A stretch of DNA of 57,202 nt, filler included, from Perkinsus olseni (GCA_013115125.1; 4 parts of 4 records of this genome joined end to end with filler, not necessarily neighbours in it); one strand, 5' to 3'. Counted from the whole stretch's first letter, positions 1-57,202 are shown. Notes: generated by a model from the sequence alone, not told the origin. A program made the numbers and translations.

Positions 1-2745
1 ATGTGATACACGGCGCCTGCTCTGATGCAGCCAAGAATATCAGGGGTACCTGAGAAAACTGCCGCTATTTTATAATTATGTCTTTACCATACTTTTAAAG
101 TATGATACTTTGAATACCATTAATTGTTCATATACTACTTATTATAGTAACATAGTGTCGGACGCACGGTAAAGTAACATGCACTATGGTATTTAATTAA
201 TGGTGGTTTGGAGTCGCCTGCCCCTATGGCAGCCGCGAGCGAGAGAGAGATTATAATACTCAATAGTAATGAGGGCATATAATCGATACCGCAGCAAAAT
301 GTATACACATACTTAATAACGATTCTCAGATCGAACGCTGACGGATTGAAAGAAGCGCTCACCAGCTTCCTCTCGCTCTTCCAAGTCCGAAATGTAATAG
401 TGTCCGCGGCTGCTGACGAACTCAACCGTGCCGCCGCCGCAAATCGTCGGTATTGAGTTGGTTTGACGCTTCTTCTTGCACAGTAGTATACCACTGGTTC
501 CCGGACCACCCAGTAACTTATGGGGCGAAATGAAGGCGAAGTCGATGTAGCCCTCGGGATGTGTGACCGGATTCATATCAACCTGGCATCGAAGCAACTA
601 GGGAAGTCGAGAGGTCGCAGAGGAAGTCGATTGGTCCCGGCTGTGAGACAACTATGCATACGTAGGCCGCACCGCGAGCAGGAAATTTCATGATGACCGG
701 AGAACAGACAGCAAGCTCTCCGGAAGCGAGACTAGAATGATCGGTCGGATCGAGATCACTAGGTTGAGTCCCACCTTTCTGTGCGCGGCTATTGCAGCAC
801 AGTCCCATGCAATGATACCGCGGAAAGTATGCACTAGTGTCGACACGCTGGGTATCTGACGACAGGAGGCTGAGATGCTGCTGACAGGTGAGCGTTCACT
901 GACATCCTGGCAGGCCCCCGTGACATTGCTGCATGCAGATAGAATGACAACAGGGATCGCGTAGTCGGCACCGTGATGGCGATTGAAGATACTTATCTGG
1001 AAGACAGCAGCGGTTCGCTCAGAAGGCCCGGAGATCTGCTCACTTGCTCCAGAACTTCCCGGAGACCCTCGACCGACGCAATGCCTTTGGTACCGTCGAG
1101 GGGGAGCACCTGATCGAGTGTTGGAGCGAGTTCGGAGTGTGCGATGGTTGGTTACCACGAGTTCAACTTCGATGGCCTCGGGCGACGTTCGGGTCTTGGC
1201 GAGCTCCACGTGCGATCCAGTAACTGCAGATGAAGAGGGTGTTCAATGAACCGAAACTGAACTTTCAGAATCAATTTCGGGAGCGGATTTCACGTGTTGA
1301 GCTCAACCCCAAAATCGATTCTGAGCTTCAGAATTAGTTCAACAAGCGGGGAGAAATTGATGACACACGACACACTCCCCTGAGCACCGATTGCAGTGCA
1401 TCTCCATAGCTAAAACTAGACCCACACAAAGTCCCGGAAAGAGAGGTGCGTCCACTTCTCACCAGCTCGGGATTTCACACCCTTCCCAAGGGGGTAAAGG
1501 TGGGTCATCTCTCGAAAGGGGAGCAGTGAGCTGTGATGCGCCACGGGATCCACGATGACGACCTGTGTAAGAAAACTAGCCCAGATTAGAACCCCTAACT
1601 GTGGCTCACTGGGACCAGGCAACACTAAATTTGGTGAAAAGTGGTACTTACTGCTCTGCGGAGTTTCCTCTCACTCTTTGGCGGAGCGAAAACTCTGCTC
1701 TTGATGAGCATATCTTCGAACTTGCGAATAGCACCGGTGGCACCAGCACCACAGAAAATGGCTAAGGCGCGGGATCGTGAGGACGATGGCTGCCACAGTG
1801 GACCACCTGAGTCATCCTCGGAGCAATTGAAATACTGCTTCACGCGGTCTCGAGCTTCCTCTCGAAAGTGAGCAGTCTGGCGAGCAGTAGCCGAGGCCAC
1901 CGAGTGCGTGTTGGCGTACCTTGGGCAACACGGTTGTCGAGGGAGGCGGGAGAAAGCTTACATTGGGCAAACTTGATTAGAAATGAAGTCTTCGAGGCTT
2001 CTGAGGGCCCGGCCGGATGCAGTGTAGTCGCAGTATCTGACGCGAGCACATGATAATGTGCGCAACTGAGCTCACGGGCAAGGGTCTAACTAAACGGTGA
2101 CCGGCGTCGGTTTATAAACTCGAGAACGTGTGCGATTCACACAGTGAGAAGGAGGCTTCGATCAAGCAAATCAGGGTCGGTTTTGGGACCGCATTTCACG
2201 TGTAGAGCTCAACTCGAAAATCGATTCTGAGGTTGTGAATTAGCTTACTGAACGGGGGCTTACGCACGATAACGTTAGCACGATGATCGGTGGACATAGC
2301 AGGAGAGCGTGGTGGGTCGAAGAGCTCACATGAGTCTTCTGTGGCTTCCATCGAGAGGGCAAGGCACACGTTCTTCTTCGCCGATGCATTGCTGTCTGAG
2401 ACTGTTGACAAGTGAGTGGTAGTCGTCTTCGTCGGAAGCAACAGTAGCAGCATCGTGGGGCACCGGGTGGAACCTTTCCACCGGGGTGATGGTCAGTAAC
2501 GAGGCCCTCTCTGTGGGGACGGGAGTGTCCACGGATTCGACCCAAGACCGATCGTCCATCATAGTCGACTCAGTCCAGGGAGTAGCAGGAGAGTAGTGCT
2601 TGGCCTTCAGCGGAGTCACAAGGCTGTTGCCTTCACCCGTCGTCGGGGACCGCCACTTGGGAGGCTCTCCACGTCGTAGCTTGCTGGCTGAGTACAGGCC
2701 TCCGTGACGAGGTGTCTCGAGTCTGGTATGGCCTATCACTGACAT
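1..2745 (-). CDS. Aminotransferase class V / cysteine desulfurase-like PLP enzyme, multi-exon, 3' end runs off the window
   Basis: Exons give EEARDRVKQYFNCSEDD, AIFCGAGATGAI, VAHHSSLLPFRE, LSACSNVTG, FISPHKLLGGPGTSGILL (PLP lysine), GGGTVEFVS, and EEREEAG|TPDILGCIRAG across a GT-AG intron (362-50). Start at 2745 is tentative. Confidence 0.85.
1271..1355. repeat. Dispersed ~90-bp intronic repeat, copy A
   Basis: Aligns with 2168-2258 (ATTTCACGTGT-GAGCTCAAC---AAAATCGATTCTGAG------GAATTAG). Confidence 0.65.
2168..2258. repeat. Dispersed ~90-bp intronic repeat, copy B
   Basis: Aligns with 1271-1355; weaker relatives near 2845-2925, 37380-37455, 51885-51975 and 57050-57123. Confidence 0.65.
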
Positions 2746-3138
2746 GGACTGAAGAGGAAGTTATCACTAGCACGCCCACGCTATGAAGTCACGCTTCGAG
2801 ATGGGACAAAGGGCTTGGCGAAGCCTCCTGCTAGTTCAATAGATGAATTCTGAAACTCAGGGTCGATTGCGGAGTCCAGTTACACACATAAAATGCAGTT
2901 CCAGCAGGGCTTCTGAGCTTCAAAACCTGTATGTAGCCCGTCTAGAGTATCTTTGCTTGGAAGCGTATCTTTGCGTCGCCCTAGGTCCGCACAGGGAAGA
3001 TTCTTCGAAAATCCCCTCCGCCTAGTAGGCACACGTAGGCGGCGCCTACGTGCGCTGAGTTTGCCTCTTTCAGTGAAAGACTTTCACTAATCCCTCAAGA
3101 ATGACCATTCGTAAGTCAACTTACAGCTCCTGACAGGA

Positions 3139-3185
3139 CAGGGCCACTAACGGGTTCAAGGGTCCTGAACCCGTTAGTGGCCCTG
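3139..3185. repeat. Perfect 20-bp inverted repeat, 7-nt loop
   Basis: CAGGGCCACTAACGGGTTCA (3139-3158) / TGAACCCGTTAGTGGCCCTG (3166-3185). Confidence 0.95.
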
Positions 3186-4747
3186 CTTCACAAGGGCACT
3201 TGAATTGAGGCACCTTGAGTCATCCTGAGTTTAAAGCGCCCTAATGATGTTACTCAAGTAGTGAACTGGTCAAGCGGGAATACTCAAGGCGCTACTTGCA
3301 CCTGAGGAGCAAATTTGCTCTCCTGAAACAGGCCCAGTGAGACGACCTTACCGGAGTGTTTACCGCCTTCACTTGAGTGGTCGGTGAAAGAGTATTTGAG
3401 GTGGGACCATTCAAGTGGCTACTCATCACATAGATGATGCCGACGTTCTGGACGGTCTCTGACGAGTATTGGGTGGATTGTGTCATACGCTCGATTAGTA
3501 CTCTACGCAGGGTTACTGCCGAGAGTTGACAGAATTCCACCCTAGGCCGAGCAACGGGTCTGGCTACTATAAGGGTAGGTTGCCACACCACATCCCCGTC
3601 GCCCGTTAGAGTGAGTGCGTCCGTCGCAGTCCAATGAAGCCACCTCATACACTGTTGATCAGAAATTCCGGGACTGCGTGGCAATTTGCTTCTCCCGACG
3701 GCGGTTAGTTAACGTGACAGCCCTCAGGGAGAACCCCACCCGCTCGTCACTCAACACCGCTGTCACAAGTTGTGACTCACAACTGCGATACTGTTGCTTT
3801 TCCGTTGTTGCTCTTAGTCAACGCAAGGCGAGAAGGGGTGTAACTCGGAAAATATTACCACCAGAGCCGAAGGTGACAGCACGCATGTACAAAACCGCAG
3901 CACTATCATAGCCAGTCGTTAGGCTTTGTATATAGTCGTCGTGGTTGCACCAGTGTGAGGCTATCCTCACTGAGGATACTCATTCTCAGCCTCTCACATC
4001 GGTTAGTGAGGAAGCCAGCTGATAGTGCTGTTGTTTTGTACAAGCCTCTCGCTTAGTGAGGATTCCACACTCCGGTGATCATAGTGGCGCTGTTTGAAAC
4101 AGCGAGTAGGAAACAACCTGTTTCCTACACCGCGTTTACAGTGTAAACTTTACACAGTTCCCTCTGGTTGGGAGCCATTACCGGCACGTAACAGCACTTT
4201 CGGGACGGCAGATGTGCTCCATGGAAAGGGTTCCAGTGTGAGAGTCTGAGTATCGAAGCCTCGTAGTGAGAAAAACCCGTAGGTACATCACGGTTCTCTC
4301 CGGGACGAACACCCTTGTCCTAGCGAATAACACCAGGAGGCTCCTGGCAGGAGCCGGCGTGATGTCAGTCGTAGAAGGATTTGCAGGACGGGATACAGTG
4401 GGATAATGGTGTCTACGCTGCGGCAGGTGAACGTCGTGACTATTCCATTGCTGAAGTGGATGAGCTCAACCGCGTGCCATCGTTATGGAGAGCCTTGAAG
4501 TGAGTGTACAATCCTTCTTTGTTGTTCTCGTCATGTCCAGCTCAGCGTCCATCGCATCATGCGTTTGTCCCGTGAGCGTCCTCTACGTCCTCGAGCCTAC
4601 ACTTTCGTGGCTCGCAGAACCGCGACACCCTACGACTCAAAATTCTCACATGGCAAACAGCCAGGTTCTATCCCCGCACTCTACATTTTTGCGTTCCCGG
4701 AAATTTTTGGTCATTTTGGGCATTAAATTGTTAGTCCGCAAAAAAAA

Positions 4748-5287
4748 TAGCAGCAGCTGGAGCAAGCGTCGGAGGACTGGCGGCTGGGACGGTGACCGCG
4801 AGGATGGAGGAAGATCCAGATGAAGTCGGTCGAAGCCTTAGAGCAGGAAGACGTGATGACTAATTCATGTATTGCTCGTTATTAAGGAACGTTTCAATCT
4901 GTTTGTCCGCAAAACTACTCAAAACTCACCCTTGTGTGACAGCCTGCGTTTTGGTGTCTGCTGATCCGAGATGGCGAACTTTGGAATTACTGTCGTGGTG
5001 GCAGCAGGCGCTGAGAGACGTGGCTATTAGACCATGTACAGCACGATGTATAAGCAGAGCTTCTATCGACAATCGTCCGGTGAGAAATAACGGGAGCCAT
5101 GACATAGATTCAGCTTTATAAAAACGATTCCCGATCATTGAAATTGTCCTCAATAACGAGCAATACATGAGTTAGTTATCACTTTTCCCTGCTCTAAGGC
5201 TTCGACCGACTTCTTCTGCATCTTCCGCCATCCTCGCGGTCAACGTCCCAGTCGCCAAGCCTCGGACGCTTGCTCCAGCTGCTGCTA
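4748..5287. repeat. Long imperfect inverted repeat (151-bp arms, 238-bp spacer)
   Basis: 4748-4898 is the reverse complement of 5137-5287 at roughly 85-90% identity by eye. Confidence 0.92.
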
Positions 5288-5385
5288 AGCTTATATTCTT
5301 CCTTTTTTTCCAGGCAAAACGATTCCTGTTGAGCCTCGATAGACCTAAATCGTCCTGATCAGTTGTGTACTTCAAGTTGATTGTT

Positions 5386-8300
5386 ATGGCCGCCAGATCG
5401 AAAGGCTATCGGCCGGTGACCAACTCCTCGAGCTCGACGAGGATCGCGGACTCACCCTCATCGTCTTCGGGTGGGGAAGATTCAGGCCGGAGTGCTGCAC
5501 GCACTCGGAAGATTAACAATAGATTTATCGAGGATATGGGCATTGACGAAGGCATCGAGAAGGGACCTTCTAAGAAGGGACGAAGGTACTGAGCGATGGC
5601 GGGCATGGTCTCCGTAGTGGGTTCCGCTGTAGTACTCGAAGAGGTTGGTGTGACAACTGATAGTTTCGAGGACGATCACGTAAGTGGTATGAGAGTATTG
5701 AAGAGAGGTCACGTAGGAAAAGAGCAATATAGGAATTGGAGGAAGTGCTATTATAGGGACTGTAGTTTGCGAGGCAGCGTCATGTCGTCCGCGAGGAGTC
5801 TTTCACTTTTTTTGATGATTCTTTACCATGTCTACGCGAAAGTTTCAAAGAATTCATCACTGATGAATGGTTCTTTGCTCACATAGTGAATCGTTGACTG
5901 GCCTGTGCTGCTTGCGGGCGTTTGTCTGTCTGTTTGGCTGGTTACGCTTGATAAACGTTCCACTTGCGGTTCGTAGAATATACCATCTCAGACAAAGTTT
6001 ATAATTCCGTTTCCACTCAAAAAAATAGTGAACCCCTTTTCAGTCCACACCTGTCGAAATTCTCCTGGCCGACGAAGCAACAGTTCGTTTCCGCGGGAAT
6101 TGGCTTGGTCGTCGGAGTCGCCGCAGCGGTAATAACAACTTGGGGATGCATCAATCGGCTTAGTGAAGATTGAATTCGATTCGCAGAGAAGTTTAACTTG
6201 ATACCACTCTCGGACAGGCCCAAAAAGAACGCAAGTAGCCTCTTTCTAATGCTTGCTAACAGCCTTACGCGAAGGCCAGACCTTGTTCTATCTACAGGCA
6301 GGAATTTATCGCTCCCGACGTTCCACTAGTCAAAAACCCTCGGATTTTGCATTTTCGCTTTCTTGTATCGCTATTTGAGGAGAGATGTTCTCGTGGAAGT
6401 GCACAGAAAGTCCGAAAACTCTTGACGCCCAATCGTGGTCCTCTAGTTGGGTCCCTATCTTGGCCGGGCAAACGATAATGACTGAATCACCAGCCTCCGT
6501 TCTGGACATCTTTTCTCGGGTTTTCCTCAGCTCCTTCCGCTTGGATTCTCGCCCTCGGATGCCGCAGCCCAGCGTTGTCTGGGTATTTTGGTTGCCGCTG
6601 GCATCTGGTGGGTTCTGGAACCCTGGCCGCCTTACGTCACCTCACTTTGTTTGGGATTGCTGATTGTAATACTGGGAGAGTCACCACGCAGGCGTGGTCC
6701 GAAATTCATCCCCTACGACTCCCCCTTCATCCCCTGACCACCGACGCTGTAGACTTGCGTGTCTGTTGGGGTACTCGTGCGGGTGCTCCACTGCGCACGC
6801 TGGAAGACTTTGATTCGGCTTCTCATCGGAAGGATAATCTGTCCTCGGAATTTGCTTGGAGGGTGACAGAGAGAACTGATCGTTAGACCAAGCCATTCAC
6901 ATCTGTTACGACCGGAAGTGGTTAGCTCATTGTTGTACTTAGTGAGGGTCAATGTGGATTTTACTCGCGTCATTATTGTTAGTATTAGTATATTTGACTT
7001 ATATACCCGATCATTCGTCTCAGTTAAGCGCATGCTTATTGACGGAAAGTGGTACATCCGTTACTGAGCGTAGGGGGGATCACCGTCGATTTTATTTGGC
7101 CGATTTTGCCCGGTCACGAGCAGCTCATGACGGCAAAAATCGCGCGAGTAAAATAAAGCGGAAATTCGTTATTCGAGGTTTGCTACTGCTGTAGCGTGGT
7201 AAATTTCCTGTCTCTATTTATGATGAAATGACCATGAGGATGGCCGACGACGACACAGCAGAGGAATTTTTTATGCATAAACTTGATCAGGTCATCTTCC
7301 GTGTTATGCGGGTTCCGGATCCGTCGTCGATGGCGTTGGTGCCTGCCAGGATTGTCGGAAGTGAAATTGGTGAAGGTAGTGATATTTTCGTCGAGCACAT
7401 ACGATTAACCGATTCGTTAAGTATACCCTCACGCGCAGTTACCGATAGATTGATTATTCATTTCACTCGCCTTCGACTTTGATTTCGGTACTATTGGGTA
7501 TGTCAGACTCACAGCCCAGAGCACTTGTAACGATTTGCGTGCTACCGTTTTATTATCACTTTCTTAATCGCTGATGCGATACGTAGCGGTTGGATTACTT
7601 CTCTTGCTCCTCAGCGGAAGCACTTCCACCGTCAGCGGCAGCAGTGGTGGTCTCTGCGGCATACTTCGATCCTGTCATCTTCCTCTTTATTTCCGGCTTC
7701 GCAATGGGACAAGCTTTGGAGAAGTAATATACTCGACATAATCGATCACGTGATCGATTTGGCGTATCTTCTTAACCCAGGTTTCACATCACGGAGCGGC
7801 TAGCAACCAGACTACTTTCTCGAGTGGCCACAGGAGGCGATCGGCTCGCCATTGTAATACTGAGGGGAAATATGATTCGGGTGGCCGTAGGTTTCCAAGT
7901 GTTGTAGTAAGAGTGGTACCACCTGTATGTGCGCGCAATGGTTGTTGAACGCTCGGACAGGATACTGGGTGAACCAATTCGTTACGCAAATCGGAAAATT
8001 TGAAATTTTTCCCGAAAGCACGAAGTTGCTACAGACCAAAATTGTGAGAGCAATTTATTTTATTCATAGAAAAATATAAACTTACAACGCTGTAGGATGC
8101 TTCTGCGCAGTAGATACTCATCAATCAAGACTGCGGCATAGCAGCATTCCGCTTCGCTCCGCCTTTTGTTCATCATTTTTCTCGCTCACGGAGGGTAGAC
8201 CGATCGTCGTGGTTGTTGTAGGTAATATTGTGTTTGGGTCTCTTCGTCTCGGGGGCCCTCTCTAATGTGGCGACGGCGGTTCTGTTAACGGCCGTTGTTG

Positions 8301-10518
8301 CACCAGTGGCTAGAGAGCTCTCCGACTCGGAAGCGAAGAGAGCTATTTTGGAAGTGGCGTTTGGCTGTACTATGGGGACGCAGGTTCAATCCCGGGCGGA
8401 GTCATTTTCTTCAAAAGTTAATCTCGTGCGCTGTATTGAATGAACGGCCTCGCCACTTTGGCAAGGCGGACTGACATGCGCTCGGCTTTCTGATCCACAC
8501 GTTGCATATCCGAACTCTAGGCGATCTCTTGATGACTCGTCGATCGCCCTAATGGTGTTGCCAAGTGGAGGGGGGACGCTTTGTTCGAAGGCCAGACCCG
8601 GAGACCCTCGGTTCGAAACCTGTCGCCGGCTCTTTTCGCTGCTCGCTTTATCATTTTCGCGCGTCTAGGATACAACTGTATCTGGTCCACCAGTACACGA
8701 CGGCCATACCGCCTCGAGTATTCTTCGGAAAATAGAAGAATTAATTTTTCGTGTATTTTTTCGTCCAACGTGCAGCTGGAATGCCGGGGAGACCTTGGAA
8801 ACTTTTTCACGTTTCCTTTCCCCAGGTAACGTCGGTGGGATGATAACACCGGTCGCATCGCCCCAGAACGTGATCGCCCTCGTCGCCTTGCGTAGTACTG
8901 GGAGAACTAATTTCGTGGCGCGTGACGCTGTGCTGTTCCCTAGGTTCCAACGGAGGTTCCAATTTATCCTTCATGCAGTGGATCGTTTTCGCCCTCCCCA
9001 TTTGCGTGCTCGCGGCGACTTCAGTTTTCGCGGTTCTGAAATTTATGTACGGCGGCCGACGGAGCGACGCAAAGCCTTTGGAACTGACCGAGAGGCGACG
9101 AGATTCCAGCGACGGTAATGATGGTAAATTCTCTGACACTGTCTTTCTCGCGCGCCCAGCTGATCGATTTCTCTTCTCGGGAACAAGACAGGGAATCTGT
9201 CATTGCGCGCGTAGGTGTGCACAGAGGCTCTGAAGACTCGGAGATGCAGTTGCGTCACGCGCCACTAAATTCCACCGATTGGACCATCATCGGTAAGCCC
9301 TCCACGCATGGCCCCTTCCGCGTTAGTCGTTCGCTTCAGGTATAGTTTGCGCGACGGTGTTCCTGTGGATGATATTTGATCTTGCGGGTCTTCAAAGTGT
9401 ATTTGGCAGTATGGGAATGGTTGGGCTGATGGCGGTGGTGGCCTTCCATAGTCTTGGCATCCTCACGACCGAGGATTGGCACGGCATGCAGGTGGTTCCA
9501 GGGGATAGGTTACGGCGTTGGAATCGGATCAAGGGAGATCGAAAATCAAAGTTTGTCTTCTCGGAGGGAAACTGTCCCGATTTCGCCCGAAAATTCAAAA
9601 TTTCTGGAGGAATCCAAGTCGAGTAAGTGCTGGGGTGAATCATACAGTTGCCATTCCGAAGAAGTCCGAGTCGTCGTGAGCCGGCATTGAGACTTCTTCC
9701 TTTTCTTCGTTTGTTTGTGCGTGCTGCTAACTTGACGAGTAGCAAGATTCCAAGTTTCGTCAGATGTTTCGAGGGATCGCATTGCGTCGTCTCCTACGCA
9801 GCGAGGAGAGGTTCCCTCCGGAAACAGTTTTTCCTTTTCTCAGTGGTCGGTCCTGACACTTCTCGGCGGCGGCGTGGCTCTCGGCAACGCAGTGGAAAGC
9901 TCGGGCCTTCTACGTATTCTCGCTGACGGAATCTCCAAGTCCCTCGAAGGCTCGAGTGTCTGGGCGAGCGCGGTTTGCTTTTTCGTTTGTACGGGATTGG
10001 TCGCCAACTTCCTCTCCTCTACCGTCTGTGCCATCGTAGCCTTGCCCGTGGTTGCCAAGGTAGGCGTTTCCTCCATATTTTAGGGCGAGCGAGATTTACT
10101 TCACCTTCTCAGGTGGGCGCAGTAGTTGGTCACCCCCGTTTATTCACCGTCGGATGTGCGTTGATGACATCAGCGGCGATGAGCCTGCCGGTTAGGTGAG
10201 CAGGGACGTGTGAGACCATGAATTTCTCTTCAGATTGAATCGATCAGCTGATCGATTTGCCACCGGTACTGAGTGTAAATCTTCGTTCAGTTCCTTCCCG
10301 AATGCCAACGCGGCGGGAGTAGTCCATTTGTCGTTACCGGGAGCGCCACCTGCGCCAGTGTTACAGTCCAAGGACTTTGTAAAGTCAGGTACGCCGGGAT
10401 CGATCCGGGGACCTTCCGGTTGTGAAGTCTTCACTTGTCAGGTTTCACTGTGGCCCTACTGATTTTAATCATACTCAGCACTGTCGGGTATGCATGGGCT
10501 ATGTTTCTCGGCTGGTGA
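5386..10518 (+). CDS. SLC13/DASS-family (Pho87/Pho91-like) anion or phosphate transporter, multi-exon
   Basis: Exons give QRCLGILVAAGIWWVLEPWPPYVTSL (~6570-6680), FDPVIFLFISGFAMGQALEK (~7614-7723), LSNVATAVLL, GNVGGMITPVASPQNVIA, SFMQWIVFALP, NFLSSTVCAIVALPVVAK, SAAMSLPV|SSFPNANA, and end ..GYAWAMFLGW* at 10518. Start codon is tentative. Confidence 0.85.
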
Positions 10519-10726
10519 CCCGTTGTGTATTGAAATACTGTTACTAGTGTTTAGGATACTGATCTTGCAAACTTGCCTTTCCTTGCTTCTTCTCAACTTC
10601 CGCGGCCATGCTGCTGTCAAGTATCATTTGCGGCTGCACTGCGTAGAATTCATAGATTTCACCGCTTGATTGATCCGAGTTTGTTAATCTCATGAAAGGA
10701 CTGATCTTCCAGTTTTTGCAGTAAAA

Positions 10727-12906
10727 ATGTCCGGTGGGGAAAGGCGCGGGGAAGCCGTTCGTCCAACTGCCAAGTCGACCTCGGCTGGCCAATCGACGAG
10801 GGCATCCTCGGGAGGCTGGCAGAGCGAAAGAGAATATCTCAGAGATAAGAGAGACCGGCTCCTGTTGCGGTAGGTCGAGTCCGCTCATTTCTTCTTTCTC
10901 TCTTTTTTCCCTTTCCCTTCCGTATTTTCCGCCGTCGACAGTACATAGGCTCTGCGCGCTGTGATGCTCTTCGGTAAGGTACGAGGAGCGCTACGGCCCT
11001 TCGTCGTCGTCGTCTTCGAGCAGAGAGCCGGCGGCGGTGCCAGGGCGCAGTGACTTGTTCAAAGGCCTCACATTTTGGCTCACTGGCAGAATGGAAGGGT
11101 CTAGCGAGGAAGAGGTAGGGCGATAGTTGCTCGTGTGTGTGTGAGTTTCAAGTCCAACTCCGAGAACCGGCCTAGTCAGACTAGGATCGATGTATCTTGT
11201 TGCTCGTATTCAATGCTGGGAGACAAGTATCTATGCCGAGCCTTATGACCTTCGGATATTTTTAGTTTGAGGAGCTTCGCTCCGCCGTGCTCGACAGCGA
11301 CCTTTCCGCCATGCATGGCCCAGCATACCTTTCCTTGTATTCTATGCGTTCAGAAGTCTATCCGGTGAACGCGCCCGTCTTGTCCGCGCTCGAAAGCAAA
11401 ACTGTTTTCCTTAATCACTCGTTACTGGAGGTCCGCTGTTGAACTGAATTCGCGTCGTTCGCTGATTCGGTTGTCCTGTCCCGGCCATGACACTAAGTTG
11501 ATGCACACAAGCTCTCAAGTGATAGTCTCGGGCGGGAATGACTATCTCTGACTAGACCCCTGCATGGCATAGGTTGTCGCTCTCGGATCTTGGTTTCGGA
11601 TTTCCACAGCTCTCGAAGGCAAGCGCTGGGCTGCCTTCTTCAGCTAGCCGGGAAGGACACTATTGCCCAACTATGTCTACTGAGTGTGGATTACACCGTA
11701 GCTTTCGTTTTGCGAGGAGTATCGGTGAGCGACTGAGTGCATTGTGGACTGCTCATCGCCCCAAAACACGAGCCTGTGATTCGCTTGAGGTCGTATCTGT
11801 CTCCAGATCCAACGGCTGGTGACGAGTCACGGCGGAGAGTATCACCAGTACGGCATGCGTAGTGTAACGCACGTTGTGGCGAGCGCGATAGCCCTGGGGA
11901 ATCAGATCTGGCGGAAGCTGACTGATCTCAACGGTAGAGAGAGAAGGTGAGATCCTTATGGTTCGGGAACACCTGTTGACCTCTGCCGCCCTCAGAATCC
12001 TGATGGTTCTCCGTGCTCAGTTACGTGGTGGTTACTCCCCAGTGGGTGATTGATGCTGTTAAATTCACGAGGCTTCCGGACGTCCATTTGTATCCGCCGG
12101 TGGGACTCGACAAGAAATATGCAGAAGAACTGAGGAGGGATGAGCGACGGAAACGCGAGCGCGAGCGGATCGGGGACATGTTTGCACAACAACAGAAAAG
12201 ATCGAAAGACAACGAGACTAATTTCGTGGCGCGCGACGCGAGAAAAGTGGAGGTGTCAGGGTCGTGGAGTGGGAGAGGATCTTATGAACAGTTTGTTTTC
12301 CGTGCGAAATCCGCCCCAAAACTGATGGAAAATATCGAGAGGTCTCTGGGAGCTGACGTGAGGGTCGTTGGATTGCGAGGGCATCTTGAAAGATATGCGC
12401 GCACACGCAAGGATTTGGAGGTTGAGGTGGTCGACGTGGACAACTTCGAGGGTTCGAACAGCGTCGAGCAAGTTGTGCAGAAGTGGTTCAGTCAGGACGT
12501 GACCCGTTGCACCACTTACATCAGAGTTGGCCAGGGCGAGCGTAGTCTGCCATTGAAAACCGTAGAAGATATCGACGAGCTCAGCTCCGATGATCAGCAT
12601 GATGATCATGCCAACGGTGACGACCCCGCAGGGTTGATCGTGCGAGAGCTCACAGGCGACGGTCGGCCGAAGAGTTGCTTAGCTGTGGTTGCATTCCTGA
12701 GAGGCTTCGAGCAGCAGAGCTTATGCCAGGCCGTCGCTGATGCCCTGGTGGTCCTAATCGCCAATCGACGCCTCGATCGAGCCGAGCTACTGGTGAGAGC
12801 AGCTAAGATGACGCTGGAAGCGGCGGACGCCGCGAAGTTGGTGAGTCTTTACGAGGTCGCCTTTCGATTAGCTAACACCGGAATAGAACCTCGGCCACCG
12901 GGATGA
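10727..12906 (+). CDS. REV1-like BRCT-domain protein without a Y-family polymerase domain (~434 aa)
   Basis: Phase-consistent exons 10727-10869, 10979-11114, 11807-11946, 12021-12906. BRCT motifs LFKGLTFWLTGRMEGSSEEE|IQRLVTSHGGEYHQYGMRSVTHVVA..VVTPQWVIDAV. Confidence 0.75.
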
Positions 12907-14355
12907 CGAATGCAGGACGTATCCGGCTTTGAGAGGGGAGGGGGGAAAGCACGCACGAGATTGCTGGTGCGTCATCGTTGGTATTCATGTGTCGACTACT
13001 CCGACTGCCAGGCGACCCCGTGTGGGCTAGTTGTTGGTACACTCTGTAGTGCAGCGTTTCATCATCAGAGATTTTGTTGAGTAGTTGATAGTGGTCAGGG
13101 AAACCCTTTTTGTACGGCGCTGCGCCCCCACCCGGCGCAATGAAAGGAGGGCCCATGAAATTGCCTTTAAGGACAGATGGTTTCACAATAGACGACTCGT
13201 GCCGCGAGAGCTTTGCCATTTCCACCCCGTCCCGGGTAAACAATCCAACAGCCTGAACCAATCCCTCTCAAATGGTACATCGGTGCTTGTCTAAGCCGTA
13301 CTGTCGGCGTTGGACTCGAACTAGGGTGAAACATTTGAAAGAGAGTTTCGAGGCTCCGCCCCCCCGACCAAGGCCGAGAGGGGGCCCTTTGAGATAGGGA
13401 GCGCAGTATGCTCCCTAGAAAAACAGGGCCCCTACGGTACTCGATTTTCTAGGCCCTCCTTGGCAAAATCGATCTGGTTGCGGCTCCTCTCAAGTTAAAA
13501 CTCACACACACAGCAGAATGCGAATGAGGACAACTTGTATGGAAAACTCGCTCGTCCCAGGACTGAAGTAACACGACATCCTGTAGAGTAGTGAAGCCAA
13601 CCAGTTCAAAACTGCTGAAAACTGCCAGATGGGGATATACCCTGATGGAGCGAAGCAGAGCGCTTCACCTTCCGCTCTGCACACTAGGCAAAGCCTACAT
13701 TACTATAATGATGATGACAGGTTAAGATGACTTCACGAATGATTGATATTCATATCGATAATATGTTCATCAAGTACGAGATATAAGGGAGCATCAGCGG
13801 TGCGATTGAAGTACACTAAGTTGTGATTAACGCTTCAGTCTGCGGCTACTATGTGGGTGCGTGAGTTTCACGCTAACAACACCGGGGATCGAAAAGACGA
13901 TCGTCTGGTTACCAGAGTAGTAGTCAATCTCCGCTACTGAGAGAAGGAAGAAACCACAAGTGATGAACACGACCACGGGCAATGACTGGGCTTACTCTTG
14001 ATGAACGACCGGAATTCCGAGGGCACTTTGCTGAAATCGGTGATGTTCAGTCTAGTACCAATCATAGTGTAAGGGAGTTGCTCGATCTGGATAAGAGGGA
14101 GGCCCGGGACAGTGACATTCCTACAGAAAGAGAAAATGACGTTGAGTCGGAAATCCCTCGCGTGGTAAGCGACGCGAGCAATAGTGGAACAGTAGGTCCT
14201 TACATATCCTCGAGAACGGTAGTAGTGTTGCTGAATAAGGCAGAAATGTTGAAGGTAGCACCAGCGACTGTTCCACTCCCGTTGAAGAAGCCAGTTGGAT
14301 ATGGAGCTGAGCAAAGACAGAAGTGAAGGTCGATAAACCGGTGATAGCAGGAAGC

Positions 14356-14455
14356 NNNNNNNNNNNNNNNNNNNNNNNNNNNNNNNNNNNNNNNNNNNNT
14401 TAATTAATTAANNNNNNNNNNNNNNNNNNNNNNNNNNNNNNNNNNNNNNNNNNNN
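14356..14455. other. Artificial scaffold linker (N44-TTAATTAATTAA-N44)
   Basis: N runs around a six-frame stop cassette. Confidence 0.98.

Positions 14456-14526
<71 letters not shown>
14456..14526. repeat. (AAC)n microsatellite at contig end
   Basis: About 23 AAC units. Confidence 0.95.
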
Positions 14527-14527
<1 letters not shown>

Positions 14528-14737
14528 ACACACCTCGTCGTGATCGTCATCGTAGGTGGTATAGTCCTGTGACGAGAGTATTAAAATGCTGGGGGACTCA
14601 GGTGCAAGGGTGTTATTCGATCGTTAACCTCAGGACTCGGACTTCTGCTGCTGCTGCTGCTGCTGCTGCACTGCCATACATCCCGGTCACTTTGGAGTTT
14701 CAGGAATCGTTGTTTTACTTCTTTCATCTCTCGGTTA

Positions 14738-16183
14738 ATGACGGCATCGTCATCGCCGGTATGCTCTCTAACACAGTCGACCACACGAGGTACAGCTGTT
14801 CGCACCCGATACACATCCTCCTCCTCCTCCTCCTCATCGTCGTCCACCGTTCCTGCTACATCTACCCGTGGTCACAAGTTGGTGGTAGCCTCTCTGATGG
14901 TCAGTTTAGCCATACTGTCTACAGCTAATGTTATAGCGGGAAAGATAAGGGCCGAGCCTTTGCAGGAGTATTCCGGCTTTGTCACCTCTATCCTCAGCCA
15001 GGGCATGTACTGTGTCGTCTATTGGCTCATATTAGCCCTCAAGTTCTACTTGAACAAAGTTTCCATGCAAGAATTGAGATATGTCTGGGGGGCTTACTGC
15101 CCTCGTCGTCGTAGTAGTACTACCAGCGATAGTGAGAGCCACCAGCTGGAGTTCGAATCCAGTGATGCTCCATCGACGCCTTCTTGCCCGGCAATAGTCA
15201 GATTTTGGAGGAACCTCCACGGGCTTAAATACATTATCCTGGCATCCTTGTGTGATGTCCTAGTAGAGCTATTCATGTTCATGTCCCAGCCGTATCTCTC
15301 TATCGTCATATTCAGCCTCCTCCAGCAGGGCACAGTGCCCTTCACCCTACTCTTCTCTCTTATAATCCTTACGACTAGGTATATAGCTATAGAGGTTCTT
15401 GGAGTGCTTTTAGTAATAGTAATGGCTGTGGTATCTGTTATGGTGGGTGCTCATCATACTAGCCCTACTTCTCAGTCTGCTGCATCACAGACTAGTGTGG
15501 TCCTTATGTCGGTGCTATGTCTATTAGCTACACTTTTCCAAGCCCTATCGTTCGTTCTAAAGGAACGTATGTTCCGAGAATATACGCAGCTGCTACTATC
15601 GAGAAGAGGGAGGGGTGGCGGGGAGGAAGCCAGACTTGATGTATTTGCCGTTAGCAGTGCCAGCAACCTCTTCAGTATGATATGGGTCTTTCCACTCTCC
15701 CTATTGGTGGAATCATTCCGTACTACCGCCGATTTACCAATAATGGAGCATATTAGTAATGGCTTTAGAACACTACTGACCGTCGAAGGGGCGTGGCAGG
15801 CACAAGTGGTTTATCTTCTCATCAACCTTCTCTTCAACATTAACGTATATATGTTGGTATCATACGGATCCACCCTACTAACTTTCGTTTGTATGAAGGT
15901 CACTGTGCCCTTGGCAGCATTATTCTCATTGATCAAGTGGCCTCTTATCGGGGCTGCTACTGTTAGCCCCTTGGAATGGCTCACGTTGTCTATTACCTTG
16001 ATCGGCATCGGTATATTTAGGTATGGCAACGTGATGAGACAACGAGTTGAAGAAGAAGTACAACAGCAGAATAATTCTAAACAAGATTCGTTTCATACTC
16101 AGACTATTTGTATGTGGCCCCTGTTCCGTAGGAAGGACCCTCGGCCCCAAAGTCATCCTTATCGAGATGATCAGGCCATATAG
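14738..16183 (+). CDS. CRT-like (chloroquine resistance transporter family, DMT superfamily) transporter, intronless
   Basis: 481 aa, about 10 TM segments; LLQQGTVPFTLLFS..RY, ALSFVLKERMF, FNINVYMLVSYGSTLLTFV. Confidence 0.85.
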   Translation: MTASSSPVCSLTQSTTRGTAVRTRYTSSSSSSSSSSTVPATSTRGHKLVVASLMVSLAILSTANVIAGKIRAEPLQEYSGFVTSILSQGMYCVVYWLILALKFYLNKVSMQELRYVWGAYCPRRRSSTTSDSESHQLEFESSDAPSTPSCPAIVRFWRNLHGLKYIILASLCDVLVELFMFMSQPYLSIVIFSLLQQGTVPFTLLFSLIILTTRYIAIEVLGVLLVIVMAVVSVMVGAHHTSPTSQSAASQTSVVLMSVLCLLATLFQALSFVLKERMFREYTQLLLSRRGRGGGEEARLDVFAVSSASNLFSMIWVFPLSLLVESFRTTADLPIMEHISNGFRTLLTVEGAWQAQVVYLLINLLFNINVYMLVSYGSTLLTFVCMKVTVPLAALFSLIKWPLIGAATVSPLEWLTLSITLIGIGIFRYGNVMRQRVEEEVQQQNNSKQDSFHTQTICMWPLFRRKDPRPQSHPYRDDQAI

Positions 16184-16577
16184 TGACACCCTCACGATGG
16201 CAGAATTACTTCAAGGCTTTCTGCTGCAGCTAAACCACCTGTTGGGTTCTAGTGCGACTAATCCTAATGGCGTCTCCTTCTTGTGCACATTCCTCGTGGG
16301 AAAGGGAGACACTGTTACGCTCCGTCAGTGTTTATGCGTGCAGAGTAGTCTGGGCAATAGCTCTTCCATGAACAAGCTTCCTTTGGGCTCGTGTTCCACG
16401 TATGGCGCTCCGTCAGTGTTTATGCGTGCAGAGTAGTGCGGGAAATAGCCCTGTTCAGGCAGTGTTCCATGTATGAGTGAGGGGAATACAGTAGACACCG
16501 ACGCTGCACAAAAGATACTTCGGCGTTCACTTGTGTCGTGTCATCAGGTTATTACTTTTCCTACTTCTTTAGTCCAC

Positions 16578-18137
16578 ATGGTAGGCCAGAAGCAAACTCC
16601 TGCTGCATTTAGTTCCGACAGTGTCGAGGAGCGCCGTTACGATGTATCGACGTTGAAGTCGAGCTCTTCTTTGACATCCCAACGGTTTGGGGCCTCAGCC
16701 AGCGACGTCAGCGTGGAGAAGCCTTCGCAGAATGGTCGAAGGGCTGGTGTCCGGTGGGTCGTGCCTGGTTTGATGCTATCTCTTGCTATAACTGGCACTG
16801 CTAATGCTATCGCTGGTAAAATAAGATCTCAACCGTTGGGCGAATATTCTGGCTTTATCACTTCTATGATTAGCCAAGTAACTTACTGTGTTGTTTATTG
16901 GATTGCTCTCATCATCATGTACCTCATGGGCAAGGTCCCTCTAGAGCAGCTCAGATGGACATGGACCGTCCCAGGTCGAGATGAGTACACTACACGTCGT
17001 GAGGACCTCATCAAACCCGGTATGCGTTGGTACCGCCGTTGGTGGGTGAATGTTGAAGTGTGGTGGGAGACTCTCCCAGGCTGCCGGTATACTTTTTTTG
17101 CGGCCATCTCTGATTGCCTCGGTGAGATCCTAATGTTCCTCACTCAGCCTTATCTCTCAATCGTCGTGTTCAATCTCCTCCAACAAGGAATGGTCCCGTT
17201 CACTCTAGTGTGGTCTCTCATGTTCCTACGAGACAGGTATACATTCGTGGAGGTATTTGGCGTGAGTATTGTCATCCTCATGGCGCTTGTATCGGTAGCC
17301 ACATCGTCTACCAGTGATGGTAGTAGTAGTGTTATCATGGCTATTCTGTGCCTCGTATCAACCATCTTTCAAGCTCTGGGATTCGTGCTAAAAGAGTGCA
17401 TGTTCCGAGCCTATACTCAGTATGCCACACGTAGAGGCCGTCAGGAGGTTAACCTAAATGTATTTGTTGTTAGCAGCTCAAGTAATACTTTTGGCTGCAT
17501 ATGGACTTTTCCGCTCAACGTCATCGTAGAGCTTATTAGAACACAGGGTTCCAACATACCCATCATGGAGCACTTTGCCGATGGTTTTGAAACCCTCGCC
17601 GATGCTGATGGTGCTTGGCAGGCACTTGTTATATATCTATGCTTTAACCTCATCTACAATGTGAATATCTACATGCTCATCTCCTATGGCTCTAGTTTAC
17701 TCACATTTGTCTGCAACAAGATAACCGTGCCGTTGGCGGCCATCTTCTCGTTGATAAGTTGGCCTATTATTGGTCAAAGCACTGTCACATGGCTTGAGTG
17801 GGTTACTCTCGTCATTATACTTATCGGTATCGCTCTTTTCCGCTACGGCAATATCATGCGATCGAAGCTGGACGTTGACAATGCTCATCACGAGAATCCT
17901 GTGCTGAACTACGTTATCTGCTTATTCCCGATGTTCCGTCACAGGAAGAGCTTCGATGATGGTGATTCCGGCCTACAGTCTGATAAGCCGCATACCCACG
18001 TGGTTGTCAACTGGGATTCTATTACTCACCCGTGGCGACTCTTCTGGCCGAAGAGATACGTCACTGTGGATGATGGTTCTTCAAACGAAGATTCTAAGCC
18101 ATCCAACTACCTCTCGACCTCGACCGAGAGTGTATGA
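16578..18137 (+). CDS. CRT-like transporter paralog, intronless
   Basis: Collinear with the upstream paralog (IAGKIRSQPLGEYSGF, LLQQGMVPFTL). ATG 16578 follows a pyrimidine-rich AG; an upstream in-frame ATG at 16473 is also possible. Confidence 0.85.
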   Translation: MVGQKQTPAAFSSDSVEERRYDVSTLKSSSSLTSQRFGASASDVSVEKPSQNGRRAGVRWVVPGLMLSLAITGTANAIAGKIRSQPLGEYSGFITSMISQVTYCVVYWIALIIMYLMGKVPLEQLRWTWTVPGRDEYTTRREDLIKPGMRWYRRWWVNVEVWWETLPGCRYTFFAAISDCLGEILMFLTQPYLSIVVFNLLQQGMVPFTLVWSLMFLRDRYTFVEVFGVSIVILMALVSVATSSTSDGSSSVIMAILCLVSTIFQALGFVLKECMFRAYTQYATRRGRQEVNLNVFVVSSSSNTFGCIWTFPLNVIVELIRTQGSNIPIMEHFADGFETLADADGAWQALVIYLCFNLIYNVNIYMLISYGSSLLTFVCNKITVPLAAIFSLISWPIIGQSTVTWLEWVTLVIILIGIALFRYGNIMRSKLDVDNAHHENPVLNYVICLFPMFRHRKSFDDGDSGLQSDKPHTHVVVNWDSITHPWRLFWPKRYVTVDDGSSNEDSKPSNYLSTSTESV

Positions 18138-18637
18138 TTGCCCCACTTTAGACTCGTGCTTAGTCGACCGAGGCCTAGACCATTGAATATTGGAGTATCT
18201 CATCGGTGTGGACTGCGGTTTTTGCATGCGATCCCGTTTGAGATACGACTTTAGAATTCTATGCTTACCAACCAGATACTCGAGAGTCCTGCCCAATTGT
18301 CTAGCACAGTCAGTGCCACGCAATATCGCTACATTCATTCGACTTCTATCATCCGAGATCACTTCGAAGTTCGCTTTAGGGACCAACAGTCCCAGTTCTG
18401 TTCTGGCGAACCCCAATTTAAACCACTACCGGTGTTGTATTAAAGAGTTGGAGAAGAGAGTTGTCGTCGTAGCCTGTATCCCATGGCATTACAACACCCA
18501 CCTAGAATTACTTCCGTCGAGCCCATGTGGACAGCCGCATCGAATAACGCAACATGCGACCTTCAAGTCAGACTAGATACAGTTGAAATTGATATCGGCA
18601 TTATATGAAACAGAATGATTTACAATGCTCGCCGCTC

Positions 18638-19978
18638 CTACTGATCTAAACCAACATTCGTTAGGAGCCCGAAAACACTTCCAAAAAGTATGCCACTCAC
18701 GATGCCGAACGACATGGTATAACCAGCAACCTCTTGTTCCGCCTTGTCTCCGGAAACTCGGGAGGGCCCAGCAACCATTGACATGGTCACGCAAGTGCCG
18801 TTGGTGAAGGCAAGCACTGCCATCTCGATGTGCATGAACCAATCCTTGTCGAATGGAACAGCAGTCGAATAGAGCGAAGTGCAAATGAAAAGTGGTACGA
18901 GTAGTACACGTGATGCAACATATACCATCAAGTAGCTCGTACGCAAGTTAGGCAGAACGCTTGGCAGGAAGCGGCCTATGGTATCCACCACCTGGAACGT
19001 AGAAGTCACTTGAGCTACGAAACCGAGGTTCTTCGGGTTGGATGATTGCCAAAGTACAACCTGTGATGGGAATACTGTGAAGGTTACAGTCATAGTGAAC
19101 CAGACACACAAGGCAATTGGTAGAACCTCCCAAACGATATTTATAATCGGCCTTCTTGTCTGTCTCGAAGTCAAAGTCGAAGCGGTTCTCGATGCCTCGA
19201 TCTCCAGCACACGCATCATGTAAGGATGCTTTGAAGTACTGAATCGGAACATTGGGATAATTATCAAGGCTATCAGTGAGCTTATGATGAAGAAGATTAA
19301 GCACCTCCATTCGGGAACTCGCTGGATACTAGAGGCATCCAATGCCAAGTTGAGGACTGTGTTAATAGGCCAACCTAGAAGGCCACTAGCTCCTTCACCA
19401 ACCATTATAGCAGATATGCATTTTGGAGAGCATAGCGCAGCAAGGCCTAGAGCGGACGATTACAGCAAGCCATAGCCGGTGCCAAGGAAGAATACACATA
19501 CTAATCCCAGTGCAAAGCCAAGACCAGTGTTATCAACCAGATTATCCTCACCGATGGTCATTGCGAAGATTGCCAGTAGAACAGGAAAAACAGATAACAT
19601 AATACAACCACAGGTAAACCTGGGCAGGAAGGTGAACCTATTACCGTACCATATGAGCAAGATTTGGGTGAAGTTGACAGCCGCTCCGTAGAATATTGGC
19701 AGTGTGGACCCGAAATAGTGCTCAAACTTTCCATTCAAGTAGGCCAGGTCTGCTAACACAAAATTCCAAGGAGATAAGGCCACGAAACCAAACATTCCCA
19801 TTTGTAGGAGCAGCCAAGCATCGATGCTTGCTGTTGTTGTTGTTGTTGCTGGTTTTGCAGACGGCTTCTGTGTATCATCTTCACACGCCTCCTCAGAGAT
19901 TCTCAATACACATTTGTTCCCATCCATATGGCAGTCAAGACCCGCGACATGATCTTTCCGACTCCTCGGAGAGGGCAT
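18638..19978 (-). pseudogene. Equilibrative nucleoside transporter (ENT/SLC29) with one in-frame TAA
   Basis: ORFs 19460-19978 and 18638-19405 share a frame: ..GTGYGLL*SSALGLAALCSPKCISAIMVGEG. ENT motifs LSPWNF, TFTVFP, DTIGR, AFTNG. Confidence 0.8.
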
Positions 19979-20490
19979 ACTTGAGACTCTTTCGCTGTAG
20001 CCATATTGCTAGCCACAACACGGGCCTCTTGATCAACTTGCCATTGTGTTCCGTGTCTCCTTTGACAACGGTTCTATTATTAATCGTGATCAGTGATCTG
20101 CTCTCGGATTTCCGACCCTAGATGACTTACAACTCGACACTTGAGGTTTGTAGCCAGTGAAGTACGACGACAGTTCCTTCCAACACTTATAACAACATTG
20201 GGGACTTGAGACGAGGAGAACAGCGAGAGAGATGTGGCTGGTTAGAGCGTTACTGCAGGACTGTAGTAACATCAGAATTGTAGACGATTATGAAGTAATT
20301 ATGCGTGGGAGTCGTCATAGTTGCAAAAACTGTTGAGAGATTATTCCCCCCCCCAGGTCGACGATGACGGAGCAATCAGTCTTTCGCTATTCTTTCGAAG
20401 GGAAGGGAATGACACGCTGCATCTATGGCGAAGCTGTTCTTGTTCCACCACTATCTCGGTCATCATCATCATCATCATCATCATCATCAC

Positions 20491-22691
20491 TCAGTTGAGT
20501 TTACTGTGCTTGGCACCATAAGTGAGGTATACCACGATACCGAGCACCTGAATGGACATGATTACGTCTGCGTATAGCTCGTTGCCACACGTACCAGCCA
20601 GACAGTGACCATGACTAGAGCCTGAATGCCAAGGGATGCCATCAGGTAGCAGTTAACCCAGATGGCAACAGCCGGCAGAACGGGCACCCAAGGACAATGG
20701 AAGTGATCCTCTTGGCCACCGTTAACTAAGACAGAGACACGATCCAATAAGGAACTCCTTGGGCGGACCGCGGTCACAAGTGGTTCCGGTCAAGCGGTAC
20801 CTCTCTCGGCGGATGCTGACCTTGGCTTATTTCCTTTGGGACCAACGAGGGGCTCACTGCATCTGAAAGCGGGCTTGGAGGGGCAAGAGGGAATCGAGCA
20901 GATATATACCCACCCTTCTAGGTTGACATTAGTGTATGGTGCAATAGCAGCATAATAGGCGTAGAGAACCCAAGCTAGACTGGCTAGATCAAGCGCTCCC
21001 AAGCATATACCAGAACATGTGAGGAAGCCATGGAGCAGGGCGACATAGTGGAAGGCCAGGGATAGGATGAACTATAGAAAAGTAAGATGAACATAAGGAG
21101 TGTGAGGAGGCGAGAACTTACGAAGACAGAAAGAGAGTAGGTGATGTTACTGGTGGTGGGGCTACTGCTACTCCTTGAAGAGTACTCCTCGACTCGGGTT
21201 AGTATAATACCACCATTAACAAGCGTGAACATAGCCAATGTACCTTATAGCAATGATATAGATGAACAGCAGAAGAGAGAACAGGCACAAGGACTCACTG
21301 AAGCTGGTCATTCCCGCTAATGGCTCAAAATCGCATATGGCTGACAGCAGCGTTGCAATGGTACCGCATATAGTGGTACCTAGATAGAGGTGTGGTAGCA
21401 TCATTATCACAGGTAGAGAACATGATGACAAAAGCTACAAATGGGCGTGGTTACTTCCCACCTTCCCCTTACCAACGACAGGTACATCCTGGGCACTCAG
21501 TTTGGCAAAGGGCTCGAAGAGGAGGCCATCTAGCGCCATCCGGTACCAGATACGGGGCTGTCCAACTATACCACTCATAACACTTGGGGTGCCTGATCAC
21601 AGTGAGGATGGTATGAAATGCGCCATCCTCGTCGTCGTATCCCAAAATGATGGTATTACAGACCGTTGTAGCCGCCAAGGACGTGATGATGTAACCCCAG
21701 TTATCATTATGATACCTGTGGCCATAAGCCAATAAAAACGAAGGCGAGAGTAGATAAGTGTATTACTGGAATGCTGCGGCTAGAGGGGCATCCAGGTCTA
21801 TACTCTCTGTTGGGACCATCAGACATAGGGTGATACACAGCATGGAGTACAATAGTGCGACAATGAGCAATGTACCTGAGAGACCATAGAACATATCATA
21901 AGATGGGATGAATGAGCAACGACTGAGAAGCTCCTATGTGAGAGGTGATGCTGTTATTACCCATGATGCCCCAAGGTATATCCCTTTTGGGGTTTCGAAC
22001 CTCCTCGCTCAATGTACATACAGCATCCCAACCGACACAACAGAAGAATGCTAGACCAGATCCACGTAGTACCTATCCACTACTGGTGGTATATCTAACA
22101 GTAGTAATCTTATTACACCAGCAAAGCCACCGACTCCGTCAGCTGCTACGTCATTAGGTAGAGTGAAAGGCTCCATATTACCGGCACCACCGTACCTGGG
22201 TGGCGCATGATGATAGCGGAGAGTTGTGGTAGTAGTACATGAATGATCCATAGAGTGAGAAAGTGACCAGCAAGACAACATTTAGGCACGCCATAGTAAA
22301 GCTGAAGGTAGCACTCTCCTTAACGCCAGATAGACAGATAAGAGTACCTAGTTACAATGAAGATAACATATACGACAGGAGCGATGGTGCTGGCGCTGGT
22401 GTTGTTATGATTACATATAGCACATAGAGTGGGAGCTAGGAAGGAGAAGGATATAATGCCATACTGAGTTGGTGTGGCGTACATCCATGATGGTAAGGAT
22501 ACACCAAATGCAGCTTGTATGAAGCATTGTACATAATTAGCCCACCCACGTGCTACAGCTGCTGATGCTATACAGTACCTAAAGAATACATCATGCAACA
22601 GCACAGGTGTATAACTATTATTATTACGGCACAGTAGACAACCAACCATTGATGAACCCAGCGAGCTCACCAATACAAACATAGCTGTACC

Positions 22692-22785
<94 letters not shown>

Positions 22786-23264
22786 GGAGGAGTAGGGCTA
22801 TGGGGCATGAGGCACTACGTATAAGCCTGACCAGCTACAGGTATCTTGGCAGCAAACTCGGCATAACAGAAAGCTGATAGCAGAGATCCAGCTATAGCGA
22901 CCAGGAATGAGATAAATAATGCTGGTCCACTATACCTAAGGTGGGAGGAGGAGTGAGCATCATAGCGGGCACAATGATGAGTATATGATCATGAGGTTGA
23001 CATAATCATACTACTACTACTTCACTGCTATAATGCCAACTGTAACAAAAATGCCACTGCCAACGGTAGTACTGAGACCAAATGATATAACCTGGGGAGC
23101 AGGGTAGAGAGGGGTAGAGGCAACGACGTGCTAACCTCAGGTAGGCCTAGACACTTCTTTAGACCATGTGACGCCCCGCCTCCTCCTTCATTACTGTCAT
23201 CACTACTACTACTACCCTGCTGCTGCTCAGCGAGAACAGCCGATAGAGGTTGTCGTCTTCGCAT
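20491..23264 (-). CDS. Cationic amino acid transporter (APC/CAT family), multi-exon
   Basis: MRRRQPLSAVLAE..LKKCLGL, ASAAVARGWANY, FHCPWVPVLPAVAIWVNCYLM, end VVYLTYGAKHSKLN* at 20491. Confidence 0.85.
22692..22782. repeat. Compound (TGA)n(TAG)n microsatellite in an intron
   Basis: Visible directly. Confidence 0.95.
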
Positions 23265-23734
23265 CTTGTATAATACGCCTAAGAGCAGCTAACAATAGTG
23301 CTGGGGATACGGCAGTGCCCCTTACTCTCCTTCCCTGATACAGTAGGAGCTGGCTTGAGTAAGGTAGAGCCTCCCCCCGCAGTGCTCATTATGTATAATC
23401 TGATAGAAAAACTGGTAGAGAATAGGGCCCATTGGATGATGGACGTTAAAGAGGATGTTCACTTGAACTCAACGCCATCCAAAACTGTAGTGAAATCATC
23501 CATACATGACGATGACGATGATAAGATTGTTAGAGCACTAGTCAAGACGGTACCTACTTAGCGAGGATGCAGCCCCCGCAAGCGATAGCAAGAGTAGTGA
23601 AGAAATCTCTGATTGATTTCGATATACGTGATAGCTGTGTATCATGACAATAATGACGATAATGACAACATGATGCGGCAGGGACACATGATGGTGATGA
23701 TGAATACTGAGAGGATAAGGGTCGGCATAGCGGG

Positions 23735-26708
23735 TTAGTCATTGAGGAGGCTATGGCCTTGTCCGTAGGCAAAGTAGACTGCGGTCCCGATGGTCTAAAG
23801 AGAGAAGGGGCATAGAAGGAGTTGGGGAAGTGTTAGTAATACCAGCCATCCAGCAGTGAAGAGTATTGCTGTAACTCCCAATGATGCCATTAAATATGAG
23901 TTAATCCATACAGCCAATAGCGGTATATAAGGTATGAGAGGGCATAGGAACCCTGTACAACAATGCTCATGAAGATGATGATGATGATGATGATGAGGAG
24001 GGATGCAGGTAGTAGAAGAAGAGTATTATAATAGAGTCTATTCAGTGTTACTACTACCTTTGTACTGCCCATCACCCCAACGCTTCTTCTTCAACAAAGC
24101 CAAGTCGTATTCGCTAGCCACTGTGCTACGACTTTCGGATCCTGGAGTCTGTATTAGGGGACGGGTGAGCCTGATTGTTGGGCAGTACATAAATCTCAAG
24201 GATATGTAGAGTATGCTACTACTCGTCATCATCTTCAGAGACCACAGGCAGGGCGGCGGCGGCGGCCGTAGCGGTAAGCGAGGCAGTCGGTGATGGTGAG
24301 TATGCCTCTGCAACAGGTATTACGTTGGGTTTATGCGCTACAATGGATCTAGCACCCCGTCTATAGAAGAAGATGATGATAGAGTACGATAGTAAGTTGA
24401 GGAGGCCCATTGCAATGACGTAGGGGTGGTTCATGGTACCGAGAGATATGAGAACGTAATGGAATGCTATCGAGCATAGGACCTGTGGTAGCGATTCCAT
24501 CACTACTACCATCTTCTCACAACCTTACGAAGGCCATGAGGGATATCCGTAGATAGTACGCTGGTGATGGATGAGAGGTAGTAATGATACTACTACTACT
24601 CATAGTATCAACCCTGATGATGATAAGGCTGCAGCACACCAAGGTCAAGAGCATTAGGGAACCTGACGATCATGATAATAGAGCGAGGTAATATCAAACT
24701 GTGAAGTGGCAATGTAGTATTACTAAAGCTAACCATGCCAGCAAGGGAATCAAACTGTAGTATCCCCGACAATAGAGCCGCCATTATACCGCATACTACT
24801 GTACCAACTACTGGTATATCATTGGTATTGAGCCTTGCGAATGATCGGAATAATAGCCCATCCAATGACATACGATACCATATTCTGGGCTGACTAACTA
24901 TACCGGCCATCACACTAGGTACACCTAAGAAAAAGATAATGTTATAGCGGAAACTATGATGATGATGTTACAGACGGTTGTAGCCGCTAGCGATACAGCA
25001 ATATAACCCCAGAAATCATCGTGGTATCTGTCATTATCGGGTATGCAGGCATAATAAGAATGATGCTACTACAGGAATGCCGCCGCTAGTGGTGCTTCTA
25101 GATCGATATCATTGACTGGTAGTATGAAGGAGAATGATAATGATAGGCCACCATAGAGTAAAGCTACTATGCATAGTGTACCTTAATCATAGTATACAGG
25201 CTGCAAGGCTGAGATGATTACAGCTAGCTTGGTCATACCCATAATCCCTCTAGGGATGTCCCTCTTACTGTCCCTAACCTCCTCGCTCAATGTACATACA
25301 GCATCCCAACCGACACAAGAGAAGAATGCTAGACCAGATCCACGTAGTACCTATCAACAGTCGGTAGTAGTATAGGGGTAGTAAGCGCGATGCACCCTCG
25401 TACTTACCCCCGATATACCACCATCACCATTATAATCATTGGGCCAGGACTCAGTGAAGTTGGAGAGGTCACCAAACCTAGAGTACTGAATGGCTGTTGT
25501 GATGGTGGTCCTACTACCTAATGGCACCGTATATTGATATACCAATCAATACAGCACAGTTGATACAGGCCATGATATAGCTCAGAGAGGCAGACTCCTT
25601 AACACCAAATAGGGATACTATAGTACCTGATAATAGAGGCTGGGCTATAGCGATGGGAGTCGTTAAGATAACGTACACAAGGCACAGAGAATGGGGCCTA
25701 ATAAAGATATCGAGATGAGACCATCGTCGTTGCCAGAGCTGCTGCTGCTGCTGCTGCTGGCACCATAGAATATGGATGGAAGGTCGTAACCTAGAGCAGG
25801 ATGGACAGGCTTCGTGCAAGTACTGATAGGAAGGAGGACAGCAATGAGCAGGAATCCCGACAACGCTGTTACTCTAGTCCAGGATGATGATGATGATGAT
25901 GTGTATGGGGCTCCGCATGCTACTACTACTACTACCTGTTAGGGCATATATAAAGCTTTTGAGATATCCTCCCCAACCTCTAGCAATAGCTGCTGATGAA
26001 AAACAATATCTGATACGGTGAGGAGTAGCCGACCCTAGCGTCATCGGTCCTATTATTATTATTATTATGATGATGATGATTACGGAATAGTTGTCAACCA
26101 TCCACTGAGGAAGCCAATGAGCTCTCCCATGCATACGTATGTATACCTGTGGGTTGATGATATGGGCTATAGGGCTGCTACGAGCCCCATTACGTGTATA
26201 CTTGGCCTGCTGCTGGTATCTTAGCAGCAAGCTCAGCGAAACAGAATGCTGATAATAGTGATACTAGAACAGCCATGAGCATTGATATAAATAATCCAGA
26301 TCCACTATACCTGACATCATCATCATCATCATCATCATACCGGCAGTATTCTGATGGTAGTAGTAATAGTACTGTGCAGCGACTGATCCAACAACTACGA
26401 AGATGCCACTTCCAACTGTATTACTGATTCCAAAGGTTACCACCTGATGATGATACGCAGATGATGTGGTAATATCATGTCTACAACTACCTCTCCTAGA
26501 CCTAAACACTTCTTCAGGTGAGTATGCTCTTGTTCTTGTCCTTCTAGCTTTTTGTCGTAGTAATCATCATCACCATTAACCTGTTGGCAGTGAAGGTGCG
26601 GTATGATAGTAGTGCCTTCTGCTGTCTTACTTGTATTGCCTCAGCTAGTGGTAGCTTCCTCGTGATACTGGCACAAAGGTTAGCTGACCATTCACGTAGA
26701 GCAATCAT
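23735..26708 (-). CDS. Cationic amino acid transporter paralog, multi-exon
   Basis: SITRKLPLAEA, VTFGISNTVGSGIFVVVG, SSAAIARGWGGY, SQPRIWYRMSLDGLL, FLCPLIPYIPLLAVWINSYLM, end AVYFAYGQGHSLLND* at 23735. Confidence 0.85.
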
Positions 26709-27416
26709 GATAACAATGCCTGAGCCACATACATCCCCGATCAGACTAGCCAGAACCAAGTTCGAAGAGTTAAAATGTGATCTTGGTGTCCCGGGTTCGA
26801 TCCCCAGTAACGGTATCATCCCAACTCGACAGCCACACCGTGCACGCAAGAACAAAGCAGGTGGCGTGCGGGCGGTGTTGGTCGTTGCTACTTGGGTTGA
26901 GCCATTCCCATTTGGAGAGTCGGTGGTACGAGGATAACGCGTACTTCATGCTGATGCATCATCTACATTAGCTGGTCTAATAGCGGGAATTTATCCTCAC
27001 AAAGTCAGCAGGTGTTGGTGTTAGGTTTGCCTTCTTCTTCTTTTATAGTATACATCCACTACAGTGGTACCACTGTTGAATGCAGCGTTCTGACCCACCT
27101 ACTACAGTCCGCACTGACCGGGATAGTAGAGGGTCATCAACCATTAGTCATGCCCAGTGGTGGCGCTCCGCATCAACGACAACAACGAGTAGCAACACTC
27201 ATAGCAACAACAATCGTTATCGAGGTAGTAACGACAAGGTATATATATCTTCCAGCGAGGTGTATTGTCTCAGTACCAGTTAATGGCAGCAGCCTGGGGC
27301 CTCTAGGCTATCATAGTGATCATGTTGATACTGACACCTATGAGCTCACCACCACTTACACTGACGATCGGTTAAGATTCTTCGCATTCTCGGCTCTAGA
27401 AGAGTTGAGTGACACC

Positions 27417-28026
27417 ATGGGAGGTGGACATCACCAGCTACAACAACATGAGCTCAAGACGGCCCCACCAACGTCCTCCCGGACGACGATACCAAGTGTG
27501 GATCGTATAATCGGACATGGTAATACGGCAATGCTGTGGGAGATGAAGGCTGCTCCCTTGTTGTTACACCGCGATCGTACGGTAGAGGTACGGTGTAGTG
27601 AGGGATAGTTCCTTTATGACAGTCCCGAAAGATGACCATCGGCGTTGTCATTGTCCCAACCGACAGCAATCTGATAGCGAGGATGATGATGACGATGCGG
27701 CATCATCATCATCAGCCACTTCATCAACGTCAATATCATCATCTTCTCCGTCCTACTCGTGCTCATCCGTCGAAGCGAGTTATGAAGAGCGTCCAGCTGC
27801 TGAGGATGTACCTGGATGGAAGGATAAGCTATGTGCTCGATGGGATGTGGTACTAGTAGGGAGAGGGGGTATTATACGCTGTAGTAGTAGTATTAATCAG
27901 ATAACACTGATATTGGCAGTGATGTGCCCAGTAGTGCTGATCGTTGGTACTGTATGGTTGGTGTATGATGCTTGCTTAACGGGTCGAATGTCAACAGAGG
28001 TCGGGTCGAACGTCAACACACGCTAA
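27417..28026 (+). CDS. Possible small hypothetical protein with acidic/Ser-rich region and C-terminal TM segment
   Basis: Overlapping ORFs ending ITLILAVMCPVVLIVGTVWLVY..NTR*. No family recognised; exon structure unresolved. Confidence 0.3.
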
Positions 28027-28141
28027 AACTGTTGTTTCACTATTCTCGGAAGCGGGCCTCCGGCCCGCCATCATCCGGCAACTGTTCTGCACCTCTAAAG
28101 CTTTAAGTTCAGTTCGGCGCGAAAAAAAAATTCAGGAGAAA

Positions 28142-28221
28142 TGCTCTCACCGGGGATCGAACCAGGGTCACAAAGCGTGCGAGTTACTCGTGCACCATCC
28201 GGTAGCCGACACCGCCCGAGC
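28142..28221 (-). pseudogene. Degenerate tRNA-like sequence
   Basis: Minus strand has T-arm/B-box CCTGGTTCGATCCCCGG and acceptor-like TGAGAGCA, followed by a T9 run; D and anticodon arms do not fold. Confidence 0.35.
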
Positions 28222-28685
28222 CGGCCTACAGGCGCTTATGGGCTTTCTTCACATGGTGGGACACTCTCGCCACATCGATTGCGCCGCGTAAAAATGCCCG
28301 GCAAGTGTTCCTGGCAGGAACTTCCTGCGGCAGGAATCCTGCCGAGGATCGAGCCTGCGCCCGACTGATATCGGATGCGGTGCGCTATGCAGCACACTCC
28401 GACCACGTGGCAGCTTCCCTGGCAAAGTGCCGATGCCAGCTCACCCAAACTTTTTGAACCCATTGTCTCGGGCGCGTGTATCACAAACTTTAGGCCTATC
28501 TCATGTTCCATTACCCGGTAATGATTACCGCTAAGCTGGCTGCCAAGCTGTGTTGCCGTGCTATACCGTGCCATGTTCTACCGTTCTACGTGCCCGGCTG
28601 TGTCCTCCGCACTACACCATTTCCAGACCTACTTAGTAAAAACCCAGAGCAATTAAATAAAGCCCAGACCAAATTAGTAAAACCC

Positions 28686-28785
28686 NNNNNNNNNNNNNNN
28701 NNNNNNNNNNNNNNNNNNNNNNNNNNNNNTTAATTAATTAANNNNNNNNNNNNNNNNNNNNNNNNNNNNNNNNNNNNNNNNNNNN
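28686..28785. other. Artificial scaffold linker
   Basis: N44-TTAATTAATTAA-N44. Confidence 0.98.
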
Positions 28786-28963
28786 CACGCATGCGCATAC
28801 CACACTGCACGCATATACAAGGCAGAACTTGGCAGTCTGTGCGCATCAATCCTCAATAGATCAACAAACATGTGAAAATAATAATAACCAAAACACCAGA
28901 AGCGCGACAGAAGGGCATTTTGCCACGGGCTGGAACGCTCCGCCTCAGCGCCCGTACATAGAC

Positions 28964-29959
28964 TCACACGACGATAACAACTTTACCGCGAATGCGACGG
29001 CCCCTAATGGCCTTCACAGCTGTGCCGATGCCTTCATCAGTAAGAGGCAGCTCTTGAATATCGACCTTCAGCTTGCCAGCTGTGACCAGAGACGTGAGCT
29101 CAACGAGCTCCTCGGTATTCACTTGAACGAGGGCCACGGAGTAGTTAGGTCTTTGAACGGGAAAGGGTACACGAGGTTCGATGAAGTACGCCAGCCAGTC
29201 ATCAGGCTCCGAGCCATTGACGCCGATGTACATCCCCTCCTTGGTGAGAGTCTGCCGAGCAGTGGGCTCATAGTTTGTTTCCCCTGGGGCTACCACACAG
29301 TCATAGACCATATCAACGGTACCAGCTGGGCACTGGTCGTTGGGGAGCTGGAAGCCGTCCTTAGTGTAATCGAGGACCACATCGGCACCGAGGGACTTAA
29401 CGTAATCAGCGTTCCTTCCGCTACAGACGGCATAGACCTTCGCACCGTGGGCCTTGGCGATCTGTACGGCACTCGCTCCGGTACCACCGCTGGCACCAAT
29501 GATGAGGACACTCTTACCAGGAGCCAAAACGCCACCTTGCTTCAGGGCCTGTAGACTAACCAGGGTGGCTATCGGCAAGGAGGCGGCGACGACGGGTGAC
29601 ATGCCCTTCGGAATACGGGCAATACGAGACACATCAGCCACGGTATACTCACAGAAGGAGCCTTGGCGAGCTACGCCGTAGACCAGATCACCCTTCTTGT
29701 ATTCACCGGAACCGATGGTTACTTCTCCTGCAAAATCGAAACCGGCGGCCCGCCCTTTGGCGGTCTTCCCAACGATCGGAATATTGGGAAACTTTACATC
29801 AACGGGGTTGACCCCAGCGGCGATGACTTTAACTTGGACCTGGCCTGCCGAGGGCTTCGGAATGGACAAGGCGCTCTTAGAAGGGACTATGCTGCCGTCG
29901 TCAGGACTGTAAACGAAAGCCTTCATTCTAGAAGAAAAAACTGAGGGTTGGGGAGCCAT
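28964..29959 (-). CDS. Zinc-independent MDR / NADPH:quinone oxidoreductase-like (copy 1)
   Basis: VQVKVIAAGVNPVD, GFDFAG, GASGGTG, RIRGKVVI; no Zn-ligand GHE motif. May start at MKAFVY (29926). Confidence 0.92.
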   Translation of the reverse strand: MAPQPSVFSSRMKAFVYSPDDGSIVPSKSALSIPKPSAGQVQVKVIAAGVNPVDVKFPNIPIVGKTAKGRAAGFDFAGEVTIGSGEYKKGDLVYGVARQGSFCEYTVADVSRIARIPKGMSPVVAASLPIATLVSLQALKQGGVLAPGKSVLIIGASGGTGASAVQIAKAHGAKVYAVCSGRNADYVKSLGADVVLDYTKDGFQLPNDQCPAGTVDMVYDCVVAPGETNYEPTARQTLTKEGMYIGVNGSEPDDWLAYFIEPRVPFPVQRPNYSVALVQVNTEELVELTSLVTAGKLKVDIQELPLTDEGIGTAVKAIRGRRIRGKVVIVV

Positions 29960-31709
29960 GTGGGGCTAGCGGTCGTACTTCTTCGTGAGCGCCGTCGTGC
30001 GAATGGGCAGTAGAATTGGCTGCCAGAATTGGCTTGAAAGAGCAGTAGTAGCAGCGATGATAAGCCGCTGAGAGTCCACCGCGACGGCTCAGCTTTCGGC
30101 TGTGGGTAGCACGCATGTGCAAGAGGAACGCGCCATCACCACCCACCCGAATGGCGGACATTCATCCTTAACGGTAGCACTAAACCGGCCGTTTCCTGAG
30201 TATGAGCTCGATAGAGCATCACTGCTCTCCGTCATTAACCTTCCTCATGCGGCAATGTATGCAGAGAGGACTCACCGTCCCCACCGAAAGCATCTTTGCA
30301 GCTCCATTGCAGGAGACAATGACATGAAACAAGTGCGCCAGGGGAAGGGAACTCTACGGGTTCGTGTTTAGGCAGTTTGAGCACTGTGATCTTCTACCAC
30401 TGTTCAAGTCTGATTGAGGCAATCAGGTTCGTGGGTGAGGGAACTGACCAGTTATACAAGAGACGTAGAGAAGCCTCGGGAGGTTTGCAGAACCCCCTGG
30501 TCGCGGGGACAAACTTTCGTACTAGCGTGCCCTGGCTCTGGCATCCACGACTGTCTTCAGGGGCAGATACCGGCGGTATCACACCGCCATCGGTGTGTTT
30601 GAGCTTATAGTCCAACGCTGGTCCCGACTTAGTTAAACTCGGATTGCCGCAGCTCCCCCAAGCGGGTCAGTTCATGCGGACCGGCCAGTCGAGTGCTGAG
30701 TTGTGTTGTTCATGCAACAGTATGCGGCTATGATGATCCGTAAAGTGCCTTCGGGAGCACTTGCTGATGTACTTGAGCATCACTGCACTGTGGAATCGGC
30801 TAGCCAGTTCGATTCACAGCACAGAAGAAGCTTTCCCTATAGATCGTGCTTTACATGGTACAACAATCGCCACGTCTCTCAGTACAGGACGGACCGATTC
30901 GAAGTAGGAGCGAACTTCACTCCCCGTACCGTTGAGTAGCTGCTAACCAGCTGCAATGGTGACGGCCTTCTGTCCCGAGTCGGGAATCCCGACGGAGACT
31001 TCGGGAGCACCATCGGGGCCTGCCACAGTCTGAGCGTTCACCGTCTCCCAAATCCTCATCTCAGAACTAGGCGGTCATGCTCTACGTCATACTATTGGTA
31101 ATCGTGTCATGACGTGTTTAACGCTTACCGAAAGGGCCCGAGGATCATCGAGATGGCACTTGATGGAACGATCGAAGAAAAATACGATTCTTCTCACCAC
31201 GCGGTTGAAAATGTAACGCCTCCATGAATCGAACCTGGGACCTTCTGGAGTGTGATCGTGGATCCATCCGTTCCACCATATTGCATAAAATTTGCGGCGA
31301 TGAATCGCTGATCAGCAGCATTGGGTCTCGACAGCGATCTCCCATCTTTCCACTGGATTGCTACCACTTCGAGGCGGAACGCTACAGTAGAGGCCCACTG
31401 CCACAGCGCTCTGCATCGGGCGCCACTCAGCCCCCCGCGTAAACGTGAGTTGAACAAATAGCGAATATCGGCGATCGAAATTGGACCATCGTATTCCTCC
31501 GAAAAACCGGTTGAAGCTTCCTCGAGGATCTAAATTTTTATGTACAGGGGCCCTTGAAGGAATGGGTTCTGACGCTGCTTACAAGCCCTCAGGGAAGGCC
31601 TCGATCGCGGGGGGCATTCGAGACTGAGGAGAGGATACAGCAGTCTGAGGATGCCCCTCGAGAACGTCGATGAAGCATCCAGGTGTCCTTTTCTTGCCCT
31701 TGCTCTGCT

Positions 31710-32888
31710 ATGCCCTCAACAACTCCCGTGACCGACGCCCAACTGCCCCCTGCAGAACTCCGATCCAATGCTGTCCTCGAGTCTCTCGAGAAGCCCCCTT
31801 TTCGCCTCATACTAGTGGACCTGACTGACAAGGTGAGGGCCTTCACTCAACCGCATTTGAAGTGTAAAAGTTTATTCTGAGTTCCCAACGGGCCTGACGC
31901 TCAGGATCGGCCCCGTCGTTGATGTTGTTTCTCTCTGCTCAGAACATCGCCCAAGTGAAGCTGCTGAATCAATTGACGTTCCCGGTGCGCTACGGCGAGC
32001 ACTTTTACGAGGGCCTCCTCAAGTTCAAGGACAACGGCGGCTTTGTTAAACTCGCATACATGTGCGACGTTTTGGTCGGCTCTATCGGATGCCGAACGAT
32101 GGCGGTTGACCCTAAGGACCCTTCACAAGGCATGAAAATGTAATAGAGGGTCTGATGGTGGTGAAAGCAATCATCTGCTGGTAGTAATTATCGGTTATCC
32201 TCTCGCTGTTCTCTTGCATGCAGCAACAAGAGTAGTATCGGTGATTGAATTTGAGAGTTTTATCAGTTCTCTTTGTTGTCGGTGACACCAACTTCGTGCT
32301 CTCGTCATTGTTGTTATTATTGCCCGCGCTGTCTCTGTTGTCGTAGATGGATGCTTCGCCCAGACCTCACCAACAGGTACATCATGACCCTCTCGGTTTT
32401 ACCAATGTTCCGTCGGTGTCGAGTAGCCACTACTCTCCTCAATGCCCTCCAAGAGGATCTCGAGAAGAGGACGGAGGCCCTACGCTTGGAGCGCGAGGCT
32501 AAGGCACGATCAGCCAGCCATCATCATGGACAGCACCGTACTGAGGAAACGGGCCTCGCCGGTCAGGTTGTGAAGATCTCTCTCGACGTCCAGGTAGCCC
32601 GGGCTCGATTCTGAGGCAGGTCGGTCGCTCATCACGTAAATAAGTGATGGGCGCTAAGGCTAACTTACGCAACACTGAGCAACCTAGAACGTAGTTTGTG
32701 TTTTTGCTGCCAGGAATCTTTGCGGTTGGATTCCCTACCATTCCCCTTGTCAGATAAACAACGCTTCAGCGATATCGTTTTACGAAAAGCACGGTTTTGA
32801 GAAGGTGGCCGAGGTCCCGGGCTACTACCCTGACCTTGACCCCAAGGGCGCTTACACGATGGAGAAGCAGTTGCCTGTTGTCGAGTGA
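31710..32888 (+). CDS. NAA50: N-alpha-acetyltransferase 50-like GNAT, 4 exons
   Basis: DLTDK|NIAQVKLLNQLTFPVRYGEHFY..LAYMCDVLVGSIGCR..|YIMTLSVLPMFRRCRVATTLL..ISLDVQ|INNASAISFYEKHGFEKVAEVPGYY..PVVE*. Confidence 0.8.
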
Positions 32889-33006
32889 TTTCATCATCTT
32901 CACCTACTAGGCTTCTTGCGAGAGCTCATGCGTTGTGTGAGTTGATCGGAAATTGCGGTAATTGTTGATGAAACAGATCGCCTTGCTTTTCTTGAGAAGT
33001 TCGAAG

Positions 33007-33880
33007 ATGCTCACCAGAGTCGCTGGTCAAGGCCGGCCGTTGGTTCTCCGATTACCCGTACGGAGGTTCACGACGGTCGGGCAGTTGCAAGCAGCGGGCA
33101 TCGTTAAGAATCCGGAGAAGGAGAGGGAATTCGCGAGGCTTAGAGAGGGGGAAGAGAGGATCGACCGTGAGGAGGCTAAGCGGGAGAGTCTCTGGATGAG
33201 GGCTGTGGGCGGCAATGCTGGCGTCACGCGCCAGGAAATGTAGTACGGGTCATGGGGTGAGATCACTCTTAGCGGTGCTTGATGCCTGGTACTTTGCCAA
33301 ATGGCGAGGGGGGAAAGTTGTCGGTTGTGATTACTAAGGACACTTCTACAGCCCAGAAACTGGAGGGGTTTTATGGTTTTGGTTTTGTTGTGGCAGAATT
33401 ATGAACGTAGAACACGCTTTGGTCGTGTTGAGGGTATGAGAAAGTTACTAGCGGCTAGAAGGGGAAGAAATCTTCCTGCTTTACTTCCTTCACGAATTGT
33501 GAATCAAAAGCTTCGTCTTCGGGTAGCGGATAGCGTCTGTGCTTTGCGCTATGTAGCTCACTGATGCCGACATTTCCCCATTAATTACTTGCCAAGGCTG
33601 AGCTGCTTGGGGCTTTACGAACTGCATTACCATCTGCACTCCTGCTTAGCGGAGCCTTCCCTGCTCGACTTCCTAGTCTGTCTAATGCAACTCGGAGATG
33701 CCTTGTGAGAGGATGTTGAATGCCAGGTACCTGGACTACGTCAACTCGGTGAAGTCTCTGCGGGCCCTCCTGGACTGCTACGACATAGCGGTGCCAGTGG
33801 AGCAAGAGATGGATCTGAAGAAGTCCGCTGCGAGTGTTGGTCTGTCCCTTCCTCAAGTTGATGATGACACACAACAATGA
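33007..33880 (+). CDS. Hypothetical protein with mitochondrial-presequence-like N-terminus
   Basis: MLTRVAGQGRPLVLRLPVRRFTT.. plus a probable last exon ..YVNSVKSLRALLDCYDI..DDDTQQ*; exon joins unresolved. Confidence 0.4.
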
Positions 33881-34117
33881 GTTTCTGGCCGAATCGGGTT
33901 GTGTCTGGTGGCATCGTCAGTGCCGATTTTTTCGAAATCTCGGGCCCTGGGCAAATCGAGCATGCAGGCCCCCCGTCGGGCTGGGGCTGTCCCACCTCGG
34001 GCCCTTCCCGAGTGGGAGTCCTTTCGAGGCCCCTGGGCAAGTGCCCTATTCGCCCACCCCTGAGCACGGCATGGGGTATCGTGAGTCCTATGTGCAGCAT
34101 AAACATCCTTTGTCACT

Positions 34118-35098
34118 ATGAAAGCCTTCACCTACAGCGACAAGGCAGGCGATATGGCCTGGCACGAGGGTGATGTTAAGATCCCGAAGCCTGGGCGATC
34201 GCAGGTCCAGGTGAAAGTGATGGCGGTTGGTATGAACCCGTTGGACTACAAGCTGCCTACCATGGTGCCCTTTAGCTCCTACCTGCTCAGGGGTCGTCCG
34301 GTAGGCTTTGATTTCTCGGGTAAGGTGACCGTCCCCAATGGTGATTTCAAGGAGGGGGATATCGTCTATGGGGTGACTTTCAAAGGGGCTTTGGCTGAGT
34401 ACACAACTGCCGACACCAGCCGAATCGCTAAGGTGCCTGAGGGCATGGACCATACGACTGCTGCTGGTCTGCCAACGGCGAGCACTACCGCCCTTGCCGC
34501 GCTTCGTAAAGGGAAGATTAGCGAGTCCACGAGGAATGTGCTGATCATCGGCGCCAGTGGTGGCGTTGGCTGTATGGGTGTGCAGATCGCTAAGAGCCTT
34601 GGGGCGAAGGTCTGGGGCGTTTGCAGTGGCAAGAACGAGGAATTTGTTAAGTCGCTGGGGGCTGATGAGATCCTGGACTACACTAAGAGTGGCTTCGCCT
34701 TCCCCAACAAGCAGTGCCCGACGGACAGCATTGACGTGGTCTTCGACACGGTTTCGAGCCCCGAGGACCTGAACTACGAGCCTTTGGCGAGGAAGTCGCT
34801 GAGGCAAGGTGGGAAGTACATCACGACCAACTCCCCTAGCAAGCTAGACTTGGCCAGGGCGATTCTGTCGAGCTTCATGCCGTTCAATCTGCAGAGGTCG
34901 GGCTACTTTATGGTCACCTCCGACGCCCGTACGCAGGACTTGGACACTCTCGCGGGTATGGTGATGAATGGCGAGCTGAAGGTGCCCCTGCAGGAAGTGC
35001 TGCCCTTTACTGAGGAGGGTTGCAGGAAAGCCTTTGACTTGCTCAAGAGTCGTCGTGTCAAGGGGAAGGTGGTGATCGATATGGAACAGAAGTTGTGA
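34118..35098 (+). CDS. Zinc-independent MDR oxidoreductase (copy 2)
   Basis: 326 aa; NPLDYK, GFDFSG, GASGGVG, RRVKGKVVI. Confidence 0.93.
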   Translation: MKAFTYSDKAGDMAWHEGDVKIPKPGRSQVQVKVMAVGMNPLDYKLPTMVPFSSYLLRGRPVGFDFSGKVTVPNGDFKEGDIVYGVTFKGALAEYTTADTSRIAKVPEGMDHTTAAGLPTASTTALAALRKGKISESTRNVLIIGASGGVGCMGVQIAKSLGAKVWGVCSGKNEEFVKSLGADEILDYTKSGFAFPNKQCPTDSIDVVFDTVSSPEDLNYEPLARKSLRQGGKYITTNSPSKLDLARAILSSFMPFNLQRSGYFMVTSDARTQDLDTLAGMVMNGELKVPLQEVLPFTEEGCRKAFDLLKSRRVKGKVVIDMEQKL

Positions 35099-36072
35099 GA
35101 AATGTGGTATGGCCTGCTCGTACCATCTGGGTCGGATTATTTATTATTTAATATTATGATGGTGATAAGACAATAGATTTTCTTGAGTATCTTGGTGTTG
35201 TGGTAAGTGTTGACAATTTTCGGCTAGAGGTCGATGACATAAAGATACCAAGTCTTTGGTTCTTTCAGGAAGGGTCTTGGGTCGGAAAAGTGGGTAGAGT
35301 CTGACCAAGTACGACTCCGATATTAGAGGTCAGCCTTCGTGGCTCGCCGTCGCTTAGGGTAGTCCTGTCCCTCAGTCTGTAGAGCTTCCCACTGTTTAGA
35401 GTTACCGAGATTGTAGACGGAGTCTCTTATCCTGCATTAACTGTGTGAAAGTAGCATAAATATTTTGGCGATGCATACCGGCTTGGTGACCGCTGCTGTT
35501 GTCGTGTTGGCTGTGCGAGTTCAGTTTCCTTGCTTTATAGTACCATAAGGCTGCGCCTCTTCACTGGGCGTTGGATGGTATCTTAGGTCGACTCGTGGGC
35601 AACCCAGGGAGACAGATTTTTGTGTCGTACTTGTGGTGGCGGCTGTTCCTGCCGGATTCGTTGTCGAGCTATTCTATCAGGAGCTTGCTACAGTAGGCGT
35701 GTAATAGACTGATTCTCAAACTCAAAATTGATCATGACAAACACGCAGGGTCTCGAGACAGAGTCTCCGGTGGCTCTGCGATAAGGAGAGCCCTGGCGTG
35801 GGCACGCGCGCATAAGCACTTTCGGTGGTCTGGACCGTCCCGTTGGAAGCTCGGGTCGCGGTTCGGGGATAGTAGGACCCGTCTGTCTAGGCGACCGGCT
35901 GGTCCCAGCGTTGTCTAGCGGTTTAAAGGTGTCCTCGGCGAGGATTTTACGGATAAAAATCGATTTTGAGTCTCATAGCTAGCCTACTGCAAGAGTGAAT
36001 AATCGTTCGACACTCGCCAGCAGCATTGGAGTGCCAGGATTTGTTATTGTTGTTGTGAACTCTATCTCATAC

Positions 36073-37041
36073 ATGCAAGCCTACATCTACCATCCCCAGA
36101 CCAACGAGATGACCTGGGCGGCCGAGCAGCCGAAGCCGAAGCCCCGCAAGTCGCAGGTTCAAGTCAAGGTCATCGCGGCCAGTATCAATCCTGTGGACTA
36201 CAAGCTCCCCCACGTCCCCTTCATGTCCCGCCAGATCAAAGGCCGTCCGGTCGGTATTGATTTCGCTGGGAAAGTCACTATTGGGTCCGGCCAGTTTAAG
36301 GAGGGCGACGTTGTCTTCGGCAAGGCTGTCCAAGGTTCCCTGGCTCAATACTCGGTGGCAAATGTTGCGGAGATAGCCCATGTCCCTGAGGGTGTGGACC
36401 CGAAGGTCGCTGCCTCCCTACCTGTGGCTAGTCTGGTCAGCTTGCAGGCCCTCAGACATGGTGGTGTTACTGAAGCTGGCAAGAACGTGTTGATGATTGG
36501 TGGAAGTGGTGGTACTGGCTCGAGTGGTGTGCAGATCGCTAAGAGCCTCGGCGCCAAGGTCTATGCTGTATGCAGCGGTAAGAACAGCGACTTTGTGAAG
36601 TCATTGGGTGCCGATGTTGTTATGGACTACACCAAGGATGGCTTTGAACTCCCCAACGAGGACTGCCCTGCTGGTACCATCGATGTCGTCTATGATACGG
36701 TCACAAGCCCCGAGGACTTCAACTACGAGCCCACCGCCCGACAGACTCTCAAGAAGGGCGGCATGTACATGGCGATCAACTCTCCCAGCGGCATGGACTG
36801 GGTCAGATTCTTCTTGTCAAGGTCTCTTCCCTTCAACCTGCAAAGGTCGGGCTACTCGTTGTGCCTGTCCGACTTCAATACTAAGGACTTGGACTTCCTA
36901 GCCAACTTGGTCGCCGAGAAAAGGCTCCAGATCCAGTTCGCGGAGGTCCTCAGCTTCAACGAGGAGAACTGCAAGAAGGCTTACGAGTTGCAGAAGAGCC
37001 GCAGAGCCAAGGGAAAGATTATTCTTGAGATGGCGGAGTGA
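36073..37041 (+). CDS. Zinc-independent MDR oxidoreductase (copy 3)
   Basis: ATG 36073 (MQAYIY) aligns with paralog starts; GGSGGTG. Confidence 0.93.
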   Translation: MQAYIYHPQTNEMTWAAEQPKPKPRKSQVQVKVIAASINPVDYKLPHVPFMSRQIKGRPVGIDFAGKVTIGSGQFKEGDVVFGKAVQGSLAQYSVANVAEIAHVPEGVDPKVAASLPVASLVSLQALRHGGVTEAGKNVLMIGGSGGTGSSGVQIAKSLGAKVYAVCSGKNSDFVKSLGADVVMDYTKDGFELPNEDCPAGTIDVVYDTVTSPEDFNYEPTARQTLKKGGMYMAINSPSGMDWVRFFLSRSLPFNLQRSGYSLCLSDFNTKDLDFLANLVAEKRLQIQFAEVLSFNEENCKKAYELQKSRRAKGKIILEMAE

Positions 37042-37533
37042 AGTTCAGGCAGAGGTCTGATGCTTGCGAGGGGATTATCCTTCCTTGCGTCGTGCGGAGC
37101 TGAACGCCCTGCCTGAGGTGCCGCTCTAAGGCCTATCAAACACCTTATAATGCTGATTCTATTCATTGAGGATTACTACTATAAAGCAGATGAAGGGCGT
37201 TGTGTTAGTTGGTGAAAGTGTGGTATGGTATGTCCCGGGCATATGGGGACAGTTTTTGTGCTACAGTAGCAGAGAGTATCTTTTGTTCTGTTAGCTTGAT
37301 GATGGGAGGTCTTCTCCGCAAAGTGAGAGATAAGTTTGGGGGAGTTTTGAGTGAACCAACTCTGTAACTTACAAATGCTTTTGGAACCACAATTCACCTC
37401 TGAAAAATCAGTACCAGAATCGATCCTGAGGTCCAAGATCTCTTCTTTGAACGACGGTGGGTGTGTCTTCTCTATTCTTCATCTCAATCACTTCGTTTTC
37501 CGTCATCATCAGATTTGTTTAGTTCCTCTATCA

Positions 37534-38511
37534 ATGAAAGCGTTTGTCTACGAATCTAGCCCCTCAGGAATGGGTTGGGTTGATAGCCAGGCCGTTCCAC
37601 AGCCTGCCGCAGCACAGGTTCAAGTCAAGGTCATCGCTGCTGCTACCAACCCTATCGACTTGCGCTTAGCTGCTATGCCCGTGGCTTCGCGCTGGCTTCG
37701 AGGCACAGCGGTGGGGTTCGATTTCGCTGGTCGTGTCACCATCGGTTCGGGTGACTACAAGGTTGGCGACCTCGTCTTCGGCAAGACCAAGTCGGGTTCC
37801 ATGGCAGAGTTTGCGACCGCTAATGTGACGGAGATAGCCCATGTCCCTGAGGGTGTGGACCCGAAGGTCGCCGCCTCCCTACCTGTGGCGAACCTGGTCA
37901 GCTTGCAGGCCCTTAGACATGGTGGTGTTACTGAAGCTGGCAAGAACGTGCTGGTGATCGGTGGAAGTGGTGGTACTGGCTCGAGTGGTGTGCAGATCGC
38001 TAAGAGCCTCGGCGCCAAGGTCTATGCTGTATGCAGTGGTAAGAACAGCGACTTTGTGAAGTCATTGGGTGCCGATGTTGTTATGGACTACACCAAGGAT
38101 GGCTTTGAACTCCCCAACGAGGACTGCCCTGCTGGTACCATCGATGTCGTCTATGATACGGTCACAAGCCCCGAGGACTTCAACTATGAGCCCACCGCCC
38201 GACAGACTCTCAAGAAGGGCGGCATGTATGTCGCCATAGAGACCCCAAGCCTGCTCGATCGTGCCAAATTCTGGCTGTCCCGAGCCAGCGGACGAAACAT
38301 TCAAAGGCCCCAGTACTCGATGTGGGTGGCTCAGTTCAATCATAATGATCTGGTCAGGCTCGGTGACCTCGCCGCTAAGGGGAAGCTTCGTGTGCAGTTT
38401 GCTGAAGAGCTGCCGTTCAGCGAGGGTTCCTGCTGCAAGGCCTATCAGTTGCAGAGAAGCCGTCACGCTAGAGGGAAGATTGTGATCGTGTTTGATGAGA
38501 AGAGCAACTGA
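37534..38511 (+). CDS. Zinc-independent MDR oxidoreductase (copy 4)
   Basis: ATG 37534 (MKAFVY); GGSGGTG, HARGKIVI. Confidence 0.93.
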   Translation: MKAFVYESSPSGMGWVDSQAVPQPAAAQVQVKVIAAATNPIDLRLAAMPVASRWLRGTAVGFDFAGRVTIGSGDYKVGDLVFGKTKSGSMAEFATANVTEIAHVPEGVDPKVAASLPVANLVSLQALRHGGVTEAGKNVLVIGGSGGTGSSGVQIAKSLGAKVYAVCSGKNSDFVKSLGADVVMDYTKDGFELPNEDCPAGTIDVVYDTVTSPEDFNYEPTARQTLKKGGMYVAIETPSLLDRAKFWLSRASGRNIQRPQYSMWVAQFNHNDLVRLGDLAAKGKLRVQFAEELPFSEGSCCKAYQLQRSRHARGKIVIVFDEKSN

Positions 38512-39405
38512 GGTTCCTCATTGTAGCGTCTGTTAAGTTTCTTTCTGCCTTGTCGCGACTGTTGTGGGATCTTCGGAGTGAATTTTCTATGCCGTTGCAG
38601 ATGTTTTGGTTACTACTTTTCTTCAATTCATTAACGTGTATAGGGAGGGTTCCCTAGAATAACCTGTGCACTTCAGTGACAGCTGTTGTAGTCTTATTAC
38701 TCATACGCGGAACACAAGGCCAAAGAGAGCTTGTGAGATGGGTCGCTTGCAATATAGCCATTCCCCAGACTACTCGTCACGTACAGGGGGACTGTAACAA
38801 CAACTGCCTCTGTGGCTGTATCGTACCCACATTTGCTCTTTGCGCGTCCAATCGTCCCGTTATTCGCGAGCACTCCTCGTCACGCTATCGAACACAGGTT
38901 CAACCACTCTTTGGGCCCTGTCTCAAGTAGCCCAACTGTACTGAGTTGTAGTGCAGTAGTTGTCACCTGCACTATAGAGAGAACTACCTTAACTGCTGTT
39001 TCGTACCATAACTCCCAAGGTCGCTACCAACATTCGCTCTTTGTGCGCAGTTGCTCTTTGTGCGTTCAATCGACCCGGGAATTGCGCGCGTTCCTCGTCA
39101 CGCTATTAGATACCCATTTTCGCCGAACTCCTCTCGGGTCCGGTTTTGCCTCTCTTTGATCCTCGTCTCAAGCAGCCACGCTGTACTGAGTTATAGAGTA
39201 CTTGGACTGCGAGGAATGCCCTGGTTTTAATCAGCGACGTTGGCACAAGATCGGAGTTAGTAACCGTTCGCCATCATCAGGATTCACCGGTATCAGTCAC
39301 ACAGGCCTGGTGTGGTATGGAGTATGATACTCCGAGTATCTACTTGGTAGTTTTCTCGTTGGACTTCATTCTTAGTCATTCTTTGATTTCTTACTTCTGT
39401 TATTT

Positions 39406-40389
39406 ATGAAAGCCTTCCTTTACGGACAGGAGGATCCTGATAAATACCTGTGGCACGACCATTTTGACGTGCCCGAACCCGAGAACAAGAAGCAGGTTCA
39501 AGTGAAGGTCTTTGCGGCCGCTTTAAATCCTGTCGACTATAAGCTTCCCCATCTCCCTCGTGGAAACAGGGTCAAGGGGCAGCCTATCGGTTATGATTTC
39601 GCTGGTCGGATCACTCGCACCACTGATGATTGTGAATACCAAAAAGGTGACATGGTCTTCGGCAAGGCTCTTAAGGGCTGTCTAGCTGAGTACACATTAA
39701 CTGATGTTGATCACATCGCCCGGGTCCCTCCCCAGATCGAGCCAAAGATTGCTGCCGCGTTGCCCGTTGCTAGTCTCTTTTCCCTACAGGTTCTAAGACA
39801 CGGTGGTTGTGGTGAGAATGATGGCAAAGGCAAGAGCGTCCATGTCATCGGCGCTAGTGGTGGAGTTGGGTCAAGTGCGGTGCAGATCGCTAAGGCCAAC
39901 GGCTGCAAGGTCTATGCTGTCTGTGGCCCCTCCAGTATCGACTTTGTCAAGTCCCTAGGAGCTGATGTCGTGATGGACTACTCTAAGGAGGGCTTCGAGC
40001 TGCCCAACGACGACTGCCCTGCTGGAACCATGGACATGGTCTTTGATTCGGTTACTAGCCCTGTTGACCCTAACTACGAGCCCACGGCGAGGAGGACTCT
40101 GAAGGCTGGTTGCAAGTACATCTGTGGTCACTCCCCAAGCAAAATGGATTGGGCGAGGTACCTTGTGTGGTACTACACTGGCATCAACGTGCAGAGGAAG
40201 AATTACTCCTTGCTGTGGACTAACACGAACCCTACCGATTTGAATAAGCTCTCGCAGCTGGTTATGGACGGTAAACTCAAAATCAACATTAACGACCTTC
40301 CCTTCAATGAGGCGAACTGTAGGAAAGCTTATGAGCTCCTGAAAAGCAGGAGGGCTAAGGGGAAGATAGTCATCGTGATGGAAAAGTAG
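39406..40389 (+). CDS. Zinc-independent MDR oxidoreductase (copy 5)
   Basis: 327 aa; GASGGVG. Confidence 0.93.
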   Translation: MKAFLYGQEDPDKYLWHDHFDVPEPENKKQVQVKVFAAALNPVDYKLPHLPRGNRVKGQPIGYDFAGRITRTTDDCEYQKGDMVFGKALKGCLAEYTLTDVDHIARVPPQIEPKIAAALPVASLFSLQVLRHGGCGENDGKGKSVHVIGASGGVGSSAVQIAKANGCKVYAVCGPSSIDFVKSLGADVVMDYSKEGFELPNDDCPAGTMDMVFDSVTSPVDPNYEPTARRTLKAGCKYICGHSPSKMDWARYLVWYYTGINVQRKNYSLLWTNTNPTDLNKLSQLVMDGKLKININDLPFNEANCRKAYELLKSRRAKGKIVIVMEK

Positions 40390-41531
40390 AGTGCTGGCGC
40401 TATCATATCTTTTTTACATAAGACAACTCGCGAGTCCGTTCACAGGCTCGACCTCACGTTTGTTGTTCCCGAGGGGTCGTTGGACTCGTGTTAAGAGTAT
40501 TCCAATCAGTCAGTATTCTTCTGATACTCCCTTTGCTGTTGAGTTTTATGGAGGATATCGAGAACGATTCGTTGGCAAGAAGCGGAAGAAATAATTATAT
40601 TAGGTTTCGAGCTGATATGGCATGAACAGCGGGCACAGTAAAGAGCAGTCAGAACGCGTCGGCAACAGTGCTTCTAGAGTAGCAGCCACCCGAAACCATT
40701 CACGTATGAGTTTGTGAACAGACCGGTTGAGCACAACACCCGAGTTTCGCCACAGGGATCCAATCTTTCATCTATTGTCTTCTTGTCATCCGCCACTTAG
40801 CTTAGCTTCAGCGTAGCTTCTTATCGGAGCAGGATAGGATGAGCGATATAAAATATCGCAAGATCGGCAAACGCAAAATCTTTTGAATCCGGCAACACGA
40901 CTCAGTAAGACGAACTCACTTTCAAGTCCTTCCTCGCTTTCGGAGCAGCGTTTGCCTCAATCCTGGAAGAACGACTTTCACGGTCCTCTAAGCCGGACCA
41001 TCCAAAGAGCGTTTCATGGTGAAAAGGTTCGTAAGTCCTCCGCGTAACACCAAGCGCGAAATGATCACGCGTTTTACACCCAGTGTCTATACCAAATTTC
41101 GCGTTTCTCGCGTTATGAGCGGTACTTGAGGTCGTACGCGTTGCGTTACGCGCTAGATCTCTTGCGTTTCAGATAACGAGGACGAAACTCCATTTTCGCG
41201 TCTGTTAAGCTTCTTTCACCGTTCTCGCGACTTCCGTGAGCTACTCAGTGAATTTTCAGTGCCGTTGCGAATATTTAGGTTTTGAATCGCGAGCGTGTAT
41301 GGCGAAGGCGCGTTTGGGCCGACAGAAATGTCGTTGTGTTACGAGGGGACTCGGCTAGCTTCCGCGAGGAGACAGCCGTTGTGTGCCGTCCTCCGTTACT
41401 TAGCTCGCCAACAACAGGGAGTAGTCGTAGATCTTCGAGTCTGTTCAGCTTGTTGTGGTATGGAGTATGTATTCGGTAGCCTCTTCATTGGACTTTATCG
41501 TCAGATATTGATTTGTTAACTTCTGTTATTA

Positions 41532-42518
41532 ATGAAAGCATTCCTTTACGGGCAGGAAGATCCTGATAAATACCTGTGGCACGACAACTTTGACGTACCC
41601 GAACCCGAGAACAAGAAGCAGGTTCAAGTGAAGGTCATCGCGGCCGCTGTGAATCCTATCGACTATAAGCTTCCCCATTTCCCTCGCGGAGACAAAGTCA
41701 AGGGGCAGCCTATTGGTTATGATTTCGCTGGTCGTGTCACTCGAACCACTGATGGTTGTGAATATCAAGAAGGGGATATGGTCTTCGGCAAGGCTCTCAA
41801 GGGCTGTCTAGCTGAGTACACGTTGGCTGATGTTGATCACATCGCCCGGGTTCCTCCTCAGATCGAGCCCAAGATTGCTGCCTCGTTGCCTGTTGCTAGT
41901 CTTGTTGCCATGCAGGGTCTGAGGCTCGGTGGTTGCGGTGAGAATGAAGGCAAAGGCAAGAGCGTCCTTGTTATCGGCGCTAGTGGTGGAGTTGGGTCAA
42001 GTGTGGTACAGATCGCCAAGGCCAACGGCTGCAAGGTCTATGCTGTCTGTGGCTCTTCCAATATCGACTTCGTTAAGTCTCTAGGAGCTGATGTCGTGAT
42101 GGACTACTCTAAGGGGGGCTTCGAGCTGCCCAACGATGACTGCCCCGTTGGAACCGTGGACATGGTTTTTGATTCGGTCACTAGCGCTGAGGACCCTGAC
42201 TACGAGCCCACGGCGAGGAGGACCCTGAAGGCTAGTGGGAAGTACATTTGCGTGAACTCCCCGCGCAACATGGATTGGGTGAGGTATCTTGTGTCCTACT
42301 ATACTGGCATCAACGTCCAAAGGAAGAACTACTCCTTGCTGTGGACTGATACCAACCCTAAGGATTTGGACAAGCTCTCGCAGCTGGTGATGGACGGTAA
42401 ACTGAAGATCAATATTCAGGAGGACCTGCCCTTCAATGAGGCGAACTGCAGGAAAGCATACGAGCTCTTGAAAAGCAGGAGGGCTAAGGGGAAGGTCATC
42501 ATCGAGATGGGCAAGTAA
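41532..42518 (+). CDS. Zinc-independent MDR oxidoreductase (copy 6)
   Basis: 328 aa; closest to copy 5, including alignable flanks. Confidence 0.93.
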   Translation: MKAFLYGQEDPDKYLWHDNFDVPEPENKKQVQVKVIAAAVNPIDYKLPHFPRGDKVKGQPIGYDFAGRVTRTTDGCEYQEGDMVFGKALKGCLAEYTLADVDHIARVPPQIEPKIAASLPVASLVAMQGLRLGGCGENEGKGKSVLVIGASGGVGSSVVQIAKANGCKVYAVCGSSNIDFVKSLGADVVMDYSKGGFELPNDDCPVGTVDMVFDSVTSAEDPDYEPTARRTLKASGKYICVNSPRNMDWVRYLVSYYTGINVQRKNYSLLWTDTNPKDLDKLSQLVMDGKLKINIQEDLPFNEANCRKAYELLKSRRAKGKVIIEMGK

Positions 42519-42981
42519 GAGTGGCAGAGCTATCTCTCTAGCTAAGACACTTTGAGGTCGTTCGTTGGTCCGACCTCGCGTTTCGCAGTTCCTAGAGGTC
42601 GTTGAACTTGTTAGACTATTCTGATCAGTCAGTAATGTTCTGGTACTTCCGCTGTTGAGTTGTATGGGGGGCATCAAGAGTATATATTGGAAAAATGGGA
42701 GGAAATAATGATAGCAGGGCAAGAGGCGACATGAGGAGTGGACCTGATATACAGGACCTAAAGCAAGAGGAAAGAAGCGCGTTTGCTCGGAATGAACCTT
42801 TCCAGCGGAGGGAGCCCTAGGAGGCAGCTGTGAATTGATATTAGCGGCATTCTCGAGAACTGGGACCGGTGGGGAAGCTGTCAGCAGTGTGTTCGAGGGA
42901 GAGTGCAATATACCATTCAGAAGTCTATTTGGCGGATAGGGTTGCCGTTGCCGTAGCCTATATGGGGGTCGAGGATGATAT

Positions 42982-43081
42982 NNNNNNNNNNNNNNNNNNN
43001 NNNNNNNNNNNNNNNNNNNNNNNNNTTAATTAATTAANNNNNNNNNNNNNNNNNNNNNNNNNNNNNNNNNNNNNNNNNNNN
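42982..43081. other. Artificial scaffold linker
   Basis: N44-TTAATTAATTAA-N44. Confidence 0.98.
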
Positions 43082-43096
43082 CGCTGATTTGATTCA

Positions 43097-43178
43097 GACA
43101 CTTTGGCCGAGTGGTTAAGGCGGCGGCCTGCTAAGCCGTTGGGCTATGCCCGCGAGGGTTCGAATGCCTCAGGTGTCG
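43097..43178 (+). tRNA. tRNA-Ser(GCT)
   Basis: 82-nt cloverleaf GACACTT..AGGTGTC-G, anticodon loop CTGCTAA, long variable arm; one T-stem mismatch (GAGGG/GCCTC). Confidence 0.85.
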
Positions 43179-43226
43179 TCTGTACGCCATCGGTTGACGA
43201 AGCAACATCGGCAGGATCTGAAACAA

Positions 43227-43293
43227 TGCCCGATGCATGATTCGAACCTACGACCATCTGCTCCGTAGGCAGACATTCTATCCAGCTGAACTA
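43227..43293 (-). pseudogene. tRNA-Arg(ACG), 3' part (nt 8-74) of the interrupted gene
   Basis: TAGTTCAGCTGGATAGAATG-TCTGC-CTACGGA-GCAGA-TGGTC-GTAGGTTCGAATCATGC-ATCGGGC-A; the 5' acceptor strand is replaced by element sequence. Confidence 0.9.
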
Positions 43294-45264
43294 GGCTAGG
43301 GGGAAAATGGCGCCCGGGCGCGGGGGAAAAATTGAAATAAAAAGAGGAGAGAAAAGAGAAAAAGAGAAGAAAAAAAAGAAGAAAAAAGAGAAGAAAAGAG
43401 AAAGAGAAAGGAGAAGAAAAAATAAGCGAAGCATGGAGATAGCGCCAGCCGCTGCGAATATAGCGGATGCCATACTCCACCCTCCAAGCTTCAAGCATAT
43501 GCTCGAACTGGGAAGAAGCGCGGCGCGCGACGCTCGAACACGTTATAGATACTCAGTTCCCACGCGCGACGCCGTGACGCCCGAACAGTCCGCGCCACGA
43601 ACTCGAATCGAAGACAAGGTACACAGCATTAGCATGATGAATTGCAAAGTCTTCAAACGTTCTTCATCTATTCTTTTTCCTGTCGTTCGCCTCCCTCCAG
43701 CGGTCCCTTTTCCTCTGCACTTGCTCAGCCGAAAGCCTGTCTAGTTCTGCTTCACTATCCAAGAGTGGGCACCAGATCACTTGCGTATATTTTTTCTCGG
43801 TCCCGGGAACTCGGAACTGCTGGTGATTGAGTGAACGCCCATCGCGAACTAACCATGATTTGTACGGCCGCCTGCATTTTGAGCACTTACGACCGGGCTT
43901 ATCACCACCCTTCAGAGTATCGGAGACCAAGACTTGCTGGATTGCAGCTTCAGTCCGCTGATGCAGTTGGTTTCGATCCTCTTTCATCTTATCTTCCGCA
44001 ACAGCATCGCGCAGGGGACATAACCCATGAGTGCTCCCATCGTATGTGTGATCGTTGAAGCCTTTCCGGAGAATTTTCCCGCAAAACCTACATTTTCGTC
44101 CCTTGAAGTCCCTCGTTTGTGGTCGCAGCTCTCCGGCCTGTTTCCCGCGCCGCGAGCTCGATTGCGCTACGTTTTCAGGAGGACTGCTTCTCTTACGCTT
44201 CCGAGGTCGACTCCCCAACTCTTCCTGCAAGGTCTCGGCGCTTATTGCTGCAGGTCCGCCATCCAGCTCTTCGTGTTCATGAACAACGACAGTCGCGTCG
44301 ATCGGCGGCTCGCCGGAAGGCTGGGCCGCAAGCGACCTCTCAAGGCTTCCAAATGCCTCCATGCTCCTGAGATCCAAGCTACCAGCCGACCCCGCGAAAG
44401 AGCTGCGCTTGCGGAACCCCGACAACCATTGCTCCACGTAGAGAATAGACGTTGGATGATAAGATATGGGCCGCCTCCCATCAATCTCGTGGTTGGCACG
44501 TTCTTTCATGAGATAGTCGCGAGTATAGAGTTTTAAAAGTTCGGGGGCGGTGGCAGTAGGATTATCCACATGAAGAGTGGTGAAAGCGCGCTCCATCGCA
44601 CCACCCACCTCATGATCCACACGGAAGTAGCTTGCGCTGTGCGCTTTAGTGCGCCATCGCAGAAACTTGCGACGCTGAGTAGCAACGGGTAGCGGATCCA
44701 GGGAAGCCACATGATCAATCTCCTCCTCCGAATCCGTACTGTCGTCACAATCAGACTCGCCCCATTTCTTCCCAGCAGCATCGGCGTCTCCCAGCTCACC
44801 TTCTAGAATAGACTTGAACCCCTCACTTTCCGAGTCGGCCGTAGTGTCCCTCTCGTCGTTAACGATTTCGTGAAGCATCTCGACTCTGTCGCTAATCCAA
44901 GGCGATTCTCGGCTCAGCACAGCCGAGAATGGGTCCTCCAATGGGCGAACGACTTTCCGGTGATTCTTCTTGGGAGCGGTGGTTCTTGGTTGGGACATCA
45001 AGTGGTTGATCGACAAACAATGAAAGAGACAGGAAATGAACGAACCATCGAACGAGGCCCTTAATCCAAAATTAAGGTCCGCGGTCGAAAATCAAGGTCC
45101 GCGGTAAACACCACTAGGAGCGCCTTGAACCCGCCCACACCTTAAAGAGCCCTGGTAAAGGGATGCAGAGGAGTCCAGGCTCCTATACCTCTCAGAGAGG
45201 TATAGGAGCCTACCTCCGACCTTATTTTACCGCGGACCTTAATTTAGCACGCATCCAGTTCAGA
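43294..45264 (-). mobile_element. tRNA-targeting Dada-like element, copy 1
   Basis: Lies between 12-bp direct repeats CCAGCTGAACTA at 43282-43293 and 45265-45276, which are tRNA A-box sequence. Confidence 0.85.
43664..44998 (-). CDS. Element-encoded protein (444 aa from first ATG) with two C-terminal Cys/His zinc-finger-like motifs
   Basis: CRFC..H..HGLC and CSKC..HQQF..WCP; basic NLS-like RPRKRKR; acidic N-terminal tract; no recognisable DDE, RT or tyrosine-recombinase core. Confidence 0.75.
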   Translation of the reverse strand: MSQPRTTAPKKNHRKVVRPLEDPFSAVLSRESPWISDRVEMLHEIVNDERDTTADSESEGFKSILEGELGDADAAGKKWGESDCDDSTDSEEEIDHVASLDPLPVATQRRKFLRWRTKAHSASYFRVDHEVGGAMERAFTTLHVDNPTATAPELLKLYTRDYLMKERANHEIDGRRPISYHPTSILYVEQWLSGFRKRSSFAGSAGSLDLRSMEAFGSLERSLAAQPSGEPPIDATVVVHEHEELDGGPAAISAETLQEELGSRPRKRKRSSPPENVAQSSSRRGKQAGELRPQTRDFKGRKCRFCGKILRKGFNDHTYDGSTHGLCPLRDAVAEDKMKEDRNQLHQRTEAAIQQVLVSDTLKGGDKPGRKCSKCRRPYKSWLVRDGRSLNHQQFRVPGTEKKYTQVIWCPLLDSEAELDRLSAEQVQRKRDRWREANDRKKNR

Positions 45265-45276
45265 CCAGCTGAACTA

Positions 45277-47247
45277 GGCTAGGGGGAAAATGGCGCCCGG
45301 GCGCGGGGGAAAAATTGAAATAAAAAGAGGAGAGAAAAGAGAAAAAGAGAAGAAAAAAAAGAAGAAAAAAGAGAAGAAAAGAGAAAGAGAAAGGAGAAGA
45401 AAAAATAAGCGAAGCATGGAGATAGCGCCAGCCGCTGCGAATATAGCGGATGCCATACTCCACCCTCCAAGCTTCAAGCATATGCTCGAACTGGGAAGAA
45501 GCGCGGCGCGCGACGCTCGAACACGTTATAGATACTCAGTTCCCACGCGCGACGCCGTGACGCCCGAACAGTCCGCGCCACGAACTCGAATCGAAGACAA
45601 GGTACACAGCATTAGCATGATGAATTGCAAAGTCTTCAAACGTTCTTCATCTATTCTTTTTCCTGTCGTTCGCCTCCCTCCAGCGGTCCCTTTTCCTCTG
45701 CACTTGCTCAGCCGAAAGCCTGTCTAGTTCTGCTTCACTATCCAAGAGAGGGCACCAGATCACTTGCGTATATTTTTTCTCGGTCCCGGGAACTCGGAAC
45801 TGCTGGTGATTGAGTGAACGCCCATCGCGAACTAACCATGATTTGTACGGCCGCCTGCATTTTGAGCACTTACGACCGGGCTTATCGCCACCCTTCAGAG
45901 TATCGGAGACCAAGACTTGCTGGATTGCAGCTTCAGTCCGCTGATGCAGTTGGTTTCGATCCTCTTTCATCTTATCTTCCGCAACAGCATCGCGCAGGGG
46001 ACATAACCCATGAGTGCTCCCATCGTATGTGTGATCGTTGAAGCCTTTCCGGAGAATTTTCCCGCAAAACCTACATTTTCGTCCCTTGAAGTCCCTCGTT
46101 TGTGGTCGCAGCTCTCCGGCCTGTTTCCCGCGCCGCGAGCTCGATTGCGCTACGTTTTCAGGAGGACTGCTTCTCTTACGCTTCCGAGGTCGACTCCCCA
46201 ACTCTTCCTGCAAGGTCTCGGCGCTTATTGCTGCAGGTCCGCCATCCAGCTCTTCGTGTTCATGAACAACGACAGTCGCGTCGATCGGCGGCTCGCCGGA
46301 AGGCTGGGCCGCAAGCGACCTCTCAAGGCTTCCAAATGCCTCCATGCTCCTGAGATCCAAGCTACCAGCCGACCCCGCGAAAGAGCTGCGCTTGCGGAAC
46401 CCCGACAACCATTGCTCCACGTAGAGAATAGACGTTGGATGATAAGATATGGGCCGCCTCCCATCAATCTCGTGGTTGGCACGTTCTTTCATGAGATAGT
46501 CGCGAGTATAGAGTTTTAAAAGTTCGGGGGCGGTGGCAGTAGGATTATCCACATGAAGAGTGGTGAAAGCGCGCTCCATCGCACCACCCACCTCATGATC
46601 CACACGGAAGTAGCTTGCGCTGTGCGCTTTAGTGCGCCATCGCAGAAACTTGCGACGCTGAGTAGCAACGGGTAGCGGATCCAGGGAAGCCACATGATCA
46701 ATCTCCTCCTCCGAATCCGTACTGTCGTCACAATCAGACTCGCCCCATTTCTTCCCAGCAGCATCGGCGTCTCCCAGCTCACCTTCTAGAATAGACTTGA
46801 ACCCCTCACTTTCCGAGTCGGCCGTAGTGTCCCTCTCGTCGTTAACGATTTCGTGAAGCATCTCGACTCTGTCGCTAATCCAAGGCGATTCTCGGCTCAG
46901 CACAGCCGAGAATGGGTCCTCCAATGGGCGAACGACTTTCCGGTGATTCTTCTTGGGAGCGGTGGTTCTTGGTTGGGACATCAAGTGGTTGATCGACAAA
47001 CAATGAAAGAGACAGGAAATGAACGAACCATCGAACGAGGCCCTTAATCCAAAATTAAGGTCCGCGGTCGAAAATCAAGGTCCGCGGTAAACACCACTAG
47101 GAGCGCCTTGAACCCGCCCACACCTTAAAGAGCCCTGGTAAAGGGATGCAGAGGAGTCCAGGCTCCTATACCTCTCAGAGAGGTATAGGAGCCTACCTCC
47201 GACCTTATTTTACCGCGGACCTTAATTTAGCACGCATCCAGTTCAGA
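45277..47247 (-). mobile_element. tRNA-targeting Dada-like element, copy 2 (tandem)
   Basis: Near-identical to copy 1 at an offset of 1983; third direct repeat at 47248-47259. Confidence 0.85.
45647..46981 (-). CDS. Element-encoded zinc-finger-like protein, copy 2
   Basis: Protein identical to copy 1. Confidence 0.75.
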   Translation of the reverse strand: MSQPRTTAPKKNHRKVVRPLEDPFSAVLSRESPWISDRVEMLHEIVNDERDTTADSESEGFKSILEGELGDADAAGKKWGESDCDDSTDSEEEIDHVASLDPLPVATQRRKFLRWRTKAHSASYFRVDHEVGGAMERAFTTLHVDNPTATAPELLKLYTRDYLMKERANHEIDGRRPISYHPTSILYVEQWLSGFRKRSSFAGSAGSLDLRSMEAFGSLERSLAAQPSGEPPIDATVVVHEHEELDGGPAAISAETLQEELGSRPRKRKRSSPPENVAQSSSRRGKQAGELRPQTRDFKGRKCRFCGKILRKGFNDHTYDGSTHGLCPLRDAVAEDKMKEDRNQLHQRTEAAIQQVLVSDTLKGGDKPGRKCSKCRRPYKSWLVRDGRSLNHQQFRVPGTEKKYTQVIWCPLLDSEAELDRLSAEQVQRKRDRWREANDRKKNR

Positions 47248-47266
47248 CCAGCTGAACTAATCGGGC
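47248..47266 (-). pseudogene. tRNA-Arg(ACG), 5' part (nt 1-19) of the interrupted gene
   Basis: GCCCGATTAGTTCAGCTGG; GCCCGAT pairs perfectly with ATCGGGC at 43234-43228. Confidence 0.9.
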
Positions 47267-47376
47267 GACTAGGAGTGAAGGATTAACCCCTTCGGAGCCG
47301 AGAAGTGCGTCCCTACATGGAACCTATATAGTGTACCATGGGTAAATTCTATATCGGTCCTTATGCTGATTTGGTT

Positions 47377-47458
47377 TACACTTTGGCCGAGTGGTTAAGG
47401 CGGCGGCCTGCTAAGCCGTTGAGCTATGCCCGCGAGGGTTCGAATCCCTCAGGTGTCG
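47377..47458 (+). tRNA. tRNA-Ser(GCT), second copy, possibly decaying
   Basis: Matches 43097-43178 except G1>T, one variable-arm change and an intact T-stem; flanks are homologous too. Confidence 0.75.
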
Positions 47459-47594
47459 TCTGTACGCCGTGGGTTGACGAAGCAAAATCAGAAGATTCAG
47501 GCTGAACCATTCAGCGTGTTGCACCCCTTGGGACAAGCCCCGGTACCGGTTCTGCACGGGAAGTTTGTGTGATTCGTAGCGTGAGCTGCATTTT

Positions 47595-47955
47595 CGCTGA
47601 AGCTCAGAGTTCAACTCAAGAGTAGACTCCCGACGTTCGGCGGCAGTGAGTTAGTAGCTCAGAAATTGTCGATATTACTCATGAATCGCGAGCATGACTC
47701 AAGCGCATGAGGTTTTACTCGATGTGGGCAGTGCTTACTCGGAGAAGGTGAGCTCGACTCAAGAGTTGAGCTCATGCAGTGAGTCGACTCGAGAGATCGA
47801 ACTCTGGCTCACAACTCAGGCTGTTTACTCGGTAACTCCAACTCAAGCTCCAATCTCATGCTTGAGACTCGTGAGTTCGTCCTCATACTCTCGCATTCGA
47901 ACTCTGCGGCTGATTAAGCTCGAGAGGTAGACTCTTAAGATGAGTTAACTCACAC
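47595..47955. repeat. Cryptic ACTC/GAGT-rich degenerate repeat
   Basis: Dozens of ACTC, GCTC, GAGT and GAGC words in both orientations over ~360 bp. Confidence 0.6.
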
Positions 47956-48319
47956 GTGCCCGAACTCGCGATCCGCATACGGGCCCTGTTGCTACAGCCC
48001 GGTCAAAAGATGTTCACAGATGATGTGAAACGTTCCGGGTGTGAATATTGAAAAGCTAATCGATCGATCCGGCTGATTCGAATCGATCACTTTGAGGAAC
48101 AGCTCTCGCTTTCCATCGAGAAAAATTGGGCGCTGTTGCCTTGTAGTCCAGTAGCCGCGGCGGCTGCGGCGCAGGCATTATCGGCAGGGCGGGAGGAGTC
48201 GAGTTCGAAGAGCTCTGGGTGGGAAGCTGCGATCGGGCTAGCATCTGCATGGTACCCTACACGTAACCTCTGTGTAGCGTGAACAAATTGTATAGAGTTC
48301 TTACGCGGCCATTGATCCA

Positions 48320-48372
48320 GACCCTTTGGCCGAGTGGTTGAGGCGGCGGTCTGCTAAGCCGTTCGATCCCCC
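48320..48372 (+). pseudogene. Truncated tRNA-Ser(GCT) pseudogene
   Basis: GACCCTTTGGCCGAGTGGTTGAGGCGGCGGTCTGCTAAGCCGTT joined directly to CGATCCC; variable arm and 5' T-stem deleted. Confidence 0.8.
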
Positions 48373-48705
48373 GCAGCAGATCGCTCTCGACCAAGCGTCC
48401 ATCGCGGATATCGCCAACGTTGTCAAGACCCTGTAACTGTCCGAGCACCAGAAGAACACTGAGAAGGCTCCTGCTCCGGCTGAGAGCATGCAGCTAAGGA
48501 TGCTCACGGTGGGTCGTGTCACACGACCAACGTGATGATGAAAACCATAAACCAAGATGAGGAGAAAAATCAGTAACATGCTAACAGGTGACCAGTAGAG
48601 AACCAGTGTCTGTTTTATAGCCCAACGTCGACACCTGTTCATGTACGCAGTGCGGGGGACCACAAAAGTCCACTAGGAGACACAAAAACCCTATTAATGT
48701 CAATG

Positions 48706-50802
48706 CTATAACTTACTGCGTGATAACGAAGAGTCAAACAGCTTCCTCGCTATCCGTCTTAGCCGTTCATCAACCTCAGATCTCGCAACGTACTCTTCAG
48801 CAATCCTGATAAGTTCATCCATACTATCATCATCAGCCTCATCCAACTCCACCGCTCGCGGCAGATCCGGTTGAAGGCGATAGTAAACATCAGAGTCGAG
48901 GATGTCCCCCAGGATATGCGCAGTGACCTCCGTGGACGTCGCGCTGTACACCATCGCAAGAAGGTCGCGGGTTATCGAATACAGGCCGGCCTTGGCGGTG
49001 TAAGTAGCGCCGAGGTCCTCGATGGGGACTCTCCCAGTACCGATACTGACGAGGCACTCGACCCTTCGATTCGGGAAGACCCGAGCGGCCTCGTGTAAGG
49101 CCAAGTGCGCCGGGTTGTTAGCAACCATAGCGCCGTCTTGTATAACTCTACCGTCTTCTAAAACCACAGGGGCAAAGTATACCGGTGCCGCGGTGGTAGC
49201 TCGGGCGCAATGATAGATGGGAACCGAGCGATCGCCCTGGTAACGGCCGGAACCCTCTGGACCGTAGGAGTAGTTTCGGAAGAGAAAAGGTTCTGGTGGC
49301 GCTACGTTGGTAAGAGCCGTGACAACAGCGACTTTCGTGTTGCTTCCGCACAATGCACTGGTGTCCACCATAGACAGCCGACCGTAGACGTCCCGGAGGT
49401 AGTTGGTCATGGCGCGACTATCGTGCTTCTCGCCTTTAATGAGGATCCGCAAAAGCTTTTCGACGGAGCCTAGAGTGCCTCCCTTAGAGAAAGCAGCGAT
49501 GCTGATGTCTCGTGCCACCGAGGAACTCATTTCCAATGGCAAATTCAGGCACCCTATTCCGAGCGCGACCAGACCACCTGCGCTGGTGCCAACCACGAGG
49601 TCAAAGTAGCGACCTATACGCTGGTCAGGGAGGTACTTCGCGAGGGCTTTGAGAATCGTGATAGTCAATAGAGACCGAGTCCCCCCGCCGTCCAGGGCGA
49701 GAATACGAACGCCTCGCTGGCAACGCTGCAACGGCTGGTCAGTCCGGGCTCTGCTGCCACCAAGAGCACGTCGAAACCACGACCCGAAACTCGACAGGAG
49801 ACCATTGGTGGTCGAAGGCGCCTCACTAGGCGCATCGTCACCGTCCATCACCGAGGGGGCCAACAGGAGTTGCAACCTTCTCAGGAGAAGTCGCTCTACT
49901 GGACCATCTGCGCTCGAGGGAATGCAGGTCGAATCAACGGCGTTTGGGTGACCCTCGGCGACCGCGTTGAGGTAGTAGACGCCTTCAAGCGTTCCAGAGG
50001 CGACCGCTTCGGGTAGGGTTGGTCCGACCACTTCGAACGGGACACGACCAGCAAGAGCGGCAGCTAGGGCCCAGTCATGAGAGCTGACCGTGTTAAACAA
50101 CCTCAGTGCATCAACGCTATCAAGAAAACACCCCTCACCGTCAGGGGAAGCAGGCAAGTCTTCGACACCCAGTTGGGGTCTGCGGACTCCGACGGGTGTC
50201 AGTATTCTAACCAGACGGTCATAGCTCGGGAGAACCGCCATTGAGGGCCGGCCGAGAGACGCGTACAGAATCGCCCGAGCGCGGTCGTGGCCGTCCAGAG
50301 CCATCTTAAGGAGAATATTGAGATCACTTCTTGCTATGCGTCCACGGCCACGAACTATGAGACACAGGCACTGGGTCACTAGGACCGATATGAAGCTGGA
50401 AGGTGACAGCAAGGCGCGGAGCTCCGCGATGGTGAGCCAGGGGTCACCGAGGCGAAGACTGTAGTAGTCAGCGATGACACCAATGATGGGCGAGGGCTCT
50501 GGCCACGAGCACTCCCTGAGGAGCCCGACGAGAAAGGCCATAATCTGTTTTATGCAAGGGTCAACCTCGACTTCCGCTAGTAAGGACTGTCTCAGGACTA
50601 TGAGACCCTCTTCGACTAGCGACCGACTTAAAGCGTAGATAACGATTGGTCCAGCGGGGAGGGCCTTGAGAATACGGTAACTCTGCCGGGGTGTTCGCGA
50701 GGCCAGGATAACGCTGAGAGCCGAAACTTCCGAGTCCACCTTGGTTCGAGGCAGCCGAGCGGCAACGGGGTTCCATCGAAGCGCATGCAGTAAAGGGAAC
50801 AT
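48706..50802 (-). CDS. Patatin-like phospholipase (PNPLA8/iPLA2-gamma-like), intronless
   Basis: 698 aa; RILALDGGGTR, GTSAG, ARATTAAPVYF, DGAMVANNP, LVSIGTG. Confidence 0.93.
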   Translation of the reverse strand: MFPLLHALRWNPVAARLPRTKVDSEVSALSVILASRTPRQSYRILKALPAGPIVIYALSRSLVEEGLIVLRQSLLAEVEVDPCIKQIMAFLVGLLRECSWPEPSPIIGVIADYYSLRLGDPWLTIAELRALLSPSSFISVLVTQCLCLIVRGRGRIARSDLNILLKMALDGHDRARAILYASLGRPSMAVLPSYDRLVRILTPVGVRRPQLGVEDLPASPDGEGCFLDSVDALRLFNTVSSHDWALAAALAGRVPFEVVGPTLPEAVASGTLEGVYYLNAVAEGHPNAVDSTCIPSSADGPVERLLLRRLQLLLAPSVMDGDDAPSEAPSTTNGLLSSFGSWFRRALGGSRARTDQPLQRCQRGVRILALDGGGTRSLLTITILKALAKYLPDQRIGRYFDLVVGTSAGGLVALGIGCLNLPLEMSSSVARDISIAAFSKGGTLGSVEKLLRILIKGEKHDSRAMTNYLRDVYGRLSMVDTSALCGSNTKVAVVTALTNVAPPEPFLFRNYSYGPEGSGRYQGDRSVPIYHCARATTAAPVYFAPVVLEDGRVIQDGAMVANNPAHLALHEAARVFPNRRVECLVSIGTGRVPIEDLGATYTAKAGLYSITRDLLAMVYSATSTEVTAHILGDILDSDVYYRLQPDLPRAVELDEADDDSMDELIRIAEEYVARSEVDERLRRIARKLFDSSLSRSKL

Positions 50803-50885
50803 AAAAAACTCGACAGACTGTTCCTAAGCCCCCGGCTTTGACTATGAACTCGAGAAGAAGAGGAAAAGAGGAACTGTTGGAATCT

Positions 50886-52644
50886 TCACTCAGCTCCAGC
50901 GAGGTTGTAGTCGAAGATATCGCTACTGGGGTCGTGGAGGTGGTCATCCAGGTCGTACAAGTCAGCGTAGCGAGCCGCGGAAATCATTTCCACGACCTTC
51001 TCATCTGCCAAGGAAAACCGGTTCCGCGTTGCTTCCACACAGTGACCTTACCAGCTCCCTCCGGCGCCGCGACAGAGCAATCGGGCGAGTCCTTCCTGAG
51101 ACCATCAGGAGAGTAGCCAACCATCGTCACTCTCTTGGACCTCACTTGCATCTAAAAGGGAATCTTTCACTTCCTCATTTTTTATCTCTCCTTTTCTTGA
51201 GCTTTCAATATTTCAGCAACAAGGGGAAGAACCGAAGCAGGCGCCTTTGGGCAGTTTCAATTTCCCACGACCGACTCTGGGTTGCAGCACAGCCCGCCTG
51301 GGGATAATGTTCAACCGGCAGTGTATGAGACGACGTACGAGCTATGGTAGGAGTTAAAAATGATGCTTTCAGATGCCCCATGACGGAACACTACTTTTCC
51401 GCTACTTTCATTCATTGTTCGACGAGCAAGATACAGTCAAGTCACCGCGGGAACGAATCGACCGATGAACTTCCACCTCCTTAGGAAAAAAAGATTCCAC
51501 AAAAGATTCTATTTTCTACTCGAATGGTGGCATACCCTCTCAAGATGGGCTTCCGAATAATGAATCAACCACCTCCCGTTTTCTTACACAGTAGATGATA
51601 ACAGCGCTGTACTTGCCTAGCGCAGTCGCCATTTGTCGTACAACCGGAGTTGGCTTAGCCGCAGAGGTATACCTACCAATAGCAACATCACGCCTTACCA
51701 GCCACAGTAGAGGTCTCGTACAGCGCCACGACTTTCAGCTCTTTCTTCTGGCAGTACGCGTCAACCAAGGAAAGGCCCAACTTCATCACCGGCGTCCCGA
51801 CTACACCGCAGTGGAACAGGGGCACTGCTTCGGTAACAGTATCTGATCAGCACTACTAAGGGGACGTTCAATGTATCAATTGTGAAACTCAGAACCGATG
51901 GTGGAACCGCATGAATTTACGTGTGAAAATCACTTCCAGAATTACTTCTGAGTTCATTTTTTTGAACGGGGGGGTGAGTTTTAATTATTATGCGACCATG
52001 TGTGTGCGTGCAAAGCTATTTCCCCTAGCGTCGAATAAACTCTATTCACTCTTTCACATCGTGAGTTGCATCTAAGCGGCAACAGGGAAGAGACTGACCC
52101 CCACAAGTACCTTCCGAGGTGCCGAGAAGGACGCCAATGACGTCATCTTGCTGGTGCCTGGCAATGAGAACCCTCCAACGGACGACGACGGATACTATGG
52201 AATCATAATCTTGTTGCACGCTCAAACTCGCTCATGATCAATAAGAGTGATCGAGAGTGGAAGAATAACTCCTAATCTGAATGGCAATCCTGAGCGATGA
52301 TAATGAAAAAGTACTGAGAATTGCAGACCGAGCGCTTCATCGAATTATAACGGTTACTGAACAATGCCCAATGCTTATCGTTTTGATCGTTACTAATGCA
52401 AGCGGAAAGGTAGAGTCGAACTGGGTAATCCTACTACACATACCGACGTTATTAGAAGAGTCCAACGTGAAGTGAAAACTCCCAATCTGAGGGAACCCTA
52501 GAGGTGCACGCAGAGCGCTTCAGAAATTGTTGGCTCACGCCGAAGCATCCAAGAAAGCGTTCCCCTCCCCGGATACTACTTCACAGCATGCAGCTGGGGC
52601 TTAGCGTAGACCTCCAGAGTAAAGGTTTGCCTAGTAGGCGCCAT
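50886..52644 (-). CDS. EMC8: ER membrane protein complex subunit 8/9 (UPF0172), multi-exon; absent from the ORF track
   Basis: MAPTRQTFTLEVYAKPQLHAVK|HQQDDVIGVLLG|TVTEAVPLFHCGVVGTPVMKLGLSLVDAYC..VVALYE|..YADLYDLDDHLHDPSSDIF..AGAE*. Confidence 0.8.
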
Positions 52645-52780
52645 CCGATAACGACAAAAACTGAGTCAGAATGGCGTCGAGCAAACCCTCTCCACTACCG
52701 ACTTCAACTCAATACAAACGATTCACTGAGAGTAACAGAATTGCCATTGTACACAATAGGGACAGCGAGGCTGTCTTGAA

Positions 52781-53826
52781 TCACTGTTGACCCTCCGCTG
52801 ATCGGAACTTCGGCAGAGCAGTAGAGCCCATCTCCCGCAAGTCTCTCGAGAACTGGTCGAATACACTAGCGTTGAGGGCCTGAAGAGGATGCTGAATAGT
52901 AGTAGAAACTGATGAGTGTGATGGTACCTCGCTCCACCACTTCCTGCCGTCTTTCATTTCAGGGGCGAAGTAGCCGGGGCCGCTCACGGGCGATGAATAC
53001 CATAACTGAGACAAAACATGATAATGAGTGTAACCATTCACAATAATTTGTGTCGTTCACTATGGTACGCCTTGAGTACCGACGGAATTTCAGAGGGAAA
53101 ATGATACTGTTGGCGCAAGCCACGATCCAAGTAGTCATAGAGATGTTACAGCGTCAGTAGCGACAAAAGACAGCAAAACATCAGCAGGAGCATTAACAGT
53201 AGCAGCAGCAGTATTAGTATTGGAATGCACAACAGCAGCAGTAGGGCAAGCAGCGACAGAGTAGATGGTTGCCGTGCGTTCAAGGGCATGTGAGCACGAA
53301 TGACGAGAACATGAGCCGTATTAACAGCAGCATGAAGAGCTGTAGGAAGAGCAATAGTAAGAGCGCTCGAGGTAGTAGTATTACCAGTTTGCTGGCTTCG
53401 TGCTTGTTAATAACAAAAGTCTGCCCGTTATCAGTCTCCACTTCCAACACTCCACCGTCGTGCAGGTCCACTGAGGATATCTTCGACCCTGCAACACAAT
53501 CATGAGCAACAAAAACCCTCGGAATCCTACGGTAGTACCATCTTTTTCGCAAGCTTGATCAACAGCATCGAAAAGGCTGTCCAGAACATCGTCAGCTTGA
53601 GCGTCGTACTCATCCCCGTCCATCTCAATAGCGTCAGGGGGAGTTACCTAAAGTGACGTAAGTTGCGGAAGGAGTGGTATGAACTCCGCACTACCGAACC
53701 ATGATGCATCTCGGTCGAGAAGAACCTAGCCACGACGGCTCGAGAAGCCATGGGGGCTAGGGTCCGGGAAAAGATTCCACCGGAGAGAATCGATGACGCT
53801 GACCGCTGAAGAAGGCTTGCAAACAT
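52781..53826 (-). CDS. FXN: Mitochondrial frataxin (CyaY family), multi-exon
   Basis: Presequence MFASLLQRS..ARFFSTE, acidic helix EYDAQADDVLDSLFD, GGVLEV..GQTFVINK, QLWYSSPVSGP. Confidence 0.88.
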
Positions 53827-54147
53827 TTCGAGTATGCCAATTAAAAACAGTAACTATGAATCAGCAACTTGAAGCGAACCAACACCCTAAGAAGAGCAAC
53901 CCAGTGGGATAATAGTAATGATGGTAGCACTAGTACAAATCAATAAGCAGTACAAGAACCACCTCATTACAGCGACTATGGTCAGCTGAGGGCTGTGTAG
54001 GAATGACCGATTCGACAATATTGATAGAAGTGTCAGCACCGTTAAGGTCCTACTCACTACCAGCCCTCCTACAGGACCCATCCCCTACTACCAACGCTTT
54101 ACTGATGACAATGAAAATGACAAAAATATGAATATTAATAATCCATG

Positions 54148-55758
54148 CTAAGGGCCATCGCTCTCCTCCTGCTGCGGCTGCCCCTCGAGAATCGGAGCAT
54201 ATAGTGTTTGCCTTCTCCGACTGGTCCATCCTTCCACTACTGTCCTCAGCGTCTCCCCTACTTCCCATAAGCTTAACAGCACCACCATTACCACATAAGC
54301 CAGGCAAATCATAGCGAACAAGTCCCCAAGGATGGCAGCGATCGTGCGAGTACCTCCCAGAGTTACCTCTCCTACCAGTACCCTCTCGACTGGCTCTATG
54401 CTCTGGAAGCTAGCAACCACACTACCCCACCCATCGATAATCGCAGAATCCCAGGCGCCGTCAGCCTTCACCACAGGTATGCCATTTTCGATCGCTCTAA
54501 AGACGCTCACGCCGAAATGGTTACGCATAGAACTCCAGTCGTTCGAGGGGTTCAGTATGATCGACGCCCCGAGGCTAGCGACTTCCCTAGCGGTCGAAGG
54601 GAAGTCCATATCGTAGCAGATCAGAGTGCCAGCCTTGCCAAGGACACTACTATTGACCACTGCCAGCTCTGGACGCACAGAGTTGACAAGGTAAGGGATG
54701 TTGAATAGGGGATACCCGTACTTGGCTGTATTCCTCTCACCAGCAACCCAGAAGGGACACTGCTTGCCATAGACGCTAACGACCCGTCCTTGCTCATCAA
54801 TGGTGACTGCTATGTTCTGAGAGGGGTAAACGGTGACACCCACTGTCAGAATGATGCCGAGCCTTCGGACAGAAGGAGCTAGCTCCTTGTGAAGGAAGAG
54901 CTGGAGGGATGCTTGGTCGGCAAAGCCACTCAGCCAGGCTTCGGGCCAAACGACGAGCTTCGCTCCGCTGTCGATCGCCACCGATTCGGTGAGCTCGAGC
55001 ATCCTCTGGACGCTGCCGTTGCAGGGTAGTCGACCACCCACGTGGATGATCTCCTTCCGGCCGCCGCAAGCGTAGGGAAAGAGGTTCCCGGGAGTCACAG
55101 TAGCGACGGTGACGCTTTCCCTACCAATGCCATGGCCCATCTTGAGAAGCAACAAGCTTAGCGTCACCCAGAACAGGAGCACACAGAGAGCTTTGAGAAG
55201 GCCCTTGCGCAACGTCTGCGAAGAGGCTGTCAACAGGGAAGCAAGATAGAGGTTACTGTAGACCAGTAGTAGCTCAATGCCAAACACCCCGACCACCGAG
55301 GCTGGCTGAATCAACCAGGGCACCACGTGAAGGGGCAGGCTGAGGAGCTCGAAGGTGCCGATCTGACTGCTGATGGCGAACCACAGAGCCACCCACATGA
55401 CCGAATATCGTAGTGGCTGTGATCTAGGGTAGTCTTTAGCGAAGACAGATGAGTCCGCTGCCACCAGGAGCGTCCATCCACCGCCAATCAGAAGCCCGAA
55501 GCCGAGCCCTAGCACCATGGGAAAGCCTTGGACCATACAGCGGAGCATGGCGGTGAGAGGGAAGACGATGAGGGCGATGGATGGTACTTGTTGCTGTGCT
55601 AGAAAGAGCGGTACGAGAGCGACAAAACAAAGTGGCCAGAGCTCGATGATGGTGTCTACGGTGGGAAGGTGGACGGAGCGGAGGTTATCTAGTATGATGG
55701 TTGATAGGCTTAGTAGGAGGAGGGTCCTCATCTTCTCTGAAGGCCATTGGGGTCGCAT
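54148..55758 (-). CDS. Apolipoprotein N-acyltransferase (Lnt)-like membrane CN-hydrolase, intronless
   Basis: N-terminal TM helices, LIQPASVVGVFGIELL, nitrilase triad VVWPE / YGK / ICYD, SND, FRAIENG, C-terminal TM after LGD. Confidence 0.82.
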   Translation of the reverse strand: MRPQWPSEKMRTLLLLSLSTIILDNLRSVHLPTVDTIIELWPLCFVALVPLFLAQQQVPSIALIVFPLTAMLRCMVQGFPMVLGLGFGLLIGGGWTLLVAADSSVFAKDYPRSQPLRYSVMWVALWFAISSQIGTFELLSLPLHVVPWLIQPASVVGVFGIELLLVYSNLYLASLLTASSQTLRKGLLKALCVLLFWVTLSLLLLKMGHGIGRESVTVATVTPGNLFPYACGGRKEIIHVGGRLPCNGSVQRMLELTESVAIDSGAKLVVWPEAWLSGFADQASLQLFLHKELAPSVRRLGIILTVGVTVYPSQNIAVTIDEQGRVVSVYGKQCPFWVAGERNTAKYGYPLFNIPYLVNSVRPELAVVNSSVLGKAGTLICYDMDFPSTAREVASLGASIILNPSNDWSSMRNHFGVSVFRAIENGIPVVKADGAWDSAIIDGWGSVVASFQSIEPVERVLVGEVTLGGTRTIAAILGDLFAMICLAYVVMVVLLSLWEVGETLRTVVEGWTSRRRQTLYAPILEGQPQQEESDGP

Positions 55759-57202
55759 GAAGCGGTAATTATCACAACTTGAGACGGTCCATCAGGACGG
55801 GAGGACTACCTCACCCTCGAACCGCGTCCGAAATGACCCCTACCAGCCACGGTTGTCGTTAAGATCCATCGGGAGCGTTCGGTGAAACCTATCACAAAAT
55901 TTAGAACAGCTTAATCAGTAGCTCATCCGTTGCGAGGGCTTCCAATGCCATGTTTCAAACGGCCTTCGGGATGACCGCTGGTAGCCCCGATTGTTGTGCA
56001 TGAAACCCATGACAGGATTTGGATAAGTACAATCATCATCTGCCCTATACGTTAGGAGCTCCTGCCACTCAAGGCAGGACCGTACATGAGTTCCTCAGCC
56101 GATTGAAGCTTTCCTTATACATAAGGCTGTACATGGTACAATCGCCGCGTCTCTCAGCAAGAAAACCGCCGGCTGTCACGGCACAATACCCAATAGTGAT
56201 CTTCAAAACTCTTCCAAGAGTTTCTCAGCAAGTAAGGCACTTCCCCTCATGACCTGGGAGGCATAGGAGCGTGACGCCCATTGCCACCTTGCTTGGAATG
56301 AGGACGTTGAGGAATGGAAGACCCTAGGACAATTATCATAGGATTCCCAACACTTGTAAAAATTGAGAAGCTGCAACTTCTAAGTTACCAAAACAGTTTT
56401 GCTTGGCTGTCTTTGTGCACGCGTACGTGTTGTCGTGTCGGCTGTCGCTCGCCACGCAATGTATTGTGATATTGTCTACTGCTAGGCTTAAGTGATTTAC
56501 CATTGATCTGTTCAAACGTTATTGAGATTCACTTCTCCTATATCTGGGTACTGTGTTCCCTGGATTACAGTACGCAAGATTCGTGTCGACTCGCCGCTGG
56601 GACGCTCACTCCGCTCAAAATCGCGGGTGTTTATCTTGCCACTAAAAAAAGCTCCTGAGTATTGATATCGGCCCCACATGGCTATCTCATAGGACTGTTC
56701 CCTCAGGACCCTAAACTTGAAGATTCCCATGAAATAGGGTCCAGGATTGAAATTAACGCGTGAAGATATTCCAGCAGGAATATCCGCTCTTGGAATTAAG
56801 AAGGGGTCTAATGAACACCAGGCATGCAGCTCCCACAGAGCATCTTAGACGACAAGGGGACTTTAGTATGCAAGCCAGGGACGTTACGAATCGTGTGGTC
56901 ACGTCTTAAGATGGGTGTCACTGTTGACCATTTGGAAACTCAAGCCAATGATGGAATTCTGCCAATAATGACACTCATAGAGTCATCAACCAGCGTCATA
57001 ATGTGGGCTATTCAACCTACCAACTCTGAAGCTTGGTCGATTCTCAATTCGCACTCCACGTGAAAAATTCAAGTCCAGGATCGATTCTGCTGAGTTCCAG
57101 GTTTAGTTTAATAGATGGGGGGGACATAGTGGGCATGATACAATTCGGCAACTTTGCTCGTCGCAACTTTAGGTCACGTTGCCCAGACGTGCCTCAGCGC
57201 AC

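Follow-up and report, generated by a model that had tools for sequence, protein, structure and literature searches.

The question raised by this locus of Perkinsus olseni is what separates the two ends of a tRNA-Arg(ACG) gene, and how that sequence came to lie there twice. The window, i.e. the whole stretch of 57,202 nucleotides analysed here, is made up of four contigs with 100-bp linkers between them; the one that carries the locus starts at position 43082. Our explanation, which we consider quite probable, is that the region comprises two head-to-tail, internally deleted, non-autonomous copies of a Dada element inserted in a Perkinsus tRNA-Arg(ACG) gene, Dada being DDE DNA transposons with a fixed insertion site in multicopy small-RNA genes. 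The features of the locus are listed below, the minus strand being the tRNA strand.

43227..43287, minus strand: tRNA-Arg(ACG) 3′ part, nt 14-74, including anticodon and T arm (B box) (Rfam, ARAGORN)
43288..43293, minus strand: putative 6-bp target-site duplication (TSD) TAGTTC, first copy, tRNA nt 8-13 (12-mer positions; 6+6 division by analogy)
43294..45270, minus strand: element copy 1, with a length of 1977 bp under a 6-bp TSD; internally deleted, non-autonomous, probably Dada-type
43664..44998, minus strand: 444-aa ORF, copy 1, C-terminal half of the family's transposase
45048..45245, no strand assigned: subterminal repeat block of copy 1, upstream of the ORF (same block at 47031-47228 in copy 2)
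45271..45276, minus strand: putative TSD, middle copy, between the two elements (12-mer positions)
45277..47253, minus strand: element copy 2, differing from copy 1 at 2 positions
45647..46981, minus strand: 444-aa ORF, copy 2, protein identical to that of copy 1
47254..47259, minus strand: putative TSD, third copy (12-mer positions)
47260..47266, minus strand: tRNA-Arg(ACG) 5′ acceptor strand, nt 1-7, tRNA-strand sequence GCCCGAT (ARAGORN after restoration of the site)

The interrupted tRNA gene

In the unmodified window no tRNA-Arg was called by ARAGORN, and the Rfam tRNA match at 43227-43296 on the minus strand (34.7 bits) covers the 3′ part only. The first-pass annotation, made from the sequence alone, had proposed that excision of 43294-47259 restores a tRNA-Arg(ACG) with a perfect acceptor stem, and this is indeed the case: when 43150-43293 was joined to 47260-47360, ARAGORN called a 74-nt tRNA-Arg(acg) with 7/7 acceptor pairs. 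The restored molecule has one non-pair, G:A, in the T stem, so the target may be a variant or decaying gene copy. Unique sequence flanks the insertion on either side, and the two flanks together make up one complete tRNA gene, with both element copies located between its nt 1-19 and its nt 8-74. Since the A box and the B box are now about 4 kb apart, the gene is considered to be inactivated.

Tandem units and their ends

Two head-to-tail units of 1983 bp each, 43282-45264 and 45265-47247, differ at only 2 positions (43766 T/A and 43904 A/G), and BLASTN alignment of 43294-45276 with 45277-47259 gives 99.899% identity over 1983 bp, in agreement with the near-identical units of the same period reported in the first-pass annotation. 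The single 12-mer said there to flank and separate the units was found as well: CCAGCTGAACTA on the plus strand, which reads TAGTTCAGCTGG on the tRNA strand, is present at three positions of the window only, 43282, 45265 and 47248. When one mismatch is tolerated the count is 3 against 0.21 expected, and 1 of 100 shuffles likewise gave 3.

The terminal repeat checks confirmed that terminal inverted repeats (TIRs), LTRs and a poly(A) tail are missing, as had been claimed: no inverted match of at least 9 nt was detected between the terminal 150 nt, terminal direct repeats are absent, and there is no poly(A) at either end. All the strong inverted repeats are confined to one subterminal stretch of 200 bp. 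The block there contains AAGGTCCGCGGT in two direct copies, one inverted and one degenerate copy around a 17+17-nt palindrome, and its single strand has a folding z score of -8.08; it may represent candidate transposase-binding sites or a promoter. A scan of the ORF-upstream end for promoters and terminators found none, the models being bacterial and the host eukaryotic. In addition, a 7-nt inverted pair, AGTTCAG/CTGAACT, joins the target 12-mer and the first 20 nt of the element.

Insertion site and putative target-site duplication

At this one locus the insertion site corresponds to tRNA nt 8-13 (TAGTTC, inside the A box) followed by AG, and on the tRNA strand the first bases of element copy 1 are AGCTGG, identical to tRNA nt 14-19. 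In Perkinsus marinus, Dada families with neither TIRs nor introns are found at tRNA nt 8-13, where the sequence is TAGCTC followed by AG, and it has been argued in print that this TAGCTC(AG) consists of the TSD plus element bases identical to the tRNA. By analogy, the 12-mer most likely comprises a 6-bp TSD, TAGTTC, and the element's own end, AGCTGG, which would coincide with tRNA nt 14-19 by chance. The direct repeat here is 12 bp long versus 6–7 bp for Dada TSDs, a length compatible with the 6+6 division. The 7+5 division given earlier as an example is, by the same analogy, less likely, the TSD published for nt 8-13 being 6 bp long.

The 444-aa ORF

On its tRNA strand, each unit possesses an intact ORF of 444 aa. 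The two encoded proteins are identical, so both DNA differences are synonymous. In the predicted layout the N-terminal part is acidic and disordered; the protein further has a helical domain and a pair of CCHC zinc fingers, C303/C306/H317/C327 and C372/C375/H392/C410, the first of which has the form C303-x2-C306-x10-H317-x9-C327; the spacing published for the C-terminal CCHC finger of Dada is C-x2-C-x9-H-x8-C. Neither the D, D, DxxH and E residues of the catalytic domain are present in the ORF nor the N-terminal CCCC finger in the copies of the window. In alignment A1 the protein aligns with its long relatives only past the E column, with both CCHC fingers kept.

Pfam assigned no significant family to the ORF (best E 0.15). 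The predicted structure has a mean pLDDT of 65.2, and Foldseek found no PDB match for it at E ≤ 0.001 (best 0.41), which leaves the C-terminal half without an assigned fold except for its zinc-finger motifs. A word-indexed search with the ORF as a query gave three proteins with E ≤ 0.001 among 8000 candidates scored, only from Perkinsus, and all named ORF relatives come from Perkinsus. A search for longer homologues with the same query gave none, and the metagenome scan yielded 82 pattern matches for the ORF and 151 for the relative P0031, with no relatives among either. Within the window, the 187 fetched proteins revealed no relative encoded elsewhere, all 42 of the 42 tblastn matches being inside the two units.

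Full-length relatives and the catalytic domain

The P. olseni protein P0188 (832 aa, partial) is identical to the ORF at 212 of 217 aligned residues, starting from ORF residue 23, and carries 615 further residues upstream of the matching part. These match Pfam DUF6729 (36.9 bits versus a cut-off of 27) and include a CCCC zinc finger, recognised by reading, two catalytic D residues and a DxxH motif. In P0002, which belongs to the same 90% cluster, the residues D86, D153 and D180xxH183 line up with the catalytic columns. P0188 and P0002, 98% identical over the shared part, are the only long forms seen; both are partial, and their gene models do not contain the segment with the catalytic E. With residues 100-560 of P0188 as a query only its own cluster was found, and the searches found no intact autonomous partner for the copies in the window.

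The catalytic domain is complete in the long, more distant relatives of alignment A1, where CCCC, D, D, DxxH, E and the C-terminal CCHC fingers are present in 9 of 9 proteins; this layout matches the one published for Dada transposases. The spacing between the two D residues is 61–69 residues, and the distance from the last Cys to the first D in P0006 is 135; the values published by Kojima & Jurka for these spacings in Dada-U6_DR are 68 and 135. The DDE-bearing proteins P0185 (E 8e-20) and P0193 (E 9e-42) have C-terminal parts homologous to the ORF, which is also homologous to P0057 (E 1e-47). P0057 is encoded on a P. marinus contig of 9263 bp, and the Dada-tIB_PMar representative spans 4075-9263 of its contig; P0193 is encoded on a contig of 493,656 bp, and Dada-tIA_PMar is given at 491397-486732. 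The link of P0057 to Dada-tIB_PMar and of P0193 to Dada-tIA_PMar is circumstantial.

The core of the P0185 model (residues 382-674) fits best to the IS256-family transposase ISCth4 (Z 9.1, rmsd 3.7 over 197 residues), then to foamy-virus integrase cores (Z up to 6.6) and Hermes (Z 5.9). The model is poor (mean pLDDT 53.1), and Foldseek gave no PDB match for it at E ≤ 0.001, the best being 0.76 for ISCth4. Among 25 relatives, Pfam reported DUF6729 in eight, all under the cut-off. In the Atlas, P0188 and P0006 adjoin DUF6729 clusters from Chordata, fungi and Cnidaria, followed by Mutator, IS256 and ISL3; these neighbours agree with the host taxa and the distant kin named in print for Dada.

Because the DDE domain is absent from the ORF and present in the long form of the family, the units are best regarded as internally deleted, non-autonomous Dada copies. 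Dada traits observed directly are the fixed small-RNA-gene site (at one locus), the absence of TIRs, the short subterminal inverted pair and the CCHC fingers of the ORF, and those found through the long relatives are DDE with DxxH and the N-terminal CCCC finger. The first-pass annotation had proposed a Dada-like, tRNA-targeting DNA transposon in a Perkinsus-like genome, and the Perkinsus relatives, the CCCC/D/D/DxxH long form and the position at nt 8-13 all support that proposal. The internal deletion and the loss of the DDE domain in both units had not been seen in it. In each copy, about 600 or more codons encoding the N-terminal CCCC finger and the DDE/DxxH core would have been lost, leaving a short N-terminal stub fused in frame to the C-terminal half with its two CCHC fingers. 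As the catalytic core is lost, the copies would be immobile alone and would be mobilised in trans by a full-length member of the family.

Origin of the tandem arrangement

Given two non-autonomous Dada copies, the tandem most likely arose, as we hold with moderate confidence, when the first insertion had left two 12-mers and a second took place into one of them. A single Dada insertion later doubled by unequal exchange, or by slippage during replication, between the flanking direct repeats would leave the same unit-12-mer-unit product, and the difference of only 2 in 1983 positions between the copies also suits it; we consider this route rather unlikely nonetheless, as 12 bases are very short for unequal exchange, tandem Dada-U1 copies have been described, transposable-element dimers in Drosophila are reported to stem mainly from insertion-site preference, and a target-specific element that leaves its 12-mer on both sides has an obvious path to double insertion. 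That the assembly laid out one insertion, or two haplotypes of one, twice is improbable. The contigs are short, about 14 kb, and joined by linkers, the element starts 212 bp from the contig start, and the units differ at two sites only, as alleles might; against this, the internal junction of element end, 12-mer and element start would have to occur in reads for an assembler to write it, the unique flanks on both sides complete one tRNA gene, and tandem Dada copies are known.

Helitrons carry 5′-TC and CTRR-3′ termini and insert between A and T. The GC-rich 12-nt palindrome about 16 nt before a CTAG end on the ORF strand and the TC after the 12-mer at the other end bear a superficial likeness to such termini, but a rolling-circle element of this kind, a class that also has no TIRs and may form tandem arrays, is very improbable, since a Rep/helicase is missing, the family of the ORF is one of DDE transposases, the bases flanking the termini are not A and T, and the insertion site is the canonical Dada site. 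We also give little credence, less than to an assembly error, to a circular or abutted-end intermediate, produced either by a site-specific recombinase with a 12-bp core or by IS256-like copy-out/paste-in with a reactive dimer junction. Core-site recombination would leave one and the same 12-mer at each of the three junctions, the solved fold nearest to the catalytic core is that of ISCth4, described as a copy-out/paste-in IS256-family transposase (PMC7780238), and tandem dimers are reported as intermediates of IS30 (PMC9333248); however, no recombinase domain was found in either the ORF or the long form, and transposons of this transposase class in eukaryotes are regarded as making TSDs.

Two further element types were rejected. 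For a Crypton or another recombinase element, Pfam found no recombinase family in the ORF, P0001–P0003 or P0188. For a site-specific non-LTR retrotransposon, no reverse transcriptase was found in the 444-, 145- and 169-aa ORFs (three of the eight ORFs of at least 60 aa per unit), and the ends have no poly(A).

Implications

The locus adds one more case to an element type already known and leaves the knowledge of how such elements work unchanged. It offers a clean instance of a tandemly stacked deletion derivative, adds tRNA-Arg(ACG), with TAGTTC followed by AG, to the tRNA genes struck by Perkinsus Dada at the conserved nt 8-13, and links the N-terminal region of the Perkinsus family to Pfam DUF6729, for which the literature searched has no function on record. 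For the annotation of Perkinsus, a parasite of molluscs, it explains one class of "hypothetical proteins" and broken tRNA genes.

There is a slight chance that the tandem is itself part of how the family moves or persists. Abutted ends with one TSD could act as a reactive junction of the sort present in the tandem dimers and minicircles of IS256- and IS30-type elements, which the family core most resembles; if this were true, Dada would be the first eukaryotic transposon shown to use copy-out/paste-in. Alternatively, the tRNA-mimicking end (AGCTGG together with the inverted AGTTCAG) might make occupied sites favoured targets, so that arrays would grow in one sacrificed tRNA gene. Under either variant the intact 444-aa zinc-finger ORF, devoid of the catalytic half, could serve as a truncated-transposase regulator.

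Comparison with known elements

IS256 (ISCth4), MuDR and hAT share with this family the RNase-H-like DDE core, into which a helical domain is inserted, and C/DxxH after the second D; unlike the element here, they have TIRs and no small-RNA-gene specificity, and no significant sequence or Foldseek match to them was obtained. Titles and the starts of abstracts of the papers retrieved on P. olseni transposable elements and genomes contain nothing on Dada.

The closest systems are the Dada families of the same genus, which likewise occupy tRNA nt 8-13 in the A box at TAGxTC followed by AG, have no TIRs and possess intronless coding regions. Their catalytic half is missing from the copies described here, and the linked proteins P0057 and P0193 are only about 33–35% identical to the ORF. 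The identity with the tRNA beyond the TSD is 6 nt here versus 2 nt in the published families, and the target is tRNA-Arg(ACG) with TAGTTC, whereas the main texts of the Dada papers name Ile, Leu, Gly and Tyr as Perkinsus targets (the supplements may list more). A tRNA-Arg target at nt 8-13 with a putative 6-bp TSD has been reported for the fish Dada-tR (Kojima 2022, PMC8869645, the only source in the literature searched to use this transposon name); the likeness is by target only, its hexamer being TGGCGC followed by AA instead of TAGTTC followed by AG, and its hosts being vertebrates.

Both internally deleted derivatives and tandem copies of Dada are already in print, which the first-pass annotation did not know. 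The zebrafish Dada-U6N1_DR is a non-autonomous deletion derivative of Dada-U6_DR, made up of 231 bp of its 5′ and 1567 bp of its 3′ part and inserted at the parent's site; the unit here similarly combines a short ORF-upstream part with about 1.6 kb of the 3′ part, in another host, target and family, and the deletion here leaves an intact in-frame 444-aa ORF. Finally, the zebrafish elements Dada-U1A_DR and Dada-U1B_DR, which target U1 snRNA genes, are described as head-to-tail copies with a single TSD between them, the same arrangement as in this tRNA-Arg(ACG) gene.

Structure of the tandem insertion

A tRNA-Arg(ACG) gene is interrupted by two head-to-tail copies of a 1983-bp unit, arranged as follows.

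43227-43293, reverse strand: 3′ two-thirds of the tRNA-Arg gene
43282-45264: unit copy 1, 1983 bp
45265-47247: unit copy 2, 1983 bp
47260-47266: seven bases completing the tRNA acceptor stem

The copies differ at just two positions, 43766 (T/A) and 43904 (A/G), with a BLASTN identity of 99.899% across 1983 bp, and both are bounded and separated by the 12-mer CCAGCTGAACTA (TAGTTCAGCTGG on the tRNA strand), which lies at 43282, 45265 and 47248 and is absent elsewhere in the 57 kb (3 matches observed with one mismatch permitted versus 0.21 expected). In the unmodified window, Rfam scored the 3′ part of the tRNA-Arg alone (34.7 bits) and ARAGORN called no tRNA-Arg; once 43294-47259 had been excised by script, ARAGORN returned a tRNA-Arg(acg) of 74 nt in which every acceptor-stem position is paired and the T stem has a single G:A non-pair. 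No terminal inverted repeats were detected in the unit, inverted matches of at least 9 nt between the terminal 150 nt being absent and the strong inverted repeats all being confined to a single subterminal block, nor were terminal direct repeats found or poly(A) seen at the unit ends. The first-pass annotation, which had described near-identical units with a period of 1983 bp, a common 12-mer around and between them, a 74-nt tRNA-Arg(ACG) with a perfect acceptor stem restored by removing 43294-47259, and a lack of TIRs, LTRs and poly(A), is thus correct in its observation on every checkable point.

Insertion site and element ends

On the tRNA strand, GCCCGAT (nt 1-7) is followed by TAGTTC (nt 8-13) and AGCTGG (nt 14-19). 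According to Kojima 2022 (PMC8869645), five fish lineages of this DDE DNA transposon superfamily and the Perkinsus elements Dada-tIA, tIB, tY and tG are inserted at nt 8-13 with putative 6-bp target-site duplications (TSDs), the Perkinsus hexamer being either TAGCTC with AG after it or TAGTCT with AA after it. In Kojima & Jurka 2013, the apparent 8-bp repeat TAGCTCAG is argued to be a 6-bp TSD plus two element bases. By the same logic, the 12-mer at this single locus would be composed of the TSD TAGTTC and an element end, AGCTGG, equal to tRNA nt 14-19, and such a 6+6 split would give elements of 1977 bp at 43294-45270 and 45277-47253.

Directly after AGCTGG the element carries CTGAACT, an inverted copy of AGTTCAG from the 12-mer, which recalls the target-matching sub-terminal inverted repeats reported for Dada-U6 and Dada-U1. 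The end upstream of the ORF contains AAGGTCCGCGGT three times exactly and once in degenerate form around a 17+17-nt palindrome and folds far better than shuffled sequences (z -8.08); a promoter or binding sites may be located here.

At the ORF-distal end, about 16 nt inside each element, there is a GC-rich 12-nt palindrome, GCGCCCGGGCGC (43310-43321 and 45293-45304), with a long purine-rich low-complexity tract inward of it.

The ORF of the units and its probable internal deletion

Each unit has one long ORF. Both ORFs encode the same protein, which makes the two DNA differences between the units synonymous.

43664-44998, tRNA strand: 444-aa ORF
45647-46981, tRNA strand: 444-aa ORF

No significant Pfam family was found in the ORF, and a word-indexed protein search returned three relatives, each from Perkinsus.

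P0001, P. marinus: 69% identity to the ORF
P0002, P. olseni: 96% identity to the ORF across 161 residues
P0003, P. olseni: 56% identity to the ORF

P0188, a cluster mate of P0002 (832 aa, partial), is identical to the ORF at 212 of 217 aligned residues starting at ORF residue 23, and has 615 more residues upstream of that point. As P0002 and P0188 both reach far upstream of the start of the match, the units in the window are short versions of a longer P. olseni element. The initial ~25 ORF residues are unlike P0188 and show a weak likeness, in an R-x3-D-P-F/Y-S motif, to the very start of full-length paralogues, which suggests that ~1.8 kb or more may have been deleted internally with the reading frame kept.

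In the alignment of the ORF with its long relatives, the ORF is aligned solely beyond the column of the catalytic E, without the CCCC, D, D, DxxH and E residues, and retains two C-terminal CCHC fingers (C303/C306/H317/C327 and C372/C375/H392/C410). Its predicted model, for which no PDB match was found, has an acidic, disordered first third, then a helical domain (~110-225) and, at the C-terminus, a region of fingers and strands predicted with confidence. Since none of the 187 fetched relatives matched the window outside the two units and the ORF lacks the catalytic residues, the units are non-autonomous.

The long-form protein family

An exhaustive HMMER search with P0002 yielded 149 proteins at E <= 0.001, with the matches lying chiefly in P0002 residues 40-280; among the 30 clusters examined, 18 were from Perkinsus (olseni, chesapeaki, marinus) and three from diatoms. 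All nine long relatives in the alignment share an N-terminal CxxC...CxxC finger, a first D, a second D directly before CC, the LDxxH and RGTSxxExxHS motifs and C-terminal Cys/His fingers at two CCHC positions, the first finger being incomplete or absent in five of them. The first and second D lie 61-69 residues apart, and in the relative P0006 the first D is 135 residues from the final Cys of the first finger. In Kojima & Jurka 2013, this motif set is named as common to all Dada transposases, and the positions listed for Dada-U6_DR (D567/D635/E811 and C432) give spacings of 68 and 135.

Residues 108-287 of P0188, directly upstream of the DDE core, correspond to the Pfam domain DUF6729 (36.9 bits, cut-off 27), spanning the CCCC zinc-finger region; the domain was also detected in 8 of 25 more distant relatives, in all cases under the cut-off. 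Chordates, fungi and cnidarians supply most of the Atlas clusters with DUF6729, and such clusters are the neighbours of P0006 and P0188, with Mutator, IS256 and ISL3 transposases coming next. No function of DUF6729 is on record in the literature searched, and it may be nothing other than the domain found at the N-terminus in transposases of the Dada type.

The gene models of P0002 and P0188 both lack a segment of ~95 residues which bears the catalytic E (RGTSxxExxHS) in paralogues: either these long copies are defective too, or the segment was passed over as an intron in the gene models. Among the long forms found, none was an intact autonomous copy.

Structural comparison of the catalytic core

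The AlphaFold model of the relative P0185 is poor (mean pLDDT 53.1) and Foldseek gave no match to it at E <= 0.001. A second-look aligner was applied to residues 382-674, which include D2, DxxH and E, with D1 (D377) lying just upstream.

ISCth4 (IS256 family) transposase: Z 9.1, rmsd 3.7 Å over 197 residues
Foamy-virus integrase cores: Z up to 6.6
Hermes: Z 5.9

In Kojima & Jurka 2013, Dada is described as having a DxxH-bearing DDE core that distantly resembles MuDR, hAT, P, Kolobok and IS256, and a weak HHpred similarity to retroviral integrases. The motifs, spacings, DUF6729, structural fits and Atlas placement of the long relatives all agree with the published description of Dada.

Origin of the tandem

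Tandem Dada-U1 copies with one TSD between them were reported by Kojima & Jurka 2013, and dimers of transposable elements are common in Drosophila, where they are ascribed mainly to insertion-site preference. A first insertion would leave a 12-mer on either side, one with tRNA nt 1-7 upstream and the other with nt 20-74 downstream, and a second insertion into either would produce exactly the observed structure. Duplication of a single insertion, the product of which would be identical, is a less probable but real alternative. An assembly artefact is conceivable, though less probable, since an assembler would have needed reads containing the internal junction. A second insertion into a regenerated 12-mer is our preferred reading, by a modest margin.

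Genomic surroundings

The window is composed of four contigs end to end in descending length (14355, 14230, 14196 and 14121 bp), so features are not readable across the linker points. The filler (14356-14455, 28686-28785, 42982-43081) is 100 bp each time, with two 44-N runs 12 bases apart, and these 12 bases read as TTAATTAATTAA in the third linker. The contig carrying the tandem begins at 43082, 15 bp ahead of a tRNA-Ser(GCT), and includes two cellular genes.

48706-50802, minus strand: patatin-like phospholipase gene (Pfam E 4.9e-25)
54148-55758, minus strand: membrane protein with a CN-hydrolase domain (Pfam E 1e-20)

Flanked by such genes, the locus is ordinary chromosomal DNA. Intact tRNA-Ser(GCT) genes lie at 43097-43178 and 47377-47458 and have 35 nt of downstream spacer in common (117 nt, 94%); a third copy (~48322-48363) has the 5′ half alone, to just beyond the anticodon loop, followed by unrelated sequence, and may be a truncated or rearranged tRNA-Ser. 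In the preceding contig, segments 40000-40388 and 42126-42517 (85% and 88% identical, 2126-2129 bp apart) look like a tandemly duplicated coding segment.

Comparison with described Dada families

By the tests available, the element is a member of the Dada superfamily and behaves like one; the Dada-like identity proposed in the first-pass annotation is supported by the long-form motifs, the spacings, the fit of the core and the nt 8-13 site, all matching published Dada. Searches of the literature on Dada-tR, P. olseni transposable elements and DUF6729 gave nothing further. The nearest described kin are the tRNA-targeting Dada families of P. marinus. P0057 from P. marinus, which matches the ORF at E 1e-47, is located on a 9263-bp contig, the printed Dada-tIB_PMar representative being 4075-9263, and P0193 (E 9e-42) on a 493,656-bp contig, with Dada-tIA_PMar printed at 491397-486732; both links are circumstantial.

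Internally deleted Dada derivatives and tandem Dada copies are already known. Compared with the Perkinsus Dada families in Kojima & Jurka 2013 and Kojima 2022, the target, tRNA-Arg(ACG) with TAGTTC, is new, as is an identity between element end and target as long as 6 nt. In fish, tRNA-Arg is a described target: Dada-tR is inserted there at the same position, with TGGCGC as the hexamer (Kojima 2022, PMC8869645).
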